Shown here: positions 1 through 64,000 of the stretch, piece after piece
Numbering within the stretch: the stretch's first letter is position 1
Layout of the letters: each line of letters starts with the position of its first letter
Source of the DNA: Fidelibacterota bacterium
Lineage (GTDB): Bacteria > Fidelibacterota > Fidelibacteria > Fidelibacterales > DSDE01
Length of the DNA stretch: 64,000 bases
Reading direction: 5' to 3'
NCBI GenBank assembly: GCA_046735395.1
Contig: JBJKQR010000020.1
Coordinates: forward strand, 1-64,000
Made by a program: the position numbers and the translations under genes
The notes under the pieces: model-generated
What the model was told of the DNA's origin: nothing
Database searches by the model: none
The model's input: the letters and a program-made list of their open reading frames with translations, nothing else

Positions 1-557
1 GCCCCGGCGATGAAGAAGAGCTGAGTATAGCTGAGAAAGGGTTTCAGGACCAGCACGATCAGGATGCCGATGATGCCGGCGAGAGACGAGTAGCTTCTCA
101 CCTGGCCGAGAAAACGCGGAGTATGAGATACGGCCACATGCTGGAGTGTGAGGCTCTGATTCAGGGTTTCGAAGTAATGAAAGCCGGTGCTCATGAGAAA
201 GACGGCCGTCAGAATTCCGAAGAATCCCGGGAAGAATCCGGTCATGAGGACGCCGATCCCCAGAATGGCAAGGGACAGAATGGCCAGAACCTGTTCATTG
301 ATGAGGATGAGGAGAAAAATCACCAGCAGCGAAAGAAAGCCCGGAATTTCCCGGACGGACTGAATGACCCCCATCTGGGCCGCATTGATGCCCCCGATCT
401 CCACGGCAAAATTATTGAACATGCTGCGCCACATCTGAAAGGCCATATAGCTGAGAATCGAGATGAGAATCAGAAAGGACCGGACCTGCGGTTCCGTGTC
501 ATCGGAACTGTCATAGGCGGGAAATAAAAACAGACGGATTTTGTTTAAAAAATGCAT
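1..557 (-). CDS. MFS transporter, 5' part (runs off window edge)
   Basis: Own translation from ATG at 557: MHFLNKIRLF...FNNFAVEIGGINAAQMGVIQSVREIPGFLSLL...MSTGFHYFETLNQSLTLQ. Multiple hydrophobic helices, open to position 1. Confidence 0.75.
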   Translation of the reverse strand, partial: MHFLNKIRLFLFPAYDSSDDTEPQVRSFLILISILSYMAFQMWRSMFNNFAVEIGGINAAQMGVIQSVREIPGFLSLLVIFLLILINEQVLAILSLAILGIGVLMTGFFPGFFGILTAVFLMSTGFHYFETLNQSLTLQHVAVSHTPRFLGQVRSYSSLAGIIGILIVLVLKPFLSYTQLFFIAG

Positions 558-790
558 CGCAGAATTTAGGTAAAGCCGAAATAAATGAACAGGGCAAAAT
601 AGAAAATAAAATGTTTTTCGAAAGACTGGATTCGGCCGGAGCCTGGTTTGATTTTTAACCGGAAAAAACAGATGTGGCGGAGATGAGTTAAAAATGTGAT
701 GAGCCTGCATTCAGACTGATGATACGCTTGCTTATTGTTAGATGTTTAACTAACTTATTCCGCTTTAGTTGCGGGAGCAGAGCGTATACA

Positions 791-2314
791 ATGAATGGAC
801 GCGTATCCATGTTTTCGATGTTTTATGAGCAGGCAAAGCTTCATCCTGATGCCATATGCATCAGTAATCCCGTTTCCGGAGAAAATTTCAGCTTCAGCGA
901 GGCCTTCAACCGGGTTCTGCAGATCTCAACCCTCCTTAGCCGGGAGGGGATTTCGCAGGGAACCCGAGTCGCGCTCATGCTGAACAACAGCAGTGAGTGG
1001 ATCTGTATTTTTCTGGCTCTGTCCCGACTGGAGGCTGTACCGGTTCCCGTGAATACCCAGTACAAGTCTCTGGCTCTCCGGCATATCCTCAGTGACAGCG
1101 GTGCAGCGGCCGTGATTTACGATGCCTGTTTCGCGGAGCCGGTTCTGTCGGCGCTGGAGGTTCTGGAGCAATGCCGGATACGGATTGAACTGGGCGGGAC
1201 GGCCGGATCGGGGTTGGTCCCTGATCCGGATACGGCTCTTTTCGGCGGACCGTTCAATCCGAAGGGGGACGATGAGGCCATTGTCTATTACAGCGCCGGG
1301 ACACTGGGGCCGCCGAAAGGCGCGGTGTACAGCAATCGCCGCTTTCTGAGAAATGTGGTTGCGGTTCAGGAATACCTGAAATGTTCTAATGATGATGCGC
1401 TTTATATCGGATATCCTTTGTATCATTATGTAGCCCAGATCGCCGGAATGGGCGCCATGCTCAGGTCCGGATCACGGATTATTCCCGGGAAAAGTCTCAG
1501 TTCAGAGCCTGATCCGTCTTTACTGAACGGGTGTACGGCGCTTGTTGACCTGCCGGAAACGGTATCCCTGATGAGCCATGAGGATGCGCCTCTTCTGCCA
1601 TCGGACTTGAAATATATCGTGACCGGCGGCTATCCGCTGGACCGGTCGATTCTGAAGGATTATCATGATAAACAGACAGTCCCCGTGTTCCAGGCCTACG
1701 GAATGGTGGAAGCAGGGCCGATTCTGACGTTTAATTCAGATATGCAGAAAGCGGACAGCATCGGGATTCCCGTGGACGGATTCAGTGTGGCGGTTATGGA
1801 GGATGGCAGGATTCTGCAGCCCGGACGAAGTGGAAATATTTCCATCAGCGGGCATCTCATGGTGGAAAGCTGTGTCGGACGGGTTCAGGCAGATGCGGAA
1901 AAGGCCCGGGATGGTTGGTTTTACAGTTCGGACATGGGCTATGGTGATATAGACGGATATTTATATTTTCAGGACCGGAAAATCAACCGGATTTTAGTGA
2001 ATGGTTTTGATGTCTATCCGGAAGAGATAGAAAGCAAGCTGAAGAAAATGGATGGAATTGAGGATGCGGCCGTCATCGGGAATGGAAATTCGGGAGCATT
2101 GGGGCATATTGAGGCCTTCGTCGTCACGGAGCATCCCGGACATCCGGACAGCCGGTCCATTGAGGCTTTTCTTCGGGACAGGCTGCCGCGCTACCAGATG
2201 CCGGGCGAAATTATTCACGTGAATCACCTCCCGAAAAATTTAGCCGGAAAAGTTTCCCGGCAGTCATTACGTAAAAATACCGTCGCCAAAACGGCGGTAA
2301 AATTGGAGGAATAG
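791..2314 (+). CDS. AMP-binding acyl-CoA synthetase (long-chain fatty acid-CoA ligase family)
   Basis: Adenylation motifs YSAGTLGPPKG, YGMVE, SDMG, VYPEEIE, LPKNLAGK. Start uncertain (791 or 809). Confidence 0.8.
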   Translation: MNGRVSMFSMFYEQAKLHPDAICISNPVSGENFSFSEAFNRVLQISTLLSREGISQGTRVALMLNNSSEWICIFLALSRLEAVPVPVNTQYKSLALRHILSDSGAAAVIYDACFAEPVLSALEVLEQCRIRIELGGTAGSGLVPDPDTALFGGPFNPKGDDEAIVYYSAGTLGPPKGAVYSNRRFLRNVVAVQEYLKCSNDDALYIGYPLYHYVAQIAGMGAMLRSGSRIIPGKSLSSEPDPSLLNGCTALVDLPETVSLMSHEDAPLLPSDLKYIVTGGYPLDRSILKDYHDKQTVPVFQAYGMVEAGPILTFNSDMQKADSIGIPVDGFSVAVMEDGRILQPGRSGNISISGHLMVESCVGRVQADAEKARDGWFYSSDMGYGDIDGYLYFQDRKINRILVNGFDVYPEEIESKLKKMDGIEDAAVIGNGNSGALGHIEAFVVTEHPGHPDSRSIEAFLRDRLPRYQMPGEIIHVNHLPKNLAGKVSRQSLRKNTVAKTAVKLEE

Positions 2315-2315
2315 A

Positions 2316-4394
2316 ATGAAAGAGTACAAAACGTCTGAACTCAGAAATGTCGTGCTGATGGGACATTCCGCAAGCGGGAAGACCATTCTGGCCGATGCGA
2401 TGCTGTATGCATCCGGTCAGATTTCCCGTATCGGCACAATTCAGGATGGATCCACAGTTTCCGATTATGCACCAGAAGAGATGGAACGTCAGATCTCCAT
2501 TCGCAGCAGTCTTGTCCATGTAGAATGGAAGGATCATAAGATAAATGTGATTGATACGCCCGGATTTATGGATTTTGCCGGGGAAGTGAAAGGTGCCATG
2601 CACGTCGCCGATGGTGCCGTGATTACTGTGAGCGGTACGGCCGGGATTGAAATCGGTACGGAATTTTCCTGGAATTATGCTCAGGAAAAAGGAATTCCGG
2701 CTTGTATTGTCGTTACCGAGCTGGACAAGGAACACACAAAATTTGAGGATATTACCGCCACCCTGAAGGAGCGCTTCAGCTCTAAAATCATCCCCCTCAC
2801 CTTTCCGGTGAATGAGGGCCCGGCCATGGGATCCGTTGTGGATGTGGTCGCCGGGAAACTTCTTACATTTGACGACAAGGGGAAGGCAAGCGTTGGGGAC
2901 CTGCCTGCCGATCTGAAGGCGAAAGCGGAGGAATTGCGGGAAGCTTTTGTGGAAACCGTCGCCGAGTCCGATGATGAACTGATCGAAAAATTCTTTGATG
3001 AAGGTACGCTGAGCGATGAAGAAATACAGGCCGGTTTCAAGAAGGCGGTTCTGGGCGGGAACCTGTTTCCCGTTTTTGCAGTGGCGTCTCAGAAGATGAT
3101 CGGCGTCTCGCCTCTTCTCGACCTGATTGTAAGCCGCTTCCCCGACCCTTCGGAAGCCGGGGAAATTGAGCTCACAGAGGGCGGAGACAGCAAAATGGTA
3201 AAGGTTGACCCGGCCGGGACCACCAGCCTGCAGATTTTTAAATCGGTTCACGAACATCATATCGGAGATATGAGTTATTTTAAAGTCATGAGCGGAACGC
3301 TGACTGCCGGAACCGACATGAAAAATAACAGCAATGGTGACTCCGAACGGTTCGGAACCCTCTATGTCCTCAATGGAAAGGAACGGAAGGAAGTTCCCTC
3401 CATGGCGGCCGGAGATCTGGGTGCGACGGTGAAACTGAAGAGCACGCATGTGAATAATACCCTGGCCGTCGGAAAGTTTTCCGGCAGCTATAAGGAAATC
3501 AAGTTTCCCGAGCCGGTCATCCGGTCGGCTGTGGAAACCAAATCCAAGGGCGATGATGAAAAGATCGGTGTGGGCCTGGCGCAGGTTGTGGCGGAGGATC
3601 CCACCTTTCATTATGCCATGGATCCGGAACTGAAGCAGACCATTGTGAGCGGCCTGGGTGAAATTCACCTGGAAGTCTCTCTGAAAAAGATCAAGGAACG
3701 CTACAATATTGATATTGACATGATAGAACCCAAAGTCCCCTATCGTGAGACCATCCGCAAATCGGCAACAGCCCGCTACCGTCATAAAAAACAGAGCGGC
3801 GGCGCGGGCCAGTTCGGTGAAGTGGAAATGCGCATTGAACCGAAGCAGCGTGGAGCCGGTGTGGAATTTGTGAGTGAACTGGTGGGCCAGAATGTGGATC
3901 GGGCTTTCGTTCCAAGCATTGAAAAGGGTGTTCGCCAGGCCTGTGATTCGGGCCCTCTTTCCGGGAATCTGGTCATTGATGTGAAGGCTGCCGTATTTGA
4001 CGGGAAGCAGCATCCGGTGGATTCTAAGGATATCGCCTTTCAGATCGCCGGGCGCGGCGCTTTCCGGGATGCCTTCGTGCTGGCGGATCCGGTGCTCCTC
4101 GAACCTATTTATGAAGTGGAAATCACCGTTCCCGAGGATTACATGGGTGACGTCATGGGCGATGTCTCATCGCGTCGGGGCAAGGTGCTCGGAATGGATT
4201 CGGACGGTCATTTCCAGATCATTCGTGCGGAAATTCCCCTGGCAAATCTCTACAAATACAGCACGGTGCTGCGCAGTATTACCCAGGGACGTGCTTTTCA
4301 CAGACGGAAATTTTCCAAATATGAAGTCTGTCCCCGCGATGTGCAGGAGAAGATTGTGGAGGAATACAAGAAACACAGGGAAGAAGGAAACTGA
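2316..4394 (+). CDS. fusA: Elongation factor G paralogue (EF-G2-like)
   Basis: GHSASGKT, DTPGFMDF, GLGEIHLE, VPYRETI, KKQSGGAGQFG, LLEPIYEVEI. Divergent switch I (RQISI) and G4 (TELD). Confidence 0.9.
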   Translation: MKEYKTSELRNVVLMGHSASGKTILADAMLYASGQISRIGTIQDGSTVSDYAPEEMERQISIRSSLVHVEWKDHKINVIDTPGFMDFAGEVKGAMHVADGAVITVSGTAGIEIGTEFSWNYAQEKGIPACIVVTELDKEHTKFEDITATLKERFSSKIIPLTFPVNEGPAMGSVVDVVAGKLLTFDDKGKASVGDLPADLKAKAEELREAFVETVAESDDELIEKFFDEGTLSDEEIQAGFKKAVLGGNLFPVFAVASQKMIGVSPLLDLIVSRFPDPSEAGEIELTEGGDSKMVKVDPAGTTSLQIFKSVHEHHIGDMSYFKVMSGTLTAGTDMKNNSNGDSERFGTLYVLNGKERKEVPSMAAGDLGATVKLKSTHVNNTLAVGKFSGSYKEIKFPEPVIRSAVETKSKGDDEKIGVGLAQVVAEDPTFHYAMDPELKQTIVSGLGEIHLEVSLKKIKERYNIDIDMIEPKVPYRETIRKSATARYRHKKQSGGAGQFGEVEMRIEPKQRGAGVEFVSELVGQNVDRAFVPSIEKGVRQACDSGPLSGNLVIDVKAAVFDGKQHPVDSKDIAFQIAGRGAFRDAFVLADPVLLEPIYEVEITVPEDYMGDVMGDVSSRRGKVLGMDSDGHFQIIRAEIPLANLYKYSTVLRSITQGRAFHRRKFSKYEVCPRDVQEKIVEEYKKHREEGN

Positions 4395-4888
4395 TGCAGG
4401 ATACCCTATGGGCGCCCTGGCGCATGGAATATGTCAAACGTGACAAAAGCAAGGCGGAAGGATGCATCTTCTGTGAAAAATACCATTCCGCGGAGGATGA
4501 GGAAAATCTGGTGCTGTATCGGATGGAACACAGCTTTGTGCTGATGAATCTCTATCCCTACAATAACGGACATCTGCTCATCGCACCTGTGCGACACCAG
4601 AGTGACTATACCGAGCTGACAGCTGTCGAACAGAGTGAAATGGCTCATCTTACCACGCTTTCCGTGCGCATTCTCATGGAGTATCTGCACCCGCAGGGTT
4701 TCAATATCGGAATGAATATCGGAGTGGTCGGCGGTGCCGGTATCGCCGACCATATCCATCAGCATATTGTTCCGCGCTGGACCGGAGATACGAATTTCAT
4801 GCCCGTGATCGGGCATACGAAAGTGATGGTCGAAGGCCTGGCCGAATCCTGGAAAGCCCTTCGGTCTGCTTTCGAAAAACTTGGCTGA
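4394..4888 (+). CDS. HIT family hydrolase (Ap4A hydrolase/phosphorylase-like)
   Basis: LWAPWR, CIFC, NLYPYNNGH, HIHQHIVPRW. Confidence 0.9.
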   Translation: MQDTLWAPWRMEYVKRDKSKAEGCIFCEKYHSAEDEENLVLYRMEHSFVLMNLYPYNNGHLLIAPVRHQSDYTELTAVEQSEMAHLTTLSVRILMEYLHPQGFNIGMNIGVVGGAGIADHIHQHIVPRWTGDTNFMPVIGHTKVMVEGLAESWKALRSAFEKLG

Positions 4889-4931
4889 GAAAAGATTTGT
4901 AACAGGAGAGGAAAAGGCTCTATATTCAACT

Positions 4932-5405
4932 ATGAAGTTAACTGACATTATTCAGGAGAATCTGATTCTGGTTCCTTTGGAGGAACAGACTCAGGAAGCG
5001 GTCGTGAGGGAGATGATCCGCTTTTTGTCATCAAGGAATTATATTGATGATCCGAACCATATTTTTGATATCATCATGGAGCGGGAACGTATCCTGTCGA
5101 CGGGTATCGGAAGCGGTATCGCCATTCCGCACGGCAAGAGTTCCAGCATTCAGGAACCCGTTGTCGCGCTGGGTATCAGTAAAAAGGGAATTGATTATAA
5201 AGCCCTGGATAAAAAGGAAGTCTATCTTGTCTTTCTGCTGCTGACGGCAGATAATGACAAGGGGATGCATATACGCCTGCTGAGCCGGATTTCACGATTG
5301 CTGAACCGCAATGAATGCCGCCTTGCCCTGATGGAGGCGGGCTCTCCGCGGGAAGCTCTGGATATTATCCGTGATGCCGAACAGAAGTGGTTCGAGATTG
5401 ACTGA
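4932..5405 (+). CDS. PTS EIIA domain protein (Ntr/fructose-type)
   Basis: RERILSTGIGSGIAIPH phospho-His motif, HIRLLSRI. Confidence 0.85.
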   Translation: MKLTDIIQENLILVPLEEQTQEAVVREMIRFLSSRNYIDDPNHIFDIIMERERILSTGIGSGIAIPHGKSSSIQEPVVALGISKKGIDYKALDKKEVYLVFLLLTADNDKGMHIRLLSRISRLLNRNECRLALMEAGSPREALDIIRDAEQKWFEID

Positions 5406-5752
5406 TGCAACTGCTTTTTATCGTTTTGAATAATTCAGATTACCTGGATGAAGTTCTGGAAAGTTTTCTTGAACTGGGCATTTCCGGAGCGACGGTTCTG
5501 GACTCTACGGGCATGGGGCAGATCATTTCACGCGATCTGCCGATTTTTGCCGGATTCAAGAATGTATTTTCCGTAGCGGAACCGAGCAACAAAACGATCT
5601 TCACCCTGATCGGGGACCAGGATTTTAATCGGGTTATGGATGCGGTGGAACAGATTACCGGGTCTTTTTCACAGCAGGGAACGGGCATTGCCTTTTCCGT
5701 CCCCGTGGATGGCTGCCGCGGTTTGAATGCAGATTCTGCAGCGGAGTCATGA
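5405..5752 (+). CDS. P-II-like signalling protein
   Basis: GISGATVLDSTGMG and GTGIAFSVPV, 115 aa. Confidence 0.75.
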   Translation: MQLLFIVLNNSDYLDEVLESFLELGISGATVLDSTGMGQIISRDLPIFAGFKNVFSVAEPSNKTIFTLIGDQDFNRVMDAVEQITGSFSQQGTGIAFSVPVDGCRGLNADSAAES

Positions 5753-5813
5753 CTTTTACTGTCTTTTCATAAGCTAAGTTTTTAATTTTAAGTATAACAA
5801 CGCGGGAGGCTTT

Positions 5814-6167
5814 ATGAAATACTGTCCTGTATGTCGTGAAGAATTTGTGGATACGGCCAGCAGATGTCCGGATGATAATGTGGCGCTCGTCGATCATCTC
5901 GAACCGGAATTTCATGAAGATGATGTCCCGAGAAAACTGCTCTACGAATTTACGAATCAGAATCTGGCGGACATGGTTCTGGAAGTGCTGGAGGACAATG
6001 GAATCACGCCCCTTCAGAAAAAGGATATGTTCGGATCGGCGCTTTCTGTTCATGCCTCATCTACGGTGGGAACGAACATCAAGTTCTACGTGGCTGAAAC
6101 GGATTTTGAGAGAGCAAAGGATATAACAAGTGGAATGGTAGATTCCGGGGATGAGAATGATACATAG
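5814..6167 (+). CDS. Small protein with N-terminal Cys knuckle and DUF2007-like domain
   Basis: CPVC...CPDD N-terminus, ADMVLEVLEDNGI...V..DFERA, GGAGG RBS. Confidence 0.6.
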   Translation: MKYCPVCREEFVDTASRCPDDNVALVDHLEPEFHEDDVPRKLLYEFTNQNLADMVLEVLEDNGITPLQKKDMFGSALSVHASSTVGTNIKFYVAETDFERAKDITSGMVDSGDENDT

Positions 6168-7413
6168 TCAAAAAGGCACGCACGATATTCTTCCTGTTGA
6201 AAGCCGCAAATGGCAGAAAGCGGAAAAATTATTAAGAGAGATATTTCAGAGTTACCGCTACGAGGAAATCCGGACACCGATATTTGAGAAGACCACCCTG
6301 TTTGCCCGGGGCATCGGGGAATTCACGGATATTGTATCGAAGGAAATGTACACCTTCACGGATAAAAGCGGGGAGAGCCTGACACTCAGGCCGGAGTATA
6401 CGGCATCGGTGGTGCGGTCCTACATTCAGCACAACTGGGTGCAGCAGGGAAATCTTCACCGCGTCTGGTACATGGGGCCGCTGTTCCGGCAGGAGCGCCC
6501 GCAGAAGGGACGTCAGAGACAGTTTCATCAGTTCGGTGTGGAATGCATCGGCGCAGACGGCGCTCAGGCTGATGCGGAGGTGATTGCGGTCGCCTGGAAA
6601 ATCTATGAAAAGCTGGGACTGAAACAGCTGGAACTGAAGATCAACAGCATCGGCAGTCCGGATGCACGGAAGGCCTATCTGAAAATTCTCAGATCGGCGC
6701 TGGAACCGCATCTGGACAGCTTCTGTCCCGTTTGCAGGGATCGTTTCGACGGAAATACCCTTCGGCTTTTTGACTGCAAAAATGAATCCTGCCGAGAGCT
6801 GATGACCGGCCATGCGCCGCATATCACCGATCATATCAGTGCGGAGGACAAACAGCATTTTGAGGAGCTGAAATCTCTGCTGGATGCGGTTTCCATCCCC
6901 TATACGGTCGATCCCTCTCTGGTTCGGGGTCTGGATTACTATACACGGACGACGTTTGAGATACAGGGCAAGACTCTGGGCGCCCAGGATGCGCTCTGCG
7001 GCGGCGGACGCTATGACAATCTTATTTCCGATCTGGGCGGAAAGCCCACCCCGTCCGTCGGATTCGCGGCCGGAATGGAGCGTCTGATCATTGCGATGGA
7101 AGCGGAAGCGCTTTTTGACGACGAGAGCGAATCCGGCCCGGAACTGTATATCGCGCCCATCGGCGAATCTGCCCTGGCTGAAGGATTCCGGCTGACGACC
7201 CTGCTGCGCGATCACGGTATTGCCGTGGATCTGGAGCTGCTGGGCCGGAGCCCCCGGGCCATGCTCAGGGAGGCGAACCGGAAAAATGCCCACTATTCTC
7301 TTCTGCTGGGGGACGATGAAATACGGAGCGGAAGCTATGTTTTAAAAAATATGCGGGACGGAGCGGATATCAGTACGGACAGAGGCCATATCCTGGATTC
7401 GCTGCGCGGGTAG
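6151..7413 (+). CDS. hisS: Histidine-tRNA ligase
   Basis: LRPEYTA, FRQERPQKGRQRQFHQ, LVRGLDYY, GGGRYD. Confidence 0.97.
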   Translation: MRMIHSQKGTHDILPVESRKWQKAEKLLREIFQSYRYEEIRTPIFEKTTLFARGIGEFTDIVSKEMYTFTDKSGESLTLRPEYTASVVRSYIQHNWVQQGNLHRVWYMGPLFRQERPQKGRQRQFHQFGVECIGADGAQADAEVIAVAWKIYEKLGLKQLELKINSIGSPDARKAYLKILRSALEPHLDSFCPVCRDRFDGNTLRLFDCKNESCRELMTGHAPHITDHISAEDKQHFEELKSLLDAVSIPYTVDPSLVRGLDYYTRTTFEIQGKTLGAQDALCGGGRYDNLISDLGGKPTPSVGFAAGMERLIIAMEAEALFDDESESGPELYIAPIGESALAEGFRLTTLLRDHGIAVDLELLGRSPRAMLREANRKNAHYSLLLGDDEIRSGSYVLKNMRDGADISTDRGHILDSLRG

Positions 7414-7419
7414 CGGGTC

Positions 7420-8346
7420 TTGAAACATAAAGCAAAGTTATATTTCGAATACGGCCTTCTCCGGCTGGTGGGCGGTATTTTTCAGATACTTCCCACATCA
7501 CTGGCGGAATGGGTGGGGCGAAAAGGACTGGGAGCCCTGCTCTGGTATGTCTTTCCCTATCGCTTTTCCGTCGCCTATCATAATCTGGGCGTTGTCTTTC
7601 CGGATATGACCCGCCGCGCCAAGATGAAAATGCTGCACCAGATCTACGAGCATTACGGATGGGTGCTGGCCAGCTATTATGTCATGCCGAGGAAATCCTT
7701 CAAAAAACGCATTCTGAATGCGGATTCATCGGGAACATATGATGAACATTCGCCCCTAACTGAAGGAAAGGGATCGGTGTACTGCGTGTCCCATTTCGGC
7801 CACTGGGAGGCCTTCATCGCCTTTCTGGCGTTGAAAAATTATCCCTTCACCGGCATCTACAAGGTCCAGAAGAATCCTCTGTCGGATGCCTATTTTATCA
7901 ATCATCGGCAGAAATTCGGGCGCCTGGAACACATTTCATCCCAGGCCGGAATGAGAGCCTTTCTGGACGTGCTGCGTGAAAACCGCATGCTGGGAATTGC
8001 CATTGATCAGAATTACCGGAGAAAAGGGATTCCTGTCAGCTTCTTTGGGCGGGAATTTTTTGCTGCCCGGGGTGCAGCCATGTTTGCCCTGAAAAAGAAA
8101 TCACCGGTGGTCGTGGCCGCATTCTATCTGGAAAACGGGAAATTCGTCTATGAAGAGCATCGGATGGATCTGCCCGAATATGATGAGATTACAGACGAAG
8201 CCATCGCGGACATTATGCAGATTCTGATACAGCAAACGGAAGAGATCATTCTGAAACATCCGGAACAGTGGTTATGGTTTCATAAGGTATGGCAGGGGAT
8301 TTATTCGGAAAAGATCCGTCGGACATGGCGCGAATATTTGATATAA
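7420..8346 (+). CDS. LpxL/HtrB-family lipid A/lysophospholipid acyltransferase
   Basis: HFGHWE, IDQ, VSFFG, HPEQWLWFHK. Confidence 0.85.
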   Translation: MKHKAKLYFEYGLLRLVGGIFQILPTSLAEWVGRKGLGALLWYVFPYRFSVAYHNLGVVFPDMTRRAKMKMLHQIYEHYGWVLASYYVMPRKSFKKRILNADSSGTYDEHSPLTEGKGSVYCVSHFGHWEAFIAFLALKNYPFTGIYKVQKNPLSDAYFINHRQKFGRLEHISSQAGMRAFLDVLRENRMLGIAIDQNYRRKGIPVSFFGREFFAARGAAMFALKKKSPVVVAAFYLENGKFVYEEHRMDLPEYDEITDEAIADIMQILIQQTEEIILKHPEQWLWFHKVWQGIYSEKIRRTWREYLI

Positions 8347-8951
8347 AGCGGGAGCCGGACAGGGCGTTTCAGGAAGTCGGAAAACTGCTGGCTTCCGGAG
8401 ATGTTTTCATTTATCCCACCGATACGGTATATGGCCTGGGCTGCGCTGCCGAAAGCGACGCCGGCCTCCGAAAAATTTATGAATTGAAACAGCGTCCGGA
8501 CCTGCTGCCCTTCTCTGTCGCATTTCCTTCCCTGGCCCTGCTGGAGGCCCGTCTCGACCTGCCGCCGGCGGCCCTGAAGCTTGCGCGGATTTTTTTTCCC
8601 GGAGCCCTGACCATCGTCACGGTCTGTGACGGTGATCCGGGCTGGCCGTCCCTGCTGTTCAGCGAAGGACACCGTGTCGGCCTGCGGGTTCCGGATCATC
8701 CCTTCTGTCTCAGTCTCGAAGGGCCGGTGGTCACCACGTCCGTGAATCTGAGCGGACAGCCTCCGCTGCTGCAGGTGGAGGAGATGGCAGAACAGTTCGG
8801 AGAAAAGGTCGCGGCGTATTTCATGGATCCGGATCTGGAACATTCATCGAATGTCAGCGCCTCTACAATTGTGGAGGTGGATAATCGGGGAAAGCTCCGC
8901 TGTCTCCGTGAAGGGGCCTTGCCCTTTCAGACTTTGCTTGAAGCCTTGTAA
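8325..8951 (+). CDS. tsaC: L-threonylcarbamoyladenylate synthase (TsaC/Sua5)
   Basis: PTDTVYGLG, KQR, PGALT, GLRVP, TTSVNLSG, LREGA. Confidence 0.9.
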   Translation: MARIFDIKREPDRAFQEVGKLLASGDVFIYPTDTVYGLGCAAESDAGLRKIYELKQRPDLLPFSVAFPSLALLEARLDLPPAALKLARIFFPGALTIVTVCDGDPGWPSLLFSEGHRVGLRVPDHPFCLSLEGPVVTTSVNLSGQPPLLQVEEMAEQFGEKVAAYFMDPDLEHSSNVSASTIVEVDNRGKLRCLREGALPFQTLLEAL

Positions 8952-8955
8952 ACTA

Positions 8956-9786
8956 TTATTTATATGCTTCGGTGATATGATTGAAATAGGTGTCGTAACC
9001 CGGCATCAGCTTGCGGAAATCAGGAATAAAAAATGTATCCTGAAACGCTTTGCATAAATATTCACAGTCCTGATAATGACTTTCGATGAAAATGCGCGTG
9101 TATTTGTCCTTGTTCTTGAGATAAATATTTTCATCGAGCAGTTTCAGGGCATCTGCGAGTGAATTCCGCGCATCATCGGGCTGGCTGTCCTCCAGGGCCC
9201 AGAAACACTGGTTGAGGAGGAGTCGGGCGCGGCGCAGCCGGAAATTGCTGGTGATTTCGTTGAGGGCCGTCTGTTTGCTGTTCCAGGCGTTGCTGTACTT
9301 GCTGAGCTGAGCCAGCTGTATCATGTCCTGAGCCTGAGAAAAGAGCGTGCTTCCGCCATTGAGCTCGATGCCGTCCAGTTCCGATGCGCAGATGAGATAA
9401 CCGTAGAAATCGATGACCGATCCGATGGGATCATAGATGCCGCTGCGGAAGATGGCTGTCCCTTTTGAAAACGGAAAACGCCAGCCGGTTTCCACATAGC
9501 GCTGGTCTCCTCCGTTCGTGAAAAAGGCCTGACAGCTGTAATTGGTCTCTGCGGAATTTTCATCCACGGATTCGACAAAAAGCTGAATCTTGAAGGGTAT
9601 CTTGAAGTCATAATCGTTGTTGCTGAAACTATTGTCGTAAATGTAGGATTCTATCGTCGTCTTCAGCTCCTGAATGTCCTTCTTTTTACTGCTGTCCATT
9701 CTGTTTGCATCGATGTTAATATCCGGCACGAGCGTCTGAGCTGCGGCCGACACAATGAAAACCATAAGAAGATATATCGTTCTCAT
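8956..9786 (-). CDS. Exported protein, DUF4835-like
   Basis: Signal peptide, IDFYGYLICASELDG..LNGG...F..A segment resembling DUF4835. Confidence 0.55.
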   Translation of the reverse strand: MRTIYLLMVFIVSAAAQTLVPDINIDANRMDSSKKKDIQELKTTIESYIYDNSFSNNDYDFKIPFKIQLFVESVDENSAETNYSCQAFFTNGGDQRYVETGWRFPFSKGTAIFRSGIYDPIGSVIDFYGYLICASELDGIELNGGSTLFSQAQDMIQLAQLSKYSNAWNSKQTALNEITSNFRLRRARLLLNQCFWALEDSQPDDARNSLADALKLLDENIYLKNKDKYTRIFIESHYQDCEYLCKAFQDTFFIPDFRKLMPGYDTYFNHITEAYK

Positions 9787-9885
9787 AACGCTCCTGTTTA
9801 GTGATTATCTGTCATAAATATACGTCAAGAATCATGATTATACAAGGCGGGAGCAAGGAAGCGGTGATTCTGTCAACAGGGCTGA

Positions 9886-10755
9886 TTATTCCTGCATCAG
9901 GCGGCGGATTTCCGGAAGCTTCTCCCGTACGGCCTTTCGGCCCTCGAACATCAATTCCTCAAAATGCGAATATTCATACCATTCGTAGCCGTGTGTATCA
10001 GGATGGAGGCAGAGATCCGCTTCAGCCGTAATCCTGTCAGTGAGGTGGTTTTTCAGGATATGATCGGTCCGCGATACCACATCAATGGCTGAATGAAGCG
10101 GCATTTTCGAAAAATTCCGCTTCGTGACGTCAATGGCGATGATCCGGTCGACTTTGAAGCGGTCCAGGGCGCGAACCGGAACGCTTTCATAAATGATGCC
10201 GTCCACATAGGGAAAGCCGTCAATCATGACCGGTTCCACCCATCCGGGGATACTGGAAGAGGCGGCAACGGCTTCCACTATATTTCCCTCACTGAAATAG
10301 CGTCCGCTGCCGTCAATGAGATTTGCGGCACAGGCAGCGAAGGGAATATTCAGGGATTCGAAACGGATGTCGCCGAAGAGAACCTGCAGGAAGTTCTCCA
10401 TCTTTTCCGCTGAAATAATACCCAGTTTATGGGCATTCATCTTGATGATGACTTTCTCGGCCACAATTTTCGTGAACTGCTGAAGCAGCCCCGGCTCGTA
10501 ACCGGCGTGCTGCTGTTCAATATGGTGGAAGCCCATACGGTGAAAGGTATCGCTTTTCATGAATTCGGAAAAATGCTCCCGAACTTTTTTTGAATTGCGG
10601 TAATAGGCGTACAGAGCACCCACAACTGAACCGATGGACGTTCCGGATACGGCGTGAATGGGAATGCGTTCCTCTTCCAGTGCCTGCAGCACACCGATAT
10701 GGGCTATACCTCTTGCGCCCCCTCCTCCGAGAGCGACGCCCAGTGTCCGGGTCAT
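9886..10755 (-). CDS. Patatin-like phospholipase
   Basis: GGGARG, GTSIG, ASSSIPG, DG motif. Confidence 0.9.
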   Translation of the reverse strand: MTRTLGVALGGGGARGIAHIGVLQALEEERIPIHAVSGTSIGSVVGALYAYYRNSKKVREHFSEFMKSDTFHRMGFHHIEQQHAGYEPGLLQQFTKIVAEKVIIKMNAHKLGIISAEKMENFLQVLFGDIRFESLNIPFAACAANLIDGSGRYFSEGNIVEAVAASSSIPGWVEPVMIDGFPYVDGIIYESVPVRALDRFKVDRIIAIDVTKRNFSKMPLHSAIDVVSRTDHILKNHLTDRITAEADLCLHPDTHGYEWYEYSHFEELMFEGRKAVREKLPEIRRLMQE

Positions 10756-10756
10756 G

Positions 10757-11626
10757 TCAGTTCTTATTCATATAGACGTACATGGGGATGGAAGTGACGG
10801 GATTGTCCCTGCCGTCTCGTTTCTGATTCACGATCTTTTCAATGACTTCCAGGCCGTCCACCACTTCGCCGAATACGGTATACTGATGATCGAGCTGACC
10901 CACGTCACCGGCACAGATGAAGAACTGGGAACCGGCGCTGTTGATGTCGCGGGCCCGGGCCATGGACAGAATACCCATGCGATGATGGATATCATTGAAT
11001 TCCGCATTCACGGTGTAGCCGGGGCCTCCGGTTCCGTCATTGCTGCGGTCCGCATCCCGGGAATTGATGTCCCCGCCCTGTATCACAAAACCGGGAATGA
11101 TGCGATGGAAGGTGGTTCCGTTGAAATAGCCGGCTTCGGCCAGGCGCTTGAAGTTTGCGGCATGATTGGGAGCCTTGTCCGTGAAAAAGCGGACGGTCAT
11201 TTTGCCGAAAGGTGTTTCGATGGTTGCGGTTTCATTCGGTCCCACCGGTGTGGGCGGTGTGGTGGCCACGGTGGCCAGTACATCCTGAATGTCATCGGGA
11301 CTGAGCGTCCGGGTGATTTTATGTACGATGTCCACTGCGTTCTGCAGTTTTTCCGCATCCGCCACCTCACTCTGAGGATAGCTGTCTGCGAAGTCTGCAT
11401 AATCGAAGACGGTGCTGCAATTGTCCCAGGCCGTCTGTTCCATTTCCTTTTTCATGTCCATAGCATATTGTCCTTCCGGGTATTTGTCGATGAATGCCTG
11501 CATCTGTTTTACATTCCGGCTTTTGACTGCGGTGTCAAAATCCGTTTTCTCCCTTGACCGGGAACAGGAGCTCAGTGAAAACACGAGTGTTGCGCCGATC
11601 AGGGCCATAATCCATTTTGCTTTCAT
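10757..11626 (-). CDS. Cyclophilin-type peptidyl-prolyl isomerase, lipoprotein
   Basis: Lipobox LSSC, FHRIIPGFVIQGGD, SAGSQFFI, YTVFGEV. Confidence 0.92.
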   Translation of the reverse strand: MKAKWIMALIGATLVFSLSSCSRSREKTDFDTAVKSRNVKQMQAFIDKYPEGQYAMDMKKEMEQTAWDNCSTVFDYADFADSYPQSEVADAEKLQNAVDIVHKITRTLSPDDIQDVLATVATTPPTPVGPNETATIETPFGKMTVRFFTDKAPNHAANFKRLAEAGYFNGTTFHRIIPGFVIQGGDINSRDADRSNDGTGGPGYTVNAEFNDIHHRMGILSMARARDINSAGSQFFICAGDVGQLDHQYTVFGEVVDGLEVIEKIVNQKRDGRDNPVTSIPMYVYMNKN

Positions 11627-11628
11627 GT

Positions 11629-12420
11629 TTATCCTCTTTTATTTATCTGTTGACGATGACTGATTTCATGCTGGAGGCAAATTTCAAAGGGAAGGGTGCG
11701 TCCGGTTTTTTCCAGTATGCCGCGAACCTGTTCCTCCAGAAGTGCCGGCCTGTTGTTTTCCTCACTGAGGTGAATGAAGGAAATCCCCTGAAGTTCCGGG
11801 GATGGAAGCAGATTTTCCAGAAGTTCCAGACTCTGATGATTGCTGAGGTGGCCGAAGCGGCTGCGGATGCGGCGCTGCAGCTCAAGGGGGTAGCTTCCGT
11901 TGCGAAGCATTTCCACGTCGTGATTTGCTTCCAGATACAGATAGCTGCAGGTACCGGCAAGCTGTCTGACCAGATGGGACACATGGCCCAGATCCGTGAA
12001 AATACCGGTGCGGATGTCACTCGATTCAATAATGTAATTGACGGGTTCCCGTGCATCATGACTGATACCGAAACTGTGTATCCGGGTGCTGTTTATCGAT
12101 ATTTCATGTCCCGGCTGAAAACTGTGAATCCGGGGAACATCGTTCAGCAGCCCTTTGTCATCCAGCGCTTCCCGGGTACCCGCACTGACATATACGGGGA
12201 TATTGTACTTTTTCGCCAGAACCCGGACGCCTTTCACGTGATCCGTGTGTTCGTGGGTGATGAACAGGGCGTCAAGATTCTCCGGATCATGTCCGCTTTC
12301 GTTGAGACGCAGAACCAGCTGCCGCGCGGACAGGCCCTGGTCAAACAGGATTCTGCAGTCTTCCGTCTCCACGTATATGCTGTTCCCCTTGGAACCGCTG
12401 GCCAGTGCCTGTGTCAGCAT
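11629..12420 (-). CDS. MBL-fold metallohydrolase (YycJ/WalJ-like)
   Basis: ASGSKGN, THEHTDH, EANHD, GHLSN, HLSEENN. Confidence 0.9.
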   Translation of the reverse strand: MLTQALASGSKGNSIYVETEDCRILFDQGLSARQLVLRLNESGHDPENLDALFITHEHTDHVKGVRVLAKKYNIPVYVSAGTREALDDKGLLNDVPRIHSFQPGHEISINSTRIHSFGISHDAREPVNYIIESSDIRTGIFTDLGHVSHLVRQLAGTCSYLYLEANHDVEMLRNGSYPLELQRRIRSRFGHLSNHQSLELLENLLPSPELQGISFIHLSEENNRPALLEEQVRGILEKTGRTLPFEICLQHEISHRQQINKRG

Positions 12421-12629
12421 CGCTCACCTTCCGGATTCAGGAAGATAAATTCGTAAATTTTCCTCATGTATTCAAAGAGAAAATCGTACCGGGGCATTTC
12501 CGGACGGATTCAGGACTAAAATATCTGATATCAGGACAGATGTGCTCAATGTCATCAATCAGGCCCGGCCTTGGTCGATGCATGAAATTATGTTTTACTC
12601 TACAAATTTGTAAGTGTATATTACTAACT

Positions 12630-14369
12630 ATGATGCGGAAAGGAATAATCCTTCTTCTGGGGCTTTCTGCACTGCTGGCAGCCTCATCACCCGGACTTGA
12701 TACTGTTCTGGAGCGGATTTCAGGGGAGTCTCAGAGTCAGCAGCTTCAGTCGCTTGCACAATTTTCCGAGAAAATTTACGGCAGTGATCCAGCTCTGGCT
12801 CTGGAGACGAATGCATATTGCCGTATCCTGGCCGCCCGGTCCGGCAACAAGGCTCTCATAGGGGATTCCTTTTACCAGTCCGGGTATATCTGCTTTCGTC
12901 TTTCCATGACCGATTCATCCGAATATTATCTTCTCAAATCCCTCGATATTCGCCGCGAAATCGGGGACAGTTCCGGTTTCGCCGTGTCGCTGAACAGGCT
13001 GGGAAATGTTTACTGGGGAATGAATGAGCAGATGAAGGCCTTTCATAACTTCACCCGGGCCCGGGATATTCATCATCGTCTCGGGGACGTGCGGGAGGAA
13101 GGCCGTGCGCTCAATAATCTGGGCAACTGCTACCGGCAGTGGGGAAATTATGACAAGGCTCTGGAATATTTTCTTGAAGCATCCCAATTGTACGATGACT
13201 GCGGATATGATGAGGGCGCCGCGTGGCTGAATTTTTCCATTACGCTTCTGTACAACAGACTTGGATATTACAACAAATCACTGCAGTACGTGAAAAAATC
13301 GCTGCAAACCTATCTGTCTCTGACGAATCAGCACCGTGACAGCAGCGGCATCATGATCTGTTACGGACAGATGGGAGAAATATACAGCCGTCTCGGAGAT
13401 TATCAGAATGCCCTGATTTATCATAAGAAGGCACTTGCAATGCGGATTCGCCGGGGTATCAGCGGATCTATTGCCGACGGGTACACGGGGATCGGGCGGG
13501 TTTATTATGAGCTGGGTGAATATGATCTGGCCCTGGAAAATCTTCAGGAAGCCATTACGGTGAGAAATAAACTGCGTGCAAAGATCGGAATCTCAACGCC
13601 GTTACGATACATCGGGTTGATTTACCTGTCACGGGGCGATACGGCAAAGGCGCTCGAATATCTGGAAAAAGGCCTGAGTTTTGCCCGTGATTACAGTCAG
13701 TTGCCCAATGAGGCCGGAATACTCAAGGTCCTGGCGTCAATTTCAGCCGATCGTCACGAATACCGCAGAGCGTTTGATCTCAATCAGGCCTTTCAGATGG
13801 TTCAGGACAGTCTATCAAATATCGAAGTTCAGAAGAGTGTGGCGCGACTGAGAGCAGACTATGATCTGCAGGAATCGGAAAAGGAAAATCTCCGTCTTTC
13901 ACAGGAAAACCGGAATAAGGAGCTGCAGCTTCAGAAGAGCCGTGGCCGGAGCCGCTCTCTCATCATGGTTATTCTGATTATTTTCCTTCTTGTCCTGATT
14001 GTTCTGTATTATTACCGAAAATCCCGCAGGGATAACGTTCTTCTCCGCGAGATGAACCATGAAATCAGCGCAGCACACCAGTCTCTGACGGAAGAGGTTA
14101 CAGAGCGGAAACGGATCGAGAAGGAGCGTGAAGATCTCATCATTGAGCTTCAGGAAAGCCTGAACAACGTCAAGACACTCAAAGGCCTGATCCCGATCTG
14201 TTCGAACTGTAAAAAAGTCCGGAATGATGACGGATATTATGAGCAGCTGGAAAAATACCTGTCCGAACATACGGAGGCGGAATTTTCGCATGGCCTCTGC
14301 GCGGATTGCTATGCGACGCTCTATCCGGAATTAAAACAGCCGCCGGAAGACGGCTCCGACGTCGATTGA
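12630..14369 (+). CDS. Membrane sensor-like protein: exported TPR array, one TM helix, coiled coil, C-terminal CxxC...CxxC domain
   Basis: Signal peptide, repeated TPR motifs (ALNNLGNCY...YDKALEYF), TM segment, C-terminus LKGLIPICSNCKK...FSHGLCADC. Confidence 0.75.
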   Translation: MMRKGIILLLGLSALLAASSPGLDTVLERISGESQSQQLQSLAQFSEKIYGSDPALALETNAYCRILAARSGNKALIGDSFYQSGYICFRLSMTDSSEYYLLKSLDIRREIGDSSGFAVSLNRLGNVYWGMNEQMKAFHNFTRARDIHHRLGDVREEGRALNNLGNCYRQWGNYDKALEYFLEASQLYDDCGYDEGAAWLNFSITLLYNRLGYYNKSLQYVKKSLQTYLSLTNQHRDSSGIMICYGQMGEIYSRLGDYQNALIYHKKALAMRIRRGISGSIADGYTGIGRVYYELGEYDLALENLQEAITVRNKLRAKIGISTPLRYIGLIYLSRGDTAKALEYLEKGLSFARDYSQLPNEAGILKVLASISADRHEYRRAFDLNQAFQMVQDSLSNIEVQKSVARLRADYDLQESEKENLRLSQENRNKELQLQKSRGRSRSLIMVILIIFLLVLIVLYYYRKSRRDNVLLREMNHEISAAHQSLTEEVTERKRIEKEREDLIIELQESLNNVKTLKGLIPICSNCKKVRNDDGYYEQLEKYLSEHTEAEFSHGLCADCYATLYPELKQPPEDGSDVD

Positions 14370-14391
14370 CAAACGCCCGTTCTGCTATAAT
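14366..14391 (+). promoter_or_regulatory. Possible sigma70 extended -10 promoter for DUF2851 gene
   Basis: TGcTATAAT at 14383-14391. TTGACA lies upstream but the spacer is only 14 nt. Confidence 0.4.
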
Positions 14392-14474
14392 TATTTCATA
14401 ACTTGCCCCCGGCATAAAAACTCCCTACTTTTTATCAGACCTGTTCTAATGTGGTGAAAAATCGGGGGTGAACC

Positions 14475-15821
14475 ATGGATTTATCCTGCTGGGGAAAATT
14501 GTTTGAACCGGATGGAAATTATTGTTCGGAAACCGCGCTTCAGCGCCTGTGGAAAAAGGAACTCTGGAAGAAATTCTATCGTGGCCTGGGTGGAGAGGAA
14601 GTACAGATTCTGGATCCCGGGCATCATAACCCGGTACAGGGCCCGGATTTCAGACATGCCCGTCTGTACATAGACGGACGGCTTGTCAATGGGGATGTGG
14701 AGCTTCATTTTGACAATATGGACTGGTACCACCATGGGCACCATACGAATCCGGAATATAATTCGGTCGTACTGCATGTTGTTTTCCGGAATACGGACGG
14801 ATCTTCCTATGTCACGACCGCCCGGCGTCAGCGGGTGCCCAATCTTCTCATTCCCCTGGCGGACCTGCCATCCGGTTTCAGTGAGGACTGTCCCGTCAGG
14901 ATAAAGCCGGACGCCGCTATCATTGAGGAACTGTGCCGGGCCGGACGGAAGCGCTGTCTGGAAAAAGCCGGTTTCTTCTATGCCCGCCGCCGTCGCTTTT
15001 CCTTTGATCTCGTGTTTTTCTGGGGGCTATTCAAGGTATGTGGCTACCGCTATAATACGCGGAATTTCATTGCGCTGTTTCTGTCTCTTCCCTGGGATAA
15101 AATTTTTGACGGCAGTATTCCGTCTGCGGACCTGGAAGCGATCCTGTTTTATTACAGCGGAATCAGGCAGAATCCTCCTGATGGACAGATGTTAAAGTAT
15201 GAAGAGCTTGTCCGGCATTCGGGGATTCAAGTGCAGGGAAATGCATCGCATCGCCTGGAATGGAGTTACAGCCGAAGCCGTCCCGGGAATTTTCCGGACC
15301 GGAGGATCGCGTGGCTGGCGGCGATGATCCGCACATACAGGGGGATGGATACGCGGTCATGGCTGCTGGGGGACTGGTCGGACTTTACAAAAGCGGATGC
15401 GCGGCTGAAAGACCTGTTTGAGGCCGGGCCCTATGATGCATACTGGATGAGGCGCTACCGCCTGGGTGGAAAAGAGGGCCGGCCGCTGTCACTGACTCCG
15501 GGCCGCTCCGTTCGGCGGGAGTTTTTGTTGAATGTTCTGGCTCCCCTTATGAAAGCGGAGGCCATGGCCGAACGTGAAAATGAGGAGGTGCTGAATACCG
15601 CGAATGAAATGGCCGGATTGACCGAGACCATCCGAACGGATTCGCTGTACCTCGATGTGGAAAAATTTTTTCGGCACCACGAAGTACGTGTGAATGAAAA
15701 AGCCCGCGGCTGGCTAGTGTCACAAGGTGTGCTCTACTGTCGGGAACATTACTGCAACCTGAGACTCCATGCTCTGTGTCCGGTCTGTTCCCCACCTCAT
15801 CAGGATTTGAAATTGTCCTGA
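14475..15821 (+). CDS. DUF2851 family protein
   Basis: GPDF, GDVELH, DWYHHGHHTNPEYNSVVLHVV, RPGNFPDRRI, C-terminal Cys cluster. Confidence 0.8.
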   Translation: MDLSCWGKLFEPDGNYCSETALQRLWKKELWKKFYRGLGGEEVQILDPGHHNPVQGPDFRHARLYIDGRLVNGDVELHFDNMDWYHHGHHTNPEYNSVVLHVVFRNTDGSSYVTTARRQRVPNLLIPLADLPSGFSEDCPVRIKPDAAIIEELCRAGRKRCLEKAGFFYARRRRFSFDLVFFWGLFKVCGYRYNTRNFIALFLSLPWDKIFDGSIPSADLEAILFYYSGIRQNPPDGQMLKYEELVRHSGIQVQGNASHRLEWSYSRSRPGNFPDRRIAWLAAMIRTYRGMDTRSWLLGDWSDFTKADARLKDLFEAGPYDAYWMRRYRLGGKEGRPLSLTPGRSVRREFLLNVLAPLMKAEAMAERENEEVLNTANEMAGLTETIRTDSLYLDVEKFFRHHEVRVNEKARGWLVSQGVLYCREHYCNLRLHALCPVCSPPHQDLKLS

Positions 15822-16396
15822 ATATCCGATTTCAGAATGCCCATGACATAAAAATCACAGTAATGGCCGTTATGATACATGGCCTGACGCAGGGTTCCCT
15901 CTATCCGGTAGCCGATATTCGAATAAATCTTTACGGCGGCGGTATTTTCAGTATTGACGTGTAACTGGATCCGGTTGAGATTCAGCTCATTCAGGGCATA
16001 ATCACGGACAGCCTGACTGATTTCGGTGCCGTACTTCTTTCCCCACAGATCCGGCTGGAGAATGGCGATATAGAAGACTGCAGACCGGCTGATGTAATCA
16101 ATTCGCACCAGTCCGCTCTGGCCGATGAATGTTCCGCTTTCCTTTTCAAATACGGAAAACATGAGCGTGGCGGGATTGGAACGGTTCTCCAGAATCCGGT
16201 CCCGCATCTGTTCCCGGGACTGGGGCAGGGCCAGAAAGAGCGCATCGCGGATAATTTCCTCGTTTTCCTGATGATAGAGAAGGTCAACATCTTCAGAAGA
16301 AATTTCTCTGAAAATACAACGGTCACTGTTCATAAAATTAGCCTTGTCCTTCATGGGATTGTCCTTATGCTTCGGGTGTTTCTTCCCCATTCTCAT
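15800..16396 (-). CDS. GNAT acetyltransferase (RimJ/RimL family)
   Basis: WGKKYGTE, LNLNRIQL, NTAAVKIY, EGTLRQ. True start may be a downstream Met. Confidence 0.85.
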   Translation of the reverse strand: MRMGKKHPKHKDNPMKDKANFMNSDRCIFREISSEDVDLLYHQENEEIIRDALFLALPQSREQMRDRILENRSNPATLMFSVFEKESGTFIGQSGLVRIDYISRSAVFYIAILQPDLWGKKYGTEISQAVRDYALNELNLNRIQLHVNTENTAAVKIYSNIGYRIEGTLRQAMYHNGHYCDFYVMGILKSDIQDNFKS

Positions 16397-16490
16397 TTGA
16401 ATGGGTCTGCGGGGATTCCTTCGTATTCATTGGACATTAATTTAGCTAAATTCATCCGGAAAGTCAGTGTGCTTGTTCAAAACGGAAGGA

Positions 16491-17234
16491 ATGGAAAGAA
16501 TGAAAGAGGAAATAAAATCGGGCAGCAGGAATTCCATGGCGATACTTGCCGCCGCGATGGTGATGTCTGCGGCGATTTTTGGCTGGTTTGTGGAAAAAGC
16601 GGCTGTCCGGGTGAAGGAATATGAGCGCAGCGTAACCGTGAAGGGGCTTGCAGAGCGGGAAGTTCCGGCGGATGTGGCCATCTGTCCCATCAGTTTTACA
16701 CGGGCCGACAACGAGATTACGACCCTCTATGCGTCAATGGATCGCGACAGTCATCTCATTATAGAATTTCTTCGTCAATTCGGAATAAAAGATGAGGAAA
16801 TTTCCGTGTCCACGCCCCAGGTGACGGACAAACTTGCCCAGCAGTACGGAGGAAACCAAACCGTCGAATTTCGGTACACGGGAATGGAGACCGTGACAGT
16901 CTATTCGTCTGCAATCGACAGTGTACGGTCGCTGACGGCGAGATTAAAGGAACTGGGGAAGACGGGGATCACCATAACGGATAACCGTTTTCAGGGCGGC
17001 GGCACGCGCTACCTGTTTGAAAACCTGAACAGCATCAAGCCGGAAATGGTGGAAGACGCCACGCAGAATGCCCGGGAGGTCGCGGAGAAATTTGCCCATG
17101 ACAGTCACAGCCGCCTGGGAAAGATCCGTCACGCCTCGCAGGGACAGTTTTCCATCAGCAGCCGTGACAACAATAATCCGCAGATTAAAAAAGTGCGTGT
17201 TGTGAGCACGATCAGTTATTATTTATCAGATTAA
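16491..17234 (+). CDS. SIMPL (DUF541) domain protein
   Basis: VTVKGLAEREV, KPEMVEDATQNAR, ASQGQFSI, KKVRVV. Confidence 0.85.
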   Translation: MERMKEEIKSGSRNSMAILAAAMVMSAAIFGWFVEKAAVRVKEYERSVTVKGLAEREVPADVAICPISFTRADNEITTLYASMDRDSHLIIEFLRQFGIKDEEISVSTPQVTDKLAQQYGGNQTVEFRYTGMETVTVYSSAIDSVRSLTARLKELGKTGITITDNRFQGGGTRYLFENLNSIKPEMVEDATQNAREVAEKFAHDSHSRLGKIRHASQGQFSISSRDNNNPQIKKVRVVSTISYYLSD

Positions 17235-17265
17235 AGTCGGTGTAAATAGTCAAGGGCAGACTCGC

Positions 17266-18081
17266 TTATTCTGCCTGCGGTTTTTCAATGGCCGTGAAGG
17301 GGTGAAGGAAACTGTAAATCGCCGTTTCCAGCGCATCCGGATTGGCAGCATGCTTTTCAATGATCCGTACCAGCGCCGATCCGATAATTGCGCCGTCGGC
17401 GCCGGATGCTTTCATTCGAAGTGCATCATCGGGACGGGAAATGCCGAATCCTGCGCAGATCGGGAGATCCGTTCGCTGATGAATCGCGCTGATGATATCC
17501 GCCAGATGAAGGGCCGGATGCTCGTGGGTACCGGTCACACCCAGGCGGGACAGCAGGTAGATGAAGGCGTCTGACTTTGAAATGATGGTTTCGAGCCGTT
17601 CTGCCTGAGTCAGCGTGGAGACGGTATACACCGGCCGGATGCCTGCTTTTTCAGCCGCGTCCTGAAAGGGTGCGGATTCTTCGACCGGAACGTCCGCAAG
17701 CAGCACCGAATCTACGCCCGCATCGGCGAGAGCAGAATAAAATTCATTCAGTCCCTTTGCCATGGCGGCATTTGCGTAGGCCAGTATACCGATGGGCGTA
17801 TCGGGATGACGCTGCCGCAATTCGCGGATTATACTGAGTGCATCGCGGAAGCGGAAGCCGTTTGAAAGAGCCTGATGAGCCGCTGCCTGCAGCAGGGGTC
17901 CATCCGCGACCGGATCGGAAAAGGGCAGTCCCAGTTCAAGGGCATTTGCGCCGGCCCGGACGAACATATCACTCGCCAGCAGGGAAATATCATTGTTGGG
18001 AAAACCCAGCGTTGTGTACGCGATAAGTGCGCTTTTGCCATTTTTTCTCAGAGTGTCGAATGTGTCTTGATAGCGATTCAT
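17266..18081 (-). CDS. trpA: Tryptophan synthase alpha subunit
   Basis: [31 protein letters not shown]. Confidence 0.96.
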
Positions 18082-19262
18082 ATTTCCATCCCCCGGGTTG
18101 CGGCCACAGAAAAAATATCCTTATCACCCCGTCCGCTGAGATTGACGATAACGGGTTGATCCGTTGAAAAGCGCTGTTTTTCACGGATGATCCAGGCGAG
18201 AGCATGGGAGGATTCGAGGGCCGGGATGATGCCTTCCCGGCGGCTGAGCAGTTCAAAGGCCGAAAGGGCCTCTTCATCGCTGACGTGATCGTATCCTGCC
18301 CGGCCTTTTTCCCTGAGCCAGGCATGTTCGGGGCCGATGGCCGGATAATCCAGGCCTGCGGAGACGGAGTGGGTCTGAGACACCTGTCCGTCCTCATTCT
18401 GCAGAATATATGTCCGCGTTCCATGGAGTATTCCGGGCCGGGCGAAGCGGTCATCGGCAAAGCGGGCTGCGTGCCGGCCCTCATCCAGAGAACTCCCGCC
18501 GGCTTCGACACCGATGAGCTGTACATCCGAATCATCATAGAAGGCACGAAAGATCCCGGCGGCATTGGACCCGCCGCCCACGCAGGCAATCACGGCTGCC
18601 GGAAGACACTTTTCCCGTTCCAGAATCTGCTGTCGGGCTTCCTGTCCGATCACCGCCTGAAAGGCAGCGACCATGTCTGGAAATGGGTGCGGCCCCAGAA
18701 CGGAACCCAGGAGGTAATGCGTATTTTCCACATTCGCGGACCAGTCCCGGAGGGCTTCATTAATGGCATCCTTCAGCGTTTTTGATCCGCTGCTGACAGG
18801 ATGGACCCGGGCGCCGAGCAGACGCATGCGATACACATTGGGCTTCTGCCGTTCCATGTCCGTTTCGCCCATATAAATTTCACAGTTCAGGTTGAGGCGG
18901 GCGCAGGCGGTGGCGGTCGCGACACCATGCTGGCCGGCACCGGTTTCGGCGATGATCCGGGTTTTTCCGGCTCTGCGGGCAAGCAGCGCCTGTCCGAGAG
19001 CATTATTCAGCTTGTGGGCGCCGCTGTGCAGCAGGTCTTCCCGTTTCAGATACAGATTCAGGCCCAGATCTGCGGAGAGGTTGGGACAGGCCGTGAGAGG
19101 AGTGGGGCGGCCGGCATAATGCCGAAGCAGGGTTTCCAGTTCCTGAATGAATCCGGGGTCGCTGCGGGCGGTCTGATAGAGTTTTTCAAGTTCCAGAACT
19201 GCGGGCATGAGCACTTCAGCAACGAAGCGTCCGCCGTATCGGCCGAAATAGGCTTGGTCCAT
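18078..19262 (-). CDS. trpB: Tryptophan synthase beta subunit
   Basis: [30 protein letters not shown]. Confidence 0.97.
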
Positions 19263-19273
19263 GAAAGGGTTCC

Positions 19274-20677
19274 TTACTTTATTGCAGTGGAATCAATGTA
19301 TGGGTTGATTCCGCATTGTTCATCAATTATCCGGAAAAATTGCCGGACTTTTTCGTGGTCTTTGGTTCCGGGAGTGGTTTCGAGTGACGAGGACAGATCC
19401 ACTCCGTCCGGGACATAGGCCAGCAGGTCGGAAATATTCGAACTGTTTATGCCGCCGGCCACAAAGAAAAATGTGTGTTTCGGAAGCGTCGGCAGCTTTT
19501 CCCAGGAAAAGGTGATCCCGCTGCCGCCGGCCAGTTTTTCGTGATAGCTGTCCAGCAGACAGGCATGCCGGTTCTGAAAATCTTCCGGGAGCGGCGTCAG
19601 GGTCTCCCGGATACGATGCACCTGAATCAATTTTTCTGAACCGAGTCCCTCGGGCACCGTGAAGCACTGACAGAGATCGCAGCCGGATTCAATGAATGTT
19701 TCACGGATATAATCCGGATCCTCATCGCCGAATACGGCAACTGTCCGGATACGGGGGAAACGGGATTTGAGTTCCAGGGCCATCGTTGCGGCCTGGGGCG
19801 GAGCCACAAAACGCGGTGATTTTCGGTGGAATACGAAGCCGAGATAATCCGCACCGGCTTCTGCTGTAAAAATTGCGTCCTCCCTGTTCGTCATTCCGCA
19901 AACCTTGATTTTCGGACGGAAAAAAGCACGGATGTGACGGTCCATATCCCCGGCCTTGAGAATGGAGGTGCCGATCAGGGCCGCGTGAGCAGATCCGTGG
20001 ATTTTTCGGATATCATCCGCATCATGAATTCCGCTTTCCGAGACGATAATGACGTTCCGATCCGAAAGTTCACGGCTGAGTTTCTGTGTCGTGTTCAGAT
20101 CTATGGTCAGCGTATCCAGATTCCGGTTATTGATACCGATGATGCGGGCATTTGCCGGCACTTTGGCCAGATCATCCTGATCATGAATTTCAAACAGGAC
20201 ATCCATGGCGAGAGAGGCGGCGAGCTGCGAGAGGGTGATGAGCTCTTCCCTGCTGAGAATCCGGGCAATGAGCAGAATGGCATCCGCTCCGTAGTATCTT
20301 GCTTCGTATATCTGGTAGGGATCAATGATGAAATCCTTTCTCAGGATCGGTTTGGACGTGAGCTCCGCTGCGGTACGGAGATCTTCCACGGATCCGCCGA
20401 AGAAGTGGCTGTCTGTCAGAATGGACAGCGCTTTTACGAAGGGATTTTCATCATATATTTTCACCACATCCTGCAGGGTGCGGTCAGATAGAATCTGATT
20501 TTCAGAAGGGGATTTCCGCTTGAATTCTGTTATCAGCCCCGGATGCCTCTGTCCGGCAATATCCCTGAAATTTCGGGAGGATGGCTGCAGCTCATGGATG
20601 AAGCTGTCGAGTTGGAATGCCGTCTTTCGTTCCGCCACATCCCGGCGTTTCTGAGTGACAATGCGATCAAGTATCAT
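19274..20677 (-). CDS. trpCF: Bifunctional indole-3-glycerol phosphate synthase / phosphoribosylanthranilate isomerase
   Basis: [27 protein letters not shown], then IKVCG, GGSG, VAGG, VDLSS. Confidence 0.93.
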
Positions 20678-21726
20678 GCCTGGCTCAGCTCCTTCAGAGC
20701 AATCAGGGTCGCCAGTGCTTTGCCGTTATCCAGGGTCTGGGCGGCAAGGCTGATTCCCTCCATCGGCGTGTTTGTTTTTCCGGCGGCACAGAGCGCGAAA
20801 GCGGCATTCAGCAGAACAATGTCCCGATGGGGGCCATTTTCCCCATTGAGTACATCCATAATAATTTTTGCATTGGTTGCCGCATCGCCCCCGCGGATGG
20901 CAGAGATGGGTGCGGGAGTCAGTCCGAAATCGGCGGGGTGCACCTGATAATTGCTAATCTGCCCGTCCCGGAGTTCGCTGACATAGGTTTCTCCGCTGAG
21001 AGTCAGCTCATCCAGGGTATCAGCGCCATGAACCACATAGGCCCGTTTTGTACCGAGATTCATCAGGACCGCGGCCAGTTTCCGGGTGAGGTCGGGAGCG
21101 TACACACCCAGGACCTGGGCGGTGGCACCGGCAGGATTTGTCAGAGGGCCGAGGACATTGAATACCGTCCGAACGCCTAATTCCTTCCGGACGCCTCCGG
21201 CATATTTCATGGCTGAATGGAGCAGCTGGGCAAAGAGAAATCCGATACCGATTTTCTGTATAAAGCCGGCGACCTGTTCCGGTGTGACCTGCAGATTGAC
21301 GCCGAGAGCCTCGAGAACATCGGCAGAGCCGCAGGCAGAGCTGGCGGCGCGGTTTCCGTGCTTGGCCACCTTCACGCCGGTGGCGGCTACTACGAAGGCC
21401 GTCACTGTGGAGATATTGAAAGTATTGGTGCCGGTACCGCCGGTTCCGCAGGTATCCAGAATGGTTTCCGGATCCAGATTGATGTCTTCCCGATCCAGAT
21501 CCAGGCTCTGGCCCCGGACCGGAATCTTTGTTGATTTTTCCCGCATGGTTTCGGCAGAGCCGGTAATTTCCTCCACCGTTTCACCCTTCATTCGCAGGGC
21601 CGTGAGATACGCGGCAATCTGCGCGTCCGTACAGGATCCGCTCATAATTTCATTCATCGTCGCGGCGGCTTCAGCGCGGGTCAGATCTTCTTTCTTAACC
21701 AGTTTGGCAATCGTTTCCTTAATCAT
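20674..21726 (-). CDS. trpD: Anthranilate phosphoribosyltransferase
   Basis: [27 protein letters not shown]. Confidence 0.95.
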
Positions 21727-22300
21727 GAGATGTGGTCTCCAGTATATTTTTAATGAGATTTCGTCCATATGGGGTCAGAATACTTTCCGGATGGAACTGC
21801 AGCCCGAAAAGGGGCAGATCCCTGTGCTGAATGGCCATGATGATTCCATCTGTTTCGGCGCTGACTTCAAAAGCCTCCGGCAGCGTTTCCGCATGCAGGG
21901 AGTGATAGCGGCCAACCTGAAGCGGCTGGGGAAGACCCAGAAACGCGCCCTGTCCGTTGTGGGAAATCATGGAGGGTTTGCCGTGAAAAATCTGCGGACA
22001 GATTCCCACCTTTCCTCCGAAGGCTTCCACCAGACACTGGTGCCCCAGACAGACGCCCAGCATAGGGAGTTCAGTGTGAAAATTGCGAATCAGGTCAATA
22101 CAGATTCCGGCATCGGAGGGCGTGGAGGGCCCGGGCCCGATAACGAGAAGCCGGGGTGACAGATCGCGGATTATGTTTCCCATTGCCTCCAGTTTCATGG
22201 AATTTCTGTACACGGCCACGCTGAGGCCGAGCCGTGAAAATTCATCGACCAGATTATAGGTGAAACTGTCGAAGTTGTCGATAAACAGAATATCGGTCAT
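21719..22300 (-). CDS. trpG: Anthranilate synthase component II
   Basis: [29 protein letters not shown]. Confidence 0.95.
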
Positions 22301-23889
22301 GGTTGATCTCCGATGATGGCCCGGATGACGGCCGCCGCTTTATTCTCCGTTTCCTGGTATTCCTTCTCGGGAACGGAATCATACACGACTCCGGCGCCGG
22401 CATGCACATAGACAATTTGGTTTTTGATCCTCAGGCTGCGGATGACGATGCAGCTGTCAAAATCTCCCGAGGGCGTCAGGAAGCCGACCGATCCGCCGTA
22501 ATATCCGCGCCGCTCCCGTTCATACTGTCGCAGAAGTTTCATGGCCTCGACCTTCGGAGCGCCGGTGAGGGTTCCCATGTTCATGGATGCGAGATAAGCA
22601 TGGAGGGCATCCAGGTCATCGCGAAGAATTCCCCGGACATTGGAGACCAGGTGCTGAACATGAGAGTATTTTTCGATGACATAGGGTTCATCCACAAATC
22701 TGGAACCGGGTTTGGAGATGCGTGCGATATCATTTCGAGCCAGGTCGATCAGCATGGTATGTTCGGCGAGTTCCTTGGGATCCAGCTTGAGCTCCGCTTC
22801 AAAACGCGAGTCCAGGTCCGGATCAATGCCCCGATCGCTGCGTCCCCGGGGCTTTGTGCCGGCGATAGGCCGGATTTCCACCACTTTTTCTTCGTTGCCC
22901 TCAACTTTCAGAAACATTTCCGGTGAGGCGCCCAGCAGGATTCCTTCATCGGAATGGAGGAAAAACATGTAGGGAGACGGATTGATGGAGCGCAGGCGGC
23001 GGTAGATGCTGAAAGGTTCAGTCGGGAGGGGGCAGCGCATGGAGCGGGCCAGGACTGCCTGGAAAATGTCCCCTTCGATGATGTGTTCCTTCAGACGGCG
23101 AACGCCCGTCATGTAGTCTTCGGGCGATTGGGACGATTCAAAAGTTACCGGGCCGGATTTTTCCAGCGCCGGAAGCGCCCCGGCCTGATGGAGGATTTCT
23201 TCATAACGGCTGAGTTTTCTCATGCATTCCACATAGATTTCGTCCCGGTTGCCGTCCGTAATGAGCGCATTGGCGATAAAAGTGATGGTTTTCCGGGAGT
23301 GATCCATGATGAAGAGATTGTCGACGTAATACAATTCGTAATCCGGGTCCTTCAGCGGATCTTCCGCATTTGCCGGCAGATCTTCGAACTGATCGATGAA
23401 GTCGTAGGCAATGGCGCCGAAGAGGCCGCCATAGGGTCCGGAAATATAGGAGACGGGCGTGAAGGTGGTGGACAGGGTGCGAATAATGTCGGCGTGGGTC
23501 GGCAGTTTCAGACGGGCAGCTTCATCCACGGGAGCCCGCCGCGGTTTCAATACGCCGCGGATGCTGTTTTCATTCAGAGACAGTTCATCGCAAAAATTGA
23601 GTTTTTCATTGAGAAAGGGAAGCAGGGACAGTCCCAGAGAATTAAGCGCGCGCAGGCTGAAATCAGAACCCCTGCCGCTGAGTTTCAGACAGGGGTCGGC
23701 AGTCCCGAGAGACCGTTCGCCGTATTTCTGGATGATATCCGCAGACTCAAGAAAGAGCGAGTGAGGTGTCCGGCCGTAGTCGCTGATGGCAGAGAAAAAA
23801 GCCAGAGGATCCGGCGTGAGCGGAAATTCACGTTGAAGAGACACCAGCTCACCGGGACGGGCTTTCTGGATTTTCTGAAATTCATTCAC
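22297..23889 (-). CDS. trpE: Anthranilate synthase component I
   Basis: LES, NPSPYM, GASPE, PIAGT, EHTMLIDLARND, GTLTGAPK. Confidence 0.95.
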   Translation of the reverse strand: MNEFQKIQKARPGELVSLQREFPLTPDPLAFFSAISDYGRTPHSLFLESADIIQKYGERSLGTADPCLKLSGRGSDFSLRALNSLGLSLLPFLNEKLNFCDELSLNENSIRGVLKPRRAPVDEAARLKLPTHADIIRTLSTTFTPVSYISGPYGGLFGAIAYDFIDQFEDLPANAEDPLKDPDYELYYVDNLFIMDHSRKTITFIANALITDGNRDEIYVECMRKLSRYEEILHQAGALPALEKSGPVTFESSQSPEDYMTGVRRLKEHIIEGDIFQAVLARSMRCPLPTEPFSIYRRLRSINPSPYMFFLHSDEGILLGASPEMFLKVEGNEEKVVEIRPIAGTKPRGRSDRGIDPDLDSRFEAELKLDPKELAEHTMLIDLARNDIARISKPGSRFVDEPYVIEKYSHVQHLVSNVRGILRDDLDALHAYLASMNMGTLTGAPKVEAMKLLRQYERERRGYYGGSVGFLTPSGDFDSCIVIRSLRIKNQIVYVHAGAGVVYDSVPEKEYQETENKAAAVIRAIIGDQP

Positions 23890-23986
23890 AGATCTGCTCC
23901 GTTCTCCGGATACACAATATCCGCTGCCGAGGGGTACGCGGACGGGAAAGAGATTGGGTTTGAATCATAAATTTTCTGCCTCATGT

Positions 23987-24013
23987 AAAAACGCCGGAGA
24001 GGGTTTCCGGCGT
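23987..24013 (-). terminator. trp attenuator terminator
   Basis: Minus strand ACGCCGGA-aaccctc-TCCGGCGT followed by T run, between leader ORF and trpE. Confidence 0.85.
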
Positions 24014-24039
24014 CAGACTGATTTTCCTGTAATACAGAC

Positions 24040-24111
24040 TCAACACGGCCGGTGAAATGAATTCTGCCACCAGATCCAGGATCTTCTTGTCATGATGTTG
24101 TTTCTGTTCAT
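24040..24111 (-). CDS. trpL: trp operon leader peptide MNRNNIMTRRSWIWWQNSFHRPC
   Basis: 23-aa ORF with three Trp codons in WIWW, upstream of the terminator and trpE. Confidence 0.88.
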   Translation of the reverse strand: MNRNNIMTRRSWIWWQNSFHRPC

Positions 24112-24117
24112 AGTAAC

Positions 24118-24146
24118 AATTTACAGCCTTTCCCGGATTCCGCCAA
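24118..24146 (-). promoter_or_regulatory. Putative trp promoter
   Basis: TTGGCG-17 nt-TAAATT, ending 6 nt before the leader ATG. Confidence 0.5.
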
Positions 24147-24283
24147 GCATTTTTTTCATTCCGGTGAAAATGGCCTGAGGCATCTTTGCCGGCAAATCCG
24201 GCATATTTTGGAAAAAAGACATTGAACGTAAAGTGGCGGACTAATCCATTGCATGATTTTCCCGGGAATCAGTATATTTCACT

Positions 24284-25447
24284 ATGGATCGAAAATTGCT
24301 GCTGCTGATAGTCGTAATGCTTGTTGCAGTCATGGCTTCACGCTATGTGTTCAAGCGGATCCGATCCCGGAATTTCTTTTATTATCAGGTACTGAGTATT
24401 CTGCTGGTCGCCGGCCTGGCTCTATGCATCAATGGCCGGGTTTCCGGCGAACTGCTGTCCCAGACCTCACCGCTCATGCTTCTCGGTATGGGCTGGCTGG
24501 GACTGTATGCCGGCCTGTTTATCGGGCTGCAGGAAATACGCAAATTCAATATCCTGGTCTGGAAATATGCAGCACGGGACAATCTGACCGTCTTCGCGGC
24601 CTATTACCTGCTCAGCCTTCCGCTGCTTCTGCATTTTCATGGAAATCACTGGGAAAGTTATGCTGCCGCTGCCGTCCTTTCCCTGTCTGCTCTGGAGGTG
24701 TCTCCGCTGGCCGTTTCAACTCTCCGCAACCTGAACCGCGGCGCATCCAGCTTCGGGATACTGCTTCAGTCTCTCAGCGGCATGAGCGGAATTTTCACGA
24801 TCGTCTTTCTCGGGTTGGCGTCCCCCCTGTTCTTTACCGGATCACTGCTGGTATTCAGCGGGGAATTTCTTCTGCAGCTGATTATCAGCATCGGCATGGG
24901 GCTTGTGGCCGTGTACGCGGTTCATGATCTCCGCCATTCCCGGGATTTCCTCGTGTGGATTCTGGCCATCCTGCTCATGACCTCCGGCCTGGCCACAGCC
25001 TTTCACTACAATGCCATTTTTATGAATATGATTACCGGAATGATCATTTCCACTTTCTCACCGCGCCGTGATGCGGCCCGAAAGCTGCTGGAACCCCTGG
25101 AGAAACCTGTTTTTCTGCTTCTGCTCTTCTTTGCGGGCGTGAGCCTTCGCATCAACTGGCTTTTCATCGGTCTGGCCGTCGTGCTGATGGGCATTCGGAT
25201 GGTACTGAGGATTCGTATTTTCCGTCAGTTTTACGGAGTTCATACGGCAAATTCTCCGGCTGTCCGTACGCTGGCGCCGGCGATCATTCCTTTCGGGAAT
25301 CTGAGCTTCACCATCGGAATATACCTTGTCATGCTCTACCCGTCCCAATTTTCCGAGATGGTGCTGGGCGCGCTGTTTTTTCAGTACATCCTGAGTTACA
25401 CGCTTGCGAGCCTGGTGATTCGGGGAGGAGGCCAGGGCACAGCATGA
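24284..25447 (+). CDS. Cation:proton antiporter family membrane protein
   Basis: Polytopic hydrophobic protein, EKPVFLLLLFFAG, ATGA overlap with next gene. Confidence 0.65.
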   Translation: MDRKLLLLIVVMLVAVMASRYVFKRIRSRNFFYYQVLSILLVAGLALCINGRVSGELLSQTSPLMLLGMGWLGLYAGLFIGLQEIRKFNILVWKYAARDNLTVFAAYYLLSLPLLLHFHGNHWESYAAAAVLSLSALEVSPLAVSTLRNLNRGASSFGILLQSLSGMSGIFTIVFLGLASPLFFTGSLLVFSGEFLLQLIISIGMGLVAVYAVHDLRHSRDFLVWILAILLMTSGLATAFHYNAIFMNMITGMIISTFSPRRDAARKLLEPLEKPVFLLLLFFAGVSLRINWLFIGLAVVLMGIRMVLRIRIFRQFYGVHTANSPAVRTLAPAIIPFGNLSFTIGIYLVMLYPSQFSEMVLGALFFQYILSYTLASLVIRGGGQGTA

Positions 25448-26733
25448 AATTTTTTATCATTCTTCTTCTCACCGGCCTGACATGGTTTGCGCGGAATGCT
25501 CCCCAGGCGCTTCAGTTCCCGGGTGGGGATGACCCCACGCTGGTGCTTGGCCTGCTGCTGGCCTCGGCTCTGGTCTTCGGGAAGGGAATGCGCCGTATTC
25601 ACATCCCCATGCTGAGCGGTTTTATTCTCTACGGGATTCTGGCAGGGCCCTTCTTTCTGAATATTATCCGGATTCAGGATATGAAGCTCCTGAGCTTCAC
25701 GGACTTTTTTGCTCTCAGTCTCATTGCCATCACGGCGGGAGGCGAGCTGAGAATTCAGGATATACGCCAGCGGCTGAAACTGTATGTGACCATCACTGCA
25801 GGACAATTCACCGTCATTACACTGTTTACACTGGGGCTGATCTTTCTGCTGCATCCGCTGAGTTCCCTTCTGGCCGGAATGGGCAACGCGACTGTGTTGA
25901 TCTTCGGACTGGTCATCGCTGTGATCTTTGCTGCGAATTCGCCGGCAACGGTGATTGCGGTCGTGAAGGATCTGGATGCCCGCGGAAAGAATACGGATCT
26001 GCTTCTCGGTGTCGCCGTCTTCAAGGATATCATCATCATCCTTCTTTTTGCCGTGCTGATGGCGGCCTCCTCGTCCCTTCTGGGAACGGGGATGTCAAAT
26101 CTCTCGCTGATGGGGACCGGACTGCGGGTCATTGCTCATATTCTCTATAGTGTGGGAATCGGAATTACGCTTGGCCTGCTGCTGATCCTGGGACTGCGGT
26201 TTTTTGAACATGATCTGACCGTAATTATTCTGTTATTGGTTGTATCGGTATATCTCACGGTACAGCTCATGCATCTGGAGCCGATGCTCACCTGCATGGT
26301 GGCAGGTTTTACCGTTCAGAATTTCAGCCGGCATGGCGATGAACTGATTCACAGCGCGGAACGGTCATCCATGCCCTTCTACATTATTTTTTTCACCCTG
26401 GCCGGCGTGAATCTGGATTTTCATGTTCTGGCGGACACCTGGCCGCTTGCCCTGAGTCTGGTGATCGCCCGCATGCTGTTTATCTTTATCTCCACACGGA
26501 TGTCTGTGAGTCTTGCCGGCGGAGACCGGGAAACACGCACCCATCTGTGGATGGGCTACCTGGCTCAGGCCGGGGTATCTCTCGGGCTTGTAAGTATTTT
26601 CCGTGAAAGCCTCCATGCACAATGGGTGCAGGATTTGGCTACCATTTTAACCGCAGTGATTGCCATCAACCAGATTATCGGCCCGATCATGCTCAAGATT
26701 GCTCTGCAGAAACTGAAAGAAGTTCCTTCATGA
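25444..26733 (+). CDS. Cation:proton antiporter (CPA family)
   Basis: GILAGP, AGGEL, ANSPATVIAV, FFTLAG, QAGVSLGL, NQIIGP. Confidence 0.85.
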   Translation: MKFFIILLLTGLTWFARNAPQALQFPGGDDPTLVLGLLLASALVFGKGMRRIHIPMLSGFILYGILAGPFFLNIIRIQDMKLLSFTDFFALSLIAITAGGELRIQDIRQRLKLYVTITAGQFTVITLFTLGLIFLLHPLSSLLAGMGNATVLIFGLVIAVIFAANSPATVIAVVKDLDARGKNTDLLLGVAVFKDIIIILLFAVLMAASSSLLGTGMSNLSLMGTGLRVIAHILYSVGIGITLGLLLILGLRFFEHDLTVIILLLVVSVYLTVQLMHLEPMLTCMVAGFTVQNFSRHGDELIHSAERSSMPFYIIFFTLAGVNLDFHVLADTWPLALSLVIARMLFIFISTRMSVSLAGGDRETRTHLWMGYLAQAGVSLGLVSIFRESLHAQWVQDLATILTAVIAINQIIGPIMLKIALQKLKEVPS

Positions 26734-28160
26734 AAATTCCCATCGAAGAGATGCTGGCGAATGAACCTGAAAAACTGGAGATATTGAAACGGATCGGCCG
26801 GACGGCTGAACGGGTCGGCGTGGTCGTTTATGCTGTGGGCGGACTGGTTCGGGATGCGCTGCTCCGGCGGCCCAATACGGATATTGATGTGATGGTGGAA
26901 GGAGATGCGATTCAGTTTGCCGAAAGTCTTGCGAAGGATCTGGGCATCCGGACCGTGGTCCGTTATGAACGCTTTGCCACGGCCATCCTCCCCATGAAGG
27001 ACTGGAATATCGAAATCGCGTCAGCGCGCCGGGAGGAATATGACCGCAGCTCGAGAAAACCGCGGGTGGAATCGGCGCGGCTGGAAGAAGACCTGAGCCG
27101 TCGGGATTTTACCGTCAACGCCATGGCGGTGGATATCCGTCCCTCAACGCTGGGTGAATTTCATGACCTCTTCGGCGGAATCAAGGATATGGAGATACAG
27201 ACACTCCGGACGCCGAAAGATCCGGATATGACCTTTTTCGATGATCCGCTGCGCATGATGCGGGCCATTCGTTTTGCAGCCCAGCTTCAATATCGTATTC
27301 ATCCCGATACCTGGGAAAGCATCCGCCGCATATCCGACCGGATCTCCATTATCAGTATGGAGCGTATCCGGGATGAACTGACCAAGATTCTCATGTCGGA
27401 AAAACCGTCCATCGGGCTGATTCTTCTGAAAAACAGCGGACTGCTGGATCATTTTCTGCCGGAATTTGCCAGGCTGGCAGGCGTGGAGGAACGGGACGGC
27501 TACGGCCATAAGGACGTACTGTATCATACGGCTCAGGTTGTGGACAATATCTGCAGCTACACGGAAGATCCGATTCTCAGATTTGCGGCCATGTTTCATG
27601 ACATCGGAAAACCTCCGGTGAAGCGTTTTCGGCGCGGAACAGGCTGGACCTATCATGGCCACGAGGATCTGGGAGCGCAGATGTTTGAGGAAATCGGACG
27701 GCGCCTGAAACTTCCGATCCGGGATATAAAACGGATTACCAAGCTGATCCGGCTGCATCTGAGGCCCATTGCCATTGCCAGCGAAGGTGTGACGGACAGC
27801 GCGGTCCGGAGGCTCATGGTGGATGCGGGCGATGATATTGACGATCTGCTGAATCTGTGCCGTGCTGACATCACCTCCCAGAATCAGGACAAGGTGAAGC
27901 GCTTTAATGAAAATTTTGACCTTGTGGCGTCGCGGATCCGTGATGTGGATGAAAAGGATAAAATGCGGAATTTCAAGTCCCCTGTGGATGGGAATGAGAT
28001 CATGCAGATGTTTGAACTGAAACCTGGCCCGGGGATCGGGCGCATCAAGTCCTATCTTGAAAATGAGATATTGGAAGGGAATATTCATAATGACCATGAA
28101 TCAGTTATGGCCTGGATCACTGAGAACCGGGGCCAGCTGGAAAAATTAATTCACTCGTAG
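26730..28160 (+). CDS. cca: CCA tRNA nucleotidyltransferase with HD domain
   Basis: VGGLVRD, DID, RRDFTVNA, DDPLRMMRA, HDIGK. Confidence 0.9.
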   Translation: MKIPIEEMLANEPEKLEILKRIGRTAERVGVVVYAVGGLVRDALLRRPNTDIDVMVEGDAIQFAESLAKDLGIRTVVRYERFATAILPMKDWNIEIASARREEYDRSSRKPRVESARLEEDLSRRDFTVNAMAVDIRPSTLGEFHDLFGGIKDMEIQTLRTPKDPDMTFFDDPLRMMRAIRFAAQLQYRIHPDTWESIRRISDRISIISMERIRDELTKILMSEKPSIGLILLKNSGLLDHFLPEFARLAGVEERDGYGHKDVLYHTAQVVDNICSYTEDPILRFAAMFHDIGKPPVKRFRRGTGWTYHGHEDLGAQMFEEIGRRLKLPIRDIKRITKLIRLHLRPIAIASEGVTDSAVRRLMVDAGDDIDDLLNLCRADITSQNQDKVKRFNENFDLVASRIRDVDEKDKMRNFKSPVDGNEIMQMFELKPGPGIGRIKSYLENEILEGNIHNDHESVMAWITENRGQLEKLIHS

Positions 28161-28173
28161 AGAGGAGGCCTTT

Positions 28174-28863
28174 ATGGCAGTCAAAGAGTCTTTCAGCCGT
28201 TTCATCAATGTGTTTTTTGCTCCGGAGAAAATGGCCACAAGTATTGTGGAGAATCCCACGCGAAATGGTGTGATTCTGCCCCTTCTGCTTCTGATTATTG
28301 CCAGTGTGATCAGCATGCAGGTCCTCAAGCCCGTCCTTCATGATGTGGGCGTAAAAAAGATCCAGACCGATCAGCGTTTCAGTGACGAACAGCGGGCCCA
28401 GATGCTGGAGCGGGTGGAGGCTCAGAGCACCTCAAATATTCAGCTCATTTTCGGCGTTCTGACGCCGATTGTCGGAGCTCTTCTCGTCGGAAGCCTGTTT
28501 TATTTTGTGGGTACCTTTATCGGCGGGGGTGAAACGAGCTGGCTTATTCTGTTTCTGACGGCGGCGTATGTGGAGTGTATCAATATTGTAGCCTCACTTC
28601 TCAAAGTTCCGCTCATCGTGGCGAAGAACAGCGTGGAGGTGCAGACCAGCCTGGCGCTGCTGTTCAAGGAAGTTGACTATCATAATGTGCTTTTCAAGCT
28701 GGCGGCACAGGTGGATATTTTCCGTCTGTGGAAGATCGCGGTATGGGTCATTGCATTCCAGGTAATCTTTAAATTCAGCAGGAACAAATCGCTGGCGCTG
28801 GTTGTTAGTATCTTTGTGGTTTGGTCAATCATCTCATTTTTTACAATGGGAATCGGAAAATAA
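28174..28863 (+). CDS. Yip1-family membrane protein (YknW-like)
   Basis: VFFAP.K N-terminus, about five TM segments, DIFRLW, first gene of an export operon. Confidence 0.75.
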   Translation: MAVKESFSRFINVFFAPEKMATSIVENPTRNGVILPLLLLIIASVISMQVLKPVLHDVGVKKIQTDQRFSDEQRAQMLERVEAQSTSNIQLIFGVLTPIVGALLVGSLFYFVGTFIGGGETSWLILFLTAAYVECINIVASLLKVPLIVAKNSVEVQTSLALLFKEVDYHNVLFKLAAQVDIFRLWKIAVWVIAFQVIFKFSRNKSLALVVSIFVVWSIISFFTMGIGK

Positions 28864-28949
28864 AAAAATTTTGACAACTATTTTCCACGGCGGCTGTCCA
28901 AATGAAGAATGGAAACAGTATGCCAGTTAAATACGGAAGGGTAACCAGA

Positions 28950-30197
28950 ATGAAGGGTATGTACCGGATAGCCGGAACAATTGCAGTAATTATGGGAATA
29001 ACAGTCGGACTTCAGGGTGCCGAACAGATGACGCTGGAGGATTGCATCTCTCTGGCGGAGAAACAGAATGCCACGCTGATCACCACACGTTACGATCTGG
29101 ATAACAGCCGCATTGATACGAAAGACGCATACGGGGTGCTGTATCCCGGAGCCTCCCTGAGCGCCGGCACCGGAACGGGGGGATCGGCAATGATTCCCGA
29201 TGGCAGCGGCAGCAGCAGCATCGGCGTATCTGTGAACCAGGCGCTGTACACGCCCGGTTTGCTTCCCGGCCTGAAAAGTGTGAAAATCAATGAGAAAAAT
29301 GCAGAGATTGACGTGGAAGCGGTCCGGGATCAGATCCGGACAGCGGTCTCATCGGATTTTTACAGAATTCTGTCCTCACAGGCTGTGATTTCCGTATATC
29401 GGGAGAATATTCAGGTTTCCGAGGAAAATATCCGCAAGATCCGCACCATGTATGAACTGGGAACGCGGACGGAGTCGGATGTGCTGAAATCGGAAGTGCA
29501 GAAGGGGGATTTTGAAGCGGCGCTGATCACTGAACTTCAGTCTCTCAATTCGCTGAAACGCTCACTGAATGTGAGTATGGGGCGGCAACCCGATGAAGAG
29601 CTGGAACTTGCGGAAGACAGTGTTACAGATATAGTCCTGCCGGATCAGGAGACCGCAGTTGCCAAACTCCGAAAAGAGAATACAAGCCTGCGGAAACTTG
29701 AAGGCCAGAAGGCGGTGAGTACTCTTCAGCTGAAAGCCGCAAAAGAGGGGTATTTTCCGACGATCGGTGGATCCTATAGCTACTCAGATTCAAAATCCGG
29801 GTCTTTTGTGACGAAAAGCTCATCGGTGGGCCTGTCCCTCAGCCTGAATCTCTTCGATCGCTTTCAGACCTCCCATTCCATTCAGAAGGGAAAGATTCTG
29901 GTACGCCAGCTTGATGTGAAATACGATGATACGGTGCGTCAGCTGGAAGGCCAGCTCGCAGACCTGTATACACAATATAATACTTATACGGAACTGATCC
30001 GGATCAATGAAATTAAGCTGGAATCGAGCAAGCGGGATCTGGATATCGTGACTCAGCAGTATCAGATCGGATCTTCCACTATCCTTGATCAGATGAATGC
30101 GCAGCTTTCGGTTCTGGATGCTCAGAGCAGCCTGGTGAAACAGAAATATTCCAAGCGTATCATCGAATCGCAAATCATACAACTCATAGGACGTTGA
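28950..30197 (+). CDS. TolC family outer membrane efflux protein
   Basis: Signal peptide, MTLEDCI, YELG...DVL, YQIG...LD repeats. Confidence 0.88.
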   Translation: MKGMYRIAGTIAVIMGITVGLQGAEQMTLEDCISLAEKQNATLITTRYDLDNSRIDTKDAYGVLYPGASLSAGTGTGGSAMIPDGSGSSSIGVSVNQALYTPGLLPGLKSVKINEKNAEIDVEAVRDQIRTAVSSDFYRILSSQAVISVYRENIQVSEENIRKIRTMYELGTRTESDVLKSEVQKGDFEAALITELQSLNSLKRSLNVSMGRQPDEELELAEDSVTDIVLPDQETAVAKLRKENTSLRKLEGQKAVSTLQLKAAKEGYFPTIGGSYSYSDSKSGSFVTKSSSVGLSLSLNLFDRFQTSHSIQKGKILVRQLDVKYDDTVRQLEGQLADLYTQYNTYTELIRINEIKLESSKRDLDIVTQQYQIGSSTILDQMNAQLSVLDAQSSLVKQKYSKRIIESQIIQLIGR

Positions 30198-30199
30198 CC

Positions 30200-31399
30200 A
30201 TGAAAAAAGCACTCATTGCCCTGGCCATCGTAATTGTCGTTGGCGTTATCATTTATTCGAACGTTAAGCAGAAGAATGTGAAGGCTGTGGACGTTCAGAC
30301 CGGCAGGATAGAACTCAGGCAGATACAGGAGAAAGTCTCGGCTTCCGGCCAGATTCAGCCGGTCGTCCAGGTGAACATTTCTGCGAATGTCGCCGGCGAA
30401 ATCACCAAACTCTATGTAAGGGAAGGTGACGTGGTCAAGGCCGGACAGCTGCTGTTTCAGCTGGACAAGGTCCGTTATGAGGCCGATGTCCGCAGCTATA
30501 AATCCATTTATAACAGCCGGAAAGCGTCACTTGAGAAGGTTCAGAAGGATCTGAAGCGCTATGAAGGCCTTTACAACACGAATAATATCAGCCAGGCAGA
30601 TCTGGAAGATCTTCAGACCCAGTATCGGCTCGCCGTCAGCAATATGGATCAGGCGGAAGCCGGACTGAACCAGGCGACGGACAACCTGAGCAAGACGACC
30701 GTCCGGGCCCCGATCAGCGGAACCGTCATTTCTCTGAGAAAAGAAGTGGGTGAAATCGCCCTCGGATCCCAGTTTTCCCAGGACGTCATCATGATCATGG
30801 CGGATCTGAAGCATATGGAAGTGGAAGTGGAAGTCAACGAGAACGACGTGGTCCGTGTTTCTCCGAAGGACAAGGTGGACATTGAGATTGATGCCATTCC
30901 TGATACGGTCTTCCGGGGGCAGGTCTCCGAAATCGCCCACCTGGCTTCGTCCTCCGGCCTGGGTACTCAGAACGCCGTGACCAATTTCAAGGTGCTGGTG
31001 GATATGCTGGAGATTCCGGATGAGATGCGTCCGGGGATGAGCGCGACCGTGGAAATCATGACCAATGAGCGGGATTCGGCCGTGGCAGTACCCATCCAGT
31101 GTGTCACCATCCGCAGTGAAGAAGAAGTTTATGGCAAAAAAACGGATACACTTGATGTTAAAGATGACGCTGTGGTTCCGGGAAAAAAGCAGATGGTGGA
31201 AGTGGTCTTCCGGGTTGATGCGGATACGGTAACAGCCGTTCCCGTCAAACTGGGAATCAGTTCGGAAGATTATTTTGAAGTTCTTTCAGGTCTGAAGGCG
31301 GATGATATGGTTGTAATGGGGCCTCACAAGGTTCTGAGCCGGGAACTGAAAACAGGGACTGTTGTGAAAACCGGCGGAAACGGCCCGGAAAAGAAATAG
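30200..31399 (+). CDS. Efflux periplasmic adaptor (MacA-like)
   Basis: [31 protein letters not shown]. Confidence 0.9.
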
Positions 31400-31422
31400 G
31401 GAAGCAACCTGGAGTAAACACC

Positions 31423-32151
31423 ATGGCTCTACTTGAACTGGAACAGATAAAAAAAATATACAGGATCGGGACTGTCGAAGTGAATGCCCTGAACGGTGTG
31501 GATATTCGTGTGAATAAAAACGAATACATCTCCATCATGGGGCCGTCCGGATCGGGCAAATCCACGCTGATGAATGTGATCGGCTGTCTGGATACACCCA
31601 CAAGCGGACGCTATTTTCTGGACGGACTCACCATCCACGGAAACGGGAACGGAAAGGACGGCAGCAATGAGAACGGGCGCATCAGCGACGATCAGCTTGC
31701 CTATATCCGCAACCAGAAAATCGGCTTCGTCTTTCAGACTTTCAATCTTCTGCCGCGGATCACGGCGCTCCACAATGTGGAACTGCCGCTGATTTATGCC
31801 GGATTTCCCAAAAAGGAACGGTTGGAACGTGCGCAGGAGGCGCTGGGAAAAGTCAATCTGCTGGACCGGATGCATCACAAGCCCAATGAACTGTCCGGAG
31901 GCCAGAGGCAGCGCGTGGCGGTTGCCCGGGCGCTGGTGAATAATCCCAGTATCATCCTGGCGGATGAACCCACCGGAAACCTGGATTCGCGGACCAGTGA
32001 GGATATCATGACACTCTTCGATGAGCTGCATGAAAGCGGGAACACCATTATTCTGGTTACGCATGAAACCGATATTGCCCATCATGCTCACCGGATCGTC
32101 CATATCCGCGACGGACTGGTTTCCAATGATGAAATCACAAGGAAAGCCTGA
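31423..32151 (+). CDS. ABC ATP-binding subunit (MacB/LolD-like)
   Basis: [27 protein letters not shown]. Confidence 0.93.
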
Positions 32152-32155
32152 GATC

Positions 32156-33379
32156 ATGGGACAGATATACGAGAGTTTCGTCATGGCGGTCAAGGCGGTC
32201 TTCGCCAATAAGGTACGGGCCTTTCTCACCATGCTGGGCATCATTATCGGAATTCTTTCGGTCTCTCTCATGGGAACCGCCATTTCCGGTATTGACGGTG
32301 AATTCAACCGTTCGGTTGAGATGATGGGACAGGATGTGCTGTACGTGCAGAAATTCCCCTGGTTCATGGGAAATGATGACTGGTGGGATTTTCGCAATAG
32401 ACCGGATATGGAAGAAGACTATGTGGACCGGATTCTTGCCCGTTCCAAATATGCGGAATTCTGCGCGCCTGAACTGAACCGGAACGGGGATGTGACCCGG
32501 GACGGGAAGTCTGTGGAAGGAATCGGGTTCACCGGTACGACCTGGCAGTCCGCCTATATCTCCTCCTATCAGATGGAGGAAGGGCGCTATTTTACGGAAG
32601 CGGAGAACCGGAATGCGTCCCGGATTGCGGTGATCGGTTCAAATATTAAGAAAAACTTATTTGAGGACGAAGGCAGTGCCGTCGGACAGTATGTGAAGGT
32701 ACAGGGCGTGAAATTCAGGGTCATCGGTGTTCTGAAGGAACAGGGAAAATTTCTCGGCCTTTTCAGTATGGACAATGTTCTCATCATGCCGATCAAGACG
32801 ATGCGGACACTTTACGGGCGGCATCACGGCTATCTTAGCATCACCGTGAAGGTGAAAAGCGGGTCGGACATGGAACTTGCCAAGGATGAACTGACCAATA
32901 TCATGCGCTCTGTCCGCAGCCTGAAACCCAGGGATAAGGATAATTTTGCCATTAATCAGCAGGAAGCCTTCCGGCAGCAGTTCGGTAACATCAAGCTGGC
33001 CATCGGCGGTATCGGCCTGGGAATTACGGCATTGTCCCTGATTGTAGGCGGTATCGGTATTATGAATATCATGTTCGTTTCAGTGAAGGAGCGAACCAAG
33101 GAAATCGGCATTCGCAAGGCGCTGGGCGCCAAACGGCGTATCATTCTTTTTCAGTTTCTGAGTGAAGCGGTGGTGATTTCACTGATCGGGGGTGTCATCG
33201 GCATTCTCATCACCACATCGCTGGTGGGCCTGCTGCAGAAAGTATTTGTTGCGAATCTGTCGGTCCATCTCATCGTGATCAGTCTCAGTGTTTCGGTCAT
33301 TACCGGCGTCATCAGCGGGATTGTGCCCGCGAACCAGGCTGCGCGGCTGGATCCCATTGAGGCCATGCGCTATGAATAA
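32156..33379 (+). CDS. ABC permease (MacB/FtsX family)
   Basis: LTMLGIIIG, GGIGIMNIM..SVKERTKEIGIRKALGA, LDPIEAMRYE. Confidence 0.93.
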   Translation: MGQIYESFVMAVKAVFANKVRAFLTMLGIIIGILSVSLMGTAISGIDGEFNRSVEMMGQDVLYVQKFPWFMGNDDWWDFRNRPDMEEDYVDRILARSKYAEFCAPELNRNGDVTRDGKSVEGIGFTGTTWQSAYISSYQMEEGRYFTEAENRNASRIAVIGSNIKKNLFEDEGSAVGQYVKVQGVKFRVIGVLKEQGKFLGLFSMDNVLIMPIKTMRTLYGRHHGYLSITVKVKSGSDMELAKDELTNIMRSVRSLKPRDKDNFAINQQEAFRQQFGNIKLAIGGIGLGITALSLIVGGIGIMNIMFVSVKERTKEIGIRKALGAKRRIILFQFLSEAVVISLIGGVIGILITTSLVGLLQKVFVANLSVHLIVISLSVSVITGVISGIVPANQAARLDPIEAMRYE

Positions 33380-33439
33380 GCGCCGGGCTCATCATTATAA
33401 TGTTTCCAAGGTTCCCGTAATAACAGGGAGATTTTTCAG

Positions 33440-34675
33440 ATGAATTTACTGGATATTCTGATTTCGTCGCTGGACAGCATCCGTCAGAATAAGATCAGAT
33501 CCTTTCTGACTCTGCTCGGCGTGATCATCGGCGTGTTTTCCATTATCGGTGTCATGACGGCCATCAATGTGCTTCAGGCGTCCCTGGAAACAAATCTGAA
33601 TTCTCTCGGATCCAATAATTTTCAGGTTCAGAAAATGCCGGCCATCAATATCGGCGGATCAAACTGGCGCAAATACCGGAACAGGAAGAACCTGACCTAT
33701 GATGATTTTGAGAAGCTGGTGGAGCGGATTCGGATTCCCGATTTTGCCACGGCGGAAGACTGGTCTTATGGAAAAACGGTTACCTTCAATGATGTCAGCA
33801 CGAAGAATAATATTGTCATCGGCGGTATTACGCCGGGCTGGGACTACACGAATGATTATTCCCTGGAGTCCGGGCGGATGATCACGGAAATTGACCTGAA
33901 ATCCCAGGCGAATGTGTGTATTGTCGGCCAGGATATTCTGGATCTCATCATGCCCCAGGTGCCGGATCCGGTGGGATTTTCAATCCGCTTCAGCGGAGAA
34001 AAATTCAAGATTATCGGCGTCTGGGCACGCAAGGGATCCACCTTCGGCGAGTCGAAGGATAATCTGGTTATGATTCCACTCAGCAAGCACCTGAAAATGT
34101 ACAGCAACCCGCGGTGGACCTCTCTGAATTATTGTTTTACCGTACTGGATCAGAGCCGTTTTCAGGATGCGATGGACGAGGTTACGGCGGCTCTGCGGGT
34201 GATACGGAAGGTAAAACCCGGGGATCCGGATGATTTCGAGGTCTGGACATCCGCCTCTCTCATTGATTTTTTCAACAAGATTACGGCTGCCATCAAGATG
34301 GCGGCAATGCTTATCTCCTCCATCGCGCTGCTGGCTGCCGGGATCGGTATCATGAATATTATGCTGGTGTCCGTTTCCGAGCGGACCCGGGAAATCGGAG
34401 TGCGAAAAAGTCTCGGTGCACGAAAAGCGGACATTCTCAGGCAGTTTCTCCTGGAAGCCCTTATCCTGACCCAGATCGGCGGCCTGATCGGGATCATTCT
34501 GGGTGTGCTGGGCGGCAATGTGGTGGCGATGATCCTGAATCTGAGCGCCGTCATTCCCTGGGACTGGGCTCTGGTCGGGCTCATCATATCCTCCCTGGTG
34601 GGCGCTCTGTCCGGAACCTATCCTGCCTTCAAGGCCTCCAAGCTTGATCCCATCGAAGCTCTGCGGTACGAATGA
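33440..34675 (+). CDS. ABC permease (MacB/FtsX family), second paralogue
   Basis: LTLLGVIIG, GIGIMNIM..SERTREIGVRK, LDPIEALRYE. Confidence 0.93.
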   Translation: MNLLDILISSLDSIRQNKIRSFLTLLGVIIGVFSIIGVMTAINVLQASLETNLNSLGSNNFQVQKMPAINIGGSNWRKYRNRKNLTYDDFEKLVERIRIPDFATAEDWSYGKTVTFNDVSTKNNIVIGGITPGWDYTNDYSLESGRMITEIDLKSQANVCIVGQDILDLIMPQVPDPVGFSIRFSGEKFKIIGVWARKGSTFGESKDNLVMIPLSKHLKMYSNPRWTSLNYCFTVLDQSRFQDAMDEVTAALRVIRKVKPGDPDDFEVWTSASLIDFFNKITAAIKMAAMLISSIALLAAGIGIMNIMLVSVSERTREIGVRKSLGARKADILRQFLLEALILTQIGGLIGIILGVLGGNVVAMILNLSAVIPWDWALVGLIISSLVGALSGTYPAFKASKLDPIEALRYE

Positions 34676-34752
34676 TTATCGGCGTTTTCTGCCGGATTCC
34701 CTCATCAAATAACGCTTGAATTCACTGTGAAAGAATTGTAAGCTTTCGATGC

Positions 34753-35286
34753 ATGAAACCGTTTATTAAACACCTTCTGATGTTGCTGCTGTCCGCCGGA
34801 TTTCTGGCTGCGGACATCGGTACGGGTACTGCAGTTCCGCAGCTCATATTCCAGACCTCAGGCGGTAAACTCGTTTTTATCAATGACTACGTTGGGGAAC
34901 CGCGCATCCTGAATTCGGATGCGGAACGGGTGCCGGTGACGCTTGTTTTCTTCCGCAGTGAAGAGTCCCGGGTCGCCGACTGGCTCGGAGCGCTGGCTGC
35001 AGATGCCCGCAAAAGCAAGCTGAAGATGCTTTTTATTGCGGTGGACGAGGATGGCTCCGCCCTGCTTCAGCACATGAAGGAAAAACAGCTTCGGGGAACA
35101 TTTCTCATTGACCGCTACGGACGGTCGGCAGAAAGTCTCAGCCTGACGCCGCTCAGCCGCTTCGGGAATGCCCCCACTGCGCTCTGCGTCCGTCGCAATG
35201 GTGAAGTGGTCCGCGTTTTTTCAAATTTTGGCGTCGCAGACGTGAAGGACATTATCAGCACGGCCGCATCACTGCTGAATGAATAA
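34753..35286 (+). CDS. Exported thioredoxin-fold (TlpA/AhpC-like) protein lacking CxxC
   Basis: Signal peptide, G..VP.L, TLVFF followed by RSEE, IAVDE, LID.YG, PT.L....G.V pattern. Confidence 0.5.
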   Translation: MKPFIKHLLMLLLSAGFLAADIGTGTAVPQLIFQTSGGKLVFINDYVGEPRILNSDAERVPVTLVFFRSEESRVADWLGALAADARKSKLKMLFIAVDEDGSALLQHMKEKQLRGTFLIDRYGRSAESLSLTPLSRFGNAPTALCVRRNGEVVRVFSNFGVADVKDIISTAASLLNE

Positions 35287-35346
35287 ATTCTATTCGTTAA
35301 CCTGATTTGGAAATATTTGAAGCGCCTGTATGCGCTGCTTCGGATA

Positions 35347-36054
35347 TCAGTGAAGAAATTTTCCCGTAGCGAGGAAGTGGAGTATCTGAAGATACGTGTC
35401 CTGAAACATGAGCAGGGATGTATGCATATGCTGAAGAATAATGTGATCGAGAGCTCCGTCAAGATAGGTTTCGCTGACACGGACCTCGCCGTCATTGTCG
35501 CCGTCCAGGAGCGGATTGTAGCCCTTGCCGTCCTGTAGTCCACCAGCGATGATGCCGAATTCACAGTCCGGCGGCGGCATATTCCGGAAATGATCAGCCA
35601 GTGAGTATCTCAGTTCCTGCCCCGGTGTGCGCGTAATCCATTCGTAGAGTCGGATATTGCTCCAGATATCTGCCACCTGAGCGCCACGGTTCGGAGGCGC
35701 CAGCATGACCCAGCGCTTGATTTTCAGATCCGGATGACCTGCAAACGCTTCCCTGCAGACCAGATTGCCCATGCTGTGAGAGATGAGGTAGAATTCACGG
35801 TCTCCCAGTGTACTGTCCACCCACGCCGCAAAATCCTGTCCGTGTTCCTCAATGGTTTTTTTTACAGAAGGATAGCCGTAATTGTAACAGGTATAGCCGT
35901 CCCTTTCAAATCTCAGTTCCATTTTCCAGAAGACAGAGCGCTTGGCCAGAATGCCGTGCACCAGCACAACCGGGACCGTCTTGTCCGGCATGTCCTGAGC
36001 CGTAACCAGACTGCCGAAAAGCAGGACCAGTAAAACTTTTAACAGCTTATTCAT
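35347..36054 (-). CDS. Secreted alpha/beta hydrolase (lipase/esterase)
   Basis: LVHG, SHSMG, LAPPNRG, NDGEV, His near C-terminus. Confidence 0.85.
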   Translation of the reverse strand: MNKLLKVLLVLLFGSLVTAQDMPDKTVPVVLVHGILAKRSVFWKMELRFERDGYTCYNYGYPSVKKTIEEHGQDFAAWVDSTLGDREFYLISHSMGNLVCREAFAGHPDLKIKRWVMLAPPNRGAQVADIWSNIRLYEWITRTPGQELRYSLADHFRNMPPPDCEFGIIAGGLQDGKGYNPLLDGDNDGEVRVSETYLDGALDHIILQHMHTSLLMFQDTYLQILHFLATGKFLH

Positions 36055-37180
36055 TTTTCACCCATTTCCAGGATATAAATTGAGCGGCTGCTCCGAACCA
36101 TACCACATACAGGATATGGAGAAGCGAGGCCGGGAAGATTTGCCGCCAGCGGAGTTTTTCTCCGAAACGGGTGGAACAGCTGTGAAGAAATCTGTATTCA
36201 GACCAGGCTTTCATGCTGAAAAACAGCAGAACGACTTTCCAGAATCGGGGTTCGCGCCAGACGAGGAGGGACATGGCCAGCAGTGAAACATTGAAAAAAT
36301 AGTAGATCATCAGGGAAAGCGTCATCTTCAGGGGATACTTGAAACCCTTCGAAGCGAAGCGCAGGCGCTGATGATAAAATTTTCGCCAGGAGTTGGGAGA
36401 TTCATTGGGAATGTGGGTTCCCGGCAGATACGCATAGGCGATTTTCCATTTGCTGTCATCGCGGACCCGGCTGAGAAAAAGGTCGTCGTCGCCCGATACG
36501 GCAGGACGGAATTTTCCGAATCCATCCAGCTCATCATAAACCTTGCGGCGGTAGGCGAGATTTGTGCCGACACAGGTGGCCGGGTAGCCGAGCCCTGTAC
36601 TGGACGCCGCAATGGCGGCCTGGGAGAAGTATTCGAGCTTCAATAAATGGCGAACGGGTGTGTTGTAGCTGCCGTCACTGCGATAGGGCGCATAGCCCAG
36701 GACCATTCCCGTTTCCGGAGTAAAAAAGGACATCATGTTGGTTATCCAGTCCGGACCGGGACGCCCGTCCGCATCGGTGAGCAGGATGATCTGTCCGCGG
36801 CTTTTTGTAATACCGGTATGGAGGGCATACTTCTTGGGCCCCCATCCGTCAGGAGTGGACGTTATATTCAGAAGCTGCCAGTTCGCGTGTTCGGATACGG
36901 CGCTCTCCAGAAGCCTGCGCGTGTCATCCTCTGATCTGTCATTCACGAAAATGACTTCGTATTTATTTTCCGGATAATCGAGCCGGGATAGGGACTGAAT
37001 CAGATCGGGGATATTTCCTTCCTCATTGTGGAGGGAAATGAGGATGGAGACAGAGTCCGGCTGCTTCTTTGCGACGGGATCCGGCAGCCGCCCCAGGCCT
37101 CCTTTCAGCTTGGAAAGGAGAATCATGTAGATAATTAACAGGATCAGATTAACGGTAAGCAGTAATTCCATTTGCATCAT
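36047..37180 (-). CDS. GT2 family glycosyltransferase
   Basis: HNEE, DRSED, TDAD, SGDDD, QRLRF. Confidence 0.88.
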   Translation of the reverse strand: MMQMELLLTVNLILLIIYMILLSKLKGGLGRLPDPVAKKQPDSVSILISLHNEEGNIPDLIQSLSRLDYPENKYEVIFVNDRSEDDTRRLLESAVSEHANWQLLNITSTPDGWGPKKYALHTGITKSRGQIILLTDADGRPGPDWITNMMSFFTPETGMVLGYAPYRSDGSYNTPVRHLLKLEYFSQAAIAASSTGLGYPATCVGTNLAYRRKVYDELDGFGKFRPAVSGDDDLFLSRVRDDSKWKIAYAYLPGTHIPNESPNSWRKFYHQRLRFASKGFKYPLKMTLSLMIYYFFNVSLLAMSLLVWREPRFWKVVLLFFSMKAWSEYRFLHSCSTRFGEKLRWRQIFPASLLHILYVVWFGAAAQFISWKWVKNE

Positions 37181-39351
37181 ATTTTCTGTTTCAGGATGAG
37201 AGCCCCCAGCGGAGGCACATTCACCGAAAGGCTGAAGGACCGGTACTGCCAGGGTACGTTCTGGGTTTCATATTTTGTATCGACGGGAAATCCGCTGCCG
37301 CCGAAGCGCAGATCATCACTATTGAAAATGCAGTCCCAGCGGCCGGAATCCGGAATGCCCACCCTGTATCCGCGGTAGGACTGAGGTGTGAAATTCAGCA
37401 GGATGAACAGGATGTCTTCGGGATTTTCCCCTCTGCGGATGAATGAGATGATACTCTGCCGTGTATTGTCCACATCAATCCATTCGAAGCCGTCCGGGCG
37501 ATGGTCTCTCTGCCAGAGGGCTTTTTCCTGAAGGTAGATGGAATTCAGATCACGGACATAATCCCGGGAATGCCTGTGGAAATCCCATTGAAGCAGATCC
37601 CATTCCATGCCGCGTTCCGGGCTCCATTCCCGCCACGGAGAAAATTCGTAACCCATGAAATTCAGCTTTTTCCCGGGATGGGTCATCATGTAGGCCAGGA
37701 GCAGACGGTAATTGGCCTGCTTCTGCCAGTCATCTCCCGGCATCTTTGAAATCAGGGAGCGTTTTCCGTGAACCACTTCATCGTGGCTGAGCACGAGAAT
37801 GAAATGTTCGGACCAGGCATAGACCATGCTGAAGGTAAGGTCATTATGGTGATGGGCGCGATAAATGGGATCCTTTGCAAAATAGCGGAGCACATCGTTC
37901 ATCCAGCCCATATTCCATTTGTAGTCAAAGCCCAGGCCGTTATCCCGCACAGGAAAACTCACATTTCCGAAGGAGGTGCTTTCTTCCGCGATGATGAGCG
38001 CATCCGGAAAATAGTCCTTGAGGACACTGTTCATATGTTTGATAAATTCGATGGCATCCAGATTTTCCCTGCCGCCATATCGATTGGGAATCCATTCTCC
38101 CTCCCTGCGGCTGTAATCCAGATAGAGCATGGAGGCGACGGCATCAATACGAAGTCCGTCAGCGTGGAATTCCCGGATCCAGTAAACGGCATTGGCAATG
38201 AGAAAATTTTTGACCTCATTCCGTCCGTAATTGAAAATATAGGTTCCCCAGTCCGGATGCTCACCTTTGCGGGGGTCGCTGTGTTCATAGAGCGCGGTTC
38301 CGTCAAAACGTCCCAGAGCGAATTCATCCTTCGGGAAATGGGCCGGAACCCAGTCGAGAATGATTTTTAATCCGTTCAGATGACATTGGTCAATAAGGTA
38401 TTTGAAATCATCCGGAGTTCCGAACCGGGAGGTGGGGGCGTAATATCCGGTAACCTGATAGCCCCAGCTGCCGTCGAAGGGGTGTTCCATGACGGGCATG
38501 AATTCGATATGGGTGAAGTGCATGGATTTGGCATAGCTGATCAGTTTCGGAGTCAGTTCCCGATACGACAGCCAGCCGCCATCCGGATTTTTCATCCAGG
38601 AGCCGATGTGCAATTCGTAAATGTTTACAGGATGGCTGTAACTGTCCGTCCTGTTGCTGCCGGTGATTTTTTCGTCTTCCCACTTATAGCGGCTGTCCCA
38701 GGTGATGGACGCCGTGGCCGGCCGAAGTTCGCTGAAGCGGGCATAGGGGTCGGATTTAACAAGGATCTCACCGATCTGAGTCTTGATTTCAAATTTATAT
38801 TTTTCACCGCTTTTCAGTCCGGGTATGAACAATTCCCAGACACCGGAATTACCGAGAGTGCGCATGGGATGACAAAGTCCGTTCCAGGCGTTGAAGTCTC
38901 CGACAACACTTACACGCCGGGCGGCAGGAGCCCACACCGCGAACAGAAATCCCTCCGTGCCGCGAAGTGAGAGGCGGTTTGCTCCCAGTTTTTCATAGAT
39001 AAAACGATGATCGCCGGCATTGAAGAGATAGAGATCGTCATCGGAAATTCCCGGCAGAAACTGATAGGGATCAATATCGGTTTGGTTGAGTCCGTCGGAA
39101 TCGGTGGCAGATACGGCATAAACGGATGGATGCTCCCCGTCAAGGGTGGCGGCCCATGCTCCCGGATGGGCCGGGAGGGGCTGACACGGGACGCTGAAAC
39201 TGTCATCGAGAGCCCGAATGGTTACTTCCGAGGCATCGGGGCGAAATACGGTAATCCGTTTTGCCTTTCCCTCTGGGTGAATTCCCAGCTTTTCATGGGG
39301 CTGGTGATAGTCGCCGGAGAGGATGAGGTCCAATATTCGGCCTTTAACCAC
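37177..39351 (-). CDS. glgB: 1,4-alpha-glucan branching enzyme
   Basis: SWGYQ, DWVPAHFP, RIDAVASM, AEEST, SHDEVVHGK. Confidence 0.96.
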   Translation of the reverse strand: MVKGRILDLILSGDYHQPHEKLGIHPEGKAKRITVFRPDASEVTIRALDDSFSVPCQPLPAHPGAWAATLDGEHPSVYAVSATDSDGLNQTDIDPYQFLPGISDDDLYLFNAGDHRFIYEKLGANRLSLRGTEGFLFAVWAPAARRVSVVGDFNAWNGLCHPMRTLGNSGVWELFIPGLKSGEKYKFEIKTQIGEILVKSDPYARFSELRPATASITWDSRYKWEDEKITGSNRTDSYSHPVNIYELHIGSWMKNPDGGWLSYRELTPKLISYAKSMHFTHIEFMPVMEHPFDGSWGYQVTGYYAPTSRFGTPDDFKYLIDQCHLNGLKIILDWVPAHFPKDEFALGRFDGTALYEHSDPRKGEHPDWGTYIFNYGRNEVKNFLIANAVYWIREFHADGLRIDAVASMLYLDYSRREGEWIPNRYGGRENLDAIEFIKHMNSVLKDYFPDALIIAEESTSFGNVSFPVRDNGLGFDYKWNMGWMNDVLRYFAKDPIYRAHHHNDLTFSMVYAWSEHFILVLSHDEVVHGKRSLISKMPGDDWQKQANYRLLLAYMMTHPGKKLNFMGYEFSPWREWSPERGMEWDLLQWDFHRHSRDYVRDLNSIYLQEKALWQRDHRPDGFEWIDVDNTRQSIISFIRRGENPEDILFILLNFTPQSYRGYRVGIPDSGRWDCIFNSDDLRFGGSGFPVDTKYETQNVPWQYRSFSLSVNVPPLGALILKQKI

Positions 39352-39593
39352 GAATTCTCCTGAAATGATGCGTCAACATGGGATAAAACTATTAAAAAAA
39401 CGGAGAGAATCAAAGTCAAATTGGGGGCATTGCCCGAGTGTTTCCGCCTGACCGGCCCTGGAAATTAAGTCCATTCACCGGATGGTGATACGGAGATGCA
39501 TTTCAGTTCTCTGCACTTTGGCTGTCGTGTTGATTTTGGCGCTGATTATCAGTAGTTTCAGTAAGATCAAACAAGGAAACAAGGAGCGGAATC

Positions 39594-39788
39594 ATGGTAG
39601 ATATCGGCAAAGTGGCGGGAAAGGTCTGGGAGGAACTGAACCGGAATGACAAAATGACGATCAACTCGCTGATCAAGGCAACCGGCGAGAAGCGGGATGT
39701 CATTCTCATGGCTATCGGCTGGCTCTCCCGCGAAGATAAACTGAATGCAATTGTAAAAGGCGCCTACACCCTGTATTCCCTGAAATGA
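39594..39788 (+). CDS. Small winged-helix protein (DUF2582-like)
   Basis: IGKVAGKVW...MAIGWLSREDK, AAGGAG RBS. Confidence 0.8.
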   Translation: MVDIGKVAGKVWEELNRNDKMTINSLIKATGEKRDVILMAIGWLSREDKLNAIVKGAYTLYSLK

Positions 39789-39812
39789 TACAAATTTCAT
39801 CAAGCGAATTTC

Positions 39813-39844
39813 GGACGGGAGTCATGAACCCCGTCCTTTTTTTT
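39813..39844 (+). terminator. Intrinsic terminator
   Basis: GGACGGG...CCCGTCC then T8. Confidence 0.8.
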
Positions 39845-40025
39845 GCCTTCACGTTTAATCCGGAACAATTTGCGGTTCGGAGATATTAAAGAAACATGCT
39901 GAAAGAAATGGTGGTTTACTGTTCATGTGCAGGACCGGAGGCTCTGGGACGCGGATGGGTGCAATTATTGATTTTAGGCATGAAATAGGGTATATTAGCC
40001 GGAATTTTTAAAACAGAGGAAGAAC

Positions 40026-42737
40026 ATGAAATACGTTTACAAATTTGGAGGCAGCAAGACAGACGGAGAGGCTGCCATGAAGAATCTGCTTGGGGGAAAG
40101 GGCGCGAATCTGGCCGAAATGGCTCGCCTGGGAGTACCGGTTCCTCCGGGATTTACGATCACGACAGAAATGTGCGATGTTTATTATAAGAATAATCGTC
40201 AGTATCCGGCAGAGCTGGACACTCAGGTAAAAGAGGGTGTGGCTCATATTGAAGAAGCGGTTGGAACCCGTTTCGGGGATGCGTCGAATCCGCTTCTGGT
40301 TTCGGTGCGTTCCGGTGCCCGTGCTTCCATGCCGGGAATGATGGACACGGTTCTGAATCTTGGCCTGAATGAAGCCGTTGTGGCAGGAATTGCGGCAAAG
40401 AGCGGAAATGAACGCTTTGCCTGGGATTCCTATCGTCGCTTCATTCAGATGTATGGCGATGTCGTCATGGGGATGAAACCGGAGAACAAGAATGAGGAAG
40501 ATCCCTTCGAGCACGTCATGGACGAGTACAAGAAGGAACTGGGTGTTGAACTGGATACGGAGCTGAGTGCCGCAAATCTGCAGGAGCTTGTAAATCGCTA
40601 CAAGGCGATGGTCAAAACGCGGATGAACAAGGATTTCCCGACGGATCCCTGGGAGCAGCTCTGGGGTGCCATCAATGCCGTATTCGGCAGCTGGATGAAT
40701 GAACGGGCTATCCGCTATCGCAAGATGAACGGAATTCCGGATGAATGGGGTACTGCCGTCAATGTACAGGCCATGGTTTTCGGGAATATGGGCGATGACT
40801 GTGCCACCGGTGTGGCGTTCACCCGTGACCCTGCCACCGGAGAGAAGATCTTCTTCGGTGAATATCTGATCAATGCTCAGGGTGAAGATGTGGTTGCCGG
40901 TATCCGGACGCCGCAGCCTGTTACGCTCGCCGGCTCAAAAAAGCTTGCTGCCAATGAGGGCCTGGATGAAACGGGCCGCAGCGCCCGTTATGCCGCGCTC
41001 GAGGAAACCATGCCCGGAGCCTTCAAGGATCTGGAAGCGATTTATATGAAGCTGGAAAGTCATTATCGTGACATGCAGGATATTGAATTCACCATTCAGA
41101 ATAAAAAACTGTGGATGCTGCAGACCCGTAACGGGAAACGAACTGCGGCTGCCGCCGTCAAAATCGCCGTTGACCTGGTGAATGAAGGCGTGATCAGCAA
41201 GGAAGAGGCCATCCTGAGAGTGGAACCGGAATCTCTGGATCAGCTGCTTCATCCCATGTTCGATCCCAAGGCCGAAAAAGCACTGATTGCCAAGGGACTT
41301 CCGGCCTCACCGGGAGCTGCCACCGGGAAAGTCGTCTTCAATGCCGAGGATGCGGAAGCCTGGGCTGAAAAAGGCGAAAAGGTTATACTCGTTCGTATCG
41401 AAACCTCTCCTGAGGATATCGGTGGTATGGTGGCTGCTCAGGGAATTCTCACGGCCCGTGGCGGTATGACGTCCCACGCAGCCGTCGTGGCCCGCGGAAT
41501 GGGCAAGTCCTGCGTATCCGGTGTGGGCGCCATTAATATTTCATATGCTAAACATATTTTCAGTGTCGGTGGACTGACCGTCAGCGAAGGAGATTTCATT
41601 TCCATCGATGGAAGCACCGGAGAAGTTTTTAAAGGTCAGATTCCCACGGTGGAAGCTGAACTGTCCGGTGATTTCGCGACTCTGATGGGATGGGCTGACG
41701 ATGTTCGCCGCCTGCGTGTCCGCACCAATGCAGATACGCCTCACGATTCTGAAGTTGCCCGGAATTTCGGTGCAGAAGGCATCGGCCTCTGCCGTACCGA
41801 ACATATGTTCTTTGAAGGTGACCGCATCAAGGCGGTCCGTGAAATGATTCTGGCCAATGATGAAGCCGGACGCCGCAAGGCTCTGGAAAAACTCCTGCCC
41901 ATTCAGCGCGGAGATTTTTATGGCATATTGAAGGCCATGCATGATTTGCCGGTGACCATCCGGACCCTGGATCCGCCGCTTCATGAATTCCTGCCTCAGG
42001 AAGATGCCAATCAGAAGGAAATGGCCGATGACATGGGGATTACGGTAGAGGACGTGAAGGCTAAGGTTGAATCCCTGCACGAACTGAATCCCATGCTGGG
42101 ACACCGCGGCTGCCGTCTGGGAATCGTGTATCCAGAGATTACCGAGATGCAGGCCCGCGCCATTATTGAAGCAGCCTGTGATCTGAAAAAGGAAGGTGTG
42201 AACGTCTTCCCGGAAATCATGATTCCGCTGGTGGGAACCAAGGCCGAACTTGCTGACCAGAAGGCGGTTGTTGTGAAGACGGCCGAAGCTGTCATGGCTG
42301 AAAAAGGCATGAAGGTTGATTACATGGTGGGAACGATGATTGAAATACCCCGTGCGGCCCTCACTGCTGATCAGATCGCCGAAGAAGCTGAATTCTTCTC
42401 CTTCGGAACCAATGACCTGACTCAGATGACCTTCGGGTACAGTCGTGACGATGCCGGGAAATTCCTCCCTGAATATATCAACCGCAAGGTGCTGCCCAGT
42501 GATCCGTTCCAGAAACTGGATCAGACCGGTGTCGGCCAGCTGGTGCAGATAGGTGTGGAAAAAGGCCGCAGTACCAAGCCGAATCTCAAGGTGGGAATCT
42601 GTGGGGAGCACGGCGGAGAACCCTCTTCGGTGGAATTCTGCCACCGGGTTGGCATGAACTATGTTTCCTGCTCGCCTTTCCGGGTTCCGATTGCCCGTCT
42701 TGCTGCTGCACAAGCTGTGGTGAAAGAAAAGAAATAA
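40026..42737 (+). CDS. ppdK: Pyruvate, phosphate dikinase
   Basis: [46 protein letters not shown]. Confidence 0.98.
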
Positions 42738-42755
42738 ATAGATTATATCCTGTTT

Positions 42756-42797
42756 ATAACAATAAAGGGCTGCTTTCGGGCGGCCCTTTGTCGTTAT
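42756..42797. terminator. Hairpin terminator between convergent ppdK and RNA methyltransferase genes
   Basis: ATAACAATAAAGGGCTGC-tttcgg-GCGGCCCTTTGTCGTTAT. Confidence 0.75.
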
Positions 42798-42897
42798 GCC
42801 CTGTTTTTCCGAATTTGATTCGTTTTTCGGGAGCACGATAAAAATATATTGTGGCGTGCTCCGTTTAATGCTCCAGGAATATTATAAAAGGAATATC

Positions 42898-43659
42898 TTA
42901 ATACAGCAGTTTGCCGAGAATGGCCGCGCAGGCCATGGCAGCATTCAGAGACTCGGCTCCGCCCAGAGGTGGCATGGTAATGTCGGTTGATGCTCCCGGT
43001 TGGAATTCCGGGTCGACACCGTGACTTTCATTCCCGATGACAAGGATAAAATGAGAATCACGGGAAAGATGAATATCAGAAATTGAGATGCCATCATGCA
43101 CCTTTGTGATGAGGCAGTGATGCGAGGGAAACAGCTGCATCAGATCTGCAGGAGAATTCAGTTCGATCCAGGGCAGGTGAAACAGCGATCCTTTGGCTGA
43201 GCGTACCGTTTTGGGATTGCTGATATCCACACAATCGGGGCTCAGGACGATTCCACCGAGCCCGAACCAGTCGGCGATCCGAAAAAGCGTGCCCAGATTG
43301 CCGGGATCCTGAATCCGGTCAAGATACAGAAGGTTGCCGTTCAGGGCCGAAGATGAAAATTCCGGAATGGCTGCAACAGCGATGACTCCCTGTGGTGTCG
43401 TCTCGGTTGAAATTTTCTTAAGGGTTTTAGCGTCAATTTCATGGAGCGGAACAGTACTGTTTAAAATTTCGTCGAATCCGGGTTTGGCCTGAATATAGGG
43501 TGTAAAATATATATCGCTGATAACCCAGGCACTTCGGATGGCCTCAAGAACCGGAATAAACCCCTCGATGATCAGTTTCCCTTCCCTGTTTCTGTATTTT
43601 TTCTGCTGTAGAGCAGTCAGGGATTTGAGTGCAGTAGCAGAAAGTATTTCGGGGCACAT
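42898..43659 (-). CDS. TrmH/SpoU family RNA methyltransferase
   Basis: IQDPGNLGT, GNESHGV, ESLNAA. Confidence 0.9.
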   Translation of the reverse strand: MCPEILSATALKSLTALQQKKYRNREGKLIIEGFIPVLEAIRSAWVISDIYFTPYIQAKPGFDEILNSTVPLHEIDAKTLKKISTETTPQGVIAVAAIPEFSSSALNGNLLYLDRIQDPGNLGTLFRIADWFGLGGIVLSPDCVDISNPKTVRSAKGSLFHLPWIELNSPADLMQLFPSHHCLITKVHDGISISDIHLSRDSHFILVIGNESHGVDPEFQPGASTDITMPPLGGAESLNAAMACAAILGKLLY

Positions 43660-43680
43660 GGCCGAATTTAGCGAATCAAA

Positions 43681-43709
43681 TTGAAACAAATAATGAAAAA
43701 CCGTAAATT
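43681..43709 (+). promoter_or_regulatory. Putative ssrA promoter
   Basis: TTGAAA-17 nt-TAAATT, 20 nt before the tmRNA 5' end. Confidence 0.6.
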
Positions 43710-43729
43710 AGGGCGCTATTTGGCAAATT

Positions 43730-44079
43730 GGGGGCGTCAAGGTTTCGACGGGACAGCCAGGTGCTGATGAAAGCGTGCCGAGGAGTTCGGGTTCTCTCGT
43801 TAAACACCTGAAAAAAAAATAAATGCTGATAATTACGCATTCGCAGCTTAATCTAAACTAGTTGCCGTCCGCTCTGCTTTGCTTTCGGAGCAGAGGCCGG
43901 GCGTCAAACACGGAAGCTCGTTTCCTGCTGAGTCCGGCTTCAGGAAATTAAATTCACGGACTGGCCTGCTCTGATTTTGTCCGCTTTGGCGGAGCAGGTA
44001 AGACGCACAAAGCAGACTGCGCACGGAGATGTCAAAGGTGTCTCTGTTTCGGACCCCGGTTCAATTCCGGGCGCCTCCA
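43730..44079 (+). ncRNA. ssrA: tmRNA; tag reading frame 43825-43851 = ADNYAFAA
   Basis: 5' GGGGGCGTCAAGGTTTCGAC, 3' T-arm CCCGGTTCAATTCCGGG and CGCCTCCA. Acceptor stem has G3-U. Tag ends FAA-stop. CCA is not encoded. Confidence 0.95.
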
Positions 44080-44121
44080 CTCGGTCTTCGTTCGAGCGGC
44101 AGCGGGAACGAAGATCGACCG

Positions 44122-44873
44122 CGTCGTAGTCCGTCGGCAGGCGGACGAAGACGGGTCCGGCCAAAACTTGCCCGAACACCACCCCGACCGCTTCGGTCGA
44201 TTGAAATAGAATGAACAGGGAGGCTCGAATGGTCTTCTTTTATGAGTTTCAGTTCGACTTCTCTGCTGAACCAATTCGTCGAAGTCCGTCGGCAGGCGGA
44301 CGAAGACGGGTTCGGCCAAAACTTGCTCGAACACCACCCCGACCGCTTCGGTCGATAGAAATAGAATGAATGACGAGGCTCGAATGGTCTTCGTTTATGA
44401 GTTTCAGTTCAACTTCTCTGCTGAACCTATTCGTCGTAGTCCGTCGGCAGGCGGACGAAGACGGGTCCGGCCAAAACTTGCCCGAACACCACCCCGACCG
44501 CTTCGGTCGATTGAAATAGAATGAACAGGGAGGCATAAATGTACTTCATTTATGTGCTTCAGTCTGAAAAGTATCGGGAACGTTTTTACACCGGATCCAC
44601 GGAAGATCCGGAAGAACGGCTGAAAAAACATAATGAGGGTGGCTGCACTTACACGAAAGCCTTCCGGCCCTGGAAATTTAAGAATATTATTGGATTTGAA
44701 ACAAAGGCCAAAGCTCAATCATTTGAGCGTTATCTGAAAACGGCCTCAGGGCGAGCTTTTGCCAAGCGGCATTTTTAATGGCGGGATCGTCGTAGTCCGT
44801 CGGCAGGCGGACGAAGACGGGTCCGGCCAAAACTTGCCCGAACACCATCCCGACCGCTTCGGTCGATTGAAAT
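44122..44873 (+). repeat. Four copies of an 86-nt structured repeat (44122, 44277, 44432, 44788); first three at a 155-bp period
   Basis: Near-identical CGTCGTAGTCCGTCGGCAGGCGGACGAAGACGGGTCCGGCCAAAACTTGCCCGAACACCACCCCGACCGCTTCGGTCGATTGAAAT. Confidence 0.95.
44539..44778 (+). CDS. Small stand-alone GIY-YIG nuclease (UPF0213/YhbQ-like)
   Basis: YFIYVLQS..FYTGST...RLKKHN..YTK..RPW...ERYLK, GGGAGG RBS. Confidence 0.9.
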   Translation: MYFIYVLQSEKYRERFYTGSTEDPEERLKKHNEGGCTYTKAFRPWKFKNIIGFETKAKAQSFERYLKTASGRAFAKRHF

Positions 44874-44989
44874 TAAGTCAGTGATAAGCTATGCATGATC
44901 TTCACCAAGAGGCATAGAGTTGTTTCGGTGCAAAAATGTAAAATTATTAAACCGCGTAGAAACAAGGTATCGAAAGCGGGTGTGGTAAA

Positions 44990-46102
44990 TCAGGAATTAT
45001 TATTTTTTGATGATTCGTTGGATTGTTTCAGCTGTGACACTTCCGGATAATATTTTTCCAGACAGTCGGGGCAGAGACCGTGGCTGAATTCCGCTTCCGA
45101 ATGAGCAGAGATATATTCCTCAAGCTGAGCCCAGTAACCGGAATCATCACGAACCTTTTTGCAGTGCATGCATACGGGGATAATTCCCTTCAAGGTCTTG
45201 ATTTCATCCAGCGCCTGTGTCAATTCGCTGATGAGCTGTTCCTTTTCCTGTTCCGCTGCAATCCGCTGTTTAATTTCTTCATTCAGTGCGTGGTTTTTTC
45301 CATCCAGTTCACGGAAAATGAGGATGAATGGTTCCTGAAATCCGGTTTGAATGAGGGCCTGGTAAATTAAAATATAACTGAAGACTTTGAAAAAGTGGCC
45401 GATAAGATTTGAAAATCCATAATTGCTGATATAAAAGGTAAAAGCCAGTTCGGAGATAATTGTAAAAATAATCGAGTACAGGAGCAGCTTGAAGACTCTT
45501 GAGTCGAAGGAGGCACGGTTTCGGTAGAGAAGGAAGATACTTGCCACAAAGACAGCGCTGATAAGGTATTCGCTGAGAATCTTGAAGGGAGTCAGGCCGC
45601 TTCCTTCAATGAAGCAGATGGGAAAGATCTTCCAGTCAAAGACGGAAAATATCAGAACAAGCGTTATGATCAGATACACCGCCCCGGTCTGCAGCATGTT
45701 GGGAATTCTGTTTCGTTTCAGAAAAAAGAAGGCGATGAGCAGGGACAGGCTTTCCATGTATCGGGCGCCGATCCAAAGCTGGTTTGCATAAAAATCGTAA
45801 TCGGTAAAAATATTCATGCCCTTATAGGAAAGCGTATGCATGAGATCAATGAATCCGATAAACAGATAGGCCGTTCCGATAAAAACGAGATATGGATTTT
45901 TCAGATAACGGCGGGCATTCCAGGCGATCATGAATACGGCGGCAGCAACAGTTATGGAAAAGAATTCGGTGAAAACATGGAAAAGCAGGTAATTATACAA
46001 AGATATGATGTAGAGCGGCGTAATCCAGAGGAGATTGTACAGAACAATCCGTGCTAAATTCGGCCCTTCTTCATCAAATTGTTCTCTCAGACGTTGTATC
46101 AT
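44990..46102 (-). CDS. MASE3 membrane sensor domain protein with C-terminal CxxC...CxxC domain
   Basis: NYLLFHVFTEFFS, DLMHTLSYKGM, QLWIGAR, GLTPFKILSEY, GHFFK, then LKGIIPVCMHCKK...FSHGLCPDC. Confidence 0.85.
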   Translation of the reverse strand: MIQRLREQFDEEGPNLARIVLYNLLWITPLYIISLYNYLLFHVFTEFFSITVAAAVFMIAWNARRYLKNPYLVFIGTAYLFIGFIDLMHTLSYKGMNIFTDYDFYANQLWIGARYMESLSLLIAFFFLKRNRIPNMLQTGAVYLIITLVLIFSVFDWKIFPICFIEGSGLTPFKILSEYLISAVFVASIFLLYRNRASFDSRVFKLLLYSIIFTIISELAFTFYISNYGFSNLIGHFFKVFSYILIYQALIQTGFQEPFILIFRELDGKNHALNEEIKQRIAAEQEKEQLISELTQALDEIKTLKGIIPVCMHCKKVRDDSGYWAQLEEYISAHSEAEFSHGLCPDCLEKYYPEVSQLKQSNESSKNNNS

Positions 46103-46214
46103 GCCCCCTCCCACTTATTCCGATGCGTGAATATATCAATACGCCCAGTGCATAAAAAGCAAAATTTAAGCGCTCTTTCATTAATATTGGAGAATGGTCA
46201 GAAAATAGAAATGT

Positions 46215-46879
46215 TTATTTATGGTAATATTGATCACATATTTCATTGATCAGGTCAGAGATTATCCCGGCTGCGGAATCACCCGGGCATGTTGTGTTAG
46301 GATTAATTTCACGGTGTAAGGCAATTTGGCCGGGAGACAGTTCCAGGGAATCACAGAGACAGATAAGCAGTGTTTTTAACGCATCAAGCTGCTGCTTCCG
46401 GGGTTGCTGATGAGAGAAATTTCCGCAGAGGCAGATTCCCGCCTGTCCCCAATCCGGATCACGGACGAGAGCGGATTCGGGTGGCTGGTCTAAAATTCCA
46501 TGACGTATCCGGGCTGCCATGATGTCCGCCAGGCTGTCACGGCCGGCGTGAGCCCCCATATATTCGAGTAACCGTCCCTGCCAGACCCGGCCATCATTAT
46601 CGATGATGAAATGGTAGGCGATATCACTGTAATGCATCGTTTTCACCTGATATGACTGGATTTCCTTTGGTCCCATTCGAGCGCGGAAGGCCGAGTGGTG
46701 AATGATAATCCCGGAATATCGAAAGTTCCTAATATGATATTCGTACAGACCGTCAGCCGGCCTTGATGCATGCCAGCTTTCCCGGGGTGAAATAAAGGGC
46801 GGCTTTTCGGTACAGGAACTGAATAGTAAGAACAGCAATGCGAATATACGGAAAGAGTGAAAAAAAATTTATAAATCAT
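46215..46879 (-). CDS. PGRP/T7-lysozyme-type N-acetylmuramoyl-L-alanine amidase lipoprotein; apparent frameshift in a T8 tract near the start
   Basis: IIIHHS, DIAYHFII, GAH, GICLCGNF, HRE...TCPG, lipobox FSSC. Open frame from 46838; ATG at 46879 is out of frame by 1 nt. Confidence 0.75.
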
Positions 46880-47481
46880 CGTGGGAAGATATGCCGCAGA
46901 CGTGAGGATTCGAAAAATTCATGAGCCCTGTCTCCGATGGAATTCCGGTAATCATAGGCGGGGACTTTTTTTCCGAAGTCAATGCCGCGGCTGTAGATAG
47001 CCGCAAGTTGGGTGATATCCGGCGGAAAGCCGTATACATTTGAATATTCGGATTTGATCAAAGTGAGGTATTGAAGTGCCAAGTCCAGATTACAGCTGTC
47101 ATTCTGCAGAAGGGCAACGAGCTGATGTCTGGATGGAAGGGTTGTTTGAGACAGAACAGAATCCTTTCCGGAGAGAAGCCAGATGGCCGTACTCACCTTG
47201 ACCTGACAGAGGCCGACGGACGGATCGTAACCCAGTTCTGCCCGTATTTGATCGTAGTAATCAAAGAAATTAACATTCTCATACCGTTCACCATAAATCA
47301 CAGCGGAAAGTGTCCGTGGTGTAATCACCGAATCGACGCAGATGGATTGAATCATGGAACTGCGTGAGGTCAACAGACGAAGGCATCGCTTTTCGGATGA
47401 AAATTCACGGCAGCTTACCGCGATCGTACAACAGATGAGGAATGAAAAACCGGTAACCCGGAGAATGCGTTTCATATTCAT
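46876..47481 (-). CDS. Lysozyme-like / lytic transglycosylase-like lipoprotein
   Basis: Signal ending AVSC, AVIYGE (candidate catalytic Glu), SVGLCQVKVSTA, NLDLALQYL, AIYSRG. Confidence 0.6.
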   Translation of the reverse strand: MNMKRILRVTGFSFLICCTIAVSCREFSSEKRCLRLLTSRSSMIQSICVDSVITPRTLSAVIYGERYENVNFFDYYDQIRAELGYDPSVGLCQVKVSTAIWLLSGKDSVLSQTTLPSRHQLVALLQNDSCNLDLALQYLTLIKSEYSNVYGFPPDITQLAAIYSRGIDFGKKVPAYDYRNSIGDRAHEFFESSRLRHIFPR

Positions 47482-48008
47482 TGTCGTTCCCTCCCCTGCA
47501 ACAGACGCAGAGCTGCCGGCAGGTGAGTCAGCGTTTCGGCGCGCTGCTCCGCGTCGAGCGGCCAGGAACAAAGACAAAAACCTTCCGCATTCAGGAGAAA
47601 GGCCCGCGGGACACCATCATTTTGCAGAGTTCTGATCAGAGAATCAGGGATACATTGATCATAAAAATCAGCACCCGGTCCACCCGGCTTCAACAGATCT
47701 TCGTGGTTGCTGCTGAACAGGATACGGCAGGAGTCGTTGATGGAGCGAAGCGAATTCATATACGTCAATTCGCGGCGGAGACCCGAAAAGGACGTATTCC
47801 CGAACCTAAAAACAAGCACCGGGCGGTGAGGGTTATTATTGCGGAGAATTTGCCGCCCAAGATAATTTGCGGCGGCCTCTGAAGAATCCTGATAAAAATT
47901 CAGACGATTTTTGTAAAGACGCTGCCGGGAACGATATTCAGAATTCAGAAACATGAGAACGAGAATAAAGAGGGCGGCGGCGATGTTGAGAAATCTTCCG
48001 GAATTCAT
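47478..48008 (-). CDS. Membrane-anchored protein, possibly degenerate thioredoxin fold
   Basis: N-terminal TM, PVLVFRF...EL..., PRAFLLNAEG, no CxxC, ATGA overlaps at both ends. Confidence 0.5.
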   Translation of the reverse strand: MNSGRFLNIAAALFILVLMFLNSEYRSRQRLYKNRLNFYQDSSEAAANYLGRQILRNNNPHRPVLVFRFGNTSFSGLRRELTYMNSLRSINDSCRILFSSNHEDLLKPGGPGADFYDQCIPDSLIRTLQNDGVPRAFLLNAEGFCLCSWPLDAEQRAETLTHLPAALRLLQGRERQ

Positions 48009-48712
48009 GCCAGGATTCCCTCATTGAAATAATGATTCAGATCCTGTACCGAACCGGCATTTCCCGGTTGATCATAGAGAATTCGCCCTTCTTCCATGAG
48101 GATGAAGCGGCCGGAGGTAGCGAGGACATTTTCCAGATTATGGCTGGAAATAAAATGGGTTGTTCCCCGTTCACGATTTTCGCGGAGCAGGATCTTTTCG
48201 AAGGCATTCTTTGATCCGGGATCAAGGCTGGCAAAGGGTTCATCCAGAATCAGCAATTTGGGCTGGCGAAGCAGGGCGCCCACCAAACCCACTTTTTTCC
48301 GGTTCCCGGCTGACAGGTCGCGGATATAGCGGGACCCGAAAAGAATTTCTTCGGGTATGAAACCTTCGAAGGAATCCAGATCACTTTTCCATTCAGAGGA
48401 TTCTTTTCCGCTGACCTGCATCAGAAATGAAAAGTATTCCCAGGGTGTGAGAAAGGTGATGAGCCAGCTTTCATCCAGATAGGATGCGGTGAGTGTCTTC
48501 CAGCCGGTATGTCCCTGAACGGCTCCACCATTGATAAAAACGGATCCGGAATCCGCCTTTATCAGATCCAGAATCAGGCGAAGCAGAGTTGTCTTGCCGG
48601 CGCCGTTATTGCCGCAGAGAGCTACGGTTTCACCAGGCTGCAGCCGCAGTTCGGGAATGGTCAGCTCAAAATGGGGCCGATACGTTTTTATAAGGTCTTC
48701 AATGAATAACAT
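48005..48712 (-). CDS. ABC transporter ATP-binding protein
   Basis: GNNGAGKTT, LSAGN, ILDEPF, SSH. Confidence 0.92.
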   Translation of the reverse strand: MLFIEDLIKTYRPHFELTIPELRLQPGETVALCGNNGAGKTTLLRLILDLIKADSGSVFINGGAVQGHTGWKTLTASYLDESWLITFLTPWEYFSFLMQVSGKESSEWKSDLDSFEGFIPEEILFGSRYIRDLSAGNRKKVGLVGALLRQPKLLILDEPFASLDPGSKNAFEKILLRENRERGTTHFISSHNLENVLATSGRFILMEEGRILYDQPGNAGSVQDLNHYFNEGILA

Positions 48713-48734
48713 AACACCCTTTCAATTTTTGGGG

Positions 48735-50159
48735 TTAAAAAATGGTGTACTTCGATTGTTCATACCGTCGTCCGGCACTTCGGATAACGGGCTTCATGAA
48801 CAGGAAGCCGATTACGCCCGGAAGAGCGAGGATACTTAGCACGAGGGGAAGTCCAAATATGGGAGTTAATTTTCTAACAAGCATTGGAAAAGCAATGCAC
48901 ATAAACCCAAGCGGGATGAAACGAAAAAATACAGCTGTACGACTTGAAAAAGGCTGAAACCGAAGCAATGAAAAAAACTCAAGATGCCTGCTGCTGTACC
49001 AAATGATATAAGGCAGGTATGCGCCATGAGCGGTAACCCAGGTGCTTATAAAGACAAGGGTGGTGATTGGTTGCGGATACTTTGCAATCGATACCGCAGT
49101 ATAAACGACCAAAGCGATAATTGCATCGGCCGAGCAGGATATGATTACCGCACGCCGCACGTAGGTTTCATAATTTTGAATGAGCACATGGACCAGCGGA
49201 TAAAAGGAGTTTTCCCAGCTGAACAAACAGGTTACAATTGTACATGATTGGAAGGTAATCGGTGTAACTAAGAAATAATGGAAATAATTCGACAACTCCC
49301 CCTGGCTTAAAAAATAAAAGCAAGGAAGGATAAGGAACGTAATGTGATTTAAAATTGGAATTTTATTGCGGGTGATCATGCGCCAGAGTATCCTGGTGGG
49401 AGACATGCCGCGAGAATTAAGAAGTTTAGAGCGATTGATCTTCGCATAAGGTGCGCCGGAATTCCGGCCGTCATAGGGGGAGAGGCGGGATTGGTAAATC
49501 CATATTGTGGATGACGCGATGCATATCAGGGTGACAAAAAGCAGAAGAATGAGGTGGTTCAGACTGAGAAAATCAAGGATAGCCGGGGGAATCTCACTTA
49601 TCTTTTGAACGAAAAAAATCAGGCCAGCGATCATAGATATCATCACTGTCCATCTGATAATCTGAGATGGAATCAGAAAGCCAAGCCGATACAGGAAATG
49701 ATCCGATAACAGGATGATAAACAGCAAAGCTGCCAGGCCGGTCAGAAGGGCGGAGGGACCGAGCAGCAGGGCCGAGAGCAAAAAGCAGATGAAGGGAGGA
49801 AGAAGAGTCAAAAGATTATAGAGGGTCATGAGGGCCAGGCTTTCATGGAACAGAACGAGGCTGCGCCGGGTAAAGGGGAGAATCAGATAGGGCATCATTC
49901 CGCTGTATAAAGCTTTCTGAAAGAATAGGCGAAATGTCTGGTCAATGATCATTGAGATGATGATAATCTGAAGGAGGGTTTTTGTTTCGAGTTCCGTGAC
50001 CGTATTTTGAAACAGCGTTACGAGGAAGGGAAATCCGTTCGTAATCTGAAGGATATAAACAAGGCCGAAAACGGCTAAAAATCCAAATTTCCAGATATCC
50101 CCGCGCCGGGGTGAACGAAGCGTGGCCGCGACCATATGTCGAAAAAAGTGAATAACCAT
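48735..50159 (-). CDS. Polytopic ABC permease-like protein (DUF5687-like), copy 2
   Basis: About 11-12 TM segments, PYLILP motif, adjacent ATPase, paralogue of 51040-52479. Confidence 0.7.
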   Translation of the reverse strand: MVIHFFRHMVAATLRSPRRGDIWKFGFLAVFGLVYILQITNGFPFLVTLFQNTVTELETKTLLQIIIISMIIDQTFRLFFQKALYSGMMPYLILPFTRRSLVLFHESLALMTLYNLLTLLPPFICFLLSALLLGPSALLTGLAALLFIILLSDHFLYRLGFLIPSQIIRWTVMISMIAGLIFFVQKISEIPPAILDFLSLNHLILLLFVTLICIASSTIWIYQSRLSPYDGRNSGAPYAKINRSKLLNSRGMSPTRILWRMITRNKIPILNHITFLILPCFYFLSQGELSNYFHYFLVTPITFQSCTIVTCLFSWENSFYPLVHVLIQNYETYVRRAVIISCSADAIIALVVYTAVSIAKYPQPITTLVFISTWVTAHGAYLPYIIWYSSRHLEFFSLLRFQPFSSRTAVFFRFIPLGFMCIAFPMLVRKLTPIFGLPLVLSILALPGVIGFLFMKPVIRSAGRRYEQSKYTIF

Positions 50160-50169
50160 ATCCTGTCCG

Positions 50170-50201
50170 AAAATCAGCCGCCCGAAAGCCGGACGGCCGA
50201 T
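50170..50201 (-). terminator. Hairpin between peptide genes and permease (copy 2)
   Basis: ATCGGCCGTCCG-gcttt-CGGGCGGCTGAT-TTT. Confidence 0.65.
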
Positions 50202-50217
50202 AAGGTTTCACGTGTGT

Positions 50218-50409
50218 TTAATCAAGGCATATTCCAACAAAGGCACCCGCACCCAGAGTCCATGCTATAAAAGCAGGCGGGTAAATGACCCAGGGGGCGG
50301 TGACTAACAGCCCTGCTACAAGAGTTATACAAATATCCTCCCGGTTATCGCCGATGAATTCAGAGACTCCTCCACCTGCGATATCATTTGCATCAAGGAT
50401 TGATTTCAT
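50218..50409 (-). CDS. Double-glycine-leader peptide precursor, family C copy 2
   Basis: MKSILDANDIAGG|GVSEFIGDNREDIC...GAGAFVGICLD. Confidence 0.8.
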   Translation of the reverse strand: MKSILDANDIAGGGVSEFIGDNREDICITLVAGLLVTAPWVIYPPAFIAWTLGAGAFVGICLD

Positions 50410-50581
50410 GATTGTGTCCCTTTCTGAGTTTCAGTCCGGCTCGGCGCCAGCATAGGACCACACCGGCCCGAGACAGGTAAGGCAGAGTCCACAGCAGCGG
50501 CAGCGCCACATCTTTGACACAGTCGCTGAAGCGGCAGCCGCAGCAGTTGTTTTTCATTGTTTGTTTTGACAGGGTGTGCAT
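50393..50581 (-). pseudogene. Degenerate family B precursor, copy 2
   Basis: Leader end TCGG changed to NCCG, L-to-R in the hydrophobic stretch, net 5-nt deletion reading past the stop used in copy 1. Confidence 0.65.
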
Positions 50582-50590
50582 CGCGTTCTC

Positions 50591-50767
50591 CTAATCCCAG
50601 CTGCCAAGAAGGCGGCCGAAATCGTAGCCGGTACAGATCAGCCCGATCGTCGTTACGACGACATTCAAAGTCAGAAGGCCCACGGCGGTAATACCGAGAC
50701 AGATGGTGCCCAATTCTATCTCACCGCCCTGAATGGCGGCCAGTTCATTCTTGTCGAGATTTTTCAT
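50591..50767 (-). CDS. Double-glycine-leader peptide precursor, family A copy 2
   Basis: MKNLDKNELAAIQGG|EIELGTICLGITAVGLLTLNVVVTTIGLICTGYDFGRLLGSWD. Confidence 0.85.
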   Translation of the reverse strand: MKNLDKNELAAIQGGEIELGTICLGITAVGLLTLNVVVTTIGLICTGYDFGRLLGSWD

Positions 50768-51030
50768 GATTTTTCCTTTCCTTTTGATGTTTCCCGTCCG
50801 TTTCCGGGGCCTCCTGACCAGACCGATCCTCACCTCCTTTCCCGGAAGTCTGACCCGTCGGCCATCAGAAGCGAACAGCAAGGCGTTCAGCGGAGCCACA
50901 GCACCAAAAAGTCGGTTTTTTCATTTGTTTCAATTTGTCCGAAGCGGACTGAGGAATTGTACAGTAATTCAGGAAAGGCCAGCTCGAAATGGGTCCGAAA
51001 CGGTTTATTAAGGCCTTTAACGAATAACAT
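50768..51030 (-). pseudogene. Duplication junction: ABC ATPase 5' remnant fused to thioredoxin-like 3' remnant
   Basis: ORF 51030-50887 MLFVKGLNKPFRTHFELAFPELL|YNSSVRFGQIETNEKT matches the N-terminus of 48712 and the C-terminal part of 53598, with indels. Confidence 0.8.
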
Positions 51031-51039
51031 AACACTCTT

Positions 51040-52479
51040 TCAATTTTTAAGGTTAAAAATAGTGTACTTCGATTGCTCGTAACGCCTTCCGGCGCTTCGG
51101 ATAACGGGCTTCATGAACAGGAACCCGATTAGGCCCGGAAGAGCGAGGATGGCAAGTGCCCATGGAGCGCCCATAAGGGGAATTAATTTTTTAAAGATAA
51201 AGGGTAATAGAACGACTATAATGACTATAGGGATTAATCGGATATAATCAATGGACTTATAAGAAACAGGTTGCCATCGAATCAGAGAAAAAAACATCAG
51301 ATGTTTGCTGTTATACCAAATCAGATAAGGCAGAAATAAACCGTGGGTGATGATGTAGGCGCTGGCAAAGGCAAGAACCGTAAAGGGTTCGGGATGGCCG
51401 GCAACAAGCGCCCCGAAAAAAAACATGAAAGCCAAGAACATATCTATAATACAGGAGAGATACAGGGCACGTCGGCCATAGGCTACATAATCCCGGAGGA
51501 GGATATGGACCAGGGGATAAAAGGAATTCTCCCAGCTGAACAAATATATTATTAAAAAGGCAGATAAAAAGGTCATCAGTATGATATACAGAAAACAGAG
51601 CTGTGTGGAATACATTTCCCGGCCCAGGAAATACGGAACCGTAATAATGAAAATAAATAAAAGGTTATTGATTAAGAGGACCCTGTTGCGAATCAGCATG
51701 CGCCAGATCAGCCCGTAGAGAGATATCGTGTGATTACGAAGACCTTTCGTGTGCTTCATCTTTGCCTCGCGGACGCGGGTTTTCTGATGGTCATAGGGGG
51801 AGAGGCGGGACTGATAGATCCATGCAGTTGAGATGGCGATACAGATCAGGATGACGAAAACCAGAAGAGTGAGGTGACCCAGGCTGAGAAAATCAAGGAT
51901 GGCCGGGGGAATCGCACTTATCTTTTGAACGAAAAAAAACAGGCAAACGATCATAGATATCATCACTGTCCATCTGATAATCTGAGATGGAATCAGAAAG
52001 CTGAGCCGATACAGGAAATGATCCAGTAAAAAGGCCAGACTCAGCAAAAGGGCCAGTCCGGTCAGAAGGGCAGAGGGGCCGAGCAGCAGGGCTGAAAGCA
52101 AAAAACAGATGAGGGGAGGAATGAGTGTTAATAGATTGTAGAGGGTCATGAGGGCCAGGCTTTCATGGAAAAGGACGAGGCTGCGCCGTGTAAAGGGAAG
52201 AATCAGATAGGGCATCATTCCGGTGAGGGACGCTTTTTGAGAGAACAGGCGAAATGACTGGTCGATGATCATCGAGATGGTGATAATCTGAAGGAGGGTT
52301 TTCGCTTCGAGTGTTGTAGACGTATTTTGAAACAGGGCTGCAAGGAAAGGAAATCCGTTCGTAATCTGAAGGATAAAAACAAGGCCAAAAACGGCTGAAA
52401 ATCCAAATTTCCAGACATCTCCGCGCCGGGGTGAACGAAGCATGGCTGCAACCAGATGTTGAAAAAGGTGAATGACCAT
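51040..52479 (-). CDS. Polytopic ABC permease-like protein (DUF5687-like), copy 1
   Basis: Paralogue of 48735-50159, same N- and C-terminal sequences. Confidence 0.7.
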   Translation of the reverse strand: MVIHLFQHLVAAMLRSPRRGDVWKFGFSAVFGLVFILQITNGFPFLAALFQNTSTTLEAKTLLQIITISMIIDQSFRLFSQKASLTGMMPYLILPFTRRSLVLFHESLALMTLYNLLTLIPPLICFLLSALLLGPSALLTGLALLLSLAFLLDHFLYRLSFLIPSQIIRWTVMISMIVCLFFFVQKISAIPPAILDFLSLGHLTLLVFVILICIAISTAWIYQSRLSPYDHQKTRVREAKMKHTKGLRNHTISLYGLIWRMLIRNRVLLINNLLFIFIITVPYFLGREMYSTQLCFLYIILMTFLSAFLIIYLFSWENSFYPLVHILLRDYVAYGRRALYLSCIIDMFLAFMFFFGALVAGHPEPFTVLAFASAYIITHGLFLPYLIWYNSKHLMFFSLIRWQPVSYKSIDYIRLIPIVIIVVLLPFIFKKLIPLMGAPWALAILALPGLIGFLFMKPVIRSAGRRYEQSKYTIFNLKN

Positions 52480-52489
52480 ATCCTGTCCG

Positions 52490-52521
52490 AAAATCAGCCG
52501 CCCGAAAGCCGGGCGACTGAT
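52490..52521 (-). terminator. Hairpin between peptide genes and permease (copy 1)
   Basis: ATCAGTCGCCCG-gcttt-CGGGCGGCTGAT-TTT. Confidence 0.65.
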
Positions 52522-52537
52522 GAGTGTTTAAGTGAGT

Positions 52538-52732
52538 TTAATCAAGGCAAAAACCAGCAAAGACGCCGGCACCTACAGCCCATCCAAGTGCGACAGGAGC
52601 CATGTAAACTATAGGCGCGGATGCCATCAGGCCGGATGCCAGGCTCATACAGAGGTCTTCGTGATTGTCGCGGAGGAAATCACCAATTCCACTTCCTCCG
52701 GCAATGTCTTCTGTATTGATTATTGTTTTCAT
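52538..52732 (-). CDS. Double-glycine-leader peptide precursor, family C copy 1
   Basis: MKTIINTEDIAGG|SGIGDFLRDNHEDLC...GAGVFAGFCLD, GGAG RBS. Confidence 0.8.
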   Translation of the reverse strand: MKTIINTEDIAGGSGIGDFLRDNHEDLCMSLASGLMASAPIVYMAPVALGWAVGAGVFAGFCLD

Positions 52733-52759
52733 AATTCTTCTCCATGTTATCTTTGAGTT

Positions 52760-52915
52760 TCAGTCCGGCTCGGTGATACGGTAGCACAGGACCACCCCGG
52801 CCAGAGACAGGTAAGGCAGGGTCCACAGAAGCGGCAGCGCCACATCTTTGACACAATCGCTGAAGATGCCGCCGCCGCAGGTGTTTTTCATTGTTTGTTT
52901 TGACAGGGTTTTCAT
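52760..52915 (-). CDS. Double-glycine-leader peptide precursor, family B copy 1 (51 aa; not in ORF track)
   Basis: Own translation MKTLSKQTMKNTCGG|GIFSDCVKDVALPLLWTLPYLSLAGVVLCYRITEPD, GAGG RBS. Confidence 0.8.
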   Translation of the reverse strand: MKTLSKQTMKNTCGGGIFSDCVKDVALPLLWTLPYLSLAGVVLCYRITEPD

Positions 52916-52924
52916 GGTATGCCT

Positions 52925-53101
52925 CTATTCCCATTCGCGAAGAAAGCGGCCCAAACTGTAGCCGGTGCAGAAGAGTCCGATCGCGGTGAGGGCAGGATTC
53001 ACCAAAACAACTCCTGCAAGACCGGCCAGGAGGCAGATCGTCCCCACATCCAGTTCGCCGCCCTGAATGGCGGCCATTTCATTTTTGTCGAGATTTTTCA
53101 T
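52925..53101 (-). CDS. Double-glycine-leader peptide precursor, family A copy 1 (58 aa; not in ORF track)
   Basis: Own translation MKNLDKNEMAAIQGG|ELDVGTICLLAGLAGVVLVNPALTAIGLFCTGYSLGRFLREWE, AAGGA RBS, ATGA overlap with upstream stop. Confidence 0.85.
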   Translation of the reverse strand: MKNLDKNEMAAIQGGELDVGTICLLAGLAGVVLVNPALTAIGLFCTGYSLGRFLREWE

Positions 53102-53598
53102 GATTGTTCCTTTCCTTTTGATGTTTCCCGTCCGTTTCCGAGCCTCCTGACCAGACCGATCCTCACCTCCTTTCCCAGATGTCTGACCAGTCGGCCATCA
53201 GAAGCGAACAGCCAGGCGTCAAGCGGAGCCCCTGCACCAAAAAGTCGGGTTTTTTCAGTTGTTTCAATTTGTCCGAAGCGGACAGAAGGATTATGCCTTA
53301 GCCGTGTCCAGGCATAGTAATGATTATTTTTGAAAAATCCGGGTGTCGTACACAGCAGGTACACATTCAGTGAAGCCAGATCATCGCTGTGGTTTTCCAG
53401 ATAATAGATATTCCGGATACAGTTGCAATGCGTATCAAAGAACACGATCAGTACGGGATCTGTATTCCCATTCCTGACCGGAATTTCCAGATTGCCGGCT
53501 GTCCGATAACTGAATTCCGGGATTTTTTCACCCTGCTGAATCCTGTCTGTATGGCTGCAGGCGCTGATCAGGATACATAAACAGAATAGGACAGACAT
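53098..53598 (-). CDS. Exported TlpA/AhpC-like thioredoxin-fold protein with CxC site
   Basis: Signal/lipobox ISAC, GEKIPEFSY, PVLIVFFDTHCNC, P...LFASDGRLV. Start uncertain. Confidence 0.7.
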   Translation of the reverse strand: MSVLFCLCILISACSHTDRIQQGEKIPEFSYRTAGNLEIPVRNGNTDPVLIVFFDTHCNCIRNIYYLENHSDDLASLNVYLLCTTPGFFKNNHYYAWTRLRHNPSVRFGQIETTEKTRLFGAGAPLDAWLFASDGRLVRHLGKEVRIGLVRRLGNGRETSKGKEQS

Positions 53599-53609
53599 GC
53601 CGAATTTTC

Positions 53610-54266
53610 CTAATTTAAAAGCGGAGTTTTGGGCAATAACAGATTGAACCCCCATTGGAAAATGAGAGAAATGGCCCACAATCCCAACAGGATCAGGGCA
53701 GCATCGGACAGGGAACTTTTGCCGGATTTATTCAGTCTGTAGGCGACGAAAGCGATCCAGAGCAGGGTAAACAGGCTGATCCTGCCCATGAGAGCCCAGG
53801 ATTGGAGGGTATAGGAGAGCGGATCCAGAAATGCCTGGATGGAAAGGAAAGACTGCTGGACGAGCTTGTTTGTATAATTTTGAACAGGGATGGTCAGCAG
53901 CCTGATAAAGGCAAAGAATTTCTGAGACAGGGGAATGAATTCGGCAAGCAGGCAGATATTCAGCAGGTCACGGTAGGGGATTTCCTTCTGCCTGAGCAAG
54001 AATACAAGCTGAATGATAAGGGCTACGAAAAGAATTTTGATTCCGGTGGTAATGGGATTGAAGAAGTAGGTGAGCATGGACATTTTTTCTATCATGAACA
54101 TGACGGAATCGGATTGGCCCTGAGGCAGCCCCGCATCCTGCATGATGGGTGACCGGGACACGCGCTGAAAGAGAAATTCCATATAAAACCAGTTCGTGAA
54201 AGTGATTCCCAGTAAAAGCGCAAATGCATTCATCGCTACTGTTTTTTTCCTTTTCGGCTCATTCAT
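53610..54266 (-). CDS. Yip1-like membrane protein
   Basis: About five TM segments, ISLFTLLW segment aligned by eye with the DIFRLW segment of 28174-28863. Confidence 0.6.
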   Translation of the reverse strand: MNEPKRKKTVAMNAFALLLGITFTNWFYMEFLFQRVSRSPIMQDAGLPQGQSDSVMFMIEKMSMLTYFFNPITTGIKILFVALIIQLVFLLRQKEIPYRDLLNICLLAEFIPLSQKFFAFIRLLTIPVQNYTNKLVQQSFLSIQAFLDPLSYTLQSWALMGRISLFTLLWIAFVAYRLNKSGKSSLSDAALILLGLWAISLIFQWGFNLLLPKTPLLN

Positions 54267-56325
54267 GTCTGTCTCCTATTGTAATACACGGTGTGTTGTT
54301 TCGAAAAAGTGCCGGATCATGGCTGATAATCAGGACCAGGTGTGTTGCCGCATAGTTTTCCAGCAGGGCCTGAATCAGTGGACGTGATTCGGTATCCAGC
54401 GAGCTGATTCCCTCATCCACTATCAGCAGCCGGGGTTGGGAAAGAAGAGCCCGGATCAGGCCGATGATAAATTTTTCTCCGCCGGACAGCCGCTGGCCTT
54501 CTTCGCTGAGCAGCGTCATCAATCCAAGTTTGAATCGGCCGATGAACCAGGAAAAATCATAGCTTTTAAAAAAGCGTTCCAATTCATTCAGGGGCCTGTT
54601 CCCCAGGCCGATCTGGATGTTTTCCAGCAGGGTTCCGTTAAAAATATAAATATCCTGAGGAATGAGACGAACAGCAGCGCGAAGCAGCTCAATTGAAAGA
54701 TTTTTTAGTGAGCAGCCATTCAGAAGAATCTGACCCTGATAGTCGGTGTAAATGCCGCACAGAAGCCGGGAAAGAGTACTTTTTCCACTTCCATTTCGTC
54801 CCTGGAGAAAATGAAGTCCGTTATTTTCCAGGGAGAAGGTGACATGATGAAAGAGCCGGGGAGACTTGGGGTAGCTGAAATTCAAACCGGATACGCGAAG
54901 GGACGTGGCCTGATCGTGAAAGGTTTGAAGCCCGTCCTGTTTTTCCGATGGGTGGAGGAGGATGTCCCGCAGTCTGACATAGGCGATGCGAGCCTGCTGC
55001 AGATCGCCGATTCCGCTCATGATGAGCTGAAGCGCAGGAATCATTCCGGCCAGCAGGCTGTAACTGCCCATGAACTGGCCAAGCGGGAGTTTTCCCTGAA
55101 TCACTTCACGGACGCCGAGAAACAGAAAAAGGATGCTTAAGAGGGCGGACAGGCCCTCGATGCTCATGCCGTAGTCTGCCGCAAAGATGGAAAGGTTTTT
55201 TCGAAGGTCTTGAAATTGACGGAAATACTCGTGGTTTTTCATGTTGAAGTGGTGATCGGCGCCATTTCGCCGGATGGATTCCTGGCCGTGAATGATATCG
55301 ATATACGAGGACTCCAGATCCGCATAACTTTTCATCAGCCGGTTATTGCGGGTTTTAAGCCCCGGTATGAAATAGATGCCTGTGAAAACGTACAGCAGCA
55401 GAAGCCCGCAGACCGGTACGACGATGCCCGGGCTCATGATGATCATATATCCGAGACTGCTGAGAAGAAGTATGCCCTGTATCAGAAAATCATTGCAGAC
55501 CTGTACCACGGCTCTCTGGATGCGCAGGGCATCCTGCATGCGGGCGGTGAGATCCCCGGTTTTCCGGGATTCAAAAAAATGCTGAGGCAGCGCCAGGAGT
55601 TGGGAAATAAAGTCTGTATGCAATTCCAGATTGAATCGTTCACTGAAGGATGCGAGCATGCGAATTCTGGCATTTCCGGCAAGGGCCCGGAGCAGCATCA
55701 CGATGGCAAAGAACGCCAGAAGTGGTAAAAATTCATGAAAGTTTGCGGTCGGGATGTACACATCGATGGCCTGCTGAATGAGCAGGGCGGTCACAAGGCC
55801 GGAGATGCTGAGAAACAGGGCCAGAACTACACTCTGTACCAGCCAGGAACTCGTATTTGCCAGGCGCGGACGGATCCACTGAAACCAGCCGGGAGGGGCC
55901 TTTCGTTCGAGGGGGCCGGCCGGTTCAAGCAGCAGAACAATTCCTTCCTTCCAGATGCTGAGGAAATTCTGATGAGACAGGGAATGAACAGATTTCCCGG
56001 GGTCGGCGACCTTTACTTTGTTCTGGCCGATATTCAGAATGATGAGATAATGGTGCAGGCCGGAATTCAGAATGACGTGAGCGATACAGGGCAGATTTTC
56101 TTCAGCCAGTTCCTGAAGTGAGCCCCGGGCCGCGCGGGTGGTGAATCCATAATGTTCCGCGGCTTCCAGCAGATCGGACAGGCGGGTTCCGCTGCGGTCC
56201 GTCCGGCAGCGGGCTCTCATTTCCACGAGAGAACCGTCTCCACCATGGTAGCGAAGCAGGGACAGCAGGCAGCAGGGCCCGCAGTCTGTTTCATTGACCT
56301 GTTTTTCAAGAGGAAACCGGAACAT
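54259..56325 (-). CDS. Peptidase-containing ABC transporter (C39 domain + TM + ATPase)
   Basis: QVNETDCGPCCL, HHYLI, DP catalytic positions, FFESRKTGDL, GRNGSGKST, LSGGE, IVDE, ISHD. Confidence 0.93.
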   Translation of the reverse strand: MFRFPLEKQVNETDCGPCCLLSLLRYHGGDGSLVEMRARCRTDRSGTRLSDLLEAAEHYGFTTRAARGSLQELAEENLPCIAHVILNSGLHHYLIILNIGQNKVKVADPGKSVHSLSHQNFLSIWKEGIVLLLEPAGPLERKAPPGWFQWIRPRLANTSSWLVQSVVLALFLSISGLVTALLIQQAIDVYIPTANFHEFLPLLAFFAIVMLLRALAGNARIRMLASFSERFNLELHTDFISQLLALPQHFFESRKTGDLTARMQDALRIQRAVVQVCNDFLIQGILLLSSLGYMIIMSPGIVVPVCGLLLLYVFTGIYFIPGLKTRNNRLMKSYADLESSYIDIIHGQESIRRNGADHHFNMKNHEYFRQFQDLRKNLSIFAADYGMSIEGLSALLSILFLFLGVREVIQGKLPLGQFMGSYSLLAGMIPALQLIMSGIGDLQQARIAYVRLRDILLHPSEKQDGLQTFHDQATSLRVSGLNFSYPKSPRLFHHVTFSLENNGLHFLQGRNGSGKSTLSRLLCGIYTDYQGQILLNGCSLKNLSIELLRAAVRLIPQDIYIFNGTLLENIQIGLGNRPLNELERFFKSYDFSWFIGRFKLGLMTLLSEEGQRLSGGEKFIIGLIRALLSQPRLLIVDEGISSLDTESRPLIQALLENYAATHLVLIISHDPALFRNNTPCITIGDRHE

Positions 56326-56374
56326 GGCCGATATGCCTCCTCGTTGATTCAGATTGGTTTCAGGGTGCAGAATC

Positions 56375-56403
56375 AGTATAGGGTTTTTGCCGGCTCAATG
56401 CAA
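56375..56403 (-). promoter_or_regulatory. Putative sigma70 promoter of the peptide export operon
   Basis: TTGCAT-17 nt-TATACT, about 50 nt upstream of the ATG, GAGGAGG RBS. Confidence 0.65.
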
Positions 56404-56537
56404 ATTTTTTTCTATTGGTGGGGCGTTTTCTGCCGCCAGCTGACAGGGCGGATGATGGATCCATCGGCCGTTTCATCATTTTGAATCAGCGGGAAAATTC
56501 CATAAATTTCCTAAAAAAACGGGAGCGGACACGATAA

Positions 56538-57962
56538 ATGGAATGGGAAATTGTCATAGGCCTTGAAGTCCATGTTCAGCTGAATCTGAAAACCAAGGCA
56601 TTCTGCCGTTGTGAAAACCGCTATGGCGCGGAACCGAATACGCTGGTCTGTCCCGTGTGTCTGGGCTATCCCGGCGCGCTCCCGGTTCTCAATGAAGGAT
56701 TGGTCCGTTATGCGATCCGGGCGGGCCTGGCGACACACAGCGGTATCCGGCTGCGAAGCACCTTCAGCCGGAAAAATTATTTTTACCCGGATCTGCCCAA
56801 GGGTTACCAGATTTCGCAGTACGATGATCCGATCTGTTATGACGGACATATTGATATTGAAACGGATGAGGGACCCCGGCAAATCGGGCTCATCCGGATT
56901 CACATGGAAGAGGATTCGGGAAAGAGCATGCACGATGCGTCCCGCTCTCTCATTGATCTGAACCGCAGCGGCGTGGCCCTGCTGGAAATTGTCAGCAAAC
57001 CGGATATCAAGAATCCGGCAGAAGCCTATGCCTACCTGACGACGCTGAAGCAGAGACTGAAATATATCGGTATATCAGACTGTAATATGGAGGAGGGTTC
57101 GCTGCGCTGCGATGCCAATGTGAGTGTTATGCCGAAGGGCAGCAGCACATTCGGAACCCGCACCGAACTGAAGAATCTGAATTCCTTCCGGAATGTGGAA
57201 AAGGCGCTGCAGTATGAAGCTGCACGGCAGATTGAGGTCCTGGAATCGGGTGGCCGTGTGGATCAGTGTACGCTGCTGTGGGACGAAGGGAAACAATGTA
57301 CGCGGACGATGCGGAGCAAGGAAGACAGCCATGATTACCGCTATTTCCCGGAACCGGATCTGCTGCCGGTTCTGGTCAGTGAAGCGGATATTTCCGGAAT
57401 CCGGGACCAACTTCCGGAAATGCCGGATGCCCGCGCCCGCCGTTTTGAGGACGTTCTGGGGCTGACGAAGGAGGATGCGGCGGTTCTGACCCAGGAAAAG
57501 GATACGGCGGATTATTTCGAGGCGGTGGCTGAACGCTGCGGGGATGCGCGCCTGGCCTCCAAGTGGATTCAGGGTGAAATGCTTCGCCTGGTCAGGGATC
57601 TGCGGCGGTCCATTGATGAAATTCCCGTATCTGCGGATGCGCTGGCGGAATTACTGGCCATTCTGCAGTCGGGTGATGTGACAGTGCAGACGGCCAAGGC
57701 GGTATTGGATGACATGGCGTCCAGCGGTGAATCGGCGGCCCACATCATTGAATCAAAAGGATTGAAGCAGATCGGCGGCGGCGGTGAGCTGGAAAAATTA
57801 ATAGATGAAATTCTGGAAAACTGTCCATCGGAAGTGGAGAAATACCGCGCCGGAAAAGTTCAGCTGCTCGGATTCTTCATGGGACAGCTGATGAAGGCGA
57901 CGCAGGGCCGGGCGGATCAGAAGGCGGCCCGGGAACTCTTTCAGAAAAAACTGGAGGCATAG
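56538..57962 (+). CDS. gatB: Asp/Glu-tRNA amidotransferase subunit B
   Basis: IGLEVHVQL, RKNYFYPDLPKGYQISQ, LRCDANVS, DYRYFPEPDL. Confidence 0.97.
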   Translation: MEWEIVIGLEVHVQLNLKTKAFCRCENRYGAEPNTLVCPVCLGYPGALPVLNEGLVRYAIRAGLATHSGIRLRSTFSRKNYFYPDLPKGYQISQYDDPICYDGHIDIETDEGPRQIGLIRIHMEEDSGKSMHDASRSLIDLNRSGVALLEIVSKPDIKNPAEAYAYLTTLKQRLKYIGISDCNMEEGSLRCDANVSVMPKGSSTFGTRTELKNLNSFRNVEKALQYEAARQIEVLESGGRVDQCTLLWDEGKQCTRTMRSKEDSHDYRYFPEPDLLPVLVSEADISGIRDQLPEMPDARARRFEDVLGLTKEDAAVLTQEKDTADYFEAVAERCGDARLASKWIQGEMLRLVRDLRRSIDEIPVSADALAELLAILQSGDVTVQTAKAVLDDMASSGESAAHIIESKGLKQIGGGGELEKLIDEILENCPSEVEKYRAGKVQLLGFFMGQLMKATQGRADQKAARELFQKKLEA

Positions 57963-57964
57963 GC

Positions 57965-58744
57965 ATGCTCCTCGCGATAGATATCGGTAACAGCAATGTG
58001 GTTCTGGGAATTATCCGGGACGGAGCCATTCTCACTCAGTGGCGTCTCACCACGTCCCATATGCGGACCCGCGATGAATTCTGGGTGACGGTGAAGCTCC
58101 TCGCCATGGATGCGGATCTGGATATCCGGGGCATTGAGGATGTCATCATTTCCTCAGTCGTGCCCCCGCTGGCCGATCAGCTGGTGCTCATGTGCCGGAA
58201 ACATCTGGAGCTGGATCCGCTGATCGTGCGCAGTGATCTGGATCTGGGAGTCCGCTATCGTGTCGATAATCCTTCCGAACTGGGTGCGGACCGGATCTGC
58301 AATATTGTCGGCGCTCTGGATGCCTATCCCCTTCCGCAGATCATTATCGACATGGGTACAGCGACCACCTTTGATGTGGTGGACAGGGAGCGCAATTACT
58401 TGGGCGGAAGCATCATGCCCGGCATTGAGATGGCCTCTTCGAGCCTCTTCGAGAAGACCGCCAAACTGCCCAAGGTCAATCTTCTTCCCGGAAAATCGGT
58501 AATCGGAAAGAATACGGAGGAACATCTGAGGGCCGGAATATTCTGGGGCGCCGTGGATCAGATCGACGGAATGGTGCGGCGCATCCGGAAGGAAACGGGC
58601 TGGGATGACGTATCGGTGATTGCCACCGGCGGACTGGCAAAACTCGTGGCCAAATACAGCGATGAAATCCGGGAGGTTGATCCGGATCTGACCCTCATCG
58701 GCATGGAAAAAATTTATCGGAAAGCAGGGCGGAAGAGAGCCTGA
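57965..58744 (+). CDS. coaX: Type III pantothenate kinase
   Basis: IDIGNS, SSVVP, LGADR, DMGTATT, ATGG. Confidence 0.94.
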   Translation: MLLAIDIGNSNVVLGIIRDGAILTQWRLTTSHMRTRDEFWVTVKLLAMDADLDIRGIEDVIISSVVPPLADQLVLMCRKHLELDPLIVRSDLDLGVRYRVDNPSELGADRICNIVGALDAYPLPQIIIDMGTATTFDVVDRERNYLGGSIMPGIEMASSSLFEKTAKLPKVNLLPGKSVIGKNTEEHLRAGIFWGAVDQIDGMVRRIRKETGWDDVSVIATGGLAKLVAKYSDEIREVDPDLTLIGMEKIYRKAGRKRA

Positions 58745-58801
58745 TCTCTGCAGGAATTGAATAAAAAATGAACGACTCTACAAAATATTTGATGAAGGAC
58801 G

Positions 58802-60913
58802 ATGATGAAAGGAAAACAGCTTAGTATCATGCTTGCATTTATCATGATGGCCGGCGCCTGTCAGAAAGGCGATACCCATAAATCAAACCCGCTCCTGGGT
58901 GAATACAGGGCCTACGACCAGGCACCGCCCTTTGATGAAATTCAGGCAGAGGATTATCTGCCGGCCTTTCGGGAGGCAATGACGCGGCAGAACCGGGAAA
59001 TTGAGGATATTGTTCAGAATCCCGAAACACCCACTTTTGACAATACGATCCGGGCCATGGAGCTCAGTGGCAGCGACCTCACGCGCATTCAGAATATCTT
59101 TTTTCTGGTCTATGGCGCCGATGCCAACGACACGCTGCAGGACATCGCGAAGGAAATCATTCCCGAACTGACGGAGCATAACAGCAATATCATGCTCAAC
59201 GATACGCTGTTTCAGAGAATTAAATATGTGGCTGAAAAATTCAATCCGGATGAACACAGCAGCGAAGAAGTGACGCTGGTGCAGAAATATGAAGAGGATT
59301 TTATCCGTTCCGGTGCCGATCTGTCCGCCGATAAAAAGGAAAAAATCCGTGAGATCGACAAACAGCTGGCAAAGATGAATCTGGAATTTGACGAACATAT
59401 TCTGAATGAAAACAAGACACAGCGGATTGTGCTCGAAAAAGAAGATCTGGACGGACTGCCGGATGCGGTGATTCAGGCGGCGGCAGAAAAGGCGGAGCAG
59501 CTGGATCTTCCCGGAAAATATGTCTTTACCATCCAGCGCCAGAGCATGTATCCCTTCCTGACCTACTCCACACGCCGGGATCTTCGTGAAGAGCTGTACC
59601 GCAAATATTTCATGAAGGGCGATAACAACGATGAGAATGACAATAAAGACATTGTGCTGAAGACCGCCCGGCTGCGCATGGAAAAGGCGAAGCTCTTCGG
59701 ATATGATAATTATGCCCGGTATCAGCTGGCCAACAAGATGGCGGAAGCGCCGGAAAATGTGTATACGCTGCTGAATGAGGTCTGGACACCGGCTCTGAAG
59801 ATGGCAAAAAATGAAGTGAAGGAACAGCAGCAGCTCATCGACGAGGAAGGCGGAAAGTTTAAACTGCAACCCTGGGACTGGTGGTATTACACCGAGAAGC
59901 TCAGAGAACGGAAATTCGATTTCAGTGATGAGGATATCAAACCCTATTTCGAATTGAACCGGGTGCGGGACGGAGCCTTTGAAATTGTTCATCGCCTCTA
60001 CGGACTCACCTTTGAGGAAGTGCACAATGTGCCGGTTTACAATAAGGACGTGCGCGTCTTCGAGGTGCGCGACAAGGACGGATCCCACCTCGGCCTTTTT
60101 TATACGGATTATTTTCCCCGGGACGGAAAAGGCATGGGCGCGTGGATGACGGCAGCCCGGGATCAGTCCGACATTGATACCTTCGTGACGCCCATCGTCG
60201 CCAATGTGGCCAATTTTCCCCGCCCCACCAGGGACATGCCCTCGCTGCTGAGCCTGGATCAGGTTCATACGCTCTTTCATGAGCTGGGGCACGCCCTGCA
60301 TGGCCTCATGTCCCACAGCCATTATCCACGTCTTGCCGGTACCTCCGTGGATCGGGATTTTGTGGAGCTGCCTTCACAGATCATGGAAAACTGGGTGCTG
60401 GAGCCGGAGGCTCTCAAGCTGTATGCAAAACATTACAAAACCGGCGCGGATCTGCCCAGGGACCTGCTGGATAAAATCATTGCCGCCGGTAAATTCAACC
60501 AGGGCTTCAAGACGGTGGAATATCTGGCCGCCTCCTATCTCGATATGGACTGGCACACGTTGGATACCTTCACGGTACGTGATGTGAATGCCTTTGAAAA
60601 GGAATCCATGGATCGCATCGGCCTGATTCCGGAAATACTTCCCCGTTACCGCAGCACCTATTTCGGCCATACTTTTGCCGGCGGATACTCTGCAGGATAT
60701 TACAGCTACATCTGGGCCGAAGTTCTGGACGCGGACGCATTCCAGGCCTTCAAGGAAACGGATCTCTTCAATCAGGATGTGGCTCAGCGCTTCCGGGACA
60801 CCATTCTGGCCCGCGGCGGCACGGAAAATCCCATGCTGCTCTATAAAAAATTCCGCGGACGGGCGCCGCATATCGATGCCCTGCTCGAACGGCGTGGCCT
60901 GAACGGCAAATGA
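58802..60913 (+). CDS. M3 family metallopeptidase (Dcp-like), lipoprotein
   Basis: Lipobox AGAC, LFHELGHALH, DFVELPSQ, YSAGYYSYIW. Confidence 0.93.
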   Translation: MMKGKQLSIMLAFIMMAGACQKGDTHKSNPLLGEYRAYDQAPPFDEIQAEDYLPAFREAMTRQNREIEDIVQNPETPTFDNTIRAMELSGSDLTRIQNIFFLVYGADANDTLQDIAKEIIPELTEHNSNIMLNDTLFQRIKYVAEKFNPDEHSSEEVTLVQKYEEDFIRSGADLSADKKEKIREIDKQLAKMNLEFDEHILNENKTQRIVLEKEDLDGLPDAVIQAAAEKAEQLDLPGKYVFTIQRQSMYPFLTYSTRRDLREELYRKYFMKGDNNDENDNKDIVLKTARLRMEKAKLFGYDNYARYQLANKMAEAPENVYTLLNEVWTPALKMAKNEVKEQQQLIDEEGGKFKLQPWDWWYYTEKLRERKFDFSDEDIKPYFELNRVRDGAFEIVHRLYGLTFEEVHNVPVYNKDVRVFEVRDKDGSHLGLFYTDYFPRDGKGMGAWMTAARDQSDIDTFVTPIVANVANFPRPTRDMPSLLSLDQVHTLFHELGHALHGLMSHSHYPRLAGTSVDRDFVELPSQIMENWVLEPEALKLYAKHYKTGADLPRDLLDKIIAAGKFNQGFKTVEYLAASYLDMDWHTLDTFTVRDVNAFEKESMDRIGLIPEILPRYRSTYFGHTFAGGYSAGYYSYIWAEVLDADAFQAFKETDLFNQDVAQRFRDTILARGGTENPMLLYKKFRGRAPHIDALLERRGLNGK

Positions 60914-60977
60914 CCGGCCTTGAATTTCCGAATGTGAATGACTATTTTGTTATAACCTTTCTGTCAGGAGTCCACAT

Positions 60978-61877
60978 ATGAGTACCAGATTTTCAGTCGG
61001 TATCGATCTGGGCGGAACCAAGTTTCACGCCGGCCTTGTCGATGATCAATATACCATTTATGGACAAACACTGCGCCGGTCCTCCGGCGATGCTCCGGAC
61101 GCGCAGACGCTCCTGACGCGGATGGTGGACACCGTCCGGGAGCTGGCGGAATTGAACGGCCTGTCCATGTCCGATATCCGTGCTGTCGGCGTGGGAAGCC
61201 CGGGTCCGCTGGATCCCTGGTCCGGGAAAATCCTGAATACGCTGAATCTGAAGGTGTTTCAGAATTTTGCCCTGAAGGATGAGATGGAGAAGCAGCTGAA
61301 GTGCCCGGTGTTCGTCGATAATGATGCCAACTGCTTCGGCCTGGGCGAACAGAAGGGCGGCGCTGCCCGGGGACTGAAACATGTTCTGGTGGTGACGCTC
61401 GGCACCGGCTACGGGTTTGCCGTTATTCTCAATGGAAATGTACTGCATGGCGCGACGGGACACGCGACGGAGATCGCCCTGACACCCTTCCGGGGAAAAG
61501 GCTACGAGGATTATATTTCAGGACGCGGCCTGGCCATGATACACCAGGAGCTTCATGGTGAGGATCTGGAAGGCCCGGCAATTTCCCAACGCGCTTTTGA
61601 CGGGGATGACAGGGCCCGGAAGACGTTTGAGGTCTTCGGGGAATATCTGGCCGGGACGCTGGTGCCCTATTTCACGGCGCTGGATCCGGATATGCTGGTG
61701 GTGGGCGGCAGTATCGCCGCGAACTGGGACTTCTTTTCCGCCTCGCTGGACCGGGAGATCCGCCGGAACCTCTTTGAAATCCCCCGGGCTCATGTCCGGA
61801 TTGAAAAATCCAAACTGGGTGAGCTGGCAACCATCATCGGTGCGGCAAGCCTGGTTGATACGGATTTCGTCCTCTGA
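60978..61877 (+). CDS. ROK family sugar kinase
   Basis: GIDLGGT, GSPGP, NDAN, TLGTG.G. Confidence 0.9.
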   Translation: MSTRFSVGIDLGGTKFHAGLVDDQYTIYGQTLRRSSGDAPDAQTLLTRMVDTVRELAELNGLSMSDIRAVGVGSPGPLDPWSGKILNTLNLKVFQNFALKDEMEKQLKCPVFVDNDANCFGLGEQKGGAARGLKHVLVVTLGTGYGFAVILNGNVLHGATGHATEIALTPFRGKGYEDYISGRGLAMIHQELHGEDLEGPAISQRAFDGDDRARKTFEVFGEYLAGTLVPYFTALDPDMLVVGGSIAANWDFFSASLDREIRRNLFEIPRAHVRIEKSKLGELATIIGAASLVDTDFVL

Positions 61878-61945
61878 TCAATCTCTGAATCGAACGACTC
61901 TCATATACACGCCTGCGGCAATTTGCCGGGGCACTGAAAGACTGG

Positions 61946-62584
61946 GTGTTTCCGCCCCGCTGCCGGGTCTGCGGACGCCATGCCGAATACCGGACCTTTC
62001 TCTGTTCGGACTGCTTCTACAGTTTTATCTACCATAACACCACGCCGGAAATAGCCCTGGCCCATCCGGATCCGCATGTGGAAAGTGTGTATTCGCTGCT
62101 GCTCTTCAATCATGCAGTCCGGGAACTGCTGCATGCCCTGAAATATGAAAATATGCCCTGGGCGGGCCGGTTCTTCGGAACGCTTTTAGGCCATTTTATC
62201 GGACGGACCTATTCGCATCCACTATTAGTTCCCATCCCGCTTCATCCGGTCAAGTTCCGTGAACGGGGCTATAATCAGAGTGTGGAAATCGGCCGGGGCC
62301 TGTGTGAATATTGCTCCTGGTCAATGAACACAGAGATTCTGAAACGCGTGATCTACACCACGACGCAGACGGCCATGAACCGGGATGAACGCAGGACGAA
62401 TATGCTGTCAGCCTTCCGCTGCAGGGAAAAAATATCTCCGGATCAGTTGATCATCCTGATTGATGATGTGTATACGACCGGCGCCACCACATCGGCAGCG
62501 GCAGAGGTGCTCTGGAATGCGGGCGCCCGCTCCATTCACGTGGTGACGGTGGCAACCCCGCTTTTCACGGGAAAAAATGCCTGA
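61946..62584 (+). CDS. comF: ComF family phosphoribosyltransferase-like protein
   Basis: FPPRCRVC...CSDC, PIPLH, RGYNQS, IDDVYTTGAT. Start uncertain. Confidence 0.88.
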   Translation: MFPPRCRVCGRHAEYRTFLCSDCFYSFIYHNTTPEIALAHPDPHVESVYSLLLFNHAVRELLHALKYENMPWAGRFFGTLLGHFIGRTYSHPLLVPIPLHPVKFRERGYNQSVEIGRGLCEYCSWSMNTEILKRVIYTTTQTAMNRDERRTNMLSAFRCREKISPDQLIILIDDVYTTGATTSAAAEVLWNAGARSIHVVTVATPLFTGKNA

Positions 62585-62589
62585 GAAAT

Positions 62590-63612
62590 TTATTTCAGAA
62601 AATTCCGGATAGTCTTGGATACCTTTTTCATTTCCGGTGTAATGCCCAGGTGGCCGCGGTTGTTATTCAGTATCAGCGTCCGGGCATGGAGAATTTTCGC
62701 GAATTGCAGGGGCGGAAGGGGAGAGACGATATGGTCCTGACGGTTGACGATGATCAGCATTTCCGCATGAATGTGGGAAGCCGTTTCCTCCATGCTGTCG
62801 TGGTAATTGCGGGTGATGTTATTATGGATCATGGCTTCCAGCTGCCAGCGGAAGTTGTCAAGAGTATAGGTGGCGCCCAGAGTCGAGCGGATGCCGTCCA
62901 GATAGCTGTCAATTTTTTCATAGGGCGTGCTGAGGCTGCGGTATTCGGGTGTATATACGATCATGTCCTGAAGAAGATTCACATTCTTGATGATGACCGA
63001 ATCGGGCTGGCCGCAGTCTTCGCCTTCATCGATGATGCGGGCCTGGAGTGTCCAACTGAGCCGGTCGCTGGCCGAGGCCCGGGGCGATCCCACCCAGGAT
63101 ACGGCCTTGTCCATGAAATCCGGGTATTCCACGATCCAGTTGAACACCTGCATTCCTCCCATACTGCCGCCGATGACGGCGTGGACATGCCGGATGTGCA
63201 GATTCTGCGTGAGGAGCCGATGCTGACTGTTTACCATATCGGCCAAAGTAAAACGGGGGAAGAGTTTGCCCGGCTGCAGGTCGGAATTGGAGGGCGAGGA
63301 CGATACGCCGTTGCCGAGAGCGTCTATAACAATGACATAATAGCGGCTGCTGTCGATGATGCTGCCGGGTCTGGCTACGTGGCCCACACTTTCGCTGATG
63401 CCTCCGAACCAGGTGGGCATGATGACGATATTGCTGCTGTCTCCGTTGATTACTCCGTATGTGCGATAGCCCACGAAACAGTCTCTGATCACAGTTCCCG
63501 CCTCGGTCTGCAGATCGCCGATGCGGCCGATTTTCTGCTCGGAAGCTGTCAGAGCAGCCCCGATCAGCAGAACAAGGAGTGCAAGTCCCGGAATCCTGTA
63601 TCTTCCCATCAT
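62590..63612 (-). CDS. Exported MetX-like alpha/beta hydrolase
   Basis: Signal peptide, YRTYG, LGNGVSSSPSN, GGSMGGMQ, D and GH near C-terminus. Confidence 0.8.
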   Translation of the reverse strand: MMGRYRIPGLALLVLLIGAALTASEQKIGRIGDLQTEAGTVIRDCFVGYRTYGVINGDSSNIVIMPTWFGGISESVGHVARPGSIIDSSRYYVIVIDALGNGVSSSPSNSDLQPGKLFPRFTLADMVNSQHRLLTQNLHIRHVHAVIGGSMGGMQVFNWIVEYPDFMDKAVSWVGSPRASASDRLSWTLQARIIDEGEDCGQPDSVIIKNVNLLQDMIVYTPEYRSLSTPYEKIDSYLDGIRSTLGATYTLDNFRWQLEAMIHNNITRNYHDSMEETASHIHAEMLIIVNRQDHIVSPLPPLQFAKILHARTLILNNNRGHLGITPEMKKVSKTIRNFLK

Positions 63613-63844
63613 TATAGATATCTCCCGTTTTAGTTTTAGGACAAAGTTAGCAAGTTGTGCAGATGAATTCATTCATAAAAAATGCCATGTCCGTGTGAAT
63701 TCAAAAAGATGAGGACAGATACAGGATCGAAGGCGATTTTGAGTCCGCTTTCACCCGCTGCGGAGCTCCCGGTTTTTAAATTTATCTTCACAATGCTGGC
63801 GGGATTGCGTATCTTTCAAACCCTTTAAAAAGGGTATAAAATTT

Positions 63845-64000
63845 ATGGTAAGCAGGCGTACTTCAATAATTGACCTCGTTTTGATTCTCCTGATGCTTTT
63901 CGGTGGGATATTCCGCTGCGCCCGGCCCACGGATCCGCCGGATCACAGTGGTGATGAACTCCTTATCAGCATTGAAAAGGAGTCGTCCGGTGATCCTGCA
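63845..64000 (+). CDS. Partial exported/lipoprotein ORF (runs off window edge)
   Basis: MVSRRTSIIDLVLILLMLFGGIFRCARP..., open to the end. Confidence 0.5.
   Translation, partial: MVSRRTSIIDLVLILLMLFGGIFRCARPTDPPDHSGDELLISIEKESSGDPA

Follow-up and report, generated by a model that had tools for sequence, protein, structure and literature searches.

An Apparently Undescribed Form of Bacteroidetocin-Like Antibacterial Peptide System Predicted in a Bacterium outside Bacteroidota

Introduction

C39 peptidase-containing ABC exporters cut double-glycine (GG) leaders after the GG during export. The peptides carrying such leaders include pheromones.

Bacteroidetocins, toxins of gut bacteria that act through BamA to kill Bacteroidales, are GG peptides of the proposed class IIf, whose producers have no immunity protein (PMC6671954, PMC8546649). 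Their path across the wall and outer membrane and the role of their five-TM protein were left open, and lysis was raised as a possible route of release (PMC6671954). For bacteroidetocin B, deletion of the membrane-protein gene weakens activity, and the membrane protein confers no immunity. In the gonococcus, C39-linked GG peptides drive autolysis, with phase-variable homopolymer tracts (PMC11798529).

We have studied a group of genes within 64,000 nucleotides of DNA (the window) from an uncultured marine-type bacterium outside Bacteroidota. A preliminary description proposed an unmodified, disulfide-stapled, three-component peptide system with ABC-type immunity. Our analysis indicates a cassette that is apparently an undescribed form of bacteroidetocin-like antibacterial peptide system, its activity being a prediction.

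Results

All the cassette genes lie on the minus strand in the order first described (Table 1). They are closely packed and often overlapping, as had been noted, with gaps of -17 to +58 nt at their junctions; the sole exception is 272 nt between two repeats. The promoter-like element reported upstream of the exporter is present as a site, but the count of such sites, 13, is no higher than the 13.6 expected, and scans for promoters and terminators both gave results at chance level. A tmRNA was the only Rfam match above gathering score between 40000 and 60000. There is no HlyD/membrane-fusion protein (MFP) gene between 46215 and 56325, the nearest MFP in the window being a MacA-like gene at ~30254-31369. 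As originally stated, radical SAM, LanM and YcaO enzymes are absent: Pfam gave no match to these families among 18 proteins scanned. A modified RiPP was rejected, no tailoring enzyme family being found among these proteins. A MASE3 sensor-like gene starts 100 nt after the amidase.

Table 1. Features of the Cassette, with Positions in the Window
Feature	Position	Strand	Basis
C39 peptidase-containing ABC exporter (PCAT), 688 aa	54259..56325	-	Pfam, alignment, tree
Yip1-like membrane protein	53610..54266	-	Atlas, profile
Thioredoxin-like probable lipoprotein, CxC	53098..53598	-	Profile without window protein
Peptide A1, 15-aa GG leader, 43-aa core, Cys 8 and 30, charge -2	52925..53101	-	
Peptide B1, 15-aa GG leader (atypical), 36-aa core, Cys 6 and 29	52760..52915	-	
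Peptide C1, 13-aa GG leader, 51-aa core, Cys 15 and 49, charge -4	52538..52732	-	
DUF5687 permease copy 1	51040..52479	-	Pfam, structure model
Duplication junction, dead ATPase 5′ piece joined to dead thioredoxin 3′ piece	50770..51035	-	
Peptide A2, retaining GG and both Cys; 59% identity to A1	50591..50767	-	
Peptide B2, degenerate: cleavage site CG, end frameshifted and overlapping C2	50393..50581	-	
Peptide C2, retaining GG and both Cys; 48% identity to C1	50218..50409	-	
DUF5687 permease copy 2, 64% identical to copy 1	48735..50159	-	Pfam
Stand-alone ABC ATPase, probable DUF5687 partner	48005..48712	-	Pfam
Single-anchor membrane protein	47478..48008	-	Atlas
Lysozyme-fold, lytic-transglycosylase-like protein, likely start ATG 47481	46876..47481	-	Structure comparison, invariant Glu
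Amidase_2 (PGRP/T7-lysozyme type), His/His/Cys ligand motifs	46215..46879	-	Pfam, motifs
Promoter-like site upstream of exporter	56375..56404	-	Motif scan, chance level

The identification of the C39-ABC exporter was borne out. The protein exceeds the Pfam cut-offs for Peptidase_C39, ABC_membrane and ABC_tran, the catalytic Q9, C15, H92 and D108 are kept in alignment, and the ATPase motifs are intact. In the exporter tree a 100/100 branch unites it with all 25 exporters encoded next to the Yip1-like family and with those of both bacteroidetocin-type loci, L173 and L174; 26 other C39 exporters fall on the other side. When a genome collection was scanned with the C39 protein, all the exporters returned were distant and adaptor-linked.

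L173 and L174 are called bacteroidetocin-type by their fit to the published description (PMC6671954), not as named loci. The gene order of L174 (membrane protein, peptide, oxidoreductase, ABC) is the published order, and the peptides of both loci fit the description, with a 15-aa leader, Lys after GG, four Cys and cores of 45 aa (L174) and 41 aa (L173). Their membrane proteins score 56 bits on the profile of the window family. One region of the window brings together a C39 ABC exporter, a TM protein, a thiol oxidoreductase and a GG peptide. Judged by gene content and by sequence homology through the description-matched L173 and L174, this four-gene core matches the bacteroidetocin biosynthesis core (PMC6671954), and the earlier view that the architecture is unrecognizable is not supported.

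The label given to the Yip1-like protein is supported by an Atlas similarity of 0.94, to a cluster of which Yip1 makes up 17%, and by a weak match to YknW. On a profile built from Bacteroidales proteins only it scores 49 bits, the highest score among 200 shuffles being 5.8; by this measure it is a homolog of the membrane protein in bacteroidetocin-type loci. A generic Yip1 elsewhere in the window reaches only 4.8 bits on the cassette profile, and on these scores the cassette protein belongs to a subfamily separate from generic Yip1. A crude hydropathy count gives three segments, not five. A word search returned no relatives; synteny and profiles later recovered them.

The thioredoxin-like protein (60 bits on its profile) has a lipobox-like ISAC after its likely start, ATG 53598. 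The CxC motif to which attention had been drawn is present, but is private to the window genome among the loci examined. Since 35/35 neighboring thioredoxins of related loci have CxxC, CxC was rejected as a family trait. The cis-Pro region of the window protein is shifted, and no MauE partner gene accompanies it.

Peptides A1 and A2 are above the TIGR01847 cut-off, and ribosome-binding sites are present. As a control for chance, the whole genome was searched for the leader pattern followed by a hydrophobic core with at least two Cys. Three of the four matches are A1, A2 and B1, and only these have a ribosome-binding site; the pattern is unsuited to the 13-residue leaders of C. GG leaders of 15 aa, within the 15-16 aa of bacteroidetocins, are found in A1, A2 and B1, but not in C1 and C2 (13 aa) or B2 (ending CG). 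The cores have at least two cysteines, like bacteroidetocin peptides, but are not A/B-type bacteroidetocin cores (42-48 aa, four Cys, family similarity), having two Cys and charges of -2 to -4. Using phmmer, the window peptides gave no match to those of L173 and L174 at E up to 2. Because they are acidic and dissimilar to the L173/L174 peptides, the BamA target cannot be transferred to them. The original proposal is supported that A, B and C are unmodified, hydrophobic double-glycine peptides, probably closed by a disulfide.

No orthologs of A, B or C were found (best phmmer E 0.012), and related loci encode one to three unrelated peptides each. At least two Cys are carried by 39 of 40 peptides from 31 related loci, and 29 of the 40 are also hydrophobic.

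Two sets of A, B, C and permease are present, as described, but the arrangement is a 2.33-kb mosaic tandem duplication, private to the window genome among the loci examined. Within the duplicated unit are also dead remnants of two genes, the thioredoxin (3′ end) and the ATPase (5′ end). Five peptides are intact; B2 alone is degenerate: its GG is replaced by CG, and loss of 5 nt has put its end out of frame. Between the copies, DNA identity is 55-68% in the peptide cores and the C-terminal half of the permease, and near 90% in the flanks. The cores and the permease C-terminal half have thus diverged together. Comparison of the copies gives dN/dS of 0.42 for A1/A2 and 0.22 for C1/C2, and the values for A, C and the permease together span 0.22-0.42.

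Might A, B and C together form an obligate pore, in the manner of class IIb? In favor are the coupling and identical order of the three genes in each copy, the hydrophobic, two-Cys nature of all their products, and weak matches of A to TIGR03949 and PF10439. However, both matches fall below cut-off, there is no conserved complementary peptide set, and the order is the same in both copies because of the duplication. Moreover, B2 has decayed while A2 and C2 are under purifying selection, and the six closest syntenic operons carry one peptide (5/6) or two (1/6), leaving the proposed three-component system unsupported. We regard an obligate three-peptide pore as quite improbable; the peptides are most likely independent, fast-changing toxins acting on membranes or envelope proteins of competing bacteria.

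The claim of two DUF5687 permeases holds for copy 2, above the Pfam cut-off at 46.1 bits, but copy 1 lies just under it (30.2 against 33). The permease model is modest (pLDDT 64, pTM 0.46). Residues 250-472 align to CcmB, ABCA, ABCG, PmtD and NosY with Z of 10.6-12.5; CcmB gives Z 12.5 for the C-terminal half (rmsd 5.1, 209 aligned), which also matches ABCA4, ABCG2 and the peptide exporter PmtD (Z 10.6). The top nine structural matches are all ABC exporters, though a Z near 12 may arise by chance for helical proteins. The N-terminal half gave no match to the ABC fold. In the model, the C-terminal half of DUF5687 folds like a type V ABC transmembrane domain, and a separate ATPase is adjacent, as in type V ABC exporters.

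That ATPase is 44-46% identical to those adjoining DUF5687 in two related loci (L013 and L006), and is the probable partner of DUF5687. A stand-alone ABC ATPase lies within 6 kb in 9/17 loci with hydrophobic peptides and 0/7 with hydrophilic ones, a contrast confounded by kinship and obtained with a profile built partly from those same loci. From fold and co-occurrence, DUF5687 and the ATPase probably extract peptides from the membrane, serving immunity or release; the suggested ABC-type immunity is plausible, as such a type V pump could protect the producer. A permease profile search returned four proteins, without genomic context, and the term DUF5687 was absent from the literature searched.

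Structure comparison of the transglycosylase-like protein gave Z 8.3 with Tse3 and 7.2 and 7.0 with lytic transglycosylases, and many lysozyme/lytic-transglycosylase enzymes lie within the top 20 matches; Foldseek returned nothing below E 0.001. One Glu is invariant in 7/7. As modeled, the protein has a lysozyme-like superfamily fold with a putative catalytic Glu, in agreement with its label. The neighboring amidase lipoprotein stands as an amidase, passing the Amidase_2 cut-off with its zinc-ligand motifs present, but its signal peptide (coupled ATG 46879, 8-T run at 46867-46860) is out of frame with the enzyme. For the single-anchor protein the nearest named Atlas cluster is at 0.89; it possibly has a thioredoxin-like fold without CxxC, which is a lead only. 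A weakly similar gene (14-25%) occupies its position in genus g4.

The murein-enzyme genes are true members of the cassette, as their inclusion in the operon had implied: synteny in related genomes supports this, and chance neighborhood was rejected on the same evidence. The close transglycosylase subfamily (E below 1e-80) occurs in 7/401 genomes of the phylum sample, and 7/7 have the C39 cassette (in G015 the exporter is on a separate contig). In an eighth, unrelated genome a transglycosylase-like gene overlaps the C39 start (L142, 157 bits). No member of the family was found in the plasmid or virus collections searched. The window protein is on a long branch of the transglycosylase tree, which was not used for the order of events.

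These associations suggest an alternative, comparable to the gonococcal Nap peptides: the peptides would permeabilize the producer's own membrane and the transglycosylase and amidase would breach the wall, causing lysis or vesicle shedding in a fraction of the cells. The restriction of the close subfamily to genomes with the cassette, together with L142, is consistent with this, as are the GT51 transglycosylase added in genus g4 cassettes, the lysis mooted for release of bacteroidetocins (PMC6671954), and the precedent of C39-linked autolysis with homopolymer tracts (PMC11798529), an 8-T run interrupting the window amidase. Nevertheless, murein enzymes are rare in related loci (transglycosylase-like gene in 7 and amidase in 6 of 42 scanned), the g4 amidases are without the C-terminal His and Cys ligand motifs and are probably not hydrolases, the more distant transglycosylase subfamily occurs without peptide genes in view, and a dedicated pump is unexpected in a suicide module. 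We consider self-lysis an unlikely function.

Several features of the window copy are signs of decay: the CxC thioredoxin with its shifted cis-Pro region, the missing MauE partner, the broken B2 and the out-of-frame amidase signal. Yet the exporter, membrane protein, both permeases, ATPase and five peptides are intact, the dN/dS values given above apply to A, C and the permease, and a one-base homopolymer error may be an assembly artifact. That a once-functional cassette is now decaying in this genome is extremely improbable.

The distribution of the cassette is patchy. In G001, a genome from the same family with 86% completeness, none was detected, and in genus g4 the cassette occupies a different genomic site. 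A Yip1-TolC-MFP-MacB operon comes immediately after the g4 cassette; in the window the distance is 13 kb. The C39 and Yip1-like genes have typical codon GC3, and the other cassette genes low values (4th-8th percentile); this is weak evidence of foreign origin, because the MASE3 neighbor is equally low.

The peptides might instead be pheromones, or membrane or sheath components. In keeping with this, the g4 peptide is nearly invariant across five genomes, the PF10439 and NF033772 families show overlap of bacteriocin and pheromone types among GG peptides, and the MASE3 gene is close by. But in related loci no conserved position was found to be occupied by a histidine kinase, regulator or receptor gene, MASE3 is not beside the g4 cassettes, and the joint divergence of peptide cores and pump fits conflict better. 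A signaling or structural role is very improbable.

Discussion

The reading that we favor, and consider probable, is of a mobile antibacterial-peptide cassette, in which bacteroidetocin-type machinery makes hydrophobic hairpin peptides of predicted activity. The C39 exporter, its motifs intact, would cut the precursors after GG, as is known for the family, and move the cores across or into the inner membrane; export would reach only the inner membrane because no adaptor protein is encoded beside the exporter. The periplasm-facing thioredoxin would then close one disulfide between the N- and C-proximal cysteines, and by analogy with bacteroidetocin B the Yip1-like protein may be a helper of maturation or export. 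The type V pump of DUF5687 and ATPase, suggested by fold and co-occurrence, would lift the hydrophobic peptides from the producer's membrane, giving self-protection, release or both. Finally, the peptides may cross the wall and outer membrane through the MacAB-TolC pump, in vesicles or by lysis, helped by the murein enzymes. The duplication would have added to the operon a second set of peptides, accompanied by a permease variant of its own.

A broader proposal is possible but doubtful. The adaptor-less C39 clade could be a broad, undescribed family of disulfide-closed membrane-hairpin toxins in the FCB group, with DUF5687 as co-diverging extractor, and with one sub-lineage recruiting transglycosylase and amidase that open the wall for release or controlled self-lysis. 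If true, DUF5687 would gain a function, and there would be a handle on the exit of bacteroidetocin-type toxins from the periplasm.

The locus and its relatives suggest a first function for DUF5687, and show that bacteroidetocin-type machinery occurs well beyond gut Bacteroidales, where it carries peptides of another class. The machinery is paired with three testable accessories (type V ABC pump, murein enzymes and MacAB-TolC), and the window operon, having two sets of peptides and as many permease variants, provides a natural experiment.

Several described systems share parts of this arrangement. In Bacillus YknWXYZ/SDP (PMC4887032) a Yip1 protein is likewise accessory to a transporter for a one-disulfide peptide toxin, but the cassette protein belongs to a separate subfamily. 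Class II microcins (PMC12219008) share the GG leader, PCAT, small hydrophobic cores, optional disulfide and diderm producer; however, their export requires an adjacent membrane-fusion protein and TolC, of which the cassette operon encodes none, and no small immunity gene was recognized in the cassette. In the gonococcal nap island (PMC11798529) C39-linked GG peptides are similarly tied to wall remodeling and lysis, with homopolymer tracts, whereas the Naps are cationic, with a stand-alone C39 peptidase, a FapF-like channel and wall enzymes encoded elsewhere.

TMcins (PMC13712780) resemble the cassette by description. They have a membrane-spanning peptide helix closed by one disulfide (predicted only in the cassette), a DsbA-type oxidase, a membrane escort protein and, for extraction of the peptide from the membrane (also predicted here), an ATPase plus a single-chain type V permease. 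Unlike the cassette, they are Gram-positive, with a site-2 intramembrane protease, a 45-aa leader and no C39 exporter; the cassette has no family match to the DUF3267 site-2 protease, and has a C39 exporter instead.

Bacteroidetocins (PMC6671954, PMC8546649) share the C39 exporter, five-TM protein, thiol oxidoreductase and Cys-containing GG peptide, as well as a core with no adaptor gene and 15-aa leaders (A and B in the cassette). The exporter and membrane protein are homologous, via the loci matched by published description. Bacteroidetocin cores have 42-48 aa and four Cys, and are basic in A and B, whereas those of the cassette are hydrophobic and acidic with two Cys; the cassette also differs in having several peptides per locus, another gene order and a host outside Bacteroidota. 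To the bacteroidetocin locus it adds the DUF5687/ATPase pump and the murein enzymes.

Organization of the operon

The peptide cassette is a real operon, in which the bacteroidetocin / class II double-glycine peptide system takes a variant form. Sixteen reading frames, all on the minus strand, follow the order given in the preliminary description. The genes are also closely coupled, with overlaps of 4-8 nt at five junctions and of 17 nt between B2 and C2; the single gap longer than 58 nt (272 nt) separates the two repeats. The promoter-like element does not rise above chance (13 such sites found versus 13.6 expected). Family matches were obtained for C39/ABC, ABC ATPase, Amidase_2 and the two DUF5687 copies, of which one exceeds the cut-off and the other falls narrowly short of it, and the peptides A1 and A2 passed the bacteriocin leader model TIGR01847. 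The C39 domain is the only one found in this genome.

Features of the window and of two compared loci
Feature	Coordinates	Strand	Remarks
Peptide cassette	46215-56403	-
Transglycosylase-like protein	46876-47481	-	lysozyme-like fold, invariant Glu
Dead gene fragments	50770-51035		left by the duplication
Yip1-TolC-MFP-MacB-type operon	28186-33376		orthologue of the operon directly after the g4 cassette
tmRNA	43730-44082		an 86-nt element, present four times, comes after it (to 44942)
Small GIY-YIG gene	44539-44778		only complete copy; flanked by element copies three and four
MASE3 membrane sensor gene	44990-46114		C-terminal domain short and rich in Cys; same orientation as the amidase gene, 100 nt downstream of it
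Secreted protein and GT51 transglycosylase	L054, 8063-9518		240 aa, no Pfam match; monofunctional; in place of DUF5687/ATPase, also in g4 orthologues
Low-GC (0.34) block	L178 (G000:C54:1-9000)		same genome as the window

Three of the four 86-nt elements run into the start of the GIY-YIG gene, and no other full copy of the element was found elsewhere in the genome. The MASE3 gene was not seen adjoining cassettes of g4, a genus of a sister family.

A tandem duplication

The peptides and permease had been described as a twofold repeat. The two units are the product of a duplication, aligning over 2345 nt at 75% identity. The duplicated unit begins within the thioredoxin gene and extends through roughly the first 22 codons of the ATPase gene. 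Identity is mosaic: the thioredoxin remnant, peptide B and most of the permease N-half agree at 82-94%, A, C and the C-half of the permease at 51-72%. The values of dS are also uneven (B 0.17; permease N-half 0.35; permease C-half and C 1.2-1.6), so that recombination or gene conversion would be needed in addition to selection. Both copies of A and C retain the GG, both Cys and the RBS, with dN/dS of 0.42 (A) and 0.22 (C). B1 has too few changes for judgement, and B2 has lost GG and frame.

Related loci

Searching with the exporter identified a 17-member protein subfamily (30-46% identity), with full-length matches (E <1e-160) in 10 of 401 genomes of the phylum (Ca. Marinimicrobia), the window genome included. 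All 6 genomes of g4 carry a cassette of C39, Yip1-like protein, thioredoxin (CxxC) and one peptide (two in G015), together with a secreted protein, GT51 transglycosylase, single-anchor protein, and transglycosylase-like and amidase-like genes; DUF5687 and the ATPase are absent. A Yip1-TolC-MFP-MacB operon follows directly in the five genomes with enough contig. A GC-rich hairpin lies 3′ of the peptide gene in L054 and the g4 orthologues.

A metagenome scan yielded 34 loci, those of sufficient length comprising C39, membrane protein, usually MauE, thioredoxin, 1-2 GG peptides, then permease(s) and ATPase. Among Bacteroidales, the profile of the Yip1-like membrane protein found matches in 14 of 351 genomes, and a second profile in 18 of 381. 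The exporter is present in 12 of the 16 loci opened; two stop just past the thioredoxin, and the two lacking the exporter (L152, L153) are among the weakest profile matches. Four more weak second-profile matches lie outside the 16. One compared locus, L145, contains exactly the export set of the window: peptide, DUF5687 (311 bits), ATPase, membrane protein, thioredoxin and C39.

Exporter and membrane protein occur together in 36 of 42 loci scanned jointly, which is no prevalence, the loci having been picked through one or other gene. Of the remaining six, five are interrupted by a contig end or a frameshift, and the sixth, L066, consists solely of peptide, DUF5687 and ATPase. L066 lies on a separate contig of genome G055, whose locus L062, like L063 of G050, contains C39, thioredoxin and the membrane protein; an adjoining peptide gene was not found in either. 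Plasmids of Phocaeicola salanitronis and Bacteroides uniformis (L022, L023) carry at least five GG peptides in arrays with CAAX protease, HlyD, PCAT and TolC, and are the adaptor-linked counterpart of the cassette.

Peptides and thioredoxin

With one leader pattern, 40 peptides were recovered from 31 of 34 regions. At least two Cys are present in 39, mostly one close to either end of the core, and 29 combine at least two Cys with a 19-residue hydropathy ≥1.6. The window peptides match the Cys-bearing hydrophobic class of related loci; orthologues of them were not detected (best phmmer E 0.012). The three-component system originally proposed is not borne out. Because peptide number varies from one to three per related locus, the likeliest reading of A, B and C is a cocktail rather than a set of subunits.

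The CxC of the window thioredoxin reflects loss of one residue; CxxC is found in 35/35 relatives, and the cis-Pro region of the window protein is likewise shifted. MauE, which adjoins the membrane protein in 14 loci (by a profile including one junk row), is missing from the window cassette.

The putative DUF5687 pump

Residues 250-472 of the predicted DUF5687 model (pLDDT 64) match type V ABC exporters, with Z scores of 12.5 (CcmB), 12.1 (ABCA4), 11.6 (ABCG2), 10.6 (PmtD) and 10.6 (NosY). Release of the membrane-spanning, one-disulfide TMcin requires an ATPase and a single-chain type V permease, according to PMC13712780. Of 17 loci with hydrophobic peptides, 9 have a stand-alone ATPase no more than 6 kb away; the other eight comprise one broken ATPase, one long frame with a weaker match, and six with <1.7 kb past the peptides. 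Such an ATPase is absent from all 7 hydrophilic-peptide loci that have at least 5.6 kb either side. The contrast (Fisher p 0.02) is overstated by kinship and leaves window and g4 uncounted, and the hydrophobic peptides of g4, lacking such an ATPase, argue against a strict rule. DUF5687 and the ATPase may act in extraction or in immunity, their sequences fitting both alike.

In four hydrophilic-peptide loci (L102, L103, L144, L173) GLPGLI-family, carboxypeptidase-like-domain or TonB-dependent-receptor genes occupy the place of the pump; L102 also has a LanC-like protein and a glycosyltransferase.

Murein enzymes and possible exit routes

Among 401 genomes of the phylum, a close subfamily of the transglycosylase-like protein is present in 7, every one of which has the cassette; it is also found in L142 of another lineage, overlapping the start of C39. 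A distant subfamily (E ~1e-20), present in 10 genomes, is found next to large secreted proteins or on its own, and peptide genes were not found in its 1.5-kb flanks. In Marinimicrobia (L111-L126) as many as four copies of the distant gene occur in one genome, and they often overlap the end of a gene for a large secreted beta-helix-like protein.

The occurrence of the transglycosylase-like gene in 7/42 loci and the amidase in 6/42 indicates that a sub-lineage has the murein enzymes as accessories. In the window amidase the ligand motifs are intact, but the coupled ATG lies in another frame, across a run of eight T; its g4 orthologues are without the C-terminal ligands. A bolder reading, release by wall opening combined with a function for DUF5687, seems to us less likely than not.

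MacA-type MFP genes inside 10/42 loci are a possible second exit route. According to PMC4887032, the Yip1-family protein YknW aids a MacA-type pump against the one-disulfide toxin SDP, and an enterotoxin is exported by MacAB-TolC. The MacB-type operon of the window could possibly be an exit route or a protection pump. In the block L178, every beta-propeller protein gene has a gene for a CxxC protein after it; next come a DUF4846/CHAP-like protein, an amidase sharing 44% identity with that of the window, an MFP and an RND-like gene. Redoxins and wall enzymes are here paired for a second time, and the contig end lies upstream.

Comparison with known systems

A literature search did not find the term DUF5687, and no publications were found joining MauE with bacteriocin, C39 or thiol oxidoreductase. 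Yip1 was absent among the matches listed for Yip1/bacteriocin/C39/double-glycine, and those for Marinimicrobia and bacteriocin were unrelated, judged by listing. Among matches listed, lytic transglycosylases were mentioned only by the nap paper PMC11798529. Bacteroidetocin was absent among the matches listed of one further search, a weak test. Subscription papers or supplements may describe such loci.

According to PMC6671954, the bacteroidetocin region consists of four genes, encoding in turn a five-TM protein, a peptide, a thiol oxidoreductase and a C39 ABC, which suffice for E. coli to produce the toxin; deletion of the TM or oxidoreductase gene weakens activity, and neither gives protection. 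Two loci, L173 and L174, are called bacteroidetocin-type from our reading of that description, not from a database label. The gene order of L174 is as published, and its peptide consists of a 15-aa leader and 45 residues that start with Lys after the GG and contain four Cys; that of L173 is similar (41 residues). Against the window-family profile, the membrane proteins of both loci reach 56 bits. Conversely, the window protein scores 49 bits on a profile of 11 Bacteroidales proteins alone (best of 200 shuffles, 5.8).

In a midpoint-rooted tree of 62 exporters, frameshifted or truncated ones excluded, one side of a 100/100 branch holds the window exporter, 24 others adjoining the membrane protein, 9 close matches and both bacteroidetocin-type exporters; the other holds 8 adaptor-linked and 18 other exporters. 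Exporter and membrane protein are homologous to those of L173 and L174; they may be orthologous to those of the named bacteroidetocin A and B loci, to which L173 and L174 are linked by description. The window peptides themselves are ruled out as bacteroidetocins proper by their two Cys, net charge of -2 to -4 and lack of similarity to L173/L174. The cassette belongs to the bacteroidetocin machinery clade, not to the bacteroidetocin peptide family. By analogy, it would work as an adaptor-less exporter with oxidative maturation, joined to a TMcin-like extractor.
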